Below, one piece after another: positions 1 through 64,000 of a stretch of DNA of 64,000 nt (within the stretch, counting starts at the first letter, position 1; every line of letters begins with the position of its first letter). The notes under the pieces are model-generated. The model had not been told where the DNA came from and made no database searches. It saw only the letters and a list, made by a program, of their open reading frames with translations. The stretch comes from Yuukianura sp. NJ FZ-2021 (taxonomy: Eukaryota): positions 1,426,001-1,490,000 of the forward strand of contig CM102286.1 of NCBI GenBank assembly GCA_046563655.1, given 5' to 3'. The translations under genes were made by a program, and so were the position numbers.

Positions 1-2239
<2,239 letters not shown>

Positions 2240-3892
2240 CTTATGTCAGTTTCACCACAAAGTTTATTTGAGCTGCTCCAGCTGCTAGTGCTACCAGTTT
2301 GAACTGATGATGGCACCATGCACTCTTCGTTTCGTTGACGTCGGTCACGAGCTACACAAAGGCACGACGAAACGCGAAGAAGGTGACGAACCGAACATGG
2401 GTCGGTCAATAGCAATGGCCAGTATCAAGGCAACTAAAAAAACAAGACTATATAGTAATCATGATTTACTTGTCCTTAGTCTTAAATCATCAATAATTAA
2501 TTCTACTCACCTAATTACTACAATGGAGGAACCTTAGTATCATCTTCATGTGAAAAATGAATCGAACTTGTTCAGTGATTCAACTTTAGCACAGATTGTT
2601 CCGTCGTCATCAAAATATCTAGTAGTACAAAAGTCCAAACTCATAAAATTAACAACACAGTCCTTGAGTTCAATTTACATAAGAGTGGTCAATTAAAATA
2701 ATTATTGGCTCATGCATGAATTACTTAAATCGTCAATACCGAACTTGGACAAAGAACCACTTCCGAAGCTCAGCTGCTGTAAGTTGGTCGGTAGTAAAGT
2801 TGCCGGAACCTATGTTAATTTACGTTGGACTACGATTAAAGATGTTTAGCTGGTCAAACTGTACGTGACACTTGTCAAAAAGTAGAAAAGTGTAAACAAT
2901 TAAGAAATACTATAGCGAAAATTATTGAAATGAAACTGAAACACACCTTGTTACCCTCTTCCTGTTTCCCCCTTCATCTCACTGGTATTTCCCAATGCTC
3001 AAATCCCCATCTCTCCCTAGAGCATTCCACACTTACACATGAACTGCTCCCTTTACAGAATTAGCTGCACTTTATTTGCAACTGCAGGGCCGTATCGCCT
3101 TTAGGCCTCGTTTCGAATTCTTCAAATTATTTCACAAAATCCACAGCTACACTTAATGAACTTAGCAACGACCATTTTGTTGCTCGGCAAACTTGCAACA
3201 ACGGTGGAAGTACGAGGTTAGGGTTGCTAAAATGTTGCGTTAGGTTTCATTGGAATGCAGCTTCAGTATTGCCAACTTGTGGAATTCGAGCTGATTGTTT
3301 TCGTACTAATGACCGGGAACAGTGCAGGTCACAGAAACATATCAGAATCCTCCGATTTGCCGCATTTGAATCCGTATGAACGAAAAAGTGTTCGTGATTC
3401 CTCGAGAATTTTCTAGTAAGGACAGAACTTCCAGACGTTCCGGCCCTGCGGCCGGCCCACAACTCAAAAATAATCAGCGGTTCTATGGCCCGTCATCTTC
3501 ATCTTCCTCTTGGTTGTCAAAGATTAGAGACTTGTCAGGGAACAACAACCAAAATACCCCTCCGCGGATGTCAAACATAAAAAGAATCAAAGTCCACTCC
3601 AATTTTAAATCTATACAGCGGATATTGAATCAGACCAACAAAATTGTCTGTAACAGAACCCTGAAAAGTCAAAGGTCGAATGAGTATTCCAAAAATTCAG
3701 CTTAACTTGTTGCTTAGCTTACCGAAGATACAGAGTCCGAAGGTGCATCAATTCATTACTTTTCTTTTAAATCTAGGCGGTACAAAATTCAAAACAGGGA
3801 CACTGAAAAACTATGAGGGGCAAGTTTAAATTATTAAAACTAAATACGAACGTGAAGATGTTTCTCGCGCCAAGTCGATTCCGAAACGTTCT

Positions 3893-7191
<3,299 letters not shown>

Positions 7192-7503
7192 TCTTAAATC
7201 ATACGGAAACGGAAGTACGTTTTCCAAATTCCAAACGTTCGTTCACAATTCAAAAAAAAATCAAACGTTTACCGTTGACTTTTATCTCTACCTATCAGCT
7301 GTGACAAGAGTGATAAGGTTAATTTTTTAATGGTGATTGTGATTCAATTAACGACGGAATTTCAAGGACACAGTGCCGGAGACAAAGGAAAAGAACACAA
7401 AAATTAAAATTTGAAGTTTGTTTTTGTTTTTCATTTTTTAGTTTTTTGAAACTAAAGAATTTACCGCTAAAATGAAATTAGCGACGTCACTCAAGCGGTT
7501 TCA

Positions 7504-7599
7504 CTAATCACTTTTTGTCGCCCAAAACATAGCTGGGCAAAAAATATTATTTTGCACAAAGACAAAAATGGCGAAAACAACAAAACTAGCCAACGCCAT
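7504..7599 (-). pseudogene. Truncated third paralog of the secreted protein (signal peptide only)
   Basis: Reads MALASFVVFAIFVFVQN then diverges and stops after 31 aa. It matches the N-termini MALSSFIVLAIFVFVQN (11897) and MALLGSIVVLAIFVFVQN (13422). Its upstream region 7600-7830 also matches 11900-12130 and 13430-13660. Confidence 0.75.
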
Positions 7600-7804
7600 T
7601 CTCAAACCTAAGAAACTCTTCTACTTATCTGTCTATTATCTGTCAAATACGATTTTTGTACAATTTTTATATTTCTATAGGGTTTTTAAATTTTAACGTT
7701 TATGATAGTTCAAAGTTTTGATTAACTGTGAAATCGTTGAACTAATTACTTCGCCTTAGATTATTCTAAAATGAATTCGGCCTTGAGCTTTTACGTTTGA
7801 TGTT

Positions 7805-7819
7805 TGACCTCGATGACCT
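7805..7819. promoter_or_regulatory. DR3-type nuclear receptor element candidate (TGACCT-cga-TGACCT)
   Basis: Two perfect AGGTCA half-sites (minus strand) spaced by 3 nt. Equivalent sites are at 12110, 13639 and 16760 in the paralogous promoters. Confidence 0.45.
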
Positions 7820-8178
7820 CAACAAATTGTAGACTAAGCTAAAGATTTTACTCATCTATTTTCTAAAGCGCTACTAATCTATTTTCACCCAAAACTGCGG
7901 CACGTAAGTTATGTTTGTGCAAACACGGTTGACCCAAATACAAAAGACAGAAATTGATGGAAAACGAAGATTATTTGTAGTCTAAAAGGACGTTGACCTC
8001 ATTTCATTACACTTGTTTTATCCGGACTGTAATTTATTGACCTTATTCCATTACTCTGTCCATTGCGCAGAACTTTTCGAATTTCAATTGCAAGCCAAAG
8101 ATGAACGGACTAGGTTAAAGTTTTTTCAAAGAATACAACTAACAATTATTTCAAAATTCTACAAAAACTCATAAAATT

Positions 8179-10469
8179 ATGCCTGCCGGCGGTCAACCAA
8201 GGTTCACATACCATCGTGATTGCCAACAAGCAACATTTGAACCAGTCCAAGGATCAGTAGTCACTGGTAAAATATATAATTTTAATTATTATATTTAGTT
8301 TTAAATAATTTGAATTAATTTGTAAAAGTTACTGCCTCCTGAATTCAAATTTTACTTGGCAGGTCAAATTCCAAAGTGGTTGGAAGGAACGCTGATTCGA
8401 AATGGCCCCGGAATTCAAACGGTGGGAACAGACCGGTTTCAACATTATTTCGATGGACTAGCAATCCTCCATCGTTTTCACATTCACGATGGAAAAGTAA
8501 ATAACAATAAATATAATAATTAAAATAATACTAAAACTAATTTGTTATGAGTTAATTGTTATGTTTAATTAAAATTCAAGGTAACTTACAGCAGTAGACC
8601 ACTCGAAAGTGATTCGTACAAAAACAACATGGCGGCTGGAAAAATTGTGAGCACCGAGTTCGGAACTTTGGGAGAAGCCGACCCATGTGACACTCTGTTT
8701 TCAAAGTAGGAGGATTCAAAATTTCAAAAATTACTACAAAAGCAAAGAAGAAATTTTTAATATTTTTAGCAAAAAATGCTTGTTTGAATAGATTCAAAAG
8801 TATGTTTACTGGCGAAGAGAAGAAGGAATCATGTGACCTGATAACGGACAACTGCAATGTAAACGTTTGTTATTTTGGAGATCAACTCTACGCCATGACA
8901 GAAACTATGTATGTTCGGCGCATCAAACCAGAAAATTTAAAAACTATAGGCGGGAAAACAAATTTGAAAAATTATTTGCCAATTGAGCAAACCTTGGCGC
9001 ATCCTCACATCCTTCCGGATGGAACTGTCATTACAGTTGGCACAAACTACAGACACAAGGCTGGTCCACACTACACCATCGTTAGTATTCCGCCTAGTTT
9101 TAATTCAGATCGTGAGTTTTTCAAATTATGAAATTATGAAATTTTATCAAATCCAAAAGCTCTTTCTCTAAAGTTATTTTTTCAATCCCGAGGTCCCGTT
9201 TTCGAAAATTCGGAAATTATAGCTGAGATTCCGTGTCGCTGGAAGTTGTACCCGTGCTACTCACATTCTTTTTCATTGGCGGGTGACAAAGTCGTTTTTG
9301 TTGAGCAGCCATTTTGTATTAGTGTTCCGAAGTTTATTTTGTCCCAGTTCAAGCGTGCTCCATTTCAGTCAATGCTTCAATGGTGGCCTAATCAAACTGC
9401 AAGTTCAAAATTTTAGCTAAAAAAAAACCCTTTTGGTTTATAACACTAATAACACAATTCGGAAAATCAAATTTTGAAACGTTTGCTTTTGAAATTTCTA
9501 GACCAGAATTCATGTGGTGTCGACTATAGATGGAACGCGACACAAAATTGTTTACGAAGCCAAAAGTTTGTTCATGTTTCATCAAGTCAATGCTTACGAA
9601 GATGACGGACATATCGTTCTCGACCTCTCTGCTTACAACGACGACAACGTTAGCGTTTCGTTTTTAATTTTTTTTTAAACTTTGACAAAATTTTAAGTAA
9701 TTTTTGTTGTCCTTGACAGCTTGTAAAAGCCGCTTTGGAAAATCACAATGTCAATTTCGATATTCGAAATTCCTTCAGACGCTACGTTTTGCCTCTCAAA
9801 ATTCCAAAGGTAAGAGTACAATCATTGTTAAATCTTTGATTCTGGTGACAATACAGTGTTTCCTGCGCAGGATGGGTGCGCAGCTGACCAGAACTTGGTC
9901 AGATTGGAGTCGACTAAGGCACAAGCCAAACTGCGGCCTGGGACGACCAACGTTGTTGACCTCGAGCCCGAGGTCATTCTGAACTCCTTTTTTGAATTAC
10001 CGAAAATCAACTACGAATTCAATGGAAAGAAGTATCGGTATGCCTATGGAGCTTCGTCCATCAACAGTAAACCGGCAGATTCACGATCCCTTATTGAATC
10101 AAATCAAGTAAAATTCATTTAACAAACAAAAAGAAACAATTAAATAGCCCAACGTAATTTTGTATTATGAAGATTTCCAAAATGGATTTGGACCGGCAAG
10201 AAGTGACTTCCTGGACAGCAGGAGAGGAAACGCTCGTGTCCGAACCAGTTTTTGTTCTAAATCCACTTTTAGAAAATCCGGCAGAAGACGATGGCGTTCT
10301 GCTTGTGTCTCTGCTGCATTTGGAAGATGAGAGAAAAGTGACATTGGTCATTCTGGATGCAAAAACTATGGAAGTGGTGAGCAAAGTGGAATTTCAGGCT
10401 GATGGGGCCGTTCCGTCAACGTTACATGGCCAGTGGGCTCATACTGGTCATAAAGTACATAAATACTAA
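8179..10469 (+). CDS. Carotenoid cleavage oxygenase (BCO/NinaB/RPE65 family), copy A, 9 exons
   Basis: [41 protein letters not shown]; four Fe-ligand His ([20 protein letters not shown]); [14 protein letters not shown]...AEDDGVLL. Exons join in frame if intron 5 uses a GC donor at 9399. Confidence 0.9.
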
Positions 10470-10943
10470 TTTCATCAAGTTCCCAAAAATATTTACTTTC
10501 TGTCGAATAATGTTTGAACTTGAGTAGTACAGATTTGGGTTTCAAAACAAAACCCTTTTGTTTAAAAAAATCAAACCAATTTAGTTTAAACTTAACATTT
10601 TTTTTTTGAAAACTCTTTTTACCATGAACATTTTCGTACTTATAGAACACATTTTAAACAAACAACACAACATCGAATCTCCCTTGATACTTTTGGCTAT
10701 GTAAATTTAAGCTTCAAGGCGGAAATTCTCGTTTTTTATTTTGTTTAAATTTTGACCAATGACAAGATAATAAAGCATATGATGAAAAAATTTATTTCAA
10801 TACAAAGCAAAAATAATAGCTAAGGAATTCAAATTGTTGTATTTTGAAATTTAAGAAAAGTTAGCCTCGTAAAAAAATTTCAAACGAAAAAAAAAGTGTT
10901 TAATGGTGTGATGAAAAGTATACTTCAAATTAAGGTGTCGGAA

Positions 10944-11897
10944 CTAAACTCGGTTGATTCTGAGATTGAACCTAATACTGTTTTCATCAGTGCTTACCCA
11001 TTGGTAAAAATCGTTTTCGGATGACCGCGGAGAAACTGCCACAAGATTTTTAGTCCCCAAATTTCGAATTTCAAGCGGACCGAAACCCAAGGTCTTCAAA
11101 CTCCAAAATCCATTTTCGCGATTTTTTGCCAAAGTGTTCCCTTGATCGACATACTGTGGGTCATTGGTCAGCATAAGATAATGTTTTGGTGTGGCAGTGT
11201 CCTGGGGAGACTCAAGGTCAGCGTCCACGACAAGCAGCATGTCTGGATACTTCACATGATGAATTGTAACTACCGAGTCGTCGTCATTTACAAGTTTGAA
11301 TATCCACAGCCCATCTTCAAACCATGCCCCACCAAGAGAATATTTCGATTCCCTAAAAGTAAATATTTAAAGAAAATGGAAATCAAGGTTCATTGACAAC
11401 GAAAAGTTAATTTTCTTTAACAGGTTGGATAATATCTCGCTTGTTGACAAAAGAAACGGACAAAACAAAAAATTAGTACCAATCCAAAAATTGGTACCAA
11501 TTCATATGCTACACTTAAAAAAATTGTTTGACGATGCCCTGAAATGAAATTGGGCAATTTTTGGCAAAATCGAAAAAACATGAGTTATTACCCAATCTGT
11601 TAAATAAAATTAACAAATCAATAAATCAAAAGACCTTGATGGAAATTAAAATTTTTTTTTCAAAAATTGTGATATTTCGAAATACCTATTGGCGTGATCA
11701 TCCAATTGAACGAATTTGGCACCAGACTTTGAATAAACGTCTGCGTATGTCAACAAGTTGAAGCCTGAGCGAAAGTTTTCGTGAATTTGGTACTGCGTTT
11801 CCGTCCATAAGTTTGTATTGGGAATTAATTGCTTTCTGCCTTCTCCATTTTGCACAAAGACAAATATAGCCAAAACAATAAAACTGCTCAACGCCAT
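10944..11897 (-). CDS. Unknown secreted protein, ~205 aa, possibly beta-trefoil, copy 1 (exons 11897-11686 and 11352-10944)
   Basis: Hydrophobic signal peptide MALSSFIVLAIFVFVQNGEG. A phase-2 GT-AG intron joins DDHANR|ESKYSLGGAWFEDGLWIFK in frame with the ORF at 10944-11255. A close paralog lies at 12718-13422. Confidence 0.82.
11384..11638. mobile_element. Non-autonomous DNA transposon (MITE), hAT-like, in the intron of secreted gene copy 1
   Basis: Termini CAAGGT...ACCTTG with a perfect 8-bp target-site duplication ATGGAAAT. It is absent from the ~75-nt intron of copy 2. A second family member is at 54203-54466. Confidence 0.85.
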
Positions 11898-12717
11898 TCT
11901 GAAACACAAGAGACTCTTTTAGTATACATTTTTTTTGTAGCTATTATGTGGATTTTTTAATGAGAGAAATATGGTTTATGAATTTGAAGTTAGAAGTTAA
12001 CTTTTTAACTATCTAAGTTTAAAATCGCCTTTTAAAACTAATTACTTAACCTCAGTAGTTCGTGTGATTACTCCAAAATGAATTTGGCCTTGAATGTAAG
12101 TTAAGGGTATGAACTGGATGACCTCTAAAACTAAAAGAACGGTTTTCGAAAACAAAGTATTGTTTCAAAATTTCAATGAGAAGCGCTCACGACCTCACGA
12201 AAATGTCGAATGCACTGTTTGAAGTGTGTAGTACGGACTTAAGTTTAAAAAAAATAGTACCTTTGTTTAAAAAAACCAAACCAATTCAGCTTAAAATAAA
12301 ATTTCTGCTTTTGTTGAGTTTACAAAAGCTCACAAACGTTTTTGAAAAATTTTGCATTTTCTGCTTTTGTTTTAATTTTCTAAGCTGTATCTAAAAAAAA
12401 CTATAGAATGACGTATGGGCTTTTCTCCCTTGCGCCAATTTAAGCGTAAAACAAAAACAATTTCTCCTCTTTGTACGATGAATATTTTTGAACAAAATTA
12501 TGCACGACTAAAATCAAAATGGATCCCAAACGTATCGCTTTCAAATATTGAAATTCAGAAACTAGTGAATTTTATTTCAGTAAATGAGAAGGAGTTTCAA
12601 AAAAAAAATTAAGCTTTCAAAATTATTATGATTTTAAATTGAGTAAGTTTGTTAGCAGAAAATGTTTAAAATTAAGCATTTTGAAATGTTTTGAAGAGAA
12701 TTGAGATTAGGTCAGAA

Positions 12718-13422
12718 CTAAACTGCGTTGATTCTAAAGTTGAACGTGCTGCTTTCTTCATTCGTAGTTGTAACCCATTGGTAATAATCATTTTCAGATA
12801 ACCGCGGAGAAACTGCCACAACATTTCCATCTCCCAAATTATGAATTTGGAGCGAATCGTCTTCGTCTTCCCGTGTCCTCAAATCCCAAAATCCATTTTG
12901 ACGATCTCGTGCCAAATCGTTCCCTTGATCAACATATCTTGGGTCATTGGTCAGCATAAGATAATGTTTGGCTGGGACCTTCCCCTGGGGGGAATCAAGG
13001 TCAGCGTCCACGACGAGCAGCAAGTCTGGATACTTCACGTGATGGATTGTTACATATCCCTCGACGTTATTCTCAAGTTTGAATGTCCAGAGTCCATCTT
13101 CAAACCATTCCCCGCCACGAGCATATTTGAACTCCCTAAATGTATATTTTTAAAGAAAGTTAGAAAATTTTGAACATATATTTTTAAAAAATTAAGATTT
13201 TTGGAAATACCTGTCGGCGTGATCGTCCAGTTGAACAAATTTGACACCAGACTTTGGCTTAACGTCTGCGTAGGTCAACAAGTTGAAGCCTGAGCGACGA
13301 TTATCATGAATTTGGTACTGCGTGTCAGTCCATAAGCCTGTACCCAGAATCTGCTCTTTTGCTTCTCCATTTTGTACAAAGACAAAAATGGCCAAAACGA
13401 CAATACTGCCCAACAACGCCAT
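12718..13422 (-). CDS. Unknown secreted protein, ~209 aa, possibly beta-trefoil, copy 2 (exons 13422-13211 and 13135-12718)
   Basis: Signal peptide MALLGSIVVLAIFVFVQNGEA. Same intron position and phase as copy 1. Shared blocks SGFNLLTYADV, WFEDGLW, HHVKYPD.LLVVDADL, KHYLMLTNDP.YVDQGN, VAVSPR.SEND.YQWV. Confidence 0.82.
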
Positions 13423-14166
13423 TCTGAAAATATAAGACAAAATTTTAATACATATATTTTTAAAAAATTTTAGGTTTATATAGGATTTTAAAATTCTAAA
13501 ATTTGATAGGTTAGTTCAAAGTTAATTAGTAAGTTAACTTCGATTTTTAAATCGTTGAACTAATTGCTTAACCTCAGATTAGTTTAATGTAATTACTTTT
13601 AAATGAATTTGAGATTGCCCTATGTTTGAACGAATCTTTGACCTTGACGACCTTAGAAAGTATAGAAATGACTTTCAAAAAAGCTTGGTTTCAAAGTTCA
13701 AAGTGAAGCTCTCTCTACTACCACGCACAAATATCGGATGACCGTTGGCCTCCCTGGGTTGAACGTATTTTTGAACTTTAAAGCAAAATTCCATTTCTTC
13801 TTTTTTTAAACGTAGCCATTCAAATAACCTCACCTGAAATAAGCTAGTGTACTTTTTCTTTGAAATTGATCTATTTTTAACATTTGAGGCACAGATTCTT
13901 GTTTTTAGTTTATTTACCCATATGCAAACAGGCCATGATGAGATGATTTTTTCCGGTCATTGCTTGTTATTGTAATTGTAAGATACACAGTACTGACCTT
14001 AACAGAAAGATGATTGCTTTATCTTAGTCGTTTTTTACAATAACATATGTGAACATGTAAAATTACAGCTTGGTTTATCGTGTTCAATGCAAAGTCAAAA
14101 CATTTCGAGTGTCAGTTGTCACTGTCAGACAGAGTTGAGCTGACCAGGCTAGGATTTTTCCAGAAA

Positions 14167-16476
14167 ATGAAACGAAAATTGTTTCAAAATTTTACGAAAT
14201 TTCATAAACTTATGTCTGCCAGATATCGGACAAAGTTCACATACCATCGTGATTGCCAACAAGCAACACTGGAACCAGTACAAGGATCAATAGTCACTGG
14301 TAAAATATAATTTAAATTATAATCCTTATTAGCTTTTTCGTTATAATTTGAATTTAGAAAAGTTAATTGTCTCCTGAATTCAAATTTTGCTTGACAGGTC
14401 AAATTCCAAAGTGGTTGGAGGGAACGCTGATTCGAAATGGCGCCGGAATTCTAACGGTGGGAACAGACCGGTTTCAGCATTTCTTCGATGGATTAGCAAT
14501 CCTCCATCGGTTTCACATTCACGATGGAAAAGTAAATAACAATAAATATAATAATAAAAATAATACTAAAACTAATTTGTTGAGATGAGTTAATTGTTGT
14601 GTTTTATTGAAATTCAAGGTAACTTACAGCAGTAGACCACTCGAAAGCGATTCGTACAAAAAGAACATGGCGGCAGGAAAAATTGTTGTGAGCGAATTCG
14701 GAACTCTGGGAGAGCCTGACTCATGTGAAACCCTGTTTTCAAAGTAAGAGGATTCAAAATTTCAAAAATTGACAAATAAAAAGAAGAAGAAAATTTTAAA
14801 TTTTTTAACAAAAGATGCTTGTTTGAACAGATTCAAAAGTGTGTTTACTGGCGGAGAGAAGCAGGAATCACGGGATACTACAACGGACAACTGCAATGTG
14901 AACGTGTGTTATTTTGGAGATCAACTCTACGCCATGACAGAAACTACGTACGTTCGACGCATCAGTCCAGTAACCTTGAAAACTATAGGCGGGAAAACAA
15001 ATTTGAAAAATTACTTGCCAATTGAACAAGCCTCTGCGCATCCTCATATTCTTCCAGATGGAACTGCTATTACAATGGGCACAAATTACAGACATAAGGG
15101 TGGTCCACACTACACCGTCATCAGTATTCCACCTAGGGTTAATACAGATCGTAAGTTTTCAAAATTATGAAACTCCTTCTTTCGAATTCTAGTTGAAATT
15201 TTGATACTTTTGGTTCTTAAGGTCCGGTTTTCGAAAATTCGAAAGTTGTTGCTGAAATTCCGAGTCGTTGGAAGTTGTATCCTGCCTACTCACATTCTTT
15301 TTCTCTGGCGGGTGACAAAGTCGTTTTTGTTGAGCAGCCATTTTGTTTCAGTTTTCCGAAATACATTCTAAAAAACTTCAAACGTGAACCATTTGAGTCA
15401 CTGTTCCAATGGTGGCCTAATCAAACTGTAAGTTCTCAATTTTAGCTTATACAAAACCGAAATTTATATTCAAAATTTTGAAACGTTCCCTTTTGAATTT
15501 TTTAGACGAGAATTCATGTTGTGTCGACTGTAGATGGAACACGACACAACATTATTTACGAAACGAAGAATTTGTTTATGTTTCATCAAGTCAATGCTTA
15601 CGAACAACATGGACATATCGTCCTCGACCTCTCTGCTTATAACGACGGCAATGTAAGCATTTCGATTCTAGAATTTTTTTTTCAATTTTGATAAAATTTT
15701 GAATAATTTTTTTTGTGTTCTTGACAGCTCGTAAAATCCGTTCTGGGAAATCATAAAGTCGAATGTGATTTTCGAAATTCCTTCAGACGCTATGTTTTGC
15801 CTCTCAAAATTCCAAAGGTAAGAGTACAATCATTGTTAAATTTTTGATTCTGTTGGCACTGAAGTGTTTCCTGCGCAGGATGGCTGCGCAGCTGACCAGA
15901 ACTTGGTCAAATTGGAGTCGGGTAAGGCACAAGCCAAACTGCGGCAGGGCACGACCAACGTAGTTGACCTTGACCCCGAGGTCATCTCGAACTCCCTTTT
16001 TGAATTTCCTAGAATCAATTACGAATTCAATGGAAAGAAGTATCGATTCGCCTATGGAGCTGCTTCCTCTGTCACCAGTCAACAACAAGGTCCACAATCT
16101 CTTCAGGATCCAAATCAAGTAAAATTTTCCAAATTTAAAAAAAAAGGAATTTTATGTCCAACTTTTTTTAATTTCAAAGATTTCCAAAATTGATTTGCAT
16201 CGACAAGAAGTGACTTCCTGGACAGCAGGAGAGGAAACGCTCGTGTCCGAACCAGTTTTTGTTCGAAATCCACTTTTAGAAAATCCGGCCGAAGATGATG
16301 GTGTTCTGCTTGTGTCTCTGCTGCACTTGGAAGATGAGAGGAAAGTGACATTGGTCATTCTGGATGCAAAAACTATGGAAGTTGTTAGCCAAGCGGAATT
16401 CAAGGCTGATGGGGCCGTTCCGTCAACGTTACACGGAAAATGGGCTCAACATGGACATAAAATACACAAATACTAA
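14167..16476 (+). CDS. Carotenoid cleavage oxygenase, copy B, 9 exons (ATG at 14167 or 14212)
   Basis: Same exon structure and motifs as copy A ([45 protein letters not shown]). All donors read GT. Confidence 0.9.
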
Positions 16477-17312
16477 TTTAAGCTATGCCGCAAAAATATT
16501 TATTTTCTGAAAACATAAGAACCATTTGGCAAGTCATTTTAATCAAAAAGAAATATAAATTATAACTTCGAAAATGATTTTTTTTATCTTTGACTTCACC
16601 TTAGAAAGTAAGGAAACAACTGTCAAAAGAAACTTGGTTTCAAATTCCAAAGTGGAAACTCCCTATACCACATCACGCAAATGTCAAATGGCCTTTGACG
16701 TATCCGGATTGCACACATTTAAGCTACAACGCAAAAATCCACTCCTTTAAACTAATCTTTGATCTTCATGACCTTAGACAAAAAAGAAATAAAACTGTCA
16801 AAGAAAGCGAGGTTTCAAACTTCAAAGTGACGAAATTTTCCGGTCGCCTTCTCGGTCGCACCGCTTACGCTTGAATCCAGAAAGCAATACTCTAATGTTG
16901 TTGTTTTCTTTAAATAGTTTATTCATTCAAATAATCTCAGCTGAAATTTTAAGCTTGTGTGGTTTTTTTAAATTTGAAATATTTTTTACATTTGAACATC
17001 GAAGTGTCACAGATTTTAGATTTTTTTTTTTTTTTTTTTTTTGTAAATTTCGTCAAATAGGTATGACGTCAATTCTTGGGTTGAAGGACATTTAAAATGT
17101 GCATCGCTGACCTGACTTTGATTAAATGACGTTTGCATTATCCGCGGCTTTTTACAGCACAAAGGCAAAATATAAATTCATATCACTTTGGTTTATAACG
17201 CTACCCAATGTCTAAACCTTTTCGGATGTCATTTCTCAACCAGGGCTGAACTGATCAGGTTAACATTTTTTCCGAAAATAAAACCAAAATTATTTCAAAA
17301 TTTCATAAAATT

Positions 17313-19809
17313 ATGCCAGCCAGAGCCCAAACAAAGTTCACCTTCCACCGCGATTGTCAACAAGCAACACTTGAACCGATTCAAGGATCTATAATCACAG
17401 GTAAAACATCGTTTTAAATATGATTCTATATTAACTTTTTTTAATTTAAATTAATTGAATGTCCCAAGGTAATGTCTTCTGAATTCAAATTTTACTTGAC
17501 AGGTCAAATTCCAAAATGGTTGGAGGGAACGCTGATTCGAAATGGCGCCGGAATTCAAACGGTGGGAACAGACCGGTATCACCATTTCTTCGATGGACTA
17601 GCAATCCTCCATCGTTTTCACATTCACGATGGAAAAGTAATTAAACAATAAATATAATAATTAAAACAATACTATAGTTCATTTTTTTATTCTGTGCAGT
17701 TGGTAAAATCAATTGCATTGTCGCTCTTATGGAGATTTTCATTTTTTTGAAAACACAACCACCATGCTGTTTACATGGCGTTTTCCGAAAAATCGAAAAA
17801 CACAATGTTAATCGTCCATAAGGCGATTGGAACAGTCCAACTGCACAGAATAAAAAAATGAACTATAAAACTAATTTGTTATGATGAGTTAATTGTTGTG
17901 TTTAATTAAAATTCAAGGTAACTTACAACAGTAGACCACTCGAAAGTGATTCGTACAAAAAGAACATGGCGGCGGGAAAAATTGTTGTCAGCGAATTCGG
18001 AACTCTGGGAGAGCCTGACCCATGTGACTCTCTATTTTCAAAGTAATTAGAATCAAAATTTCAAAAATTGACAATTCTAAAAAAAAGAAGAAAATTTTAA
18101 ATTTTTTAACAAAAGATGCTTGTTTGAACAGATTCAAAAGTGAGTTTACTGGTGAAGAGAAGCAGGAATCTCGCGACACTCCAACAGACAACTGCAATGT
18201 CAACGTGTGTTATTTTGGGGATCAACTCTACGCCATGACAGAAACTATGTTCGTTCGCCGCATCAGTCCAAAAAGTTTGAAAACTATAGGCGGGAAAACA
18301 AATTTGCAAAATTATTTGCCAATTGAACAAGCCTCTGCACATCCTCATGTTCTCCCTGATGGAACTGTCATCACAATTGGCACAAACTACAGACACATAC
18401 GTGGTCCACACTACACAGTCATCAGCACTCCGCCTACCTTTAATACAGAACGCAAGTTTTTCAAAATTATGAAATTCAAAAAAAGCAAGGTCCAATTTTC
18501 TGAAAAGGTTTTTTCCTTGACTCAGGTCTGGTTTTTGAAAATTCGAAAGTTGTTGCTGAAATTCCGAGTCGTTGGAAATTATACCCTGCGTACATACATT
18601 CATTTTCTTTGGCGGGTGACAAAGTCGTTTTTGTGGAGCAGCCATTTTGTTTTAGTTTTCCGAAATTTTTTTTGAACTTCATCAAGCGTGCACCATTTGA
18701 GTCTATGTTTCAATGGTGGTCTAATCAAACAGTAAGTTCAAGATTTTAGTGAAATCGAAACACAAGTTTTTATATAAAACAATTTTGAAAATCAAATTTT
18801 GAATCGTTGGCTTTTGAATTTTTAGACTAGAATTCATGTAGTGTCGACTGTAGATGAAAAGCGACACAAAATTATTTACGAAACCAAAAATTTGTTTATG
18901 CTACATCAAGTCAATGCTTACGAAGAAGATGGACATATCGTCCTAGACGTTTCTGCTTTCAACGACGGCAATGTAAGCGTAACGTTTCTAATTTTTTTTT
19001 TTAATTTTAAATTTTTTAAAATAAAATTTTATAAAATTTTGAGTAACTTTTGGTGTGCATGATAGTTCGTAAAAGCCGCTCTGGGAAACAACAATGTCGA
19101 ATGTGATATTCGAAATTCCTTCAGACGCTACGTTTTGCCTCTCAAAATTCCAAAGGTAAGAGTACATTGTTAAATTTTTGATTATTGTAGCACTGAAGTG
19201 TTTCCTGCGCAGGATGGCTGCGCAGCTGACCAGAATTTGGTCCAATTGGAGTCGAGTAAGGCACAAGCCAAACTGCGACATGGCACAACCAACGTGGTTG
19301 ACCTTGACCCCGAGGTCATCCTGAACTCCTTTTTTGAATTCCCCAAAATCAACTATGAATTCAATGGAAAAAAGTATCGCTATGCCTATGGAGCTTCGTT
19401 CATCCACAGTCAACCTCTAGATTCTCGAGCACTTTTGGATCCAAATCAAGTAAAATTTGAAAATTCAAAAAAAAGACAAAAAAAAAACAATATTTTTTTT
19501 TTAATTTCAAAGATTTCCAAAGTTGATTTGGATCGACGAGAGGTGATTTCATGGGCAGCAGGAGAGGGGGAGGTTGTTTCCGAACCCATTTTTGTTCTAA
19601 ATCCACTTTTAGAAAATCCGGCGGAAGACGATGGCGTTCTGCTTGTGTCTCTGCTGCATTTGGAAGATGAGAGAAAAGTGACATTGGTCATTCTGGATGC
19701 AAAAACTATGGAAGTGGTGAGCAAAGTTGAATTCAAGGCTGTTGGCGTCGTTTCATCAACGTTGCATGGAAAATGGGCTCAATTTGGACATAAAATACAC
19801 AAATACTAA
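17313..19809 (+). CDS. Carotenoid cleavage oxygenase, copy C, 9 exons
   Basis: Same exon structure and motifs ([35 protein letters not shown]). Intron 4 donor is GC at 18452. A MITE sits in intron 2. Confidence 0.88.
17675..17865. mobile_element. MITE with TA target-site duplication (Tc1/mariner-like) in intron 2 of oxygenase C
   Basis: Perfect ~29-bp terminal inverted repeats TAGTTCATTTTTTTATTCTGTGCAGTTGG ... CCAACTGCACAGAATAAAAAAATGAACTA flanked by TA. The empty site (aatacTAaaactaatttg) is present in copies A and B. Confidence 0.9.
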
Positions 19810-20061
19810 TTTCGTAAGTTAGCAAGAAATATTTACTTACTGTAAACGTAGATACAATTGCTTAATTCAATTAAAATTAAAGTACAAAAACTTCACTTAG
19901 AGAATTTTGTCATTGAATTTCTTATTTCAGTCCAACTTGTTTAGTCATATTAGTAAAATTAAGTTTAAATTAAATTAAATTAAGTTAAAATTAAGTACAA
20001 TATGTTAAAAAAAGTAAAAAAATTAGTGTCAATAGTATTAAAATTTTTCCAAAAACAGTTT

Positions 20062-21383
20062 TTAGTCCACAAGTTTAACGAAACCGGCCGATTGATGCCG
20101 AGTGGAGCTTGACAAAAAGCGATTGTTTCCATCAATCACTGCTTCCGAAATATCCAAAAATTTAACTAACTGTGGATCGTGTGCAAACTTTTCAAGAAGT
20201 GAATCACGCAAAACCAAAAAATCATCAATTTCGTCACTGATGAGGACACACATTTGGTCAACGGCAGTCTCCAGCGGAATGCCTTTTTCCACCACTTTGA
20301 AAACAACCAAGTTGTCCATTTCGTTTTTTCCAAATTCGTTTTGCATTCCAAGTAAATCATTCGTGAGTCCACAAATGGAATTGACGAGATCCAGCAGTCT
20401 CCGAATACTTGAACAGTTTTTGATCCTTCCAGGAAGATCAGTTTGTCCACTCTCCAAAATCCAGCTAGTGATTACACAGATGTCAAAGTAGTTTAAAATC
20501 ATGCGATAGTTTCGATAACTTTCTTCTTGACATGATCCATCAATTGGACAAGCAGCGTTGCGCACCATGGCATTAAAGTATCTTTGAAGGGAAAATTCAA
20601 TTTGTCCGCCCATTTTATCTCGATATCCAGGATAAAGTGATTCAAACTCGAGATAAGAATCTTGAAAAGCGTGAAATAAGAAACCATAAATTGGAAATTG
20701 TGGAACATCTACAAAGATTTGGCGGTGATTTCGAATGAGCTGAATTAATCCGATGGTGGCAGTTTGAATCACGGTGGCAGGGACTGTTAAAACGGCCTCT
20801 TCCATGGCATTATCCAAAATATAGTAAGTGTAGCCCATTTTTAGCGCCATTTTCATTCGAATACTCTCCATTTCCTGGAATGGATACACCACAGCTTGAA
20901 ACTGGGTCAGAACTTCTTCCATTCCACTGAAAAGTTTTGAATTTGAGTTGTTCCCGATGAACCTTTCAACCCAATCCTTCAGAAATTTCTTCATAATTTC
21001 CATTTCTTGAGAAGTGATGACCTTGGCGCGTTCAAATCGTGGTTGAATTCGAGGAAATTGACCTTTGACATGAACAGTTCCAAAGTGTTGGTTCGTAAGT
21101 TTTCCAAAATCAAATTCAACTCTTCCCGCCAGCGGCTTTTTACAGAATTCGTTGGACACTAGAAACCCAAAAGTACAATTTTTGACATTGTGTTCGGAGA
21201 ACTTTTAAAAATGTTATCCTTACCTTGTATTGCTGCACTTTTGTTAAAATTTTGTTCAAACAAGTTTGGTTTTGAAAGTGGAATTTGATACTTTCCAGTA
21301 CTCCGCATAGTGAAATTTGAGTAAGCAAAATGCTTCAAATTGGTCAAACAATTCAACAAAGTGAATCGCTTCATTTGGTTCAT
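20062..21383 (-). CDS. Class I terpene cyclase-like protein (microbial-type, single alpha domain), copy 1; exons 21383-21224 and 21158-20062
   Basis: Asp-rich motif variant YYILDNAMEE; pyrophosphate-sensor Arg (YRNYR) about 48 aa before the NSE-type motif NDLLGMQNE; downstream DNLV; C-terminal RH at the RY position. A 65-nt GT-AG intron joins AAIQ|VSNEFC in frame. Confidence 0.8.
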
Positions 21384-21848
21384 ATTTTAGAACTTTTTTA
21401 GTGCTAAATATGTTCACTTTGACTTTGATGCTGCTTACAGTTGGACTTTGTTTAAAAAACTGAAAATGGAACTTATGATTTAGGACAACAACCTTCTTCC
21501 TTCACTTATCTAAGGCTTATAATATTTTTCAACTTCAATTATTCTTCTTTCAAAACCCTAAACTTAGCTAGTTTTTTTTTTGTACAACCCCTATTTCAAA
21601 AAAAGAGTTTGCTTAAAAAAAAGATGCGTTCAAGGAACCTAACGACTTTTTTGTAACTTCGAAGCCCTTGACTTTGAATTTTAAAGATTGAAGTGAATTT
21701 CCAAAGGAAATTTGAATAAAGACATTTCAAATTCTATTTTGGGATAGGTTAGCGTCGTATATTTCAAAACTAATTTAAATTTGGCGCTTGCGTCAATAAG
21801 CAAGAAATGTTTAATTTATTAATAACAACTTATTTTATTACTAATAAA

Positions 21849-22190
21849 TTTTTTTTTTTTTTTTTTTTTAGTTTTCTGAGAATTTTTATTTCACAGTCAC
21901 CTGCCAAAGGCAGGTTGAGAAAAGAAGTAGGATTTAAATTAGATTATAATATGAATAATTCGTAAAGATCTTTTCCTGAGGGTAAGGTTCCCAAGATTGA
22001 GCAGGAATTTCCGCGTTGAACAGCTAGGCTTATTCGTTGTAGGAAGAAGGTCGTGGCTCGTTTATCTCCAGATGTTTCTGACAGCCGATGTCCGATTTGT
22101 TTTAGTAGACGAAGACCTTCGGATCCGAATACACCTGATGTCTCGACGGCAATGATGGATACCACGAAGCGAGATTCTAGGTCACGATAG
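21849..22190 (-). mobile_element. 5'-truncated non-LTR retrotransposon (CRE-like, restriction-like endonuclease C-terminus) with poly(A) tail
   Basis: Peptide YRDL...IAVETSGVFG...FLQRISLAVQRGNS.SILGT, then AATAAA (21890-21885) and a 21-nt poly(A) (T-run 21849-21869). Candidate TSD TAATAAA at 21842-21848 and 22191-22197. Confidence 0.8.
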
Positions 22191-22218
22191 TAATAAATAA
22201 TAAATAATTATTCTTACT

Positions 22219-23453
22219 TTAGTCAATTATTTTAATCAAACCGTTAGACTTATGCCGGTCAGATGCTGCAAAATATCGATTGTTTCCATCAATCACTGCT
22301 TCTAAAATATCCAAAAATTTAACTAACTGTGGATCGTAAGCAAATTTATGAAGAAGTGAATCACGCAAAACCAAAAAATCATCAATTTCGTCGCTGAGGA
22401 GAACACACATTTGGTCAACGGCAGTCTCCAGCGGAGTGCCTTTTTCAACCACTTTGAAAATAACCAAGTTGTCCATTTCGTTTTTTCCAAATTCGTTTTG
22501 CATTCCAAGTAAATCATTCGTGAGTCCACAAATGGAATTGACGAGATCCAGCAGTCTCCGAATACTTGAGCAGTTTTTGATTCTTCCAGGAAGATCAGTT
22601 TGTCCACTCTCCAGAATCCAGCTTATGATGGCACTGGTATCATAGTATTCCAATGCAACACGGTAATTTCTGTAAGATTCTTCCTGAGAAGTACCGTCAA
22701 TTGGCGACACAGCATAGCGGAGTATTGCATTCAAGTATCGCTCAATTGAAAATTCAAATTGCCCCATTTTGTTTTGGTATCCAGGATAAAGTTTTTCAAA
22801 ATCTTGATGTAAATCCAGTAAGGATTGGAACAAAAAACTGTAAATTGGAAATGCTGGAACATCTTCGTAAATATGAGCTGGGTTTCGAATTAATTGAAGG
22901 ATTCCTTGCGTGGCAGATTCAAGCACTGTGGCAGAAACTGTTTCAATGGCATTTTCCATTGCATTATCTAAAATCCACGACCAGTAGACCGATTTTAGCG
23001 CCATTTTGAGCTCGGTGCTTTTAATCTCCGGAAATGGATACAAAAGAGGAACGAAAATTGCCGCCGTTTCTACCATGCCGTCGAAGAATTTGGAATTTGT
23101 TCGATTTTGAATGAATTTGTCAGTCCAACGACCCAAGTATGACTGCAAGTACTGCTGTTCTACTGGGTTGACCTCGTAACGTTGATACCTTCCTTGTATC
23201 CGAGGAAATTGACCTTTGACATGAACCGTCCCAAAACGTGGGTTTGTTAGGCGCCCAAAGTCAAATTCAACTTTTCCTGCCAACTGCCTTCTGCAAAACT
23301 CATTTGCAACTGAAAATAATAAAAACCAATTTTTTTTAATACAGTACCCAGGATTGATTACAACAATGCCAAAAATAACGTACATATAAAGTTATAAAAA
23401 TTAAAACACTTTTTTAAAGTTACTTTTTTTTAACCTTTTCTTGCCACCGACAT
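22219..23453 (-). CDS. Class I terpene cyclase-like protein, copy 2; main exon 23309-22219, tentative short first exon 23453-23435
   Basis: SWILDNAMEN, YRNYR, NDLLGMQNE, DNLV, YFAASDRH. The acceptor TTTTCAG|TTGCAAAT is at the same position as in copy 1. The first exon (MSVARK) is uncertain. Confidence 0.8.
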
Positions 23454-24092
23454 TCCTTTACACTTTACGTTTTGTATTAAAACACATGTGGTTGATTAGT
23501 TTTCATTTTTCGGATGTACTCCAGTTGTGGAATCTATTTTTATTGAGAACAATATCCAAGCTTTTCAAACATGTGGTTGATTTTTCAAAAAAAAAAAAAA
23601 TGAAATCGTTTTCTTCAGAATAGCATGGTTTAAATATGACCAAAAATGCACCAAGCAGTGATCATTTTAGATAAGTTAATGACTTTAGTAATTAAGAAAA
23701 TTCATTTGCTAATTACCCTGAACACAAAATCATTAACGCCAACAATTACTTTTGGGTTCGATATTATTGTATCAAGGAAGGATTCCAGATAGAAAATGCG
23801 GCTTACAAGTTCCTTAGATCCAGTTAGTTAACTTACGATTAACTTACGATTAGTTAACGTTTGATTAATTCGTCATGAATTTTAGAATTCTTAAATAAAT
23901 TAAAAGTGTTGATTTTTTTCCCCAGGAAAATCCATATCTGACAAAATGACAGTTACAGAAGAGAAGCTTTTAGTCCAACTCAAAAACATGTGGAATGGAA
24001 TCTTAGAAACGTAAATAAACAACGTTGAAAACTCATAGTAACCGGCTTTTATACCACATTCGAAATCGTAGGTAGGAAGGAAGAGATCAATC

Positions 24093-26707
24093 ATGAATTC
24101 ATTAGAGGAACGGATGGAATTAATTAAGCAGAAAAGTAGCAACGAGGAACAGCAAGGGCGGAATCCAAAGGAGTTGGTAAGTGTCTTCGTTTATAAAACG
24201 TTTTTGAGGATAACAGCAATTTAATAGCCTGTTTATTAATAACCCAATAGACTCAAGTGAGGCGGACGGGAGACTGGAGTGCGGATTCCAAATTGTGTTC
24301 AATCAACAATGGTTGGTGGGATGATCCATTCTTTCAACGATTAAATATCGGCTGGGATTCGGATTTTGTTCCAACTCCGCGCCGAACATCACTAATCTGT
24401 TTTGGTTACTTCGTTCGCTTTCGAGTTTGCGACTACTTTTTGCGACAATTCTTGTCTTGTACCAACGAACCAGTACAGGTTGAATACTTTTTATTGTGTC
24501 CGTTAATTTTAATGAACTTTAATGCGGCTCGTAACTGTTGCTTTCATTTAGATTGTTTCCTTGGGATGTGGACTGGACAGTTTATATTTTCGACTCCTCG
24601 AAAAGCATGGGGAAAACATTTCAAAATTTTTTGACTTTGACTATCCTACTGTCATTTTTAAGAAAAACGAGACTATAGAAAATGACCCAATGTTGTATAA
24701 ATTGGCAAAAACGAAATTGGTCTTTGTACCGGCAGATCTACGGTTTATTCATACAACTGGTTCGGATTTATTACGATCACAAGGATTCGACTTCAACGCA
24801 CCAACAATTTTCTACTCCGAATGCGTAGTCAATTATCTCCAGCCCGAAGAGTAAGAGGTTTAGTCTCACTAGTGCAGTACTAGTTGAGCATTAGCACTAC
24901 TTTTGGTTGCGATAACCATGCTCGATTCAGGCAAGAAACATTTCATTGAAGGTGTATTTGTTATATTATTTAGGAGTGATCATATTATACGCTGGATAAG
25001 CGAAAACGTTCCGAGAAGTATCTACTTCGCTTACGAACAAGCCAATCCGCTCGACTCTTTTGGCAGGATCATGACGAAACACTTTGAGAAAAATGGTTGT
25101 CCGATTCACTCGGTCCATTCCAATGGAACTCTCGAGGAACAACGTCTCCGGTTACAACGACACGTACGACGTCCAATTCTTTTTTCCATACATTGAATCA
25201 ATAGTTTATCATCATTTTTTTTAATTGCAGAAATTCCATCACAGCTTTGCAATCAATGCTTGGGACGCTTTCAGCGTAATAATTAAAACCGAATCAAATC
25301 CTGTTCCAGGTCGGGTATCTTTTGATGAATTCGAACCTCTCATCGCCACATCTCTTCACTTCTCTGTTCGAATCGGAATCACAGAGCAAATGAGCTTCAC
25401 ACCCGAAGATCATCCGCCGCGGTTTCTCATGCCATTCACTCTATTCAGTCAGAAGCCATTGGTAGGACTACGTACCGCTTTGAGCATTGACAACATCAGA
25501 GGATTTACGTTTAAAAGTGACCTGAAGATCTCAGGTCATACAAGTGTAGCTGTAGGCAACAGTATATGGCTCATCGGAGGAAGAAATCAAGCATCAGTGT
25601 TACAGTTCCGGATTGCCAGGATTAGTTGCTCCCTGTCAGCTGATGGATTTCACGTTACGTCTACGTTAATGAACGAAAACGATGCTCTAGCCAGAAGTTA
25701 TAGTGGTGCTGCATACTGTGCAAGTACAGACACTGTTTTCGTTTTTGGTGGAAGAAAGTCTCCAGCGTCTCCAGTTCTGAGCAGTATTCGAATTTCAAAA
25801 GCCTCTTCAGACTCCCCGGTTGTAAACGTTCATGTGCGTGACTCTGATGCCATTACGCCTTTTCCATCATGGCGCTTCGCTGTAACTGAGTACATAGATG
25901 ACGAAGCTGGACTCTCAGGCGTATTTGTCCTCGGTGGAAAATCTGACGACGTAAGTAAAACGTTTTCGTTTCCGAAAGTGTTAGATAGACTTAAGCTGTG
26001 ATTGTAATTTTATACTGGTTTTGATTTTCAGTTAAACTACGACATTCACAAGATGAGGCACAGATACCTCTGGCATCGACCGATGGATAACTTAGCAGAT
26101 CAGGGTTGGTCTGGTATGGAATTGTATCCTTCGGAAAAATTTCCCTCTCCAAGGCATTCCCATGCCATGTGCGCCTGCCCATTACGATATTCCATTTTTG
26201 TCGTTGGAGGAATTTCAGCGGTTGGAAACGGTACAACGCTGTGTGAAGATTCACTTTGGGAGTACAGTTTCAGACGACTAGGCTGGATTCGATGGAGTGA
26301 ATTTGAAGGCTTCGGAAGAAAAGTTGGACATAAAGTGGTATGGCACGGTGACCTTTTGCATATCATCGGTGGTTACGGTAACGACCGAGACTGTAACCTA
26401 GAAACGTTTATTACAACGGTCAACTTCGAAACTAAGAAAGTTCAGGAATTTGAACTGGTAAGATCAAGAGAATCTTTGATAATTTTTCAAAAACTTCCTT
26501 TTTTTTAAAACTTTTTCTGAAAATTGAACTTAGGAATTGCCTCGACCAACTTTGTTTCTACCGTTCGACTTTTCTGCTCACGTGATCCGACCAAACGGAA
26601 GTGACGATGACTGTTTAGTGGTGCTCGGTGGTGGTGGAAACTGTTTTTCATTCGGCTCTCACTACAACACGGAATGTTTTCTGTTCAAACTTCCTCTCGA
26701 GCCGTAA
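24093..26707 (+). CDS. LCMT2: tRNA wybutosine-synthesizing protein 4 / leucine carboxyl methyltransferase 2, multi-exon
   Basis: LCM domain (RRTSLICFGYFVR, QIVSLGCGLDSLYFRL, FDFDYP, ECVVNYL, YEQ...DSFGRIM, FDEFE), then Kelch repeats (LIGG, VFGGR, PRHSH..VVGG) and terminal GGGGNCFSFG. Confidence 0.88.
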
Positions 26708-26857
26708 ACATCAAAGCATAGATCAACAAAAAATATTTTATATTTTTCGTAAAAGTTTGCTGAACAATTGTAATTCTTGTTTCTGAAGTATGTATTAGAT
26801 AAAATGGACTATTTTCGGTAAAGCACCTTTCAGTATTTCTAGTTTCTGCTAAGCATC

Positions 26858-28091
26858 TTAAAGTCCTATCCAATCTTTTAGTAGATCATGAGCTATCGGG
26901 CCTCTTGGAGGGATAAGCAGAGCATCGCCAGTATTCTTGATTAGCAACTTCGGATTATTGACAATTCTATGATACGCTTGGGTTACTTCTTCCTTGGTAA
27001 ACCACTTGGCGTCGTCCAATTCCGACTTGTCAATGTCCAACTAAAATTAGATCAACTTAAGTTAAGTATGAAGTAATCAAAAAAGTTAATCCGTTAATCG
27101 TACGTTGTTTTTGTGTGTAAGTTTCTAGGTTTTACCGTTGTGGAGTTTTCCATCGCTTTTGTTGTACAGCCCAGCATCAGCGTATTCTGTGGAAGCGGCC
27201 ATGTTTGAGACCCGAAGAACTTAACTTCGCCTACAACAATTCCAACTTCTTCTGCAACTTCTCGTCTCACTGCTTCTTCCAAGGATTCGCCTGCAAAAAT
27301 ATCACAGTAATTGATAAGCGTCGCGCTGAAAATACTTCGCCCGCGAAACAAAAATTCAAAGCATTCATGTACCGGCTTCCAGGAATCCAGCGACACAAGA
27401 GTAAATTCCGGAAGGATGTTGACGATTTCTTGCCAGCAGAACTTTTTGTCCAGTGGGATCTTCAATTCGTGTAATTGCTACTGGATGAGTAACTGGATAA
27501 TGATGGTTTCCTTTACTACATGAATTGCAAGTCAACATTGTTCCAGCAACTTTTCTCTTGAGTGGCGAAGCACAAGTGGAGCAGTACTTCATCCGTCCCA
27601 ACCAATTTAGTAACGAGTATCCTCTGGATACAGTTCCAGCTTCTTTCGGAAATAAGCTGAGACAAGCTGTTCTCATTTCTGTAAACTTGGAACCCTGCGG
27701 GATGTCATCAGCTGATACGTCGATACTCGTTGGACAAGCAAACAGTGCAGTGTTCTCTTCACTCTCTTCTTCAATCCCAAGCAAAGCAGCTCTAGTCGTG
27801 AAATCTTCTCCGCAAAAAGGTAAGGTTTCTGTTCAAAAACACCAAATCTTAGCTAAGTACGTCCAACTTAGCAAGTATTTTACAAGTATCTCTACCTTTG
27901 TAACTAGTGAACGTAATGGATACGCCAGGAGGTGCACCGCCAAAAGTCAAAAGAGGTTTGCCATCGGAGAACATGAGGAACTTCCCAGTTTGAAATGCTT
28001 GCGAGCAGAGGTCGTCATTTTGCTTTAGCTGTTCCAAATACTTGCACTGTGTGACGTACCGTGCCATTCTTCCAATACTCCAGCTTCTCAT
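26858..28091 (-). CDS. NUDT13: NAD(P)H pyrophosphatase, NUDT13/NudC-like, multi-exon (5' end approximate)
   Basis: Zn ribbon CSTC...[40 protein letters not shown] (Nudix box), [25 protein letters not shown]. No ankyrin N-terminus is seen, which favours NUDT13 over NUDT12. Confidence 0.82.
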
Positions 28092-28314
28092 TCAGGACAG
28101 CTCCGATCGACTGCAATAAATCAGAAGTCAGAAGTGTTAGCTGATGGTATGAATTGAGAAATAGCTTGTAGACTAAACTGAACCCAGTTGCAGATTGCAG
28201 ATCTTATCTTTAGATTTGTCTTTTATTTTGCTCTAATGACGACATTTCAGTCTACAGATTTGGTGATCACTGATCACTGACGAAAATTCTAACAAGATCA
28301 TGACGAAACGTATA

Positions 28315-30584
28315 TTAGTAAGTTTGTATCTCCTTGAATAGAGGGTAGACGGTGGACAGGGAGAATGACGAATTAGGACCATGCGTGATGTCAATTATGC
28401 GTTTAGCTTCAATGATGTAGGATTTGGCCAGTTCAGCTTGATTTAAAAACCACGTCAGTTTGGCAAGTTTGAGAAGAAATATCCCAAGAAACTGATGATT
28501 CGCAGACAAATACTTCCTAAAAATAAAAATAATTAAATTAAAACTTGAAACAGGAAGACGCTGATGTTTTCTAATAAGGGGTCCCCTGGGGCTTGAGCAC
28601 ATGGTGGTAGGTGGTCGGCGAAGTGGTAGGTGGTCGTGTAAGTAGTAGCTGGTCGGCTAAATGGTAGGTGGTCGGGATATGTAAAGGATTCAATTACCGG
28701 TAACCCTTGATAGCCAACTCTCCATGCTTTTGGGCACTTTTCCAGCGACTCATTTCGATAGAGGAATCGAATGCTTGAGAAGCCATGGTCGTCACTAGCC
28801 AATGAGTATCAGAGAAATTCAGAGACTTCATTACATTTAAACAAGTTTCACAAACATCCAAATCTGTAACAAAAAATCATCCCAGATTTACAACCGTAAT
28901 GGGAAAATCATCCTCAATTTGACTCACATACGATTTCTCGCATTTCATGTAACTTCCCTCTCACCATCTCCTCAGCTTCTTCAATTTTCTGGAGCAATTC
29001 GTCGGACAGAGAGACTCCACATTTAGGACACACTGGAGTACTACCGCTGCCCTTAACTTGAATCTAAGCAAATCAAAATACTGAAAGTCTAATTTCGCAA
29101 ATCAGAACAGACGTGAGAAAAATTTAAACTGACCTCTTCAGCGCAAGATTCGTTTTGACATATGACAGCACTCATGGAGATATCGTACCGAAGTACGGAG
29201 CACCGTTCACATTGACAATCAAAATAGTAGATACCACGGAGCTCGGGGATTCGAACGCTCGAAGGCCGCAGTGTATCTTGATATGAGATGGTCACTTTCT
29301 GGATCTAAACAGTTTTCAATCAGACAATCAGAGTACAGCGAGGTCAATGGCAGAAGTTTTCTTAGACTCACTGGAAGACTTTCTGGAAAATCGACGATGT
29401 TTCGAATATAAATCGTTGTTCCCTCGAAAGTAGCACAAGCCATTGGTTCGCAAGAGTGATCAAAGATGGAAGCTCCGAGATAAAGTCCGGTTCCAATTTG
29501 ATGTAGTTCTGGATCCGTGATGCTGAACGTATTGACGTAAATCTAAACCAAACAGAATCCTTTACGTTTTTCGTCAAACTTTTTTAGTCAAACGTTTTCA
29601 AGTTATTAATTATAATCATAATCAATCACCCTTCCACAGATTCCTATCAGGTCGTGTTCATTTGGCATAGGGATTCCATGTACCCTTAACAAGGACTCGA
29701 CAACTTTTCCGGAAGTGTAAATGTGTTCCATCCTCGTAGAATCGTTTCGCACTTCAATGTAATCTATGTAAAATGATGAAAATGAAAGACCAAACTGCTG
29801 CTTAACCCCTCCATTCCTCCGGGAACCATTTCAACAAAAGAATGTTGATCTTACGAGACATGAGATCATGGAATCGTCGGCTAGTCGTTGGACTAATTCT
29901 GTCAGCGACATCGGATTTGGTCTATTCAGAAAATTAAATCAGTTACAGCAAGTTTACAAGTAAAACAAATACATATAATTTTACCTGCAGCTTAACAATG
30001 ACACGCAGAAGTAACCTTGAGAATGCTGGAGGGAGCTTGCCATATTCCTTGACCCCAGCACATTCCCACCGATGTCCATCATGCCACCCTTTCTTCTGAC
30101 AGTTCCGGTCACAGTATTGAACCAAGCGACATGTACCACACTTCGAAAGATGCGTTACGTCACTGTCCCTACGCCAAGTGCTAACTGTTTTATTATACTC
30201 TTTGATATCATGTCAAAGGTCTCACACAAATTCAAATTCGAAAGCACTGGAAGAAGGTACTTCAAAAATCTGAGAATCAGGCGAAATGTCCAGTCTCTAT
30301 TGTAACCTTGGCGTAACCAAATACTAGCCATTTGAAATTTACAGCCTAATATTATAACTACAAGCTTAAAATCATTTAAGATCAATACAGTAAACTATGT
30401 TAAACTTATCGTTAATGCATTAATTGCATTACCTTTTAGCAAAACAAGTATCGCAGTGATTTTCTGTGTGATTCCGGGTAAGTGTGTAGGCGAAGGGCTT
30501 ACAGCTGAGAATAGTCGTTCCTTTTTTAACAACGTTGTTCGTCAAATTGCTTTGATTTGAACATGGAACCAAGTAACTACTCAT
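28315..30584 (-). CDS. SET and MYND domain lysine methyltransferase (SMYD2/3-like), multi-exon
   Basis: KGTTILSCKPFAY (split SET). MYND zinc finger CDTC...KCGTCRLVQYCDRNCQKKGW..GHRWEC. SET motif DHSCEP, ISYQD. Post-SET YYFDCQCERC. C-terminal ITHGP helical region. Confidence 0.85.
28602..28677. repeat. ~19-bp tandem repeat (TGGTAGGTGGTCG core, 4 units) in a SMYD intron
   Basis: Four visible units; possibly a small repeat-element insertion. Confidence 0.6.
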
Positions 30585-33500
30585 ACTAAAACTAACTTCC
30601 AACTCCTGTTAATCAGAATACGTAATGACGAAAATTACGCAACTAATTAACACATGCAAAAATGCTAAAGACTTATAAAAAATCAAAAACTGGTGCAACA
30701 AAAAACAAAATTGCAGAACTTGTGTTTCCTTTCCCGCTGTGAAATTTGAATTTTTTAAGAACAGTAACTCCGAAAATGACTGGATTTTTGGTACTATTGT
30801 TTCAAGAATTTTCTCTAACTCCCACTTTAGTTTAAATTCTAATTAACACTAAATTATACTGTTTTTCTGTTTTAATCAAAGAACTAAAAGATTATTTCAA
30901 ATTACTGGCGTTATACATCTGAAATTTTGGAAAAAAAAAATACTAAGCAACTTTAGCACACAAGTTTTATTGTTTATAGTGCTTGACCAAAACATAACTA
31001 TACTGAAAAAAATTGCTCTCTTTTTTTCTAGCGAAAGTTTGTCAAAATTTTTGGTTAAAGTGGCATTTCTTACTAAATAATTTTTTGATCAGTCATTTGT
31101 TCACGTTTGCTTTCACTTCCACTCGTGTTGTTATGCTTTTCATAATTTATATTGCTAAACTTTTATTCCTTTGAACCAACAAAATCTTAGGCATAGCCCA
31201 CTTTACTCCAGAGACGACCATCCAAAAAATGTTTTCCCTCTCTCAAAATTTACCTTGTCTCTTCAGATTTGAACATTCTGCAAAAAAGAAGAAGAAAGAA
31301 GGAGGTTGGTGCTGGAAGGCTCCCAGGACAGCCGAAAAGTTTACTTCTGCCTTGGTACTTCGTAAGTGTAACTTTCTCTTCTGCGCAGACGCAATTCCAG
31401 TCTAAGTGAAAGTAGTCAAAGGCCGGTTGTGCTGGAGCCCTTTGGTTTTCGTGTTCCAGCGGAGTGGGATGCTGCTGCGGGTTCCGTTTTTTAACTTTCC
31501 AAAAAAAATTCCAACATCATCTTCCTCTGTCTGGTCCTAATTTCGGCTCAGAAGGGTTCCAGCTCCGCTACTGCTAAGGTCTAAGGGCTCCCGGTACTTT
31601 TTCAAAAAATTTCAAAAAAAAAAAGTTAGAAAAGTGTGAAGTGTTTGCCGATTTCTGACTGGGTTTGATACGGTGAAAGTCCGTCTTTGTGATTGTGAAA
31701 GCAAAGACTTCGAAGTGGGTCTTAACACCTCAACTTCAATCACTTCCACTTCCATTCACTCCAAAGAACGGCCGGAGTCTATCGCCCACTTGAACTTTTA
31801 CTTTCCCGCCGATTTTCAAAAAACACTTACATTTGACCTTCATTTTGAAAAAATTTCATTTAAAAACACCTATAGTCGATCAGAGTCTCGTGACTAATAC
31901 CTGCCCATCAGACATAATCTTCTGAGCAGAAGCGTCAATTGTCTCAATCACTCCAAGTCAAATGTAAGTTCTTCTTCTAACATTTTCCACTCCATTTTCT
32001 TTAAGTTCCTTAGCTCTTAGGAGATTTCAGAAAGAAACTTCAGTTTTGGCGGGTAAAAATGCAGATTCGTTTTTCGTTTTGCTTGATCTCCTCCTCCGGC
32101 CGTTGCTCACCTGAGAAATTCCATTCGAACGAGAGGCTTACACATCAATCTATGTCAATCCAGAAGACTCACCCAGTTGTGTCCTGAAGCATTTTTAGAG
32201 TCACTTACATTTAGTTTCACCTAGAAGGGGGGAGGGGGGGGGGGGTTACGAATCTTAAGGGGGGGGGGGTAACCTGAATTTCGAAAAAAATTGCAATTTT
32301 CTGGAACAAGAGAAAAAAGTCCCGGATTCCCAAAATGTCACAGTGACAGAGCAAGGAGAAAGCGCAGGCGAAAGTCAAAACGAAAAAATCGGTAACAAAA
32401 TTTTAATTGAAAATTTTGGATTTGGAAATTTCGAATCGGAGAAACACAGACTGGGGAAGATTAGGGCTAAAGACCTTTTCTTTAGAAAATTGTCCAAAAT
32501 TTTTCTTCTTTTTTTTTTGACAAAAATGAAATTTTGATTTTGGATTTGAATATCGGTTGGGAGATGTTAGGATTCTTGTTTCGTCGGAAAATGGGAAGAC
32601 GTTATGAACAAGCGTTGCCAACATTTTGGTAACGACAAGGATACTAAGAGAGAGAAAACTTTCTCTTTTTTTGAAAAATTGGCTAGAATATGAAAGGTAG
32701 TTTTTGATGCCAAAAGAAGATGTTTCCTCCTCCATTTTTTCCAATATGCAAACCCACTTATCTTCTTCACGTCTTGGAAATATGTTTTTTTGGCACGCGG
32801 GAAAAGTTCTTTGGAAGGAAATCAGATCAAACATGGTTCAATTGTAAGAAAGCACTCAGATTCATATTTGCTCAGGAATGACGAGGAAGATGCTTCAGGA
32901 ATTCTGCACCAAATTCAAAAGTTGCATCAGTCTCCTGCCAATCCGCCGCTCAAATTTTACATTTTTCTAATGTTTTTACATCTTTTTGAACACATTTCTA
33001 CACTTCTTTCCTAGATTTTTTTTTACTAAACTCACTCAAAGTTAACATTACCGTAGTTATTGTTAGAGTGAAGCTGTGCAATAACCTAAAACGAAGTTAT
33101 TATAACGAGAGTTCCCGCTGACCAATTAATTCTAATGAAACTTTTCCCTTACACAGAACTACGTTTGAGTCTTCTGGGCGCGGGAAACACTTTTAAAAAA
33201 GTTTCTAAGTTTTTGAGCTTTTAGCTTTCATTAGCTGGCGTTTTCTAAGTATTAAGTAGTGTGATTAGACTTTACTAAAACTGAAACTAACCTAATGTTG
33301 AACTTAATTGAGAAAAAAGTTAGGCTAAGACTCGTCCACGTTTCCTACACCTCAAATTCATTAGGGTAAAGGTGAAAGCAGGAAAGAAAGTGAGTTTGTA
33401 ATTTGAGTATCTCACGAAGTGAAACATGATTCTATCGAGGGCGGGAGAAACCAAAAAAACTAAAAATGAGCTCAGGAGTGAACGTGTGAAGGTTACATAG

Positions 33501-36500
33501 CCTAACCTAACGTTCAGTTAGGCTAAAGTTAGGTTTTACCTTAACCTCACCACCATTTTTAGTCGTTTTCGAAAAAAGAACAAGAATTTTTGGTTTCTTG
33601 CAGAAAGTTCTAGTATAGCAGTAGGTTAGGCTGTAGTTTGCAAGAAGAAAGTATGGCGGGAAGAGGTGAAAATTTTCAAAAAAAAAATGCATGCTGTACT
33701 ACAGTGGTTGGGATCATCAGGAAAACAAAGGAGAAAAACTTCCTTTTTCCTCCGTTGGCATCTAAGGCTTTCTCCTTTTTTCGTAATACTTTATGATTTC
33801 CTTTGAAAAGACTCAAAGTTCTTCCAGAATATTTTTATAAGTCCCGCATACTCTATTTTTCGCACCACCACAGTTTCAAGCTGAACTTTCTCTTGTGGCA
33901 GCCTAACTTTCTATACTTTCTAAGCCTCTCTACTTTTTTAAAAGGACAAAAGAAACGAACAGGAAGCACGTCCTGCCTGCCTTTCTTTCATTTTTCTTCA
34001 ACAAATTCAAACAGCCCTCCTCTTTTCTTCCGGAACCACAACACATACACTTCATTATCATTTTTTACCATCCCATAGACACTTACAACAAAAAACAACT
34101 TTATGCTCAACTGCGTGCCCAAATTTTCAAAGAAAGAAAGAAAAAAAAGCGCGTTTTTTGAATCTGACGTCATCTGATTGAGATAATAAAAAATTTTGAA
34201 AAAGCCGGGTATTTTTTGAATTTCTTTGAAAAGTCTGCAAAATTTTGGCGGGAATACCCCGGTTTGAATTTGTTTAAACTTGTTCAGTTGGCGAAAGTTT
34301 TTTCCCGCGTTAAAATATTCAACTTTTCTTTAGAAATGTGTCAAATTTGTGAATTTTCTTTTGAATTTCGAGGTGCTTTAGCTGGAATGCTCAGATTTGA
34401 ATTCTTTTTTGAAAAGTCGCACGGTTGGCGCGTTTTTTTTTGTATTGTTTTTGATTCTGGAACCTATCTTGTGATTCCTTTTGTTCTTTTCAATGTTCAA
34501 AGAGAAATCTGGAAAAAGTAGAGCTTTTTCTTTTACTTTCTTGCTTTCTCTGCTTCAAAGTCAAAAACTTGAGCATTTGTAATCCGGTTAGGGGCTTTGA
34601 CAAAAGTAGAAGCTTTTTTGCACAGAACTTTTTCTTACACACGTTTTTTTCAACAGAATGTCACCTTGCGTTGTCATATCCTCGTTTGTTAGAAAAAAAA
34701 GTAGTACTAAGGCATTTGGAGTGGAACTTAAGAACTGCAGCAGCAAGAAAAGGAAGTACGACTTACAACCTATTTTTGAACTTCTGTGTTCGAAAAAAAA
34801 AGTTAAGGTTTCTGGCTTCTTTCTTTTTTTTTCTTTTTAAAAAGTGTTGTAACTCAATTTCAACATTTCTTTTTTTTAACTTTCCCTCCAACATCTCTCA
34901 GTTTCAACATTTTTTCGCTTCTCAGTATTAACATTTTACTTTTCACTTTCACTACAAGTTATTAGCAGTTCCTCACTTTCACCGATGTGTCTGTTACACC
35001 CGGGTACTATAAAGTTCCGAACTAAAAGTTTTTGGAAAATTTCACTATTTTTCTGTATAAAACACTTTTTAGCTTAGTTTTCAAAAGCTTTCAAATTTTT
35101 GATAGACTTATTTAATAACTCAACCTAATCTATCATATTAAGATTCACAGTTGAGTGAAAACGAGCTGCAGACTTAAGACTAACTTTTAGCCAAACTTAA
35201 CTTTACTTCAGCTAAACAAATTCAGCTAAAAGCGAGCTAAGCGTAACTTAAACCTTCACTTTAGCTAAACATAGACTTGCTAATAACTTTAAAACAAACA
35301 TTTTTTTAAAACAGAAGTTATGGCATAGTCTGTTAAGGAAAAAAACAAAATTTGGATTTAAACAACCTTGGTTTGTAAGAATTGGGGGTGGGGCTTGATG
35401 GTGATGAGGTAAGTGGGTGCTAAGTGTGAAAACGGAGGGGTGACAGCCAAAGTCAGACGAAGGTGAGCCCTACCTCTTCTGCCTGTCGCTTCTACTTCAG
35501 TCAACGATAGGTTTACAGCCTAACGTGAACGTGATCGTCTTCCAGACAATACAAAATGGACGACAAGGTTAGTCTTCCGCAGTCAGCAGATACGCAGAGT
35601 GACAGGATGGTATAAGCTCCTTCCAGAAAGTGACACGACCTGGATTCCCTAATGTTAAAGAAGCTGCTTTCTCCTTATAAGCTCATTGTTCACCCACACC
35701 TTCAAGCACTTACGCCTAATCCTTCACCAGAATTTAAATTTCCCGCCACTTTTTCTGCATATTTCACACAAACTTTGATTTTTTTAATTTTACGACATAT
35801 TTTTTTAATTTTTTTAATATTTTTTCTAATTTTAGTCTCTTTAGTCAAGACTCCAGCATAATTTTGCTTATGTGAGGAAGCAGTTATGTTGTCATTTTTT
35901 TTATATTAAAAAACGTTCTAGTTTTTGGAAAACTTTTTGTCTAGATTCAACCTTTGTTTATTAGTTTGGATTGCAATGTTTTATGGGAGGACACAAGGGA
36001 GAAAGTTTCATCTCAAGAATTTTTTTTGAAAAAAAAGTGAGCCTGTTTCAAAAAAAGTTGAAAAAGTATTAAAAAGAGAAATCGTAAAACTGAGTAACGT
36101 TTTTCAAAATATTCATCATTCAGGGTTTCGACAAGGGAAATATAAAATAAGGCCCGTTCTCTCTCAAACTCCAACTTTTTCCTCCTACACTTTGTTCATG
36201 TTCAAAGCAAACTTTGAAAAAAACTTTTTTCATTTTTTAAAAAAAGAGTAACGCATTAAGGGCTCCCTTGACTTTTTTACTGTTAGAAGTAGCGAGCACT
36301 TTATCCTCTCTCGGTCACATTCCTTGTGCACCCTGTGTACTGTCAATAGTGAAAGCATGAGCATCTACAACCACTATGTTAGACTATGTTAGGCTAGTTT
36401 TGTACAAAGTCTTGGCGCTAGAACTCAAATCTCCAAAGACTCCTTTCATCTTTCCAAAAGATAAAGCTGAGCAGATCCCCTGTGCGCATTCGGCTCTCCT

Positions 36501-39500
36501 CCGTCCCACATTTGCATATGAATAGTCACTATGAGGCAAGTTAAGCTCAAAAAATGACAGAGAAAGTTGTTCTTTTGCGTCAAAAGTTCTCGGCTCTGAC
36601 CTTTTGACCTTTAAGCCAAAAAGGTACGAAAAAGTTTAAGCCAAAACGAAGCTTAAGTAATAACTTTGGACAAAAACGAAACAGTTTGAGACAAAACTCG
36701 AAAATTTTGAGCCAAAACAGAAAAGGTTCGAAAACAAAAAAAAATTACTCGAAATCAGATTTAAAAATTTGGTCCGAAAAATGGAACGAAAACTTTAGTG
36801 CGAACAGAGAATGAAGAATTTGAGCCAAAGTTTGAAAAGTTTTTGAGTAAATTGTTTAGAAGGTAACTCATTGCATAACTCGTTTGTGGTTTGGCGCCAG
36901 GTTCAAAATTTTGAATTCAAAAGTTTTGGCGCGGTTTTAAACAGACAATAAGGTCACGCTCTCCGTAAATTCCTGTTTACCGAGGTGTCATTTTCTAGAA
37001 ATTATTTGAAAAACCTTGTTGCAAAGTTCCTCTTTTGCCACGTGGTTTCTCGTTTGTAACTTTTTGTGTGGCGCGCGCTACTTTTGGAAGTTTGAAATGC
37101 CGTTGTTGTGGTTTGGGGTAAAGTGAGACTCTCTCTTCACTGAAAAGTTTTTGAGGATGAAAAGCAGGAACTTCAGAGAGACGCAAAAGCAAAGGGTTTT
37201 GGTGAAAGTGGGATGTTGAGAGTAAATGGAGAAAGTGAAGGAGACTCTCGTTTTGCGTGTGGTTTTTAGTTTGGTAAAAGTTAGACAATGGTCCTCGTAC
37301 AAAATGAAATGAAACAAAGTTGGAATGGATTTGGAACGGAGGAGTTAGGATTGTAACTTAAGTTGCTAAACGAAAAGTAAAGTTAGGCAAAACTAACGTA
37401 GAGTTAACATAAACTTAAACTGTACAAAACAATTGGAGAAGCTTCGACTTTGCCTGGGAAAGTCTTTTATGAAAACTTTCTCTTTTACTTTTATTAATTT
37501 CAAATCTGGCCTCAGTGCAAATCCATCTTTTCTGAAACGATTTTTTGGAAATGTTCCTTATGAAGTAAAGATTTTGACTTTTTTGAAATTTTGGCTCAAA
37601 CGAAGTTTTTTGAAAACGAAGTTGAGGATGAGTCGAAATTTTAGTGCTGGGCTTTGGATTTATCAGAGAACAAATAAGATTGGACTTTGTCTATTGTCAT
37701 AATTTAGCTGAAAAGCTTAATTCAATTTTGAGCACGCTTGAGTGAAAACGCGCCGAATTTTGAAATTGGAGTTTGCAGAAGTGGAAAATGGGATTGATAC
37801 AGTTGGAGAGATGAGATCTTCAAAAGAGTCTTATGCACTGGAGCAATCGCCATAACTTTTCCAGAAGGAAAATTAGGAAATTCGGAAAACAGTTTAACGA
37901 CTCCCGCTCTAAAACTCTAGAGAGTGTCTGCGAAGAGCGAAACTGTTTTTAATTTGAAATTCTACCATTCCCGCCTCTCCGCTCTTTTCAAAATGCAAAT
38001 ACAAGTCTCAACACGAAGAAAAATTAAACAAACAAAAAAGCAACAAAACTAAAAAATTAATTTTCTTGTGTTGATTAAAACAGAAACTCAGAATCTCAAA
38101 CTCCGAAACTCTAAAACTGAAAATTCTCATTTTCCGGATTTGTGAATTTCGAACTTCCGGAAACCGAATTTCAGTAAAATTTCAGGAAATATGTAACTTT
38201 TTTCATAAAAGATTTGTGGTGTGTGGACGATAGAGTGCGGTGGCTCAGCATATATCTTTGTTACTAAAAGCCTTGTATCACTGCTGTCCGTTTTCCGCCC
38301 CTGCGGTTGTGTCCTTGTGTCCAGCGACGTCCTGGAGCCAATGTCACCCTAAAATCCGTCCTTTTATCTCCGAACCGGAAATAAAGTGAAGAAAGACTAC
38401 TGGAAATGTCGCTATAAATTGTAGCCACTTTCAACTTCTTTCCCTAACCTAACATAACCTATTCTTTTCCTTATCTTAAGACAACGCAGGAGACAGCACT
38501 ACTTTCTCCGTCACTCCTTCCGCTTCCCAAATCCTCCACTACATAACACAGCTAATGGAACTTCACAAGGAAAAAAAGTCAGCAAAAGTAAATGGAAATA
38601 AAAGTTTTAGTACAGACAATATTAGTCTAAATTTGCAAAAACGAAAAAAAAGAAAAAAGAAAAGAAAAGAGCAAAAAGAAAGAAAGAAAGCAAAAAAATT
38701 CACTCTAAATATCTATGTGACCTCAATTTTTTAAGTCGTAGAATACTGAACATAACTTCTGAAAAAACATAACCTAAAAAACTAACTTCAACTTTTCTCA
38801 AGTTTTCATCAGTAAGGTCATGCTAAAGTACACTCTTGTGTTAAGTTTCGGTTGAATTTAGTCACTCTGTCACTCTTCTGCGACAGAATGACTCATGTTG
38901 AAGTGAGTTATGGGCGGTGGGCAGTAAAAGTTCGTCGTGGGTACAACGGTTGTCGTTCATCCTTACTTCAACCGTCGTGTTTCCTGAGCTTAGAGGAGGA
39001 CAAATGTGTGGCACTGAGGAGGTTGTCGTCGACTCAAGCAAGGAGAAAGGCTATTCTAAAGAGGTCGTTTGTAAGGATGAAAAATGCGACTCAAGTTTAT
39101 TTCTTGGCCGAGATTTAGGACTCTTGGTGGCTTTTCCCTCTCTTTTTTAAAAAGTTGGCGCGAAAGCTAAGTTACATGGCAAGAGGAAGATAGCTTTCTT
39201 GGCTTAATAAATCAGTACGAACTTTTTTTTTGGTTTCCAGCAGCGGCACAACTTGAAAATTCATTCATTCCGGGTGACTCCTAGCGAAACACTTTGCTTA
39301 TTTATCACGATTTCACTTTCTTTTTTGGCTCTGGGGAATTTACAGGATTTAAAGCAGCCAAGCAACCTCATTTGTCGTTCAGGTCAAAAGTTCAGTTTGG
39401 AATTTAAAAAAGAGCGGTTTAAGTTCAAAATTTGAAAGTCACGTACAACTGCACACAGTCACAACATAACACTATGTGGAGTAAGTCACTGTCGTTAGAA

Positions 39501-42500
39501 ATTGTTAGGGTAGTTGAGCATTAAGTTAGGGTAGTATTTCTTAGAAAAGTAATTTACGCTTGACTTCTGATCAATTAGGATTTGCTAAATTAAATCCATC
39601 CAATTTAGGCCAAATGATAAATTGAGCTTGTCAAGAAACTAACTTTGAGCACGACAGAATGAACTCAAACGATTGATTTCTTTAGCTTTTTCCAAAAGTT
39701 AATCAAAGTTCGTAATGGATTTGAACCAACGACGCTGTTTCACACAACATGCAAGGAACGTTAGCCTAACCTAATGCATAGTAACTAAAACTGAAGTTTG
39801 TTTTAGACGAAATAGGTTCCTAACAAATGTGGACAAAAGTTTCAAAATCTTAAAAAAGCGAGGGTTCCAAGAAATGTGAGTTCGAAATTTCAGTTTTCGG
39901 TTTCAAATTTAAATCAAACGGGAATTGATTCAGTTTCGGCTTTGTGTTTTTCTTTTTGGAACAGAAAATATTTGTTTTGTTTTTTTGAAAATTCTTTTGT
40001 GCGATATTGACAATATATTTATGTTTTTTTTTGTTGAAAAGAAAAAGTGAAAGCAACGGAGCAAAAAGAGCATAGATTTCTTTTGAATAAGAGTTATACA
40101 TTGGATTTATTTGGATTCTTTTGAAATATCATACATATTTCAAATTCAAAAAATAAAAATCTTCTTCAGAACTTGAATTTTTATGACCCAACTTTCTGTC
40201 AACCATACTTTTTGAAAAGTTATAAAAAGTTACAAAAGTACAATAAAAATAGAACAAACTACTTTGAAGTGTAATGTATTTTGAACGCCTCAAGAAACAA
40301 ACTTGAATTAAACAAATTTTTCCAAAAAGAAAATTACTGTAGAAAAAGTTTAAAAAACTACTTTAGGAAAAAAAAGACATAGCCATAAAGTAGCCAAAGT
40401 TGATTGAAGAACAAAATTTGCAAAAAATATTCTGTTTTGAAAAATTAAGTTTTCATTTTCTAAAAACATACAATTTATGAAAATCTCTGACATTGAGGCA
40501 TGACAGTAAGTTCAGTTTTTAAGTTTCAACTATTTCCAAAAGTGAACACGTTCAAAACCAAAATTCAAAATTTGAAAAGCATTTTCGTGTGGTTTCAAAT
40601 ATCTCGGGTGTTGCAAAAGTTGAGAACCTCATGTGCAAACTTCTGCAAGGAATTTGCAATTTGCAGATAATTTCGCAAGCATCTTGGGCACCACATGCTG
40701 ACCTCCACATCACGTTCGCCTTAACTTTCCTCTTCGAAGTTTCAGTTTCTTGAGAACCAGAAGTTTACACAACTTTGAAGACAATTATGAACAAAACGTG
40801 TGAAAATTTAAGTTTTCGGCGCTTTTCGTAGCACAAACTGCGTTATGAATACTAGAGTTCAAAGTTCAAAAAAGAAGAAAAAAATTTAATATTAAAATTC
40901 AAAATTTAACTTTTTCTAAACTTCACCCCACATTTGACAAAGCATCAGCTTGTCTCTGAAAACTTTTGTTTAGTTTAAATATTTTCAAAATTTCTTTCGC
41001 GTTTTGAATTTTTTTTTGAACAGTAGTAAAATAATTTTGGCTCAAATGCAAAAATGATGATGGCTTGCTGCTGCTGCAAGAAGTCGATAAGGCCGCTGGA
41101 AATGGGTTTCATAACGACTCTGATTTTGTGCTTGCAAAGGCGCCATTATTTGAAAACGATTTGTTAAATAAAATATAATTTAATTGAACATATTGATCTT
41201 CATTCCTACGGTGCAAAACTCTAAAACGAGAGGAAATGGGTTAACGTCGTCATTTAGGGGCGCAAAACTCTAAAAAACGGGTTTTTGCAGTTATGAGTTC
41301 AGTACAGTTATTAAGCCTTAAACGATTTTCTAACATGCCTTGTTCATAAAAGTGTTTGACGTAAATGGCGGAAACATTCAAAAAAGTGGCAAAAAACATA
41401 ACTTTTGATGTGAGTTATTTCTTCAAATGAGGTCTCATAAACGTCACTTCCAGTATTCAGGCCCACTCTTTTGGATTAGGTGAAAAACGACTTTCTCTTT
41501 TTTCAAAAGGTGAGAAAAACAATTTCCATTTTTTGAAACCCGGGAAAACTCACTTTTTCAAAAAAAAAAACTAAGTGCCTTTTTTTCATGTTTTACTTTC
41601 ATCGCTGGAATCATAATAATTACTTCATCATCACACGCGTCTTAAATGGAGTTGTTTGTGTAGTTCTGTTTAAAAATGGAAGAAAGCTGAGCGGGAAATT
41701 TGAAATTTGAAATTGTTCCCGGGAACTCATTTTGTTTTAAAAACAGACGCCATTACCATTAGTGTGTCTTCCAATTAGTTTTCCGTTCTCGCCAAAAGAT
41801 GTTTTTCTGTGTAAATCCTTATGTAATTAAGTTTCATCATTTAGAACAATGGAAATGAGGATTCTCCTTAACGATTGTTCTTACATTCAACTTAGCACCT
41901 GAACACACACCAGACTTCTCTTGTGTCTTGTTCCCGTGAGCTCATTTTCAAAATTTCAAAAAGTTTTAAATTTTCCCGCCATTTGACTATCTCCCTCCCC
42001 CAACAGTTTTCATTTAAGTGAAAGTGAAAGTTGGAATAAATATTTACACTAGTCTTGAACTTTCGTATCCCGAAATGAGATGAAACTCATTCAAATGCGG
42101 CGAAACGCCCTTTGCTTCCCATGAATATCTTAACAGGGGGAGGGGAAAAGGGGTGGGAAAGTAAGGAAGGGGGGGGGTAAGAGAGTGGGGGGGGGTCTAG
42201 GAAGGGGGGGGGGTAGAGAAAAGTGAAAATTCAAAAGTAAAAAGGTGAACAATGGAAACAGCTTTGTATAAAGTCCTGGAACTTCCATTATAGTTTTCTG
42301 TGGAGGAAGGAAGGAGAAAGTGCGGGAGAAGAAAGAAAGTGAAAGTAATTTCCGTTCACCTGCTGCCTCCAAGGAATAGTAGCAACAGCCTACGGGCGAA
42401 TTTTTGGCACCAAAATTCAAAATTTCAAAAATTCCCGCCCTGCTTTTCATTTTCATTCAAAAAGGTTCCAAGAGTTGAGCTATTTCTCGGGCTGTTCAAA

Positions 42501-44341
42501 AGATACAATTTTCAGAGGCAAGGAAATTCTAAGGGAATGTCCGAAATAGTGGTGGTTTTGAATTTGGAAACAAAAGAAAGCGCGGGAAGTTTTGAATTTG
42601 TTAATCAAAGCAAAAGCATGGTAGCTTATAAACCGCAGTGATTTTGACTTTGATGTTTGTTTTTGTGAGTCTCACCACTTGAAAGCGACACCGGCATTTC
42701 CGAGTTTACTTGAAATTTCGAAATTTAGTATCAAAATTTTGAATTATTTCGGCTCATCATTTTCTTTGATCTTTGTGCTTCTCATTGAAACTGTTTTGAA
42801 AACAGAAGTTCAAAACTAGCGAATTCCAAAATTTGAAATTACCTGCCCTTTCTAGTAAATTCCCGGGTATCACACTCACCGAACCACCAAAACCTCTAGA
42901 CTAATTGACCAAAGCCCTGCAATTACTAAACCTCCGGATTTCGTTGCATCTCTTCCAAAATTCTCCAATTATTCTTCAAAACGAATTTATCTCTTTCGGA
43001 ATTTTGAACTTGAAATTAATAAATTATAACTTCAAACTTAAATTAATAACTTAAAAGTTAATCTTATATTGTTTTTTTTACTCTAGATGTTTCTGAAAGC
43101 TGAAATGAAAGAATTTGATTCGAGCGGGAATCGATCCTGGTGCCCTAATACGGAACGGAAAGGCGCTAAACCTAGTAGATTCAAATGTCGCCACATGCTA
43201 CACTTGTTCCTGGCGACATTTCTGGCGACATTCTCCGCAGCCTATTGTAAGTTCTTTTATGCAATTTTTTATGCTTAGCCAAGTATTTAAAGCATTACAT
43301 AGCATAGCACTTAAAAGCAAAATAAGAAGATTAATACTTCCTTTGAATCGTCTAGGTTCAATTGGATTTAAAATTTCCGCCTTTTAGTTTCATTACAAAA
43401 ACCTTTTCTGGATTTTTGTCCAACTAAATAAAAATCCAATTCATCAAGACACGATTTTCGAGCATTTTCTTTAAGTTTTTTTTCTCAATGTCAAAGCTGG
43501 CTTTTTTTAAATTGAAAATATCCAAATTGATGTTCTGTTTCTGACTTGTGCGAAAATTGTTTTTTTTTAATTTAAAAGTAGGTGGGATTTCGAAAATCTC
43601 AAAACTGATATGATTTTATGAAAAATGATTTTGAACTCGCAGTAGGAGGAGAAAGAGCGTGTTTCATTTTCAAAAAAAAATGTCAAGGGTGTAAATGAGT
43701 TCAATTTTTTATTCCTGCGAAAATTTCTATCAACTTATGTAGGAAGCTTCTACATTTTTTTTTTGAATTTTGGATATGAAATATCTGGGATTTTGGCGTA
43801 AATGTAAAATTTTGTTGCAAAAAGGAGCCATTTGTCACCTACTTTCCCACTTTCCGTTTTTGAATAAATTAGCAAAGTGGTGCCCTAGCATTTATTTTCG
43901 AACGAATTTCAAATTTTCCCGCTCTCTGTCTCTGCCACTTTACAACTTTCTCTTCTCCTCCTCTTTTCATCGCATTTAGAAGTTGAAGGTTTTCAAAAAA
44001 ATTTGGCCGCGAAAATTGAATTTATGGCGATTTAAATCATAAGTAATTTGCATGATGACAACCGTGACAAGTTTCCACCTGATGTCACCCTCGTTCCAAA
44101 GTTCCCGCACTTTCAACTAATTCTAATTTTAAATTAATCAATTACAAGCTGACATCCAGAAGAGCGGCAAAATTTGAAACAAAAAATTTACACCCTCTTT
44201 TTTGAAATGTGTCAAAAACAGTTTCCACAAAAGAGAAAGTTTAGACCTCAAGTTTAAAAAAATCGACAGGGAAAAAGTGAAAGTTTGAAAGTTTTTAAAA
44301 TTTGAAAAAACCATTTCCCGTTCTTCTTTCTTGGTGTTTAG

Positions 44342-47300
44342 GTGCTACTGATGCTGGCAGCACATTGGTGACTCCTCTGCCAAGTTCAATTGCGACTGGC
44401 GAGCAACCAACTGAAGAAAATGGATCTGTCCAAAGTCAAACCGTTTTCCCCGCTTCCTCACTTTCTCCAAATGGATTTGATAGCCTCTCACCTCCACCTT
44501 CTAAATTCCTACCTAATGGTCAATTACTTCTTCACAAGGGGGTAATGGCCCCACCGAGATCCACCATCCAGCCCCACCATCCTCCAATTTCACCATCATC
44601 ATTAGACCCACCAAAATCTCTTGTGAAATCCCATTCAGACGGAATCTCCCGCCAACCATCTTCAAAAGCCTCCACGCCAATCAACTTTCAAATCTTCCAA
44701 ACATCAATCCAGCCTACCTTATCCCCTTCCTCTGCGCATACGCAAAACATTATTAGCCACACTGCGCAACCTTCAGAAATGTCAAAGGTCAACGGAGGTC
44801 AAGGGTCAACGACCCTCAAATGGTCCACGACAACGACGACTATTCCTCTGATTCGTCAGAAAACGCTGCCGACTCCACACAGTTGGGCAGAAGTGGCTCA
44901 GCGAACGCAGTTCAGAACGGGTGACCTGTCGAATCAACTTCTTTATCCAGAGTGGTTTGGATCTTTCCAAGGTCAGGATTTCAAAATTTTGAAAAACAAT
45001 CTTCATTTTTTTTCTTTTTGAAAAAATTTTTTTTGGTGATGTTGCCGGGAAGTGTAAAATTTCTAGACATTAGGTAGCTTGCATTTCAAATCATTTATAG
45101 AAAGTATAGAATTTCACACCCGATTTGTTACGGCTCCTGCGATTGGTCGATTTCAAATCTGTGACGTCACTTTCCAAACTTTTTTGATTTATGGCATTTG
45201 TGTACAGTTTATAAATTTTGGAAAAGTTTAAAAGTGACGTCACTTCTCACAGCAAGTTCTATACTTTCTATAAATTGTATAACTGATTTATAAGGCAAAC
45301 TTCTTATTATTTGTTGTAGAAGGTGAGAAATTGATTGAAGATGGGAACAGAACTGAAGCAGCGGGAGATGGTTTGGATAAAAAAGGCGGGCGTTTTGAAT
45401 CTGGCGCTCCCTTGACACAGGGAGAGCGTGAAGAAGAGAGTCCTTGGCGGGAAGTAAGCTACTTCCAGAACTCCGACACTCCAGCGTTCCGTCAAGCCGT
45501 GGGTAGTTCTAATGAAGACGTTCCAGAGCGAGAGATGATGATGGCTGGAGAAATGCCCGGGAAAAACTCTCCAGGGGCCCTTCCTGGAAGGGAGCCGAGA
45601 CAGCCGAAGGGCCCTCCGTCACTCTATGCTGCCACTTCGGCCCTTGACGAGAGTGCTGGACTCGCAGACGTCATCTCCAGAGGCCGCATTGACAGCGTCA
45701 TGTATGTCTATTTCGGAGACAAGTTTAATGACTACCACAAAGAGCAGATTGCTGGAAGGATCATCCAAGTAAGCAAACAGAACTAGCCTACTTCTTACTT
45801 TTGGTCAACAGCAATTGAGTCAACTGCAAAAAGTCAACACTTTGTGTGCCTCAGATTTCTCAATTTACACAAGTTACCGCTTCTATACGAAACTTTGCAC
45901 TCTTTTTGTTGACTGAGTTGCAAGTTGACCAATTTGCTTTCTCATGGTTTCATTTTAGTTAATGGTCTCTCCTGCTGTTTCTGAAATGGAAAGATCTGGT
46001 GGTGTTTATGTCTGTGAAGCCCATTTTACACTCGGCGCTTACGTGTCGTCTAAACACATAAAAATTCTCATCTTCCCCCAAAATTTATGTCTCGTTTAAG
46101 AAATTTCGGATTTTGAAATTCAAATTTCCAGCCAAAATTGGACAGTCGCTGGAACTTTATTTACTAAACTAGTAAATAACGTTAGTGCTTAATGAAATAG
46201 AACTTTCAGGAGCGCATGCGCAGACAGATTCAGCTGGAAGTACATTAGTAACATCCCAGTCACATTTGTAGTCAAACTCTTCCGTAGTACAACAAAAATG
46301 AGTAGAACAATTAACATTCAGATTTAAAGTCGTAGATTCCCGGTTCATAAAAACCGCCATTTCTGAATCCGAATCTTTGGATTTCAAAATCAAGCATTTT
46401 CCCGGGGCTTGAACCAAGTTCACTTCATCGCAGTTTCGCACCGTCGCATTCCTTCCGACCAAACTACTGGCTCTCGTAAAATGCTTGTACACAAAGTACT
46501 TCTTAGGGTAGATCAAGTGACCTTGATAATCTCCCCACAGAAGAGACTCCCCAGACGAGAATTCCGTGTAGGCAAACCAGAAGTAGTACCGTTCTACGCA
46601 TGTCGAACCGACAAAGTTGATGATGTTCCGAGCAAAGTCAAGACCTTCCTTGACCTGAGTGCTTTCTGCATAATGAAATGTGCTGCACACTTCGGTCATC
46701 CAGCGACGTCGGTTGCCCCAGGCAGTCGTTTTATGTACGAATGGATCGTAGTAGGCCAGTAAGAAGTTGGGTGAGGTCGGACGGAGGTCCAAAGCATATG
46801 CGTGTGTCAAGATAACGTCGCATGCGTTGGCACACGAGTAACCAGTGACAGGATTGACATAGTGCATGAAGAAGTCGGAGAGCCAGAGATGCGATGCCTC
46901 GGGGCAGAAGGAGGTCAAGGGGTCATTCCACTTGGTGACCATCGTACAGAGTTGGTCCGGGGTCATGTTGGTGTGATCCCATGCGGCAAAGGCATTGTCA
47001 GGCTCGTTGACTGGACTGACACTCTCTACAGTGAGTCCATATGTGTCCTGGATGAGATTTGTTATGTTTTTGATGAAATAGTAAAAGTCGGTTTCAGCAC
47101 TCGGCAACAGCTGATGCGTTACATTGTTTTTCATGCGGTAAGGGGCGGTCCATATGGACGAAATTAGGGTAATGTTAGGGTATTTACTGGTGTTTGAAAA
47201 CTCTTCCAACACGGCTTCCCATGCCCAGTCACAGTTCGATGTTGAACATTTTATCGTATACTCGTTTGGTGCTGGTGAAAAGTTCGGTAGGTAGTTGATA

Positions 47301-50300
47301 CGGTAATGACTAAAATTTAAAAAAAAATGCTTTTTTTTAGTTCCCGCCAATACTAGCACACCCAAAAAAAGAAAGAAAAAATTCAAACCAAAAACGTTTT
47401 ACCGTAATTCCAGGTCATTGTACAGCAAATCCAGAATTGTCTGGACGAATGACACATTTGTCCCATCCATGTGTGTTGGCGAACCGACGTAAATCCCGAA
47501 ACCGTCAAACGGCATGTCACAACTTTTTGCAAGCTGGAAACCCGATAAAATCAAAATTCCCGCCAACAACTTTGGCATAGTTAACATCATTTTGTAACAC
47601 TAGTGGTGACACTTTCTTTCCAAAAATTAACACTTCGGGCTTAAATTTGTCAATGTGGAACTAATTACCATGAACTGATGAGGTTTAGAAATTGGACACT
47701 TTTGCATAAGCCCACTGTTGAGTCTATTTATAGTTGAATAACCTTTAATGGCACTGATAAACATAATGATCTTGTCAGATTTAAAACTATACACTACAAA
47801 TTTTATGTTGAAACAATCACAAACATCTGGTGATCAAAATCAAAGCTTTGGACACAAAAATTATAGTCCATGGCATGGATTTCGAAAAATTTTCAAGTGT
47901 TTTATTAGATTAAAAGGCACAAATATTGGACAATTGAGTCCACAATTGGACAAAATACGTCAATTGCGGACGGTTTTGAAATTCTCCAGAAACGCCTCCG
48001 TTTTGAAACTGAAACGCAAACACTCAACAAAGGTCAATTCAAAGTCACACATTGCACTATCTAACATGCGATTAACGTTGTTGACGATCCACTTTAACAA
48101 TTCAGAATTTCAAAATTTATGACCTAAATTTTAAAGTTGTAAAGTGAAATTATTCAAGTTAGATCAATAACTGAATGTTTGTTTTTTTTTGACAAAGTTT
48201 GTTTTTAAATTGAGACTAATTTTGCAAATTGTTTATGTTTAGACTGGAATGTTGTAGAAGAGAGGTTGTTGAACTTGGTTGAATGAACTAGATTTTAGAC
48301 TAGTAGTTTTAGTAACAGTAGCTTAAGTTGAAATAGAAACAGTTTGTTATAAAGTAGTGGTGGACTGTAATGGTTTATTGATCACTTTCTCTTCTTCCTC
48401 GAACATCTTCCTAGTCCCCCACACTTTCTCTCAGTTTACCCCACAAACGAAGGAATCAATACCACCGTCCGACCACTTCACAATCACTTTTACTCAACAA
48501 CATCCAAGAAAAGACAACTTGAAGGAAGGTTACGCAACATTCCTAAATGTTACTTCTTGACTGACTCCCCACTAATCAGACAGTGACGACAGACTTCTTG
48601 TTTTTGGTTCCAAGCATAACCTAACCTTAGCATAAGCTTCACTTCTTAGCAAAAACATAACATGGCAATTTTTTTATGAAAGAAAGTAACACGACACAAA
48701 AAAAACAACAACAAAGTTTAGTCCAGAGATTGCAGCAGAATTTTTTTTAGTAAGCATAAACATTCAGTTGAGATCCAAGCAGTTGTTTTTTGCAAAAGTT
48801 TTGGCGCGTTTTTTGCTAAAGTAAGAAAAGATTTTGAAAGCATTTGTTTTATTTTAGAGCAGAGCTGGCGGGAATTGAAGGCTGGGACCCCAGTGGGTTC
48901 CTTTGTATTCATCGCCTCATGATTACTTTTCTGCGTTAAAGAAAAGCATGGGGACTTGGTTTAATTAGATTTCGCTTTGGGAAGGAAGGCCTTGATTAGA
49001 TTAACGCTTACTTAACGAACACAAAATCTTAAGCCTTCGCCACACCACCGACTACAAAATACTACGGTTTCTGCGCATCTCTTTTGAGAAAAGACAAAAC
49101 TTGCCCTAGATTCACTCAAATCTCAGTCTACTTTCGACACAAAACTGCCAAAGAATTTGCCAAAACTTTTTTTTTCATGCTGATAAACTTTGTTAGTACT
49201 GAAAGACAAAATCTATTTCTGGAAATGTTTCTAGAAATTTTGGACTCCAAAAAAAAGTTTCCCTGATAAGCAGAAACTCGTATTCAATGAATTTTTGAAA
49301 GGTTTGTAAAAAACCTGCTAAATCTGATGTTAAAAATTGAAAATTTTTGGTTGAAAACAGATTTTGCAAATAGATTTTTAAAAAACAGTTTTCTAAAATG
49401 CCTGACGTCAAATTTTTTTGAATTTTAGGCAGTTGGAGGCGTTGTGGCAGCAATTGCGCATGTGCTGACAGTTTTAGGAGCTGCAAAATCTATTCGTAAA
49501 GGTCAACTCAACATTCTGCCGGTTCAATTGCACATTGGATTTGCTCTGCTCGTGTCAAATCTCCTCATGCTGTTGGCTGTTCATGTAAGAATTTTCAAAA
49601 TTTTAAGTGTTTTTGAAACATGCGGATTTTTTTTTACCATTTCAGACAAAGTACTCAAAGGCCAGTTATTTCTTAGCTTTCGAGACAATTTCAATTTTTG
49701 TTTGAAACTTGGGGTTTTAAAAGAACGAGTGCTTTTTGGGGGTTTTCATTGTGTTTTGAGTGTTTTTCTTGGGAAAAACACTATAACACTTCAAGTCAAG
49801 GTGTTTTTCTTTTCCATTTCTCTTATTCTTTATCCCCCCATTGTTTTCCTTTCATTTTCTCCAAAAGCCTGTCATTCGCTTTGCCTAAAATTCTCCTTTG
49901 TTCTCCCTAATGAACCCAAGACTACGGAAAATGGTTTTCTTCCTTTGATTTTTCTGTTTTACTTTTTCTGTTTCAGCGGGAAACTCAATTAGGAAAAAAG
50001 CATTGAACTTTTGCAGAACCTAGGCCAAAAAACGACTTTTTCTTTGAATCCCATTGGCTTTGTGCATTAAATTAAAGTTTGGCGCCCATTGACTTATTGC
50101 ATCCCAATTTATTGCCAATTCCAGAAGAGGGGATTTGTTCTCTGCCAAATTCCAGGGAGAAGGAAGAGAGAAAAATGTGACTGGGGAAAGGAGCAGGGTG
50201 ATTTCTAATGAAGATTCCGTTTGTAATTTCCGTCAGTGACTGAACTTTTTTTCCGCCGAAGGATAATAGTGGGAAATTGGGAAGTTTAAATGGAGAAAAG

Positions 50301-53300
50301 TAGGGGGATTTTGAGTTCAATTTATCTTGAGAACTCTTTTCACCCTGCATTCAATTTAATGAGATAATGTCAAGATACCAAAGTATTCGTAATTTCCTAT
50401 TTCCCTGGACAGGGTTACACAACACCCATATGGGTGCCTGGGTTTTTGGGTTCCAAAAAATTACACATTACAAATTCAAAATTTACTAAAATTTACAAAA
50501 TTTTGAATTAAAAAAAATTTGTACAAGGACCTGCAGTGATTTGTTTGCACCAGCCGCAAATTTTGAATTATTTTCCTTACACTGTTGCCAAACTTATTTC
50601 ATTTATTATAAAAATCCTAATTTAATTTTGATGCCCAACTCTGAAAAATACCCACGCGGTTGACTAATCCTGTTTTTCTGTCACTTGCTGGAAATTTTTG
50701 TGGCCGGGAGAAAGTCTTTTTGGAGTTGTAGTGTTTGACCAGAGCAGATTCCATTAGGGTTTGGTTAAGAATGAGATGGAAAAGATGGTGGAAAAGTCAA
50801 GTAATAAACACGGAACAAAAGTCAGTAGAAATTGCATTCCGATGTTCTTCCCAAAAATCTCATTATTGTTCCCCCACTGGATTTTTTTTTCAAAATAAGA
50901 AGCTAAAGAGATTAGAATCCGTAGCTCGCCTTCATTGTTTGGCAACAGCCTTTGATGCACAAGTTTTTAACAAAAAGTAAAAGAAAAAAAATCAACAGTA
51001 AGTGAAAAAGAGAGAAAGTATAAAGCAAAAAATAAGTTGAAGAGTCGCTAACCTTCTCTTTCTTAAATTAATTATAATTTCTTATATTAATTAATTATAA
51101 TTTCTTAAATTAAAAATTAAACAGGAGATGAAAAATTGAGTAAACACAAAAAATCAAAGACTAGAGCAAAAACTGCTGGATTTAAAAAATTACGATTTTT
51201 GAGGAAAAAAAGTAGCCGAAAACTAAAACATGAAGATGTTTGAGGTAGTAAAGGCAAAACAGCAAAGCCTGCGATCTCTTTTCGAAGGTGTGAAATTCTA
51301 AAATTTTCAAAGTGTGAAAACTGTTATTAAAAGTAAAAGAACCGGAAGATGCACCGTGTGCGTCTTGTGTTTAATTACAGTTAGCGTAGTTTTAGCTTAT
51401 GCAGAAACTAGTAGATGATTCCATTTGAGTTTTACTATTCCAAGCAGACCTTACGAACTTTAATCCCTCCATTTCCAGGGAGATGAATCAAGCAGCTCTC
51501 TTCTTCCTCATTTCCATTTTACAATCCCACTTAAATCTCTTTAGACTCCAACGTTGTGCCAATGTAAGCACGAAACTCAGATCCTCAGTTGTAGAGGAAA
51601 TATGAAACGAAAGCAGGAAATGACATGAAAACGTGTTCAACTCCAGCAGCATCACAAGTTTAAACGGAGGGAGTAACTATCTTGAGTGGATTTTCATCAG
51701 CTTTTGTTGTAAATATTCATATGTTACCATCCTGGAGGAAGAAAGCAGGTTTTCCCACTTACAGTTGATGACAATAACATTTGAAATGAAACCGCGAAGA
51801 CAGAAATGTCAAGATGGAAAAGCGGTTTGAGAAAATTCACACAAGCTTCTTGATGACATGACACAAAAACCAAAATTTTTAAATTTGAAAGCGCCAAATG
51901 ACGCGTTTATTCAAAAAGGAGAAGACTAATGGTCGACTGCTGTAAAAAGACGACAGATGAACAAATTCAGGCGCGAAATGATTTTCTTTTTGCAAACGAC
52001 GCTACTTTTTTTTTTAGACATGAGTGATTTACATACGCCGTGAAGTTGAATAAAAATTTTATTAAAATTTGAGATTTGAATGCTATGACTTTTTTTAAAG
52101 AATTTTTTTGCTGAGAATAATTTTAAAAATTCATCTGAAATTTTGAACTCTTGAGTTGATCTGAATTATAAGTGGAAAGGAAATTAGCATGTCAAAGGAC
52201 AAAAAAACTTGAAAGGAAAATAGTGTTAAGCAAAAGAAAAGAAAAATCAGAAAATTGAAATTCACTTCTTTTCCAAAGATATTAAAATAGGATTTTTTCG
52301 TTTTTCTTTGAATGTTCAAATTCCTGAATTCGAATTTCGATTGCTCGGTATTATTCAAAATCTTCAGATTTCTAACAAAGAAGAATAAAAAAATTCAAAA
52401 TTTTATTCACTGTGGAACACAAAAGAATAAATTGTGATTGAAAAATTCCAATTTCATTTTTCTCTAAACCAAATTTGACACCTCCTCACTTTTTTAATTA
52501 AAAAACCTCACTTTTGTAATGTTTCTACAAAAAAAATGAAAATTTTGAATTAAAATACTTCATTTTATGTTCCGTTTTTTGAAACTTTGTTTTTTTTATG
52601 AAATTTTAGTTAACGTATGTATGTAATTCTAGTTGAAACGAAAATTGTGAAAGTCGTGAGGCGATGAATTAATTTTGATTGAACTGTGAATCTCTGATGA
52701 TTTAGAATTTCTAACTTGTGTAATCTAGCTTCAGCTAGACTTATTTTGGTTAGGCTAGAAATTAGGTTTTGTTAGGCTAAAGTTTACATTAGGTTTGAGG
52801 TTTTAGGTTATGTTTTAAGTGGATATATCTCATTCAATAGTCAAAAGTGTAATCCAATCTGGTTTTTGTTGACATAGGGAACAGAGCCTTTGGACGTTTG
52901 TGCCTCCGTGGCCGTTGTGCTGCATTACCTTCATCTTGTCATTGGAGCGTGGCTGCTCGCCCACACTGTTCAAACTTACCGCGCCCTCCGACATCATGTG
53001 ACCCCCAATCTCCTTGGACAAGATGACGAGAGACGCGTTCAGATCAGTCCAGCGTATGGCCAGCGAACGGCAATTGCAGCGTCGACGCTGCGCTACTGCG
53101 CAATCACTTGGGCCTCACCATTTCCATTTATTCTCGTAAGCACTCACCACAAAATGTTATTGAAAGAACAATTTTTGTGGGACGTGACATGTCATGCCGG
53201 ACGTGACACTGGACACGCATCACATTAAATGCAAAAGAGCAGAAAAATTCAAAATTCTGAAATCAAAAACCAAAAATTTTCCTGAAACTTTCCCGGTCTT

Positions 53301-56300
53301 CTCCACTGGCTTTCACTTTTTCTGGAACTCATCATTTAACCACAAAAATTTCTAACCACAGGGAGCCATTTTTGAACTTTCTAAAAAATCATTTTTCAAT
53401 TTTTTCAAACACAAATGATCAGAAAGGTCCACAAATTTTAAAATGGGGATCACGATTTTACAAAGGTCTAAGAGTTTAAAAAAAAGTTTTTTTTTTGCTT
53501 TTCAGTCCGAACATAAAACTTTTCATTTTCTTTTTCAAACTATTTTCTCAATAAATTTTCTCTTTTGTTTCAGCCTAACTTTGTTTCAGAGTAACTCCAT
53601 TTTGTTGATGTAATAAAATATCTCAAAAATGGCGCCCTGAAAATTGAAAATTGGAAAATGGAATAAGGAAGAGCCTTGTTTTGTTGTTAGTTCAATTTGC
53701 TTCTTCACTTGATCTACTTTCTCCACTTTCTTTCTTTCTGAGCATAACCATAAAAACTAAGGTTTTCCCCAATGAGAACTCCTCATTTGAAATGCATGAG
53801 ACCAAATTGGAAGTCCTTTACTTTGTTCAGGTGCAAATTCAAATTTTCCCGCCCCCGAGAGTCCATTATATTTTGCACAATGTAGGTTTAGCACAGTAGT
53901 AGTTTGTACTACAGCAAGAAATAATCCGGTACAGCTAAACTCCTTGGGGGAATCTTAGCACTTTCTCTGCTTTCTCTGGAAGAACAATAAGCAAAAGGAA
54001 AGTGGTCCCAGTTCACTCTCTTCCAATTAGGTTCTCATAAATTTCAAAATTTCGAAAATTGTTAGACCTAAGGTGCAAATTTCGAAAGTGAAGAATTTGA
54101 GTGAAATGGAAATGAGAAACTTGAAACAAGAAGAGAAAGTGTACTCGGAATTAACTTTTTCTTTGGAAAGTCTAATGGTTACCGAGAAGGTTGAGGATTA
54201 AACAAGGTTTCTTGACAACGAAAAGTTAATTTTGTTTAACAGGTTGAGTACTACCGTGCTTGTTGACAGAAAAACTAAAACAAAACAAAAATTCGTATTT
54301 TCACCAATCCAAAAAATTGCTACCAATTCGTACTCTAAATTTAAAAAATTTGGCTGCATTGTTATGACTACAACGCCATGAAATGAAGAGACACTTTTTT
54401 TGGAAAATTAAAAAAACATGAGGTATTACCTGACCTGTTAATGAAAGTCAGAGTCAACAAACCTTGGGATTAAAGGTCAACGACCCCGTTGACATGTAAA
54501 TGTAATTTGAAAGTTGCCAGTTTGTAAAGTTATATCAAGTAGTAAAATGAGCCTCGAGTTACACTTTTCGAGCTCTTTCTTATGTCTAGACTTGACTCTG
54601 AAGTGAATTTGAAGCCTCCAGGAGAAAGGAAAAGAAAAATGAAAAGTGAAAGTTCTCTTGTCAAGCTTTTGTTCTAAAAAGAGCAAGATTTTAAATGAAT
54701 ATTTTAAAAGTCTTAGAAGAAAGTAGAGAGAAAAGTTTTCTTCGAAGTCTTTTTTGTTCAAGTTGAAAAAACAACTCGAGGCTGAATTTCCAAATTAACT
54801 CAAATTTTTAAATTTGTCAACAAAGTTTTGTAATTGGTTTCTAAATTTTTAATTTAGGAGATAAAAGATCATATCTTGTTTCACTTTTCTTTTTGAAAAG
54901 CAAAGGCGACAAGGAAATGCTTTTAACTTTTCACAAAAAAAGTTCAAACCAAATTCGTCAAAGCTTTAATTACATTTTTTCATCAAAGTAGCACAACGAG
55001 GAATTTTGTAAGCTTTTTTGTGAAGATGTTCTACTTTTTTTGAGATTGAAGATGACCTTTGACATAAGGACAGAGTGAAAGTCGTAACTCTTGGACTGGA
55101 CAAAAGACAATGAAAAAGTGGCATGATAGAGTGAGTTGAAATGAAGATTTGGATCTTTCCGAGTCATTTTGTAGAAAATGTAGTGGACTCAGGGATTTTG
55201 GAAATTTGTTTTATCAGCATATTAGTTTAGCGTGGAGAGTTTCGGAAAGTTGAGTTCCGTTGCAATTTCTACGATTTCTAGCATAAAATAATGTCCTCAT
55301 GACTGTCATCATAAACCAGTAAACTAACGGTTTCCAAATTTTACTCCTTTTCAACATTTCAACTTATCCGCTTTTCCCAGTTTTAGTGGACTTTGCCAAC
55401 CAACTGATGATGATTTTATGGATATCTAATAAAACAACTAACCGAAAATATTTTTGAAACGAACTAACTACTACTTTTTCTACTCAAAAATTTTCACGGC
55501 GGAAAAAGAAATTTTTTATTTTTGGCAATGTTGCCAGTTTTATTGGTTTTCCAATAAAACTGGCAACATTGTCAAAAATAAATATTAAAATTATAGATTG
55601 TAATCAAAAGTATGAAATCAATATTTTTTGTAAAAGGTTTCGAAATTTTTGCTTTTTATTTTTGGCAATGTTGCCAGTTTTATTCCTAAACCAATAAAAA
55701 TGGCATCATTGCTAAAAATATTACAATCAAAAAATTATTATCAAATAAATTATAATGAAATCAACATTTTGTGTGTAATATTGGGGATAGATTTGTGAGG
55801 TAAAATTTGTAGGGGTCAAAGGTCATCGTAAATTATCCAGTTGTACTTGGGAAACAACTCAATCGTAAAAACTCGTAAAACCGTAAATCTTTACAGATGA
55901 ATGACCTCTGGACCTCTGAATGTAAAATCCACCCCAAAACCTCTTCTGATCCGTCCACGATCCAAGTCCACTTAGGGAATGGACGGAACTAAAGAGGTTA
56001 AAAATTAATTCTGCCTCTTGACTTTCTCCTGGATTCAGGATTACCAAAAACTTCTGACTTTCTGTCCAATAGAAACTTTGGAAATTCTGGAACGTTTTTC
56101 CACTCTATGCACTAATGCTTTTGTACCACTTGACATTTTGTGTTCTCCACTTGTGAGGCAAATGGACTCGACTTACAGGGAGTTACTAGGACCACCTCAA
56201 CTGCTCAGTCACTCGGAAATATTCACATTGTTCCTGGTTGCCATGGCAACCGAGGCTACTCAACCGCTTCGAGCTTCAGATTCCACTTTTATGTCTCCCT

Positions 56301-57549
56301 AGAGTAATGCTCTAACCGTACTTTCTCTAATATTTTAAACTTTACAAATTTTTCTTTTTCAAACTAACGAGGGAACATTCCCAACCGGTCGTCAACTTTT
56401 TGAATTTAAAAAATACAGTCATATTCTGTATGTCAAAAGAAAATTTTCTGCAGTATTTTTGGTTGCCAACGCCAAAAAAAGTACCACGAGCTGGACTCGA
56501 ACCCGTAAACCCTCTCCAGAAAAAAAAAGAGAAAGTGTTTGGGAATGTACCCTCGTAAGATTCCAATGTTGCTAAAAGTTAAGTATTTTGGATACTAATG
56601 AAAATATGAAAGTCGAAATTTTGAAATTGGCGCTAGTGTGTAGGTTTGAGAAAGTGATAGGTCGGAAGAATGTCATAAATCAGTAGATTAGTGGGGCCCT
56701 AGGCTCAGTTTCTCCTGGATAGAACTATGTGACGGCAGTTAAGACTAATTGACAGGCTGGGAGCTAACCTCCTGCTTCTGAATGATGGTGATTGATAGAT
56801 GAGGGTGTCACTGGATAGAACGAAGTTCCTCTTTTTAGAGTTGTGCACGAGCGTTTTTGGAGTTGTGCGCAACTCAGGTCCTGTCAATTTTGGTTTTGTG
56901 GAAGGCACGAAGAAGCCTTGGAAAAGTTTTTGAAGGCTTGTTTTCGGAAAGGAAGGAAATGAAATGGTAGTCTGTGGATTTTTTTTTTCGAAAACCAAGT
57001 TTGTTCCTGGCTGTTTGTGGACGTGGGATGATGAGGAAATGAAAGTGAAAGTGAAGGAGAAAGCGGATGCTGATGGGTGAAAGTGAGCTCATTCAAGCCG
57101 GATATGGAACTTCTTCCCCCTCTGGCTTCAAACTGACGCCAGTCATCGACTATGTCATGTCATGTTTGTTTGGCTAAAAACTAACTTTTCTTATCTAAAA
57201 CAAAATATTCAAACAGGTTTGAAAAAAAAAACTAAGTTTTCAAAAAAAAAAACGCTAACCGATAACATAACATCCGCCAAATTTTTTAATAATATTTGGA
57301 GAACTTCGAATTTTGGGAAATAACTTGACGCCTTCGGCTTTCAGATTCTAAACTCCATTTATTCATATACTACACTAATATTATAAACTTGAACTATTAT
57401 TTTTATATTATATTAATAGTTTTTCTACGTTTTTATAGATGAGCTACTTGGCGAGTCCGGATGGGTATGAGACACACAGATACTGTTGGATGTCCATAGA
57501 AAAAGGCATGGTTGTGTCCTTCATCGTACCAGTTTTTCTGCTAATTGGG
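44342..57549 (+). CDS. Adhesion-type (family B) GPCR, partial; recognised exons ~44342-44971, ~45323-45768, 49429-49584, 52878-53135, 57439-57549
   Basis: Ser/Pro/Thr-rich ectodomain exons, then phase-0 TM exons: TM1-2 (VQLHIGFALLVSNLLMLL), TM3-4 (VCASVAVVLHYLHL...W; YCAITWASP), ECL2-TM5 (GYETHRYCWMS...SFIVPV). The first exon, GAIN/GPS exons and TM6-7 were not located. Linking the 44-45 kb exons to the TM exons is inferred. Confidence 0.72.
46169..47590 (-). CDS. Secreted glycoside hydrolase family 30 (clan GH-A), nested antisense gene; exons 47590-47403 and 47309-46169
   Basis: Signal peptide MLTMPKLLAGILILSGFQLAKS. FDGFG; SSIWTAPYRMKNN; acid/base SPVNEPD; nucleophile WMTEVC; YYFW; KKYFVYKHFTR; LPAESV. 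A phase-2 GT-AG intron joins LELR|HYRINY. Confidence 0.82.
54203..54466. mobile_element. MITE, hAT-like, same family as 11384-11638
   Basis: TIR CAAGGTTT...AAACCTTG with a perfect 8-bp TSD GGATTAAA. Internal sequence aligns with 11384-11638 (TTGACAACGAAAAGTTAATTTT.TTTAACAGGTTG; ACCAATCCAAAAA). Confidence 0.85.
55515..55720. repeat. Two tandem copies of a long hairpin (foldback/MITE-like)
   Basis: 32-bp arms TTTATTTTTGGCAATGTTGCCAGTTTTATTGG / CCAATAAAACTGGCAACATTGTCAAAAATAAA with a 4-nt loop at 55515-55582. A more degenerate copy is at ~55657-55720. Confidence 0.8.
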
Positions 57550-60467
57550 GTAAGTTGAGACTTTTTTTGTAATTGATAGCGAATTACTTCTGCCAAAGTA
57601 GTTCAAGTAATTACGAAACCCTGTAATTGGCAATTGTCAATTTACGATTGAGTAACCTAAAAAGCTATTTTGAAGACAATGGATTATTGAATTTTTGAAA
57701 ATCGTGTTTAGTATATAGAAAGCCCCGGAAAACTTTTTTTTTCGCGCCCTTTACGAAAACATTGTTACAAAAGTTTAAAAACTTCTCCCGCCTCCACATT
57801 TTTCATATCCCCTCAGCCTATTGTCTTCTTTTCAAGATTCAAAGTTTGGCACACTAGAGAGTTCCGTTGAAAACGATGATGATGTGATTCTATTCTCTAA
57901 AAAGAAGAAGAAAAAGTTTTAGTTTCATGATCTCCTCAAATCCAAAATGGCCTCTAACAATGGACTGCTAACTTTTACTTTTTCTCTTTTCAAAAGCCTC
58001 GCGGGAAAAAAAGTTATAAAAGAAAGTGAAAAAATCTACTTTCTAGTCCGCTTTTTTCAAAACCCAAGTCGTTTTCAATTTCGAAACGATCATTATTGCT
58101 TACCACCAGCCCAAAAATACAGAAATGCGAGTTCCCGCGCCGAGAGCGCGGAGAAGTAATAAAGTCAATGGTCCGCTACTGATGTTTCTAGACACTCTGA
58201 AATACATTTATGATTTGTTTCCTTTTTCAATAACTTTGAAATGTGAGTCCACTATTTTCAGAATCCTTCATGACAATTTCTAGTTGTGCGGTCATATGGT
58301 TTACTTTTGGTGGCGCATAACTCTCTTCTCTCAGAGATGGGAAACCCAGAGGTAGATTTATATTTATAATTCAAGTGCCAAACCAATCGGAATGGCGGAA
58401 AACCCGCCAGTTTTTGGAATCCACCCAAGAAGTTTTCATCCACCGCTCAAACGATGATAGTACTCAAAATCCACCATCTGAAAAGTTCTTTATAGAAATG
58501 GATCAAATGGTTCGAAATAATTCACGAGCAAAAGGGAATGAATTTGGCGGGAATTGGAACTTGCCTGGTGGCGGGAGCTGAAATTCAAATAATCGCTCAA
58601 GCATGGCCATACAGGAAGTGTTCCTTTCCAGCGATTCAGCGACGCTGACGCTACGCTTTCTTATACAGTAGAAGATATTAACGCTCCAGTGGCAACGGTT
58701 TTGAAATTTCAGCGATGGCACGAGAATTTGAAATGTTCTACTTTAAAACATACAGTTAAGGAAAAATGGGATATTTAACAGTTGATATTTCGAGGCTCAT
58801 AAAACGGAAAGAAAAAATTCAAATTCATATTTATTGGCGCCATTTTCGTTCTTTCTGAAAGAAAAAAAGTATATGCAAAGTGAAAATGATTGCCAATAAC
58901 GAGAGGTGTGATGGGAGGTCAAAGGTCATGTTAAGGTTATGTAGCTATTCAAAACATTGCACATTTTCAAACGAAAAAAGCGAAAATTTCTATTGCTTTA
59001 AAAAAGAAAATGACACTTCATGAAATCCGTTGTGAAGTGCCAATGGATTCAACTTTTTTTTTGAATTTCTAGAACAAGAATTGACTCTAGTGAAAGTTGG
59101 GGTGTTCAGTTCCCAAAAATCGTCAAAGTTTCTAGTAGAATAGACTAACTTTAGGTTAGAACGTAGGCTATGGACTACTAGAATTGGGTTTCCTAACGAC
59201 AAGTGCCAAAACCAACGACATCAAACCCTCAATTGATGGGTTCCATTTTCTAGTTCTAAGAGAAAAAAGAGCTGGGAGTGTTAGCCCAACTATGACCGAG
59301 TGAATGTGAAACCCAAAACTTTTGAAACTACCCGCGTTTTATCACGCCTCCCTCCAGAATAAAGTTCACACTAGGGCCAAAACCTATTGGGTTCCACATA
59401 AGTGTGACCTTAATGAGTTGGCAAACGGACCGGACTTGTCCCATTCTGTCATTCCCTCGAGTCACACCATAAACAACCAGAAAACCAGCTCTTTTCGGTT
59501 TTGTTTTCACTTTTCTCCCGCCAAAAACTCTCAATTTCAAATTTCAAAAAGAACAAAATCCACCCAAAAACTAAAATACTTTTTGTGTCGATTTTCTTGG
59601 CCAATTTGATGTAAAAGTGAAAAAAAAAAATGGAAGATTCTATGGCTTTCCTTTGTATCGAGGAAATGTTTTTCTCGATATAAATGTATCCTGAGAGGAT
59701 ATATTAAAGAGAGATAGTTACTCCCGCGAGATTAATTTGAAATTTATCTTGTTCCAATTCGATATATATAAACTGACAGTTAATTAATTACAAGTTGTTC
59801 CATATCTGTCGATTACTCCATCATTCCAGTTCCCTGCAGACACATCTTGCCCAATTATTTACTTTCTCTTTTCTCCATTCATTTGTAATGCAATTGATAC
59901 TCTGCAGGAAGTAGTCGAAACTAAACTAAAATACATAAAAATAATAAAATTGACCAAAAACGTTAACCTGAAACAATATTTTTAGACAGGTCAAACACGG
60001 GTCAAACCAAAAAAAAAAAAAGTTAACATATTGCAGTATTTTTTTTAACTTTATTTTGACCTCAGTATCTGAAAATTTTTTTTGCCGCTTTTTTTTTCGT
60101 TCGCTTCTTTTTTGGTTGAAAAGAAAAAAGGCTTGGCAATAATTCCCTGTCGGGTGATTCATTTGAAAAGGCGCGCCGCACAACTCTGGAACTTGGTCAT
60201 TTATATTTCCCGGACTGAAGATCATCTTGCCTGGCGTGAAGGAAAAGAAAAGAGCGGCAGAAACTGAAATTGATGAGAAGTATTTAGGGTTGTAAAGGAC
60301 TGGGGAGAGAAAGCGCGGGAAAAGACGACTTGGATTCAAAGTGAAAGCGAGAAACGTAATGGCTCTCAAATTTGAGCAGGTTATCTCTTCATCTTCTTTA
60401 ATTTCACCATTCAGGAAGACGTGTAAGCCTCAGTCCTTGGAGGATCTTAAGCTCTCACTTCCTTCAC

Positions 60468-60566
60468 GTTGAGGCTAAGGTTATGGTAGAAGTTCATGTT
60501 AGGCTAACGTTAGGTTAGGAGTTCATGTTAGGCTAAGGTTAGGTTAGTACTAGTTCATGTTAGGTT
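60468..60566. repeat. Short tandem repeat (~30-bp unit AGTTCATGTTAGGCTAA.GTTAGGTTAG) rich in TTAGG
   Basis: About three units visible directly. Similar AGGTTAGG/CCTAACCT patches are scattered through 33-64 kb. Confidence 0.65.
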
Positions 60567-63500
60567 GGCTTTCAGGAGCTTAAGCCTTCACTCAATTTTG
60601 TCAGGGGAATAAGGAATGCTGGTCAGAGAAACCCCGGACATGATGAAAACCACGGAGAACATGTGGGACTATGTTCTCATTTCAACCATCGCTGTTCGCC
60701 TTTTCCCGCTTATAAAAGTTTCAAAAGTGAAAGCACGAGTAACGTTAGCTACACCAGAAGAAAAAAGTTACTCCATTCGTTTCAAAATCATTACATATCA
60801 CTTTCTTCCTTCAATTTTCCCGCCGAAACTAAAATTTCAAATTCATGCTGTATGTTTCCAAATAGCAGAAGTAGAAGATTAATGCCAAGGTTCCTGGACA
60901 AACGGAATTGTATTTCCTACAACAGGTTGTCCAATAACCTAAGGTTTTTCAAAAATCTTGCTTCAACCAACTTTCAGCACCAATCCTATGCAAAAAATTA
61001 CCATAGAAAGGCAGATTTGCTACTTTCAAACAAACTTTAAAACTTCGAGTTATTAGACAACCTGGTGTAGAAAAAGTTTTCCTTCTGTTTACGAACCTTG
61101 AAAAATTGTTTCAAGCCTAATATTCCTGACTTTTAAAGTCTGATTGCCAGAAAAAGTCAGACTTTTCCGAGTTTTCTGAGGATTAGCTTCTCCTTGCTAG
61201 TGAATAACTAATGTCCTGCTGCTGTTCGCTAAAACTCAAAAGTTTTAAGCAGTAAAGGTTAAGTTAACCTTAGAACTTTTTTTATGGAGTTATGTTCTGT
61301 GACATTGGGGGCACGAGGGAAAATGTCTTGCTCTTTCATCTAAGTTTTTGTTGAAATCAAAGGAAGGGAACAGAGGTTAATACTAATCGAAAACGTGCAG
61401 AGCATCACAGCTTAGAAGTACAGTTACATCGGTTAGACTTGGTTTCTGGTGGCCAGGAAGAGCGGAAGGGGAAGCATTTGGAGCAGGACGATCTTTGAAT
61501 TAGAATTGGCGCTTTTTGGCTTGTGACGTCATTACTTACCCGGGGAAACTCCGCTTTTCCAGCTTTTTGACCAAACGAGAGTCTGCTTGTGCGGGGAAAG
61601 CTCTTGTCATAAGACTTTTAGAAGAAAGGGGCCTGACGAATTCCTGGAACTGACGGAAATGGTCCACTTTTCCTTTTTTGCACTGTTTACTCCCGTCCTC
61701 TTCAATTGTTTACACTGGACCAGTTTAATTGAATCCCTTGAGCAAACTCAATGTCCGTCAGAACTCAGCACAAAACTCACTAAAGCCAGCACTTCCACAA
61801 AGAGAAAGTCAAGATCTTGCAGTTCTTGCCACGAACGGAGTTTTCGGAAAAACCAAGATTTAGCGGGAAAATTTTTATCATTGAAAAATTCAAAGCTTTC
61901 GGCTTCATTTACCAAACATATTTTTAAAAATTGCATTAGACTAAACTTAAAGTTAGCTTAAGAGTGCACAAGTCGTTTGCCAGTTTTAGAATAAGTGTGA
62001 ATTTGTACGAACATTTTAATTTTGGCAAGAGTGCCAAACGCGCTAAAATTTTAAAACTTGAACATAGTAGTATATACAAGCTTAGGAGTATGAAAATGAG
62101 CATGAGAATTGTGCGGATTAAGACCATTTTGCCTTGTTGTGAGTTGGTTTACCGTAAATCTACAAATAACACCCTGTTCCCAAATAATTGTTCGCAGTAC
62201 CCTCCCCCAAAAGTTGTTGAAAAAATCAGTACCACGCAGCACTATGAGGAGATTTACGGTATTCGGGTATTCTCAGATTCAGAATAATTAATCCCCGACT
62301 GTCTTCTTCTTCCAACAGTTTCAGACATTATGGAAATTAATTCTAGTGAAAGTGGAGAGTAAATGACGGAAAGCTTAGACTCTCAGCATAAGAGACTTTA
62401 TGAGAAAAGAACTTTGTAAATGAAAACTAAGTACAAATAGTATATACAAGTTCATAATTACAGTGAAACTTTAATTCCAAGCTGCTGAAGTTCATTTTTG
62501 GGAAAAAACATCTAAAATATATGTGGGCAAGGATCAAAATGTTGAAAAAAAAACGGAAAAGCCTAAGAAAAAATATAATGAGCAGTCATTACATCATGGG
62601 GCTTAACAATTAAGACTTTGTAGGGAAAAGCTTACAAAACTTTTTCAACCTTAAAAAAATTATATTTTTGCAATTTTTCAAAAGCTTAACTAACCTAACT
62701 TTGAGTTTTCAAAAACCTAACAAAAGATCGCCCTAAACCTCACAAAGTTGATTTAGAAGCGGAACTAACATGCAGAACTTGTGTACTTTGCCAAAAAATT
62801 TCAAAATTCTCATTTTCAAAAGAAATGCAAATGAGCAAAATTAACAGAATACACTCACCCTGTCTTAAAATATAAAAAAAACGAGCATTTTTTCTTTAAA
62901 ATTTGAATCGACACATTTTGAATCTTTTGTTAAAAATGTTATTCAAGTTTTGAATTTTTTTAGGTTTATGTTAGACTAGTTGTGTTACGTAATTTTTTCT
63001 AGTTTTAGTTTATTAGTCAGTTTCAAGTTTGGACCAAAAAAAAGTTTGGTGTTCTACTTTTGACTGTTACATAAAATGAAATTGCCGCTTGAAATCCGCT
63101 ACGGTTTATTTTTTTTTTCGCAGTAGGAATTATGTTAAGACGCTTTAAGAACGAGAGACGAACTTAATTTTGTAGAAAGCGAAAGGAGGAGAAAGCTTCT
63201 TTTTATGTCCATTTGTGTATCCATTGCCTCTTGTGTTCTGCGTAATTTCAAACTTTTTTAACATCCTTTCGTCTAAAAGTAAGTTTGGATACAACGACTA
63301 CCTCATCAGCGTTACAAAGTCATTCAAGTATAGTGACGCTGCAGCTTCAAAAGAACAAGCGTTGTGCTTCATTCACTATTAAAACTTGTACTTTTTTGAA
63401 TTTAGAATGACACAGTGTAGTTTCCCGCCTTAGCTAATGTTAATTTCCAAATTGCAAAAGTTTTACTTTCACGTTACTCGATACACTCCCGCTCCCCGAC

Positions 63501-64000
63501 GATGGTCCAGTTTCATGGTGTACTTAAACTGAATGACGACTGCTGTTTGAAAAAAATACGCGCCAAAAGAGCGGGAAAAGTCTTAAAAGTAGAAATAACC
63601 AAGCTTATTTTTCGTTTTCATGAGCAGTACAGGGGAGGCGGAGGTGTATTTAATTTAAGAAATGGAAAAATTAAGTAATTGGATGTGAATGAAAAGGCAT
63701 TAGTAGATTAAGGGGATTCGGAAATCTTTTGTTCCTCAATGACAAAGATATAAGAGCAAAGTAGTAAGTTTCAAAGCACAAAAGTTTCTTTAGCAAACCT
63801 AATGTTAACCTAATCCTGACGTTAAATCTTCATTTGAGAGTGGCTCGTAGTAAAAGCTAAACTCAATTAATCAACTTCACCAAATGGCATCTAACCTTGT
63901 TAATCAATGTAAACCTAACCTAATTACAATCACATGCGAACATTTTTGGTTTTACATTAGAGTGAAAAGAGCGGCTAACGTAAATTTTGAACTTGAATTT

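Follow-up and report, generated by a model that had tools for sequence, protein, structure and literature searches.

Terpene synthase, carotenoid-cleavage oxygenase and secreted-protein genes in one springtail gene block: probably adjacent tandem arrays rather than a single pathway

Introduction

In octocoral terpene clusters, the cyclase is reportedly accompanied by genes for a P450, a dehydrogenase and an acyltransferase. The block described here resembles these clusters in that an animal-encoded class I terpene cyclase lies inside a compact, non-housekeeping block. It differs in having none of the three octocoral partners. The neighbours of its terpene synthase (TPS) genes are instead carotenoid-cleavage oxygenase (CCO) genes and genes for a secreted protein (SEC), with independent duplication histories.

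Another known arrangement is the bacterial 2-methylisoborneol-type pair, a GPP 2-C-methyltransferase plus a terpene cyclase. Both kinds of gene occur on a metagenome contig (L002), where 1.5 kb separates a relative of the present TPS genes (35% identity) from a GPP 2-C-methyltransferase homologue (E 4.5e-72, PDB 3vc1). Unlike in a bacterial operon, the two L002 genes are divergent and widely spaced. The present locus differs from the bacterial pair, as a search of the window for a GPP-methyltransferase homologue found none.

Canonical springtail terpene synthases are already in the literature, where they form a clade of their own that includes active enzymes (PMC11665903, PMC13638087). A first-pass annotation of this locus had listed animals with microbial-type terpene cyclases; springtails, published and characterised in the same papers, are missing from that list and have to be added to it. 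The springtail enzymes FcTPS2/5 and AfTPS2 (PMC11665903) and ScTC1-5 (PMC13638087) share the PF19086 family with the two synthases of this block, TPS1 and TPS2. They are likewise animal-encoded, with an intron in 55% of 277 published genes (PMC13638087), as in the window TPS, and they likewise occur as tandem duplicates. In contrast, TPS1 and TPS2 are highly divergent from the named members and carry RH in place of RY. DDXXD is reported for the five characterised Sinella enzymes (PMC13638087), whereas TPS1 and TPS2 have D-N-x-x-E.

The gene block and its flanks

The window, that is, the whole 64-kb stretch of DNA analysed, holds a block bounded by the following two genes.

5918..7242, - strand: left flank, 5' exons of a Gcn5/KAT2-type histone acetyltransferase gene with PCAF_N (Pfam)
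24251..26505, + strand: right flank, LCMT2/TYW4-type gene, leucine carboxyl methyltransferase plus Kelch repeats (Pfam)

Between them lie three CCO genes (+ strand), two SEC genes (- strand), a truncated third SEC copy and two TPS genes (- strand). Pfam profile matches and gene models recover every gene family named in the first-pass annotation in its place, and both profiles that it had proposed for searching, RPE65 and Terpene_syn_C_2, match. Its naming of the flanks, Gcn5 on the left and LCMT2/TYW4 on the right, was also correct: PCAF_N is matched in the former (E 2.6e-35 at 6155-6694 and 7e-13 at 5918-6139), and LCM (E 1.5e-18 at 24552-24851) and Kelch families (25225-26505) in the latter. 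In the remainder of the 64 kb, Pfam searches of ORFs of at least 62 aa return kinase/SH2, PCAF_N, LCM/Kelch, NUDIX, zf-MYND and 7tm_2 domains alone; no P450, dehydrogenase, acyltransferase or prenyltransferase was found among these ORFs.

The only two database matches of the Gcn5 exon are KAT2B of Orchesella cincta (62%) and of Folsomia candida (53%). Together with the TPS relatives described below, they identify the host of the block as a springtail (Collembola). One relative was found by DNA (run X4); it is near-identical and is silent on deep synteny.

Contigs of run X5 splice the Gcn5 flank exons together across introns. They also span CCO1-3, SEC2 and TPS1, with exons joined across GT..AG introns. 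For example, three modelled introns of CCO3 are skipped (18450>18526, 18731>18829 and 19449>19513, the last GT..AG), one contig covers the SEC2 region 12665-12903, and another terminates exactly at the modelled TPS1 exon-1 donor, 21224. The spliced contigs are evidence that CCO1-3, SEC2 and TPS1 are transcribed; X5 is not on record as RNA.

Carotenoid-cleavage oxygenases

8179..10469, + strand: CCO1, 9-exon RPE65-family gene, 547 aa (model with GT/GC-AG introns, Pfam)
14212..16476, + strand: CCO2, 9-exon RPE65-family gene, 548 aa (gene model, Pfam)
17313..19809, + strand: CCO3, 9-exon RPE65-family gene, 547 aa, with a GC donor at intron 4 (model, Pfam)

Pfam RPE65 (PF03055) matches exons of all three genes (E 7.6e-07 to 1.5e-26), and the models are intact, with 0 internal stops. 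The four iron-binding His and two Glu are kept in 32-33 of 33 aligned CCOs, CCO1-3 included. The copies share 82-83% DNA identity over 2.0-2.5 kb including introns (82.7% across 2463 bp for CCO2 against CCO1). Their dS is 0.33-0.37, and pairwise dN/dS of 0.22-0.29 marks purifying selection.

In a quick tree, with support from SH-aLRT only, CCO1-3 group together as a single clade (SH-aLRT 100), whose stem is long at 1.03 substitutions per site. This clade is sister (SH-aLRT 99) to krill and lobster proteins named 'carotenoid-cleaving dioxygenase, mitochondrial-like / BCO2-like', and insect NinaB is placed apart from it. CCO1-3 thus appear to belong to the crustacean BCO2-like branch rather than to insect NinaB. 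The crustacean proteins (krill, Panulirus, Homarus) are also the best full-length matches, with 36-40% identity over the last two exons, and have the four His and the Glu positions conserved. The springtail genes differ from them in the long stem and in their arrangement as three copies in tandem, each of which formerly stood head-to-head with a gene for a secreted protein. Insect NinaB (carotenoid isomerooxygenase) shares the Pfam family and the catalytic residues; since CCO1-3 fall outside its clade, they are by this tree not the visual-chromophore orthologue. No paper on springtail CCOs was found in the literature searched.

Secreted-protein genes

10944..11897, - strand: SEC1, 2-exon gene (11897-11686, 11352-10944), 206 aa, signal-peptide-like (gene model)
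12718..13422, - strand: SEC2, paralogue of SEC1 (13422-13211, 13135-12718), 209 aa, signal-peptide-like (gene model)
7504..7833, - strand: truncated third SEC copy, a 31-codon ORF (7599-7504) that keeps the signal peptide alone, plus the 5' region (blastn)

SEC1 and SEC2 are 70% identical (dS 0.47, dN/dS 0.39), and both have a hydrophobic N-terminus resembling a signal peptide. Pfam at E<=10 gives chance-level matches only for the SEC1 family; an Atlas feature search yields beta-trefoil families as a weak lead for SEC1. In the truncated copy, which is absent from the first-pass annotation, 7549-7833 aligns by blastn with the 5' regions of SEC2 (13369-13666, 65%) and SEC1 (11847-12130, 66%). 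By contig depth, the 333-bp intron of SEC1 contains a high-copy repeat (about 11384-11560). This repeat and a second one described below are likewise additions to the earlier feature list.

Terpene synthases

20062..21383, - strand: TPS1, 2-exon microbial-type class I terpene synthase homologue (21383-21224, 21158-20062), 418 aa (Pfam, model)
22219..23385, - strand: TPS2, second terpene synthase homologue, in which the exon common to TPS1 starts at 23309 (Pfam)
21849..22207, - strand: high-copy repeat or retroelement fragment with a 21-nt poly-A tail, between TPS1 and TPS2 (contig depth)

Two large exons on the - strand match Pfam Terpene_syn_C_2 (PF19086), namely 20062-21204 (E 1.9e-11, 44.5 bits) and 22219-23391 (E 4e-11, 43.5 bits), against a gathering score of 23.7 bits. 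The two proteins are 67.7% identical over 362 codons, with dN/dS 0.30. Their homology stops at the acceptor site, and a search for TPS1 exon 1 upstream of TPS2 gave no match (best E 0.055). The 5' end of TPS2 is unsure: it could be a contiguous ATG at 23385 or a further exon upstream. In the repeat between the two genes, the T/A run lies at 21849-21869. The bin 21624-22274 has 15-30x the depth of neighbouring bins in runs X1 and X2, and the 87-codon ORF at 21944-22207 has no Pfam match.

Divergence of the pair is uneven. dS is about 1.5 in the first 120 aligned codons, 0.77-1.5 in the remainder of the N-terminal two-thirds and only 0.08-0.15 at aligned codons 241-330. Gene conversion has homogenised the C-terminal third.

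Among 20 matches looked up, the named relatives are Folsomia candida proteins only (22-23% identity, full length). The closest relatives are metagenome proteins (33-36%). None of the six metagenomic contigs that carry these closest relatives has a CCO or SEC gene, but at 1.0-6.2 kb the contigs are too short to exclude such a neighbour.

Because D-N-x-x-E stands in place of DDxxD/E, the label of ordinary terpene cyclase is not secure for TPS1 and TPS2. One reading, compatible with the others considered below, is that with the second Asp lost, metal/diphosphate binding is weakened or changed, so that the proteins act on another substrate, are slow, or are non-catalytic. Both copies have D-N-A-M-E, whereas the relatives covering this motif have DD in 50 of 54 cases and DN in 0 of 54, and both have RH for the C-terminal 'RY' pair, as do just 5 of the 65 relatives spanning those columns. 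Four of five springtail enzymes were active in vitro, and the inactive one has fully canonical motifs (PMC13638087). We nevertheless consider this reading unlikely. The DN lies in the old, non-converted part (dS 0.85-1.5) and is kept in both copies, and the dN/dS argues for retained function. The Asp-rich motif keeps its first Asp and its final acidic residue, and neither the N-D...E of the NSE motif nor the sensor Arg has been lost. Most of the family (38/68) has Gly at the middle NSE position, which is also seen in active sponge enzymes (PMC9992776).

Duplication history and upstream regions

13423..14211, unstranded: SEC2-CCO2 head-to-head intergenic region, 789 bp, putative bidirectional promoter (alignments)

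The SEC2-CCO2 intergenic region may be a bidirectional promoter, and parts of it recur upstream of the other oxygenase genes. Upstream of CCO3 there is a copy of this region (13625-14201 aligns to 16746-17312 at 63%, and 13634-13799 to 16586-16747 at 71%). Upstream of CCO1, a stretch at 8068-8178 aligns to 14096-14211, and there is a copy of the SEC 5' region; the truncated SEC copy stands head-to-head with CCO1. These alignments show that SEC and CCO were duplicated jointly as a head-to-head unit, at dS 0.33-0.47. The TPS pair, with dS of about 1.5, is much older, and the TPS and SEC/CCO units have separate duplication histories of very different ages. The upstream regions of the TPS genes share no sequence words with those of the CCO and SEC genes above shuffled controls.

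Independent arrays or one pathway

The block is probably a set of adjacent, independent tandem arrays, in which lineage-specific springtail accessory genes have piled up through tandem duplication between housekeeping genes as two separate units; we give this reading a probability of roughly 0.65. The first unit would be the head-to-head pair of SEC (-) and CCO (+), which two or three rather recent rounds of copying turned into SEC-remnant/CCO1, SEC1, SEC2/CCO2 and CCO3. The second would be the old pair of canonical class I TPS genes. The units are arranged tail to tail, with the stops of CCO3 and TPS1 252 bp apart, and probably have no functional coupling; no result obtained here points to a common pathway. 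Against this reading, three families within 16 kb and nothing else between them have the look of a metabolic or secretory island, and the X5 contigs touch all three families in one sample, which allows co-expression.

The first-pass annotation had placed the cyclases and CCOs in one pathway or in a co-produced secretion. This proposal has no positive support, though it is not refuted: the duplication histories and ages of TPS and CCO are separate, the window lacks the usual tailoring or precursor-supply genes, and neither common upstream words nor a CCO or SEC gene on the six short TPS contigs links the families. Its authors knew of no animal cluster of cyclase and CCO, and our literature search agrees in finding none described.

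A co-regulated 'secretion island' with no common pathway is a doubtful alternative. In this scenario the block would lie in one chromatin domain, and the same cells, of a gland or of the epidermis, would produce terpenes, apocarotenoids and a lectin-like secreted protein. The compact block without a housekeeping gene fits this idea, as does the X5 coverage of CCO1-3, SEC2 and TPS1, but no run is on record as RNA, and the contigs cannot rank expression. The head-to-head SEC/CCO arrangement and the duplicated intergenic region suggest a bidirectional promoter for those two families, yet no upstream words tie the TPS genes to that unit. The repeat insertions and the truncated gene copy fit relaxed gene turnover equally well.

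It is quite improbable that the block is a true biosynthetic cluster, in which CCOs cleave or isomerise the cyclase skeleton to nor- or seco-terpenoids, which the secreted protein might help to deliver: besides the separate histories, the lack of upstream words common with CCO/SEC, the missing octocoral-type partners and the absence of CCO from the short related contigs, TPS and CCO are convergent, neither co-directional nor head-to-head. Characterised CCO substrates are conjugated polyenes or aryl-alkenes (carotenoids, apocarotenoids, stilbenoids), and no CCO is known to attack the isolated double bonds found in mono-, sesqui- or diterpene hydrocarbons. In its favour, a separately assembled X2 contig (Logan; 19704-20167) bridges the adjoining 3' ends of CCO3 and TPS1, although X2 comes from the sample that gave the best DNA match, so that the contig is not independent support. 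The seven genes are all intact and evolve under purifying selection, the stem of the CCO clade apart from NinaB allows a changed substrate, and the unusual D-N-x-x-E is anciently common to both TPS genes. Such a cluster would be new in print.

Implications for springtail biology

With the block read as independent arrays, the CCOs would most likely cleave dietary carotenoids or xanthophylls oxidatively to apocarotenoids, and the SEC product would be a secreted, Cys-free, all-beta protein. For the terpene synthase family, the methyltransferase pair on L002 shows a chemically sensible partner. TPS1 and TPS2 would most likely ionise a prenyl diphosphate (in the C10-C25 range shown for springtail enzymes elsewhere) and convert it by cyclisation into hydrocarbon or alcohol terpenes, and these products would serve cuticle lipids, defence or signalling.

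Gene content of the block and its flanks

The DNA of the window is AT-rich and eukaryotic (GC 0.32-0.42), with short spliceosomal introns. The first-pass annotation described a block of duplicated accessory genes between Gcn5 and LCMT2/TYW4, and both its flanks and its gene content are borne out. Pfam finds RPE65 on three genes (carotenoid-cleavage oxygenases, CCO1-3) and PF19086 on two (terpene synthases, TPS1 and TPS2), and two genes for proteins with signal peptides (SEC1 and SEC2) could be modelled.

Genes of the block and its flanks
Left flank: PCAF_N (Gcn5) gene, by Pfam
7599-7504, minus strand: truncated third SEC copy, a 31-codon ORF with 5' homology at 7549-7833, by sequence homology
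8179-10469, plus strand: CCO1, 9 exons, 547 aa, no internal stop, Pfam RPE65 (PF03055)
10944-11897, minus strand: SEC1, 2 exons, 206 aa
12718-13422, minus strand: SEC2, 2 exons, 209 aa
14212-16476, plus strand: CCO2, 9 exons, 548 aa, no internal stop, Pfam RPE65 (PF03055)
17313-19809, plus strand: CCO3, 9 exons, 547 aa, no internal stop, Pfam RPE65 (PF03055)
21383-21224 and 21158-20062, minus strand: TPS1, 2 exons, 418 aa
22219-23309 or further (5' end uncertain), minus strand: TPS2, PF19086
Right flank: LCM + Kelch (LCMT2/TYW4) gene, then a NUDIX gene, by Pfam

The Gcn5 exon has only two matches among 5.8 billion proteins, KAT2B of Orchesella cincta (62%) and of Folsomia candida (53%). Together with the Folsomia candida relatives of the TPSs (below), these matches assign the window to a springtail. 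Elsewhere in the window, Pfam identifies an SH2 + tyrosine-kinase gene (206-1562, minus strand), a NUDIX/NADH-pyrophosphatase-type gene (27097-27832, minus strand), a zf-MYND exon (29946-30212, minus strand), and a secretin-family 7TM receptor exon (52878-53225, plus strand). None of these kinase, NUDIX, zf-MYND, and 7TM genes is tied to isoprenoid metabolism. Two long open frames match no Pfam family at E<=0.1: 46172-47398 (minus strand, 409 aa) and 44299-45018 (plus strand, 240 aa).

Contigs assembled from sequencing runs locate two high-copy sequences within the block. One is a repeat at about 11384-11560 inside the SEC1 intron, and the other is an element between the TPS genes with a 21-nt poly-A tail and an 87-codon ORF that has no Pfam match. 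Summed contig depth in run X1 reaches about 24,600 in bin 11208-11858 and about 6,800 in bin 21624-22274, where the second element lies, against about 240-540 in neighbouring bins. Run X5, although listed as 'DNA?', is cDNA-like, as its contigs skip GT..AG introns in Gcn5 and CCO3. Its contigs, which leave most of TPS2 uncovered, serve here for exon junctions and coverage and not for expression level. Contigs of the related DNA run X4 are short and near-identical to the window, and are therefore uninformative on conservation.

Carotenoid oxygenases of a crustacean type

The CCO genes were modelled with crustacean CCO proteins as guides and with GT/GC-AG sites conserved among the copies. Single exons match RPE65 (PF03055) with E down to 1.5e-26, and three CCO3 junctions are confirmed by intron-skipping X5 contigs (18450>18526, 18731>18829, and 19449>19513, the last with GT..AG ends). 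GC-AG introns occur in CCO1 (intron 5, 9399-9400) and CCO3 (intron 4, 18452-18453), each of them confined to a single paralogue, and the one in CCO3 is spliced in an X5 contig. All three copies carry the family profile together with four His (His186/247/318/534 in CCO1 numbering), the iron ligands of this family, and the second-shell Glu412/473; these residues are kept in 32-33 of the 33 aligned CCOs.

The copies share 82-83% DNA identity over 2.0-2.5 kb, introns included, and 81-84% protein identity; pairwise dS is 0.33-0.37 and dN/dS 0.22-0.29. In a quick maximum-likelihood tree (IQ-TREE, 39 CCO rows, SH-aLRT support only), CCO1-3 form one clade (SH-aLRT 100) on a long stem (1.03). This clade is sister (SH-aLRT 99) to malacostracan proteins of krill and lobster annotated as 'BCO2-like / mitochondrial-like'. 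It lies outside the clade (support 100) of insect NinaB, the visual-cycle isomerooxygenase, and by this tree CCO1-3 are not NinaB orthologues. Springtails appear, as far as the tree goes, to keep and expand a crustacean-type branch of carotenoid oxygenases distinct from insect NinaB. Literature searches found no paper on springtail CCOs.

The secreted proteins and the SEC/CCO module

SEC1 and SEC2 begin with a hydrophobic, signal-like segment, and their mature part is free of Cys. Searches of their exons against Pfam (E<=10) and the PDB (phmmer, E<=10) return only chance-level matches (best PDB E 0.7), and AlphaFold models are unusable, with pLDDT of 41 from a single sequence and 33 from a two-row alignment. 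The sole lead to a family is a language-model Atlas comparison, which gives beta-trefoil families (RicinB_lectin_2, AbfB, CDtoxinA, Inhibitor_I66, and Fascin) at 0.96 for both proteins, but recognition is low (1933 and 1983) and no more than 150-152 features are shared.

SEC2 and CCO2 lie head to head across a spacer of 789 bp, and copies of parts of this spacer precede CCO1 and CCO3. CCO1 also faces, head to head, a SEC 5' end that retains a signal-peptide ORF. From the recurring spacer and the SEC 5' end opposite CCO1, the unit that was duplicated is evidently the SEC/CCO pair. This duplication is modest evidence for a regulatory link between SEC and CCO, and not between TPS and CCO.

Terpene synthases: family, structure, and history

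Both TPS genes belong to PF19086 (Terpene_syn_C_2) and to the springtail TPS clade: their two large minus-strand exons score 44.5 and 43.5 bits against a gathering score of 23.7, and TPS residues 39-390 align by phmmer to relatives that include proteins of Folsomia candida. A word-indexed protein search with TPS2 gave no match at E<=0.001 among 1795 candidates, whereas an exhaustive HMMER search of 1.84 billion representatives recovered only 79 relatives, of which the best reach 34% identity. Among the 20 TPS2 matches looked up, Folsomia candida is the only named organism, and one protein is labelled '(+)-germacrene D synthase'.

An X5 contig terminates exactly at the modelled donor of TPS1 exon 1 (21224). 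Compared by tblastn with the region upstream of TPS2, this exon has no convincing match (best E 0.055). A 5-codon first exon upstream of TPS2, with an ATG near 23733, was rejected on reasoning, since its donor phase is incompatible with the acceptor.

The TPS genes are part of the animal's own genome, since intron-bearing animal genes lie on both sides, TPS1 itself has an intron, and a Logan contig spans the 3' ends of CCO3 and TPS1, although this contig derives from the sample that also gave the best DNA match and is not independent of it. Springtail TPS genes are known from two surveys. PMC11665903 (2024) describes canonical TPS genes in Collembola, with active enzymes from Folsomia and Allacma. 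PMC13638087 (2026) counts 277 TS genes in 21 of 26 springtail genomes, forming their own clade and bearing introns in 55% of cases; four of five Sinella enzymes tested were active, on substrates from FPP to GFPP.

Over 362 codons TPS1 and TPS2 share 67.7% identity, and their dN/dS is 0.30. Divergence along the pair is uneven: sliding-window dS starts at about 1.5 over the first 120 aligned codons and is 0.77-1.5 over what remains of the N-terminal two-thirds (protein identity 43-68%). At aligned codons 241-330, where the NSE motif lies within a stretch of about 100 codons, it drops sharply to 0.08-0.15 (identity 92-97%), against 0.77-1.66 in the windows upstream.

Low-dS stretch of the TPS pair
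21100-20200 in TPS1 versus 23300-22300 in TPS2, both minus strand: delimited by sliding-window dS

High N-terminal dS beside this low-dS stretch indicates that the TPS duplication is old and that the NSE-motif stretch was recently homogenised by gene conversion.

Both proteins read D-N-A-M-E in place of the Asp-rich motif DDxxD/E of helix D; its leading Asp and its closing acidic residue are retained. Of the 54 relatives that cover this motif, 50 have DD and none has DN. As both copies share it and it falls within the older portion of the pair, the DN state is long-standing and no fresh lesion. Fungal sesquiterpene synthases mutated at the second Asp may retain some activity, at a reduced level; what a literature search on replacing this residue returned concerns the 'second aspartate-rich motif' instead. 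The NSE/DTE motif, (N/D)Dxx(S/T/G)xxx(E/D), is present as N-D-L-L-G-M-Q-N-E in both enzymes. Its middle-position Gly is the commoner state of the family (38 of 68 relatives) and also occurs in active sponge enzymes, according to PMC9992776. The C-terminal pair, RY in 49 of 65 relatives, is RH here and in 5 of those relatives. An Arg that aligns with the W-R-R position of relatives is presumably the diphosphate sensor, an assignment made from alignment and family knowledge, not from structure. Catalytically unusual TPSs are a separate reading, compatible with those that follow; the DN and RH states make it conceivable, but we regard it as unlikely.

One pathway or two neighbouring arrays

We consider it probable (roughly two chances in three) that the block consists of two independent tandem arrays that abut by chance in a turnover-prone interval. 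One array would be the old springtail TPS pair and the other the younger duplicated head-to-head SEC/CCO module. It is doubtful that the block is instead a co-regulated secretion island whose genes have no pathway in common.

The first-pass annotation proposed that cyclases and CCOs share one pathway. The block is compact and made exclusively of accessory genes, every gene is intact and constrained, X5 contigs cover members of the CCO, SEC, and TPS families, and both enzyme families are atypical, with the DN motif in the TPSs and the long stem of the CCOs. Nevertheless, the proposal finds no support in duplication ages, gene orientation, partner genes, or upstream words. The TPS and SEC/CCO units were duplicated separately and at very different ages, and TPS1 and CCO3 converge on each other. 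Among ORFs of at least 62 aa in the 64 kb window, a cut-off at which small exons may escape, none belongs to a P450, SDR, acyltransferase, prenyltransferase, or methyltransferase gene. The block thus differs from octocoral-type clusters, in which a cyclase is accompanied by P450/SDR/acyltransferase or precursor-supply genes. The words (k = 9-11) that TPS upstream regions share with those of CCO and SEC are A/T-rich, and they are about as many as 100 shuffles give, their number falling inside that range or close to it. CCOs act on conjugated polyene or aryl-alkene bonds and are not known to cleave the isolated olefins of small terpenes, which also counts against the proposal.

The closest TPS relatives in other DNA point the same way. 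None of the six metagenomic contigs that carry them has a CCO or SEC, although these contigs are short (1.0-6.2 kb), were found with a 6-row alignment (33-46% identity), and derive from a single metagenome. On one of them, L002, the TPS relative adjoins a chemically sensible partner instead, a homologue of geranyl diphosphate (GPP) 2-C-methyltransferase. Taken together, a shared cyclase-CCO pathway is improbable.

Gene pair on metagenome contig L002
542-1576, minus strand: TPS relative
3072-4172, plus strand: GPP 2-C-methyltransferase homologue

The two genes are divergent and 1.5 kb apart, on a contig with GC of 0.385 and low coding density. The TPS relative is 35% identical to the window TPSs. 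The methyltransferase homologue matches PDB 3vc1/4f84 at E 4.5e-72 and is extended at its N-terminus by about 90 aa of hydrophobic sequence.

Least probable of all is a co-regulated chemical-ecology locus in which D-N-x-x-E cyclases and fast-evolving non-NinaB CCOs would act on one isoprenoid pool, the CCOs cleaving, for example, a higher terpene or polyene that the cyclases produce or alter, and the secreted, beta-rich protein encoded head to head with them serving as carrier or partner.

Relation to published work and significance

The first-pass annotation knew of no cyclase and CCO cluster in animals, and literature searches likewise returned no paper on one. In their accessible text, the surveys PMC11665903 and PMC13638087 do not report TPS gene neighbourhoods and do not mention CCO neighbours of springtail TPS genes; the word 'carotenoid' occurs once in the former and not at all in the latter. 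As far as these sources go, the window is the first look at the genomic surroundings of springtail terpene synthase genes. It yields three small new points, namely the DN motif, a hexapod expansion of crustacean-type CCOs, and the SEC/CCO module; its genes otherwise belong to known kinds.

A shared pathway, if true, would carry animal terpene gene clusters past the corals and open a new substrate class for carotenoid oxygenases, but the present evidence is unsupportive. A co-regulated locus, if true, would give animals their first terpene-synthase/CCO cluster and likewise bring a new CCO substrate class. If L002 is from a soil arthropod, it would hold an animal-encoded methyl-terpene (2-methylisoborneol-type) gene pair, of which our literature search found no report. 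For enzymology, the naturally fixed D-N-x-x-E variant of the metal-binding motif, retained by both old paralogues, offers an easy target. For functional linkage within the block, the head-to-head pair of oxygenase and secreted protein is a better candidate than the pair of synthase and oxygenase.

What the first reader, a model, noticed from the sequence alone, without database searches (positions are those of the whole stretch)
20062..23453. Intron-bearing microbial-type terpene cyclases with non-canonical catalytic motifs (DNAME, NDLLGMQNE, RH)
Seen: both paralogs replace DDxxD with DNAME, have Gly at the Ser/Thr position of the NSE triad, and end in F/Y-xxxxx-RH instead of WxxxxxRY. The sensor Arg and the post-NSE NLV are retained. 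The whole catalytic domain lies in one exon with a single 5' spliceosomal intron, whereas neighbouring genes have many introns. Inference: a horizontally acquired or sporadically retained cyclase domesticated in an animal genome, not contamination. The shared motif changes may indicate unusual chemistry or substrate length.
Basis: partly seen in the sequence, partly recalled or inferred. Interest (0 to 1): 0.78.

Follow-up and report, generated by a model that had tools for sequence, protein, structure and literature searches.

The report
Springtail terpene synthase pair, altered motif
Two neighbouring, intact genes in what is most likely a springtail genome encode microbial-type terpene synthases of a family already known from springtails, and they differ from all relatives found by having Asn in place of the second Asp of the metal-binding motif.

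Summary
Two minus-strand genes (20062-21308/21383 and 22219-23453) encode class I terpene synthases. Pfam PF19086 scores E 2e-11 and 4e-11. The AlphaFold2 model has pLDDT 93. VIA-align gives Z 31 to selinadiene synthase. Each gene has one short phase-1 GT-AG intron near the 5' end, and both lie among multi-exon animal genes of the same GC3.

The host is most likely a springtail. The KAT2 exon's only two hits are Orchesella (62%) and Folsomia (53%), and the pair falls in a supported clade with a Folsomia candida protein. Microbial-type terpene synthases with introns are already published for Collembola (2024, 2026), so the category is not new.

- **NSE-triad Gly:** common in the family (37 of 68 relatives).
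- **RH:** marks the closest relatives (5 of 67).
- **Second-position Asn (DNAME):** unique (0 of 55 relatives).

The Asn lies outside a gene-conversion tract. Both paralogs keep it despite dS of about 1.4, with dN/dS 0.22, so these are not pseudogenes.

I think they are most likely active Mg-dependent cyclases; a fungal DNxxD enzyme is active. Activity, substrate and expression were not tested.

The parts
20062..21158 (-). TPS gene 1, exon 2. It holds the whole catalytic domain, and the stop codon is at 20062-20064.
   Evidence: ORF and translation; Pfam PF19086 E 1.9e-11; acceptor AG at 21160-21159.
21159..21223 (-). TPS gene 1 intron: 65 nt, GT...AG, phase 1.
   Evidence: Read from the sequence. 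The position and phase match the intron of relatives L001 and L002. No RNA evidence.
21224..21383 (-). TPS gene 1, exon 1. The start is uncertain: in-frame ATGs lie at 21383, 21374 and 21308.
   Evidence: ORF 21159-21386 and the sequence. Exon 2 has no in-frame ATG before the conserved N-terminal hairpin.
22219..23309 (-). TPS gene 2, exon 2. It holds the whole catalytic domain, and the stop codon is at 22219-22221.
   Evidence: ORF and translation; Pfam PF19086 E 4e-11; AlphaFold2 pLDDT 93; VIA-align Z 30.9 to 4okm.
23310..23434 (-). TPS gene 2 intron: 125 nt, GT...AG, phase 1.
   Evidence: Read from the sequence. An unspliced alternative start (in-frame ATG near 23385) is not excluded.
23435..23453 (-). 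TPS gene 2, exon 1: 19 nt, with the ATG at 23453.
   Evidence: Read from the sequence.
20800..20814 (-). DNAME in gene 1 (codons GAT AAT GCC ATG GAA). This is the Asp-rich motif with Asn at position 2.
   Evidence: It aligns to DDxxD/E of relatives and of solved synthases.
22954..22968 (-). DNAME in gene 2 (codons GAT AAT GCA ATG GAA).
   Evidence: None of the 55 relatives that cover the column has Asn there.
20335..20361 (-). NDLLGMQNE in gene 1. This is the NSE-type triad with Gly in the middle and Asn where relatives have Lys or Arg.
22492..22518 (-). NDLLGMQNE in gene 2.
20095..20100 (-). RH pair in gene 1, in place of RY.
22252..22257 (-). RH pair in gene 2.
20130..20481 (-). Gene-conversion tract in gene 1 (approximate ends). 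It pairs with 22290-22650 in gene 2. DNA identity is 52-59 of 60 per window here, against 28-46 of 60 elsewhere in the CDS.
   Evidence: Sliding identity; dS 0.19 in the tract against 1.42 upstream of it.
22290..22650 (-). Gene-conversion tract in gene 2 (approximate ends).
21944..22207 (-). Repeat or retroelement-like ORF fragment between the two genes. It is not part of the synthases.
   Evidence: ORF; no Pfam hit. I named it a retroelement from recall only.

Best explanation
The region holds two tandem, intact, selectively maintained genes for alpha-domain class I (microbial-type) terpene synthases. They belong to the terpene synthase family already described in springtails (Collembola), and the window is most likely from a springtail genome.

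Each gene is one large catalytic exon plus a small 5' exon. A short phase-1 intron separates the two exons, and the closest relatives share it. After an old duplication the two copies diverged under purifying selection. A tract of about 350 bp around the NSE-triad helix was later homogenised by gene conversion.

Inferred mechanism: the proteins bind a prenyl diphosphate with a Mg2+ cluster held by the first Asp and the Glu of DNAME and by the Asn and Glu of NDLLGMQNE. Water would stand in at the Gly position. The sensor Arg and the Arg of RH bind the diphosphate. The enzymes ionise the substrate and cyclise the carbocation.

Three diphosphate-site residues differ from the family norm: Asp to Asn at position 2, Lys to Asn before the triad Glu, and Tyr to His. 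These would soften the charge network around the diphosphate without removing a primary metal ligand. I therefore expect activity, possibly with altered kinetics, metal preference or product spectrum.

Shown: the gene structure as read from sequence, family and fold membership, the uniqueness of the Asn, and purifying selection. Inferred: splicing, expression, catalysis and substrate.
For: **Family and fold**
- Pfam PF19086 scores above its cut-off for both genes.
- The AlphaFold2 model has pLDDT 93.0 and pTM 0.92.
- All listed Foldseek rows, from 7zrn_A (E 1.6e-08, TM 0.69/0.82), are microbial class I terpene synthases.
- VIA-align gives Z 30.9, rmsd 2.6 A over 309 residues to selinadiene synthase 4okm.
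- A profile of the family matches T-muurolol synthase at E 5.8e-69, with DDxxD aligned to the DN site.

**Relatives**
- 79 hits at E<=1e-3 among 1.84 billion representatives; the best is 34% identical at E 3.4e-66.
- The named hits are Folsomia candida proteins.
- In a 44-row tree the pair sits in a 9-row clade (SH-aLRT 97) with a Folsomia protein. A separate 12-row clade (SH-aLRT 100) holds P0045, which is identical to a bacterial MAG ORF.

**Host**
- The KAT2 exon's only two hits are Orchesella cincta at 62% and Folsomia candida at 53%.
- Animal genes flank the pair.
- GC3 is equal to that of the neighbours.

**Intron**
- GT-AG and phase 1 in both genes, and also in L001 and L002.

**Selection**
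- dN/dS is 0.22 over the 221 N-terminal codons, with dS 1.42.
- DNAME lies in that diverged part, outside the conversion tract, and is kept in both copies.

**Residues**
- Kept: first Asp, last Glu, triad Asn and Glu, sensor Arg, and the Arg of RH.
- Changed: Asn at position 2 (0 of 55 relatives) and Asn for Lys (2 of 67).
- Family-typical: Gly (37 of 68) and His (5 of 67).

**Precedent**
- The fungal IoSTS9, with DNXXD, makes alpha-cadinol in vivo and in vitro (PMC13647348, passages read).
- Collembolan synthases AfTPS2, FcTPS2, FcTPS5 and ScTC1, 2, 3 and 5 are active in vitro (PMC11665903 and PMC13638087, passages read).
Against: - No activity, expression or splicing data exist for these genes.
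- The combination of three altered diphosphate-site residues was seen in no relative, and its effect is unknown.
- In epi-isozizaene synthase the residues equivalent to the changed Lys and Tyr hydrogen-bond the diphosphate (PMC10992375, passage read). Binding could therefore be weakened.
- Canonical motifs do not guarantee activity: ScTC4 and BcTPS4 gave no product (PMC13638087 and PMC11665903, passages). Motif reasoning is weak in both directions.
- Purifying selection shows a function, not which function.
- The springtail assignment rests on one neighbouring exon with only two hits, plus the position of the synthases in the tree.
- The tree used the quick method, has SH-aLRT support only, and is rooted at the midpoint.
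Confidence: 0.68

Rival explanations
1. The pair has lost cyclase activity. It is kept for another role, such as binding a prenyl diphosphate or terpenoid as a carrier, sensor or regulator.
For: Three residues of the diphosphate and metal site differ from the family norm. Position-2 Asn occurs in 0 of 55 relatives, Asn for Lys in 2 of 67, and His for Tyr in 5 of 67. Purifying selection (dN/dS 0.22) fits any conserved function.
Against: All primary metal ligands and both diphosphate-binding Arg residues are kept. A natural DNXXD synthase is active (PMC13647348, passages).
Confidence: 0.17
2. The enzymes are active, but on a non-canonical substrate such as a C-methylated prenyl diphosphate. The remodelled diphosphate site would be part of that change.
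For: The closest relative found is on locus L001. It shares the intron and is 34% identical. About 1.4 kb away, on the opposite strand, lies an intron-bearing ORF that matches geranyl diphosphate 2-C-methyltransferase (NCBIfam NF041943, E 4.8e-101, 338 bits, profile 5-272 of 272). That ORF is 50-55% identical to actinobacterial enzymes.
Against: No such methyltransferase lies in the 64-kb window (tblastn). The L001 synthase itself has canonical DD. The 338-bit score is below NCBIfam's equivalog cut-off of 400. This is one adjacency on one metagenome contig. The second related contig, L002, shows no methyltransferase in the 1.3 kb upstream that it holds.
Confidence: 0.1
3. The genes are decaying pseudogenes, or microbial contamination or an assembly chimera.
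For: No RNA evidence. The canonical DDxxD is missing.
Against: Both reading frames are open over about 365 codons, with dN/dS 0.22. Both genes have GT-AG introns. Animal genes lie on both sides of the pair on one contig. GC3 equals that of the neighbours. Contigs of four DNA runs from two studies lie on the stretch. A scan of prokaryote genomes with peptide patterns from gene 2 found no relative.
Confidence: 0.04

Closest known systems
Collembolan microbial-type (canonical) terpene synthases: AfTPS2, FcTPS2 and FcTPS5 (PMC11665903, 2024), and ScTC1-5 plus 277 genes in 21 of 26 springtail genomes (PMC13638087, 2026)
   Same: Alpha-domain-only class I fold. Pfam PF19086. Nuclear animal genes, often with introns (152 of 277 in the 2026 survey). 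The window pair groups with a Folsomia candida protein. The host is most likely a springtail.
   Different: Only 23-26% identical to the named Folsomia proteins. DNAME instead of DDxxD/E, Asn instead of Lys before the triad Glu, and RH instead of RY. Both published surveys checked candidates for the DDxxD motif, and the 2026 one also for NSE and RY (PMC11665903 methods passage; PMC13638087 SI passage). Genes like these may therefore have been set aside. I could not see their sequence sets.
Unnamed metagenome proteins P0003 (locus L001), the L002 ORF, P0004 and P0005
   Same: The nearest sequences found: 34-36% identity, E 3.4e-66 to 9.5e-41. L001 and L002 share the phase-1 intern-position intron just upstream of the conserved N-terminal hairpin. 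All have Gly in the triad. P0003 and P0005 have RH. P0004 has Asn before the triad Glu.
   Different: All have DD at the Asp-rich motif. L001 also carries a GPP-methyltransferase-like neighbour, which the window lacks.
Bacterial class I sesquiterpene and diterpene synthases with solved structures (selinadiene synthase 4okm, 1-epi-cubenol synthase 9hqb, T-muurolol synthase 9hqd, pentalenene synthase, epi-isozizaene synthase)
   Same: Same fold (Z 28-31 over about 300 residues). Same motif positions in the profile alignment.
   Different: Sequence identity is 13-18%. The single-sequence match to PDB is at best E 0.017. The bacterial proteins have canonical DDxxD, NSE with Ser, Lys before the Glu, and RY. 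Their genes have no introns.
IoSTS9 of Inonotus obliquus (fungal sesquiterpene synthase with DNXXD)
   Same: A natural Asn at position 2 of the Asp-rich motif in an enzyme shown to be active (alpha-cadinol and germacrene D-4-ol; PMC13647348, passages read).
   Different: It is a fungal enzyme from an unrelated lineage, and I did not compare its sequence here. Nothing is known of its Lys and Tyr positions.

Membership tests
Class I (microbial-type, alpha-domain) terpene synthase, Pfam PF19086 | Sequence match to the family model above the curated cut-off | tested here: met
   44.5 and 43.5 bits against a cut-off of 23.7.
Class I (microbial-type, alpha-domain) terpene synthase, Pfam PF19086 | Isoprenoid synthase alpha-helical fold | tested here: met
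   pLDDT 93. All listed Foldseek rows are terpene synthases. VIA-align Z 30.9, 309 residues aligned, rmsd 2.6 A to 4okm.
Class I (microbial-type, alpha-domain) terpene synthase, Pfam PF19086 | Asp-rich motif DDxx(D/E): first Asp and last acidic residue present | tested here: met
   D and E of DNAME align to D1 and to D/E5 of the motif.
Class I (microbial-type, alpha-domain) terpene synthase, Pfam PF19086 | Second Asp of the Asp-rich motif | tested here: not met
   Asn in both paralogs. Of 55 relatives, 52 have Asp, 2 Glu, 1 Ser and 0 Asn. An active natural exception exists (IoSTS9, PMC13647348). This lowers certainty about catalysis, not about homology.
Class I (microbial-type, alpha-domain) terpene synthase, Pfam PF19086 | NSE/DTE triad (N/D)Dxx(S/T)xxxE | tested here: inconclusive
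   The Asn and Glu are present and the middle residue is Gly. Gly is the majority state in this family (37 of 68). That Gly is tolerated in other synthases is recalled, not tested here.
Class I (microbial-type, alpha-domain) terpene synthase, Pfam PF19086 | Diphosphate sensor Arg and RY pair | tested here: inconclusive
   The sensor Arg is present (48 of 57 relatives have Arg). The Arg of the pair is present, but Tyr is replaced by His, as in 5 of 67 relatives.
Class I (microbial-type, alpha-domain) terpene synthase, Pfam PF19086 | Mg2+-dependent conversion of a prenyl diphosphate | not testable with these tools
   Needs an enzyme assay.
Collembolan terpene synthase clade | Groups with known springtail synthases rather than bacterial ones | tested here: met
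   A 9-row clade (SH-aLRT 97) contains Folsomia P0009. The clade holding bacterial P0045 is separate. I did not have the published 277-gene set.
Collembolan terpene synthase clade | Encoded in a springtail nuclear genome | tested here: inconclusive
   The only two hits of the KAT2 exon are springtails, at 62% and 53%. Animal neighbours are present. Only one gene was tested, and no whole genome is held.
Insect IDS-derived (FPPS/GGPPS-like) terpene synthases | Polyprenyl synthase domain (PF00348) | tested here: not met
   No such Pfam hit at E up to 1. The top structural matches are terpene cyclases.
2-methylisoborneol-type pair (GPP methyltransferase plus synthase) | GPP 2-C-methyltransferase gene next to the synthase | tested here: not met
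   No tblastn hit of the L001 methyltransferase in the window. The rest of the genome could not be searched.

The most novel reading that the evidence does not exclude
The pair represents a remodelled diphosphate site within the springtail terpene synthase family. Three residues change together: Asp to Asn at position 2, Lys to Asn before the triad Glu, and Tyr to His. This would change the metal stoichiometry or the substrate, for example towards C-methylated prenyl diphosphates. The nearest relative's contig carries an intron-bearing, actinobacterial-type GPP 2-C-methyltransferase gene, which hints that some soil animals encode a complete 2-methyl-terpenoid (C11) pathway.
Probability: 0.1. 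Interest if true: 0.7.

Novelty: new member of a known kind. Interest (0 to 1): 0.3.

Why it matters
Springtail terpene synthases were recognised only in 2024-2026, and few have been assayed. This pair shows that the family contains members under purifying selection that fail the DDxxD filter both published surveys applied (one also checked NSE and RY). Gene counts and chemical diversity may therefore be underestimated.

The pair is also a natural experiment on the second Asp of the Asp-rich motif. The Asn has been kept in two copies across a synonymous divergence of about 1.4.

A side lead came up along the way. An intron-bearing GPP methyltransferase-like gene lies beside the closest relative on a metagenome contig. 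If confirmed in an animal genome, it would point to animal-encoded homoterpene biosynthesis.

Tried and rejected
- **Word-indexed homologue search with gene 2:** no hit at E<=0.001 among 1795 candidates. The exhaustive search then found 79.
- **Whole-genome search:** no genome is held for this window. Other synthase copies or a methyltransferase elsewhere in the genome could not be sought.
- **RNA evidence:** no RNA holder listed. Expression and splicing remain untested.
- **Laying contigs of four DNA runs:** the contigs are short (a few hundred bases), so none bridges a synthase gene to a neighbouring gene. Depth cannot be used to rank genes. One contig in each of three runs of one sample joins 21765 to 23594, skipping gene 2. 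At 85% likeness this may instead be a diverged allele, a paralogous locus or a repeat artefact.
- **Earlier findings of this scan:** nothing by place, by sequence or by words.
- **Related-locus scan with the 47-row alignment:** I repeated it with the single protein P0003.
- **Cluster names for 20 relatives:** only the Folsomia clusters carry informative names. A taxon-labelled phylogeny against fungal, amoebal, coral, mite and dipteran synthases was therefore not possible. The tree uses 40 of the 79 hits plus two locus ORFs. It leaves out fragments under about 290 aa and the long proteins P0038, P0044, P0046, P0053 and P0072.
- **Literature search for DNxxD, DNxxE, DNxxxD and DNxxxE:** 3 papers, of which one is relevant.
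- **Supplement of PMC13638087 (docx):** contains neither DNAME nor NDLLGMQNE, and only the ScTC1-5 sequences.
- **Supplement of PMC11665903:** a PDF that could not be read.
- **Considered and rejected:** an IDS-type insect synthase (no PF00348 hit), contamination, and pseudogenes (see the rival explanations).
Full report
**What is there**

On the minus strand lie two stop-to-stop ORFs, 20062-21204 (380 aa) and 22219-23391 (390 aa). They are 67% identical, 249 of 373 residues.
- Both match Pfam PF19086 (Terpene_syn_C_2) above its gathering score, at E 1.9e-11 and 4e-11. Neither gives a polyprenyl-synthase hit at E up to 1.
- An AlphaFold2 model of the gene 2 catalytic exon, built on a 47-row alignment, has mean pLDDT 93.0 and pTM 0.92.
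- All listed Foldseek rows against the PDB are bacterial or fungal class I terpene synthases.
- VIA-align gives Z 30.9 over 309 residues at 2.6 A to selinadiene synthase 4okm. The first 21 rows are all terpene synthases at Z 29-31, and two red-algal N-prenyltransferases of the same fold appear lower in the list.

**Gene structure**

- Gene 2 has an ATG at 23453, a 19-nt first exon, and a GT...AG intron at 23434-23310. Exon 2 starts at 23309 in phase 1.
- Gene 1 has its first exon ending at 21224 and a GT...AG intron at 21223-21159, also phase 1. Its exon 2 holds no in-frame ATG before the conserved N-terminus, so the upstream exon is required. In-frame ATGs lie at 21383, 21374 and 21308.
- The nearest relatives, on metagenome loci L001 and L002, have a phase-1 GT-AG intron within two residues of the same position. 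The intron is therefore older than this pair.
- I have no RNA evidence. An unspliced start for gene 2, from an in-frame ATG near 23385, is not excluded.

**Host and context**

- The window carries a Src-like tyrosine kinase, KAT2 with the PCAF_N domain, three RPE65-like genes, an LCMT2/kelch gene, a NUDT12-like gene and a secretin-type 7TM receptor.
- KAT2 maps as 8 tblastn pieces over 7077-3899, so the neighbours are multi-exon.
- GC3 of the synthase genes (0.38 and 0.37) equals that of the neighbours (0.38-0.39).
- The KAT2 exon's only two hits at E<=1e-10 are Orchesella cincta (62%) and Folsomia candida (53%). I take the host to be a springtail, on this one gene plus the synthase tree.
- No other synthase copy lies in the window.

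**Relatives**

- The word-indexed search found nothing.
- The exhaustive search of 1.84 billion representatives found 79 proteins at E<=1e-3, 21 at E<=1e-10 and 5 at E<=1e-30. The best is 34% identical at E 3.4e-66.
- Of the 20 hits whose clusters I looked up, the only informative names are Folsomia candida proteins. The rest are unnamed or carry generic labels, and lie mostly on short metagenome or Logan contigs.
- I built a quick-method IQ-TREE of 44 rows: 40 of the 79 hits, the two L001/L002 ORFs and the window pair. Fragments and five long proteins were left out. The pair falls in a 9-row clade (SH-aLRT 97) with Folsomia P0009, L001, L002, P0004, P0007, P0008 and P0010.
- A separate 12-row clade (SH-aLRT 100) holds P0045, which is identical to an ORF of a Proteobacteria MAG.
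- A scan of one genome per prokaryote species with peptide patterns from gene 2 confirmed no relative.

**The motifs**

I aligned 76 relatives and counted each position.

| Position | Window pair | Relatives covering the column |
|---|---|---|
| Asp-rich motif, position 2 | Asn | 52 Asp, 2 Glu, 1 Ser, 0 Asn (of 55) |
| NSE triad, middle residue | Gly | 37 Gly (of 68) |
| Residue before the triad Glu | Asn | 52 Lys, 10 Arg, 2 Asn (of 67) |
| RY pair, second residue | His | 50 Tyr, 5 His (of 67) |

- The His-bearing relatives are the closest hits: P0003, P0005, P0006, P0013 and P0032.
- The first Asp, the last Glu of DNAME, the triad Asn and Glu, the sensor Arg and the Arg of RH are all kept.
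- A profile of the family aligns the DN site with the DDxxD of solved bacterial enzymes.
Gly and RH are family or subclade traits. The Lys-to-Asn change was missed.
- A review passage states that in epi-isozizaene synthase the diphosphate is hydrogen-bonded by R194, K247, R338 and Y339 (PMC10992375). Assuming an ungapped alignment and a 21-residue tag offset, those positions correspond to the sensor Arg (kept), the changed Lys, the kept Arg and the changed Tyr.

**Evolution of the pair**

- DNA identity is 28-46 of 60 per window over most of the CDS. It rises to 52-59 of 60 between about 20130-20481 and 22290-22650, and the flanks do not align. That pattern indicates a gene-conversion tract around the triad helix.
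- By Nei-Gojobori, the 221 codons upstream of the tract give dN 0.313, dS 1.417 and a ratio of 0.22. The tract gives dS 0.19.
- DNAME lies in the diverged part, with the same GAT AAT codons in both genes.
- The Asn therefore predates an old duplication, and both copies have kept it under purifying selection. This argues against pseudogenes.

**What is already known**

- Canonical terpene synthase genes were reported in Collembola in 2024, in Allacma fusca and Folsomia candida, and three enzymes were active (PMC11665903, abstract and passages).
- A 2026 study found 277 genes in 21 of 26 springtail genomes, and 152 of them have introns. They form their own clade, and four of five Sinella enzymes were active (PMC13638087; abstract, section 2.1, passages, and the SI docx searched).
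- Both surveys checked candidates for the DDxxD motif, and the 2026 one also for NSE and RY (PMC11665903 methods passage; SI passage). I could not see their sequence sets, so the window's genes or their orthologues may or may not be among them.
- A fungal enzyme with DNXXD, IoSTS9, is active in vivo and in vitro (PMC13647348, passages; found through).

**Verdict**

- This is a new member pair of a known kind: animal (springtail) microbial-type terpene synthases.
- The Asn at position 2 is unique among the 55 relatives that cover it. Together with two rarer changes it gives a combination of diphosphate-site residues seen in no relative.
- I think the pair is most likely catalytically active. 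A conserved non-catalytic role and an altered substrate are the main rivals.

**Side lead**

- On L001, about 1.4 kb from the closest relative and on the opposite strand, lies an ORF that matches geranyl diphosphate 2-C-methyltransferase. The NCBIfam NF041943 match is E 4.8e-101 and 338 bits, over profile positions 5-272 of 272, but it is below the 400-bit cut-off.
- The ORF is 50-55% identical to actinobacterial enzymes. It has an N-terminal hydrophobic extension and an apparent GT-AG intron of its own. The contig's GC is 0.39.
- The window has no such gene.
- This is one contig of unknown origin and needs checking in assembled animal genomes.

Noticed in passing
L001:369-1406 (-), with the synthase at L001:2902-4005 (+): The metagenome contig that encodes the closest relative of the window's synthases also carries an ORF like geranyl diphosphate 2-C-methyltransferase, on the opposite strand. 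The NCBIfam NF041943 match is E 4.8e-101 and 338 bits, below the 400-bit cut-off. The ORF is 50-55% identical to actinobacterial enzymes. It has an N-terminal hydrophobic extension and an apparent 5' GT-AG intron, and the contig's GC is 0.39. This may be a eukaryote-encoded pair of the 2-methylisoborneol type.
   Followed up: partly
window 21765 to 23594: One contig in each of three DNA runs of one sample joins these two points, skipping 1828 bases that hold gene 2 and the repeat fragment. This may be a presence/absence polymorphism, a diverged allele or a paralogous locus. The contigs are about 90% alike, so it may also be an artefact.
   Followed up: no
window 20130-20481 and 22290-22650: A gene-conversion tract of about 350 bp between the two paralogs covers the triad helix. 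It is 87-98% identical at the DNA level, inside genes that are otherwise 47-77% identical.
   Followed up: yes
window 23277-23200 (gene 2 residues about 12-37 of the exon-2 model) and the last residues, 359-362: The model predicts an N-terminal beta-hairpin (the GKVEFDF...HVKGQFPR region) and a C-terminal strand. The hairpin motif is conserved in the non-bacterial clades. It is absent from most of the 12 rows that fall in the clade with bacterial P0045. Structural alignments to solved enzymes start at model residues 8-35, so it is unclear whether this element is new.
   Followed up: partly
window 46169-47398 (-): A 409-aa single-exon ORF has no Pfam or NCBIfam hit. It resembles glycoside hydrolase family 30 by protein-language-model features (score 0.95, 198 of 256 shared features, and all ten best family-bearing hits in the same clan). 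The PDB match is weak (E 0.47, O-glycosyl hydrolase). It may be another microbial-type gene in this animal genome.
   Followed up: partly
window 8691-9131, 14748-16476, 18028-19809 (+): Three tandem RPE65-like (carotenoid cleavage oxygenase) paralogs lie directly beside the synthase pair. Whether this juxtaposition of isoprenoid-related genes has any functional meaning is unknown.
   Followed up: no
window 10944-11366 and 12718-13149 (-): Two paralogous ORFs of about 140 aa lie between the RPE65-like copies. They have no Pfam hit, and their features are weakly like ricin-type beta-trefoil lectins (score 0.96, but recognition is below the tool's trust level).
   Followed up: partly
window 21944-22207 (-): An 87-aa ORF fragment lies between the two synthase genes. 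It sits in the bins with the highest summed contig depth in all four runs, which suggests a dispersed repeat. I called it retroelement-like from recall only, and it has no Pfam hit.
   Followed up: no
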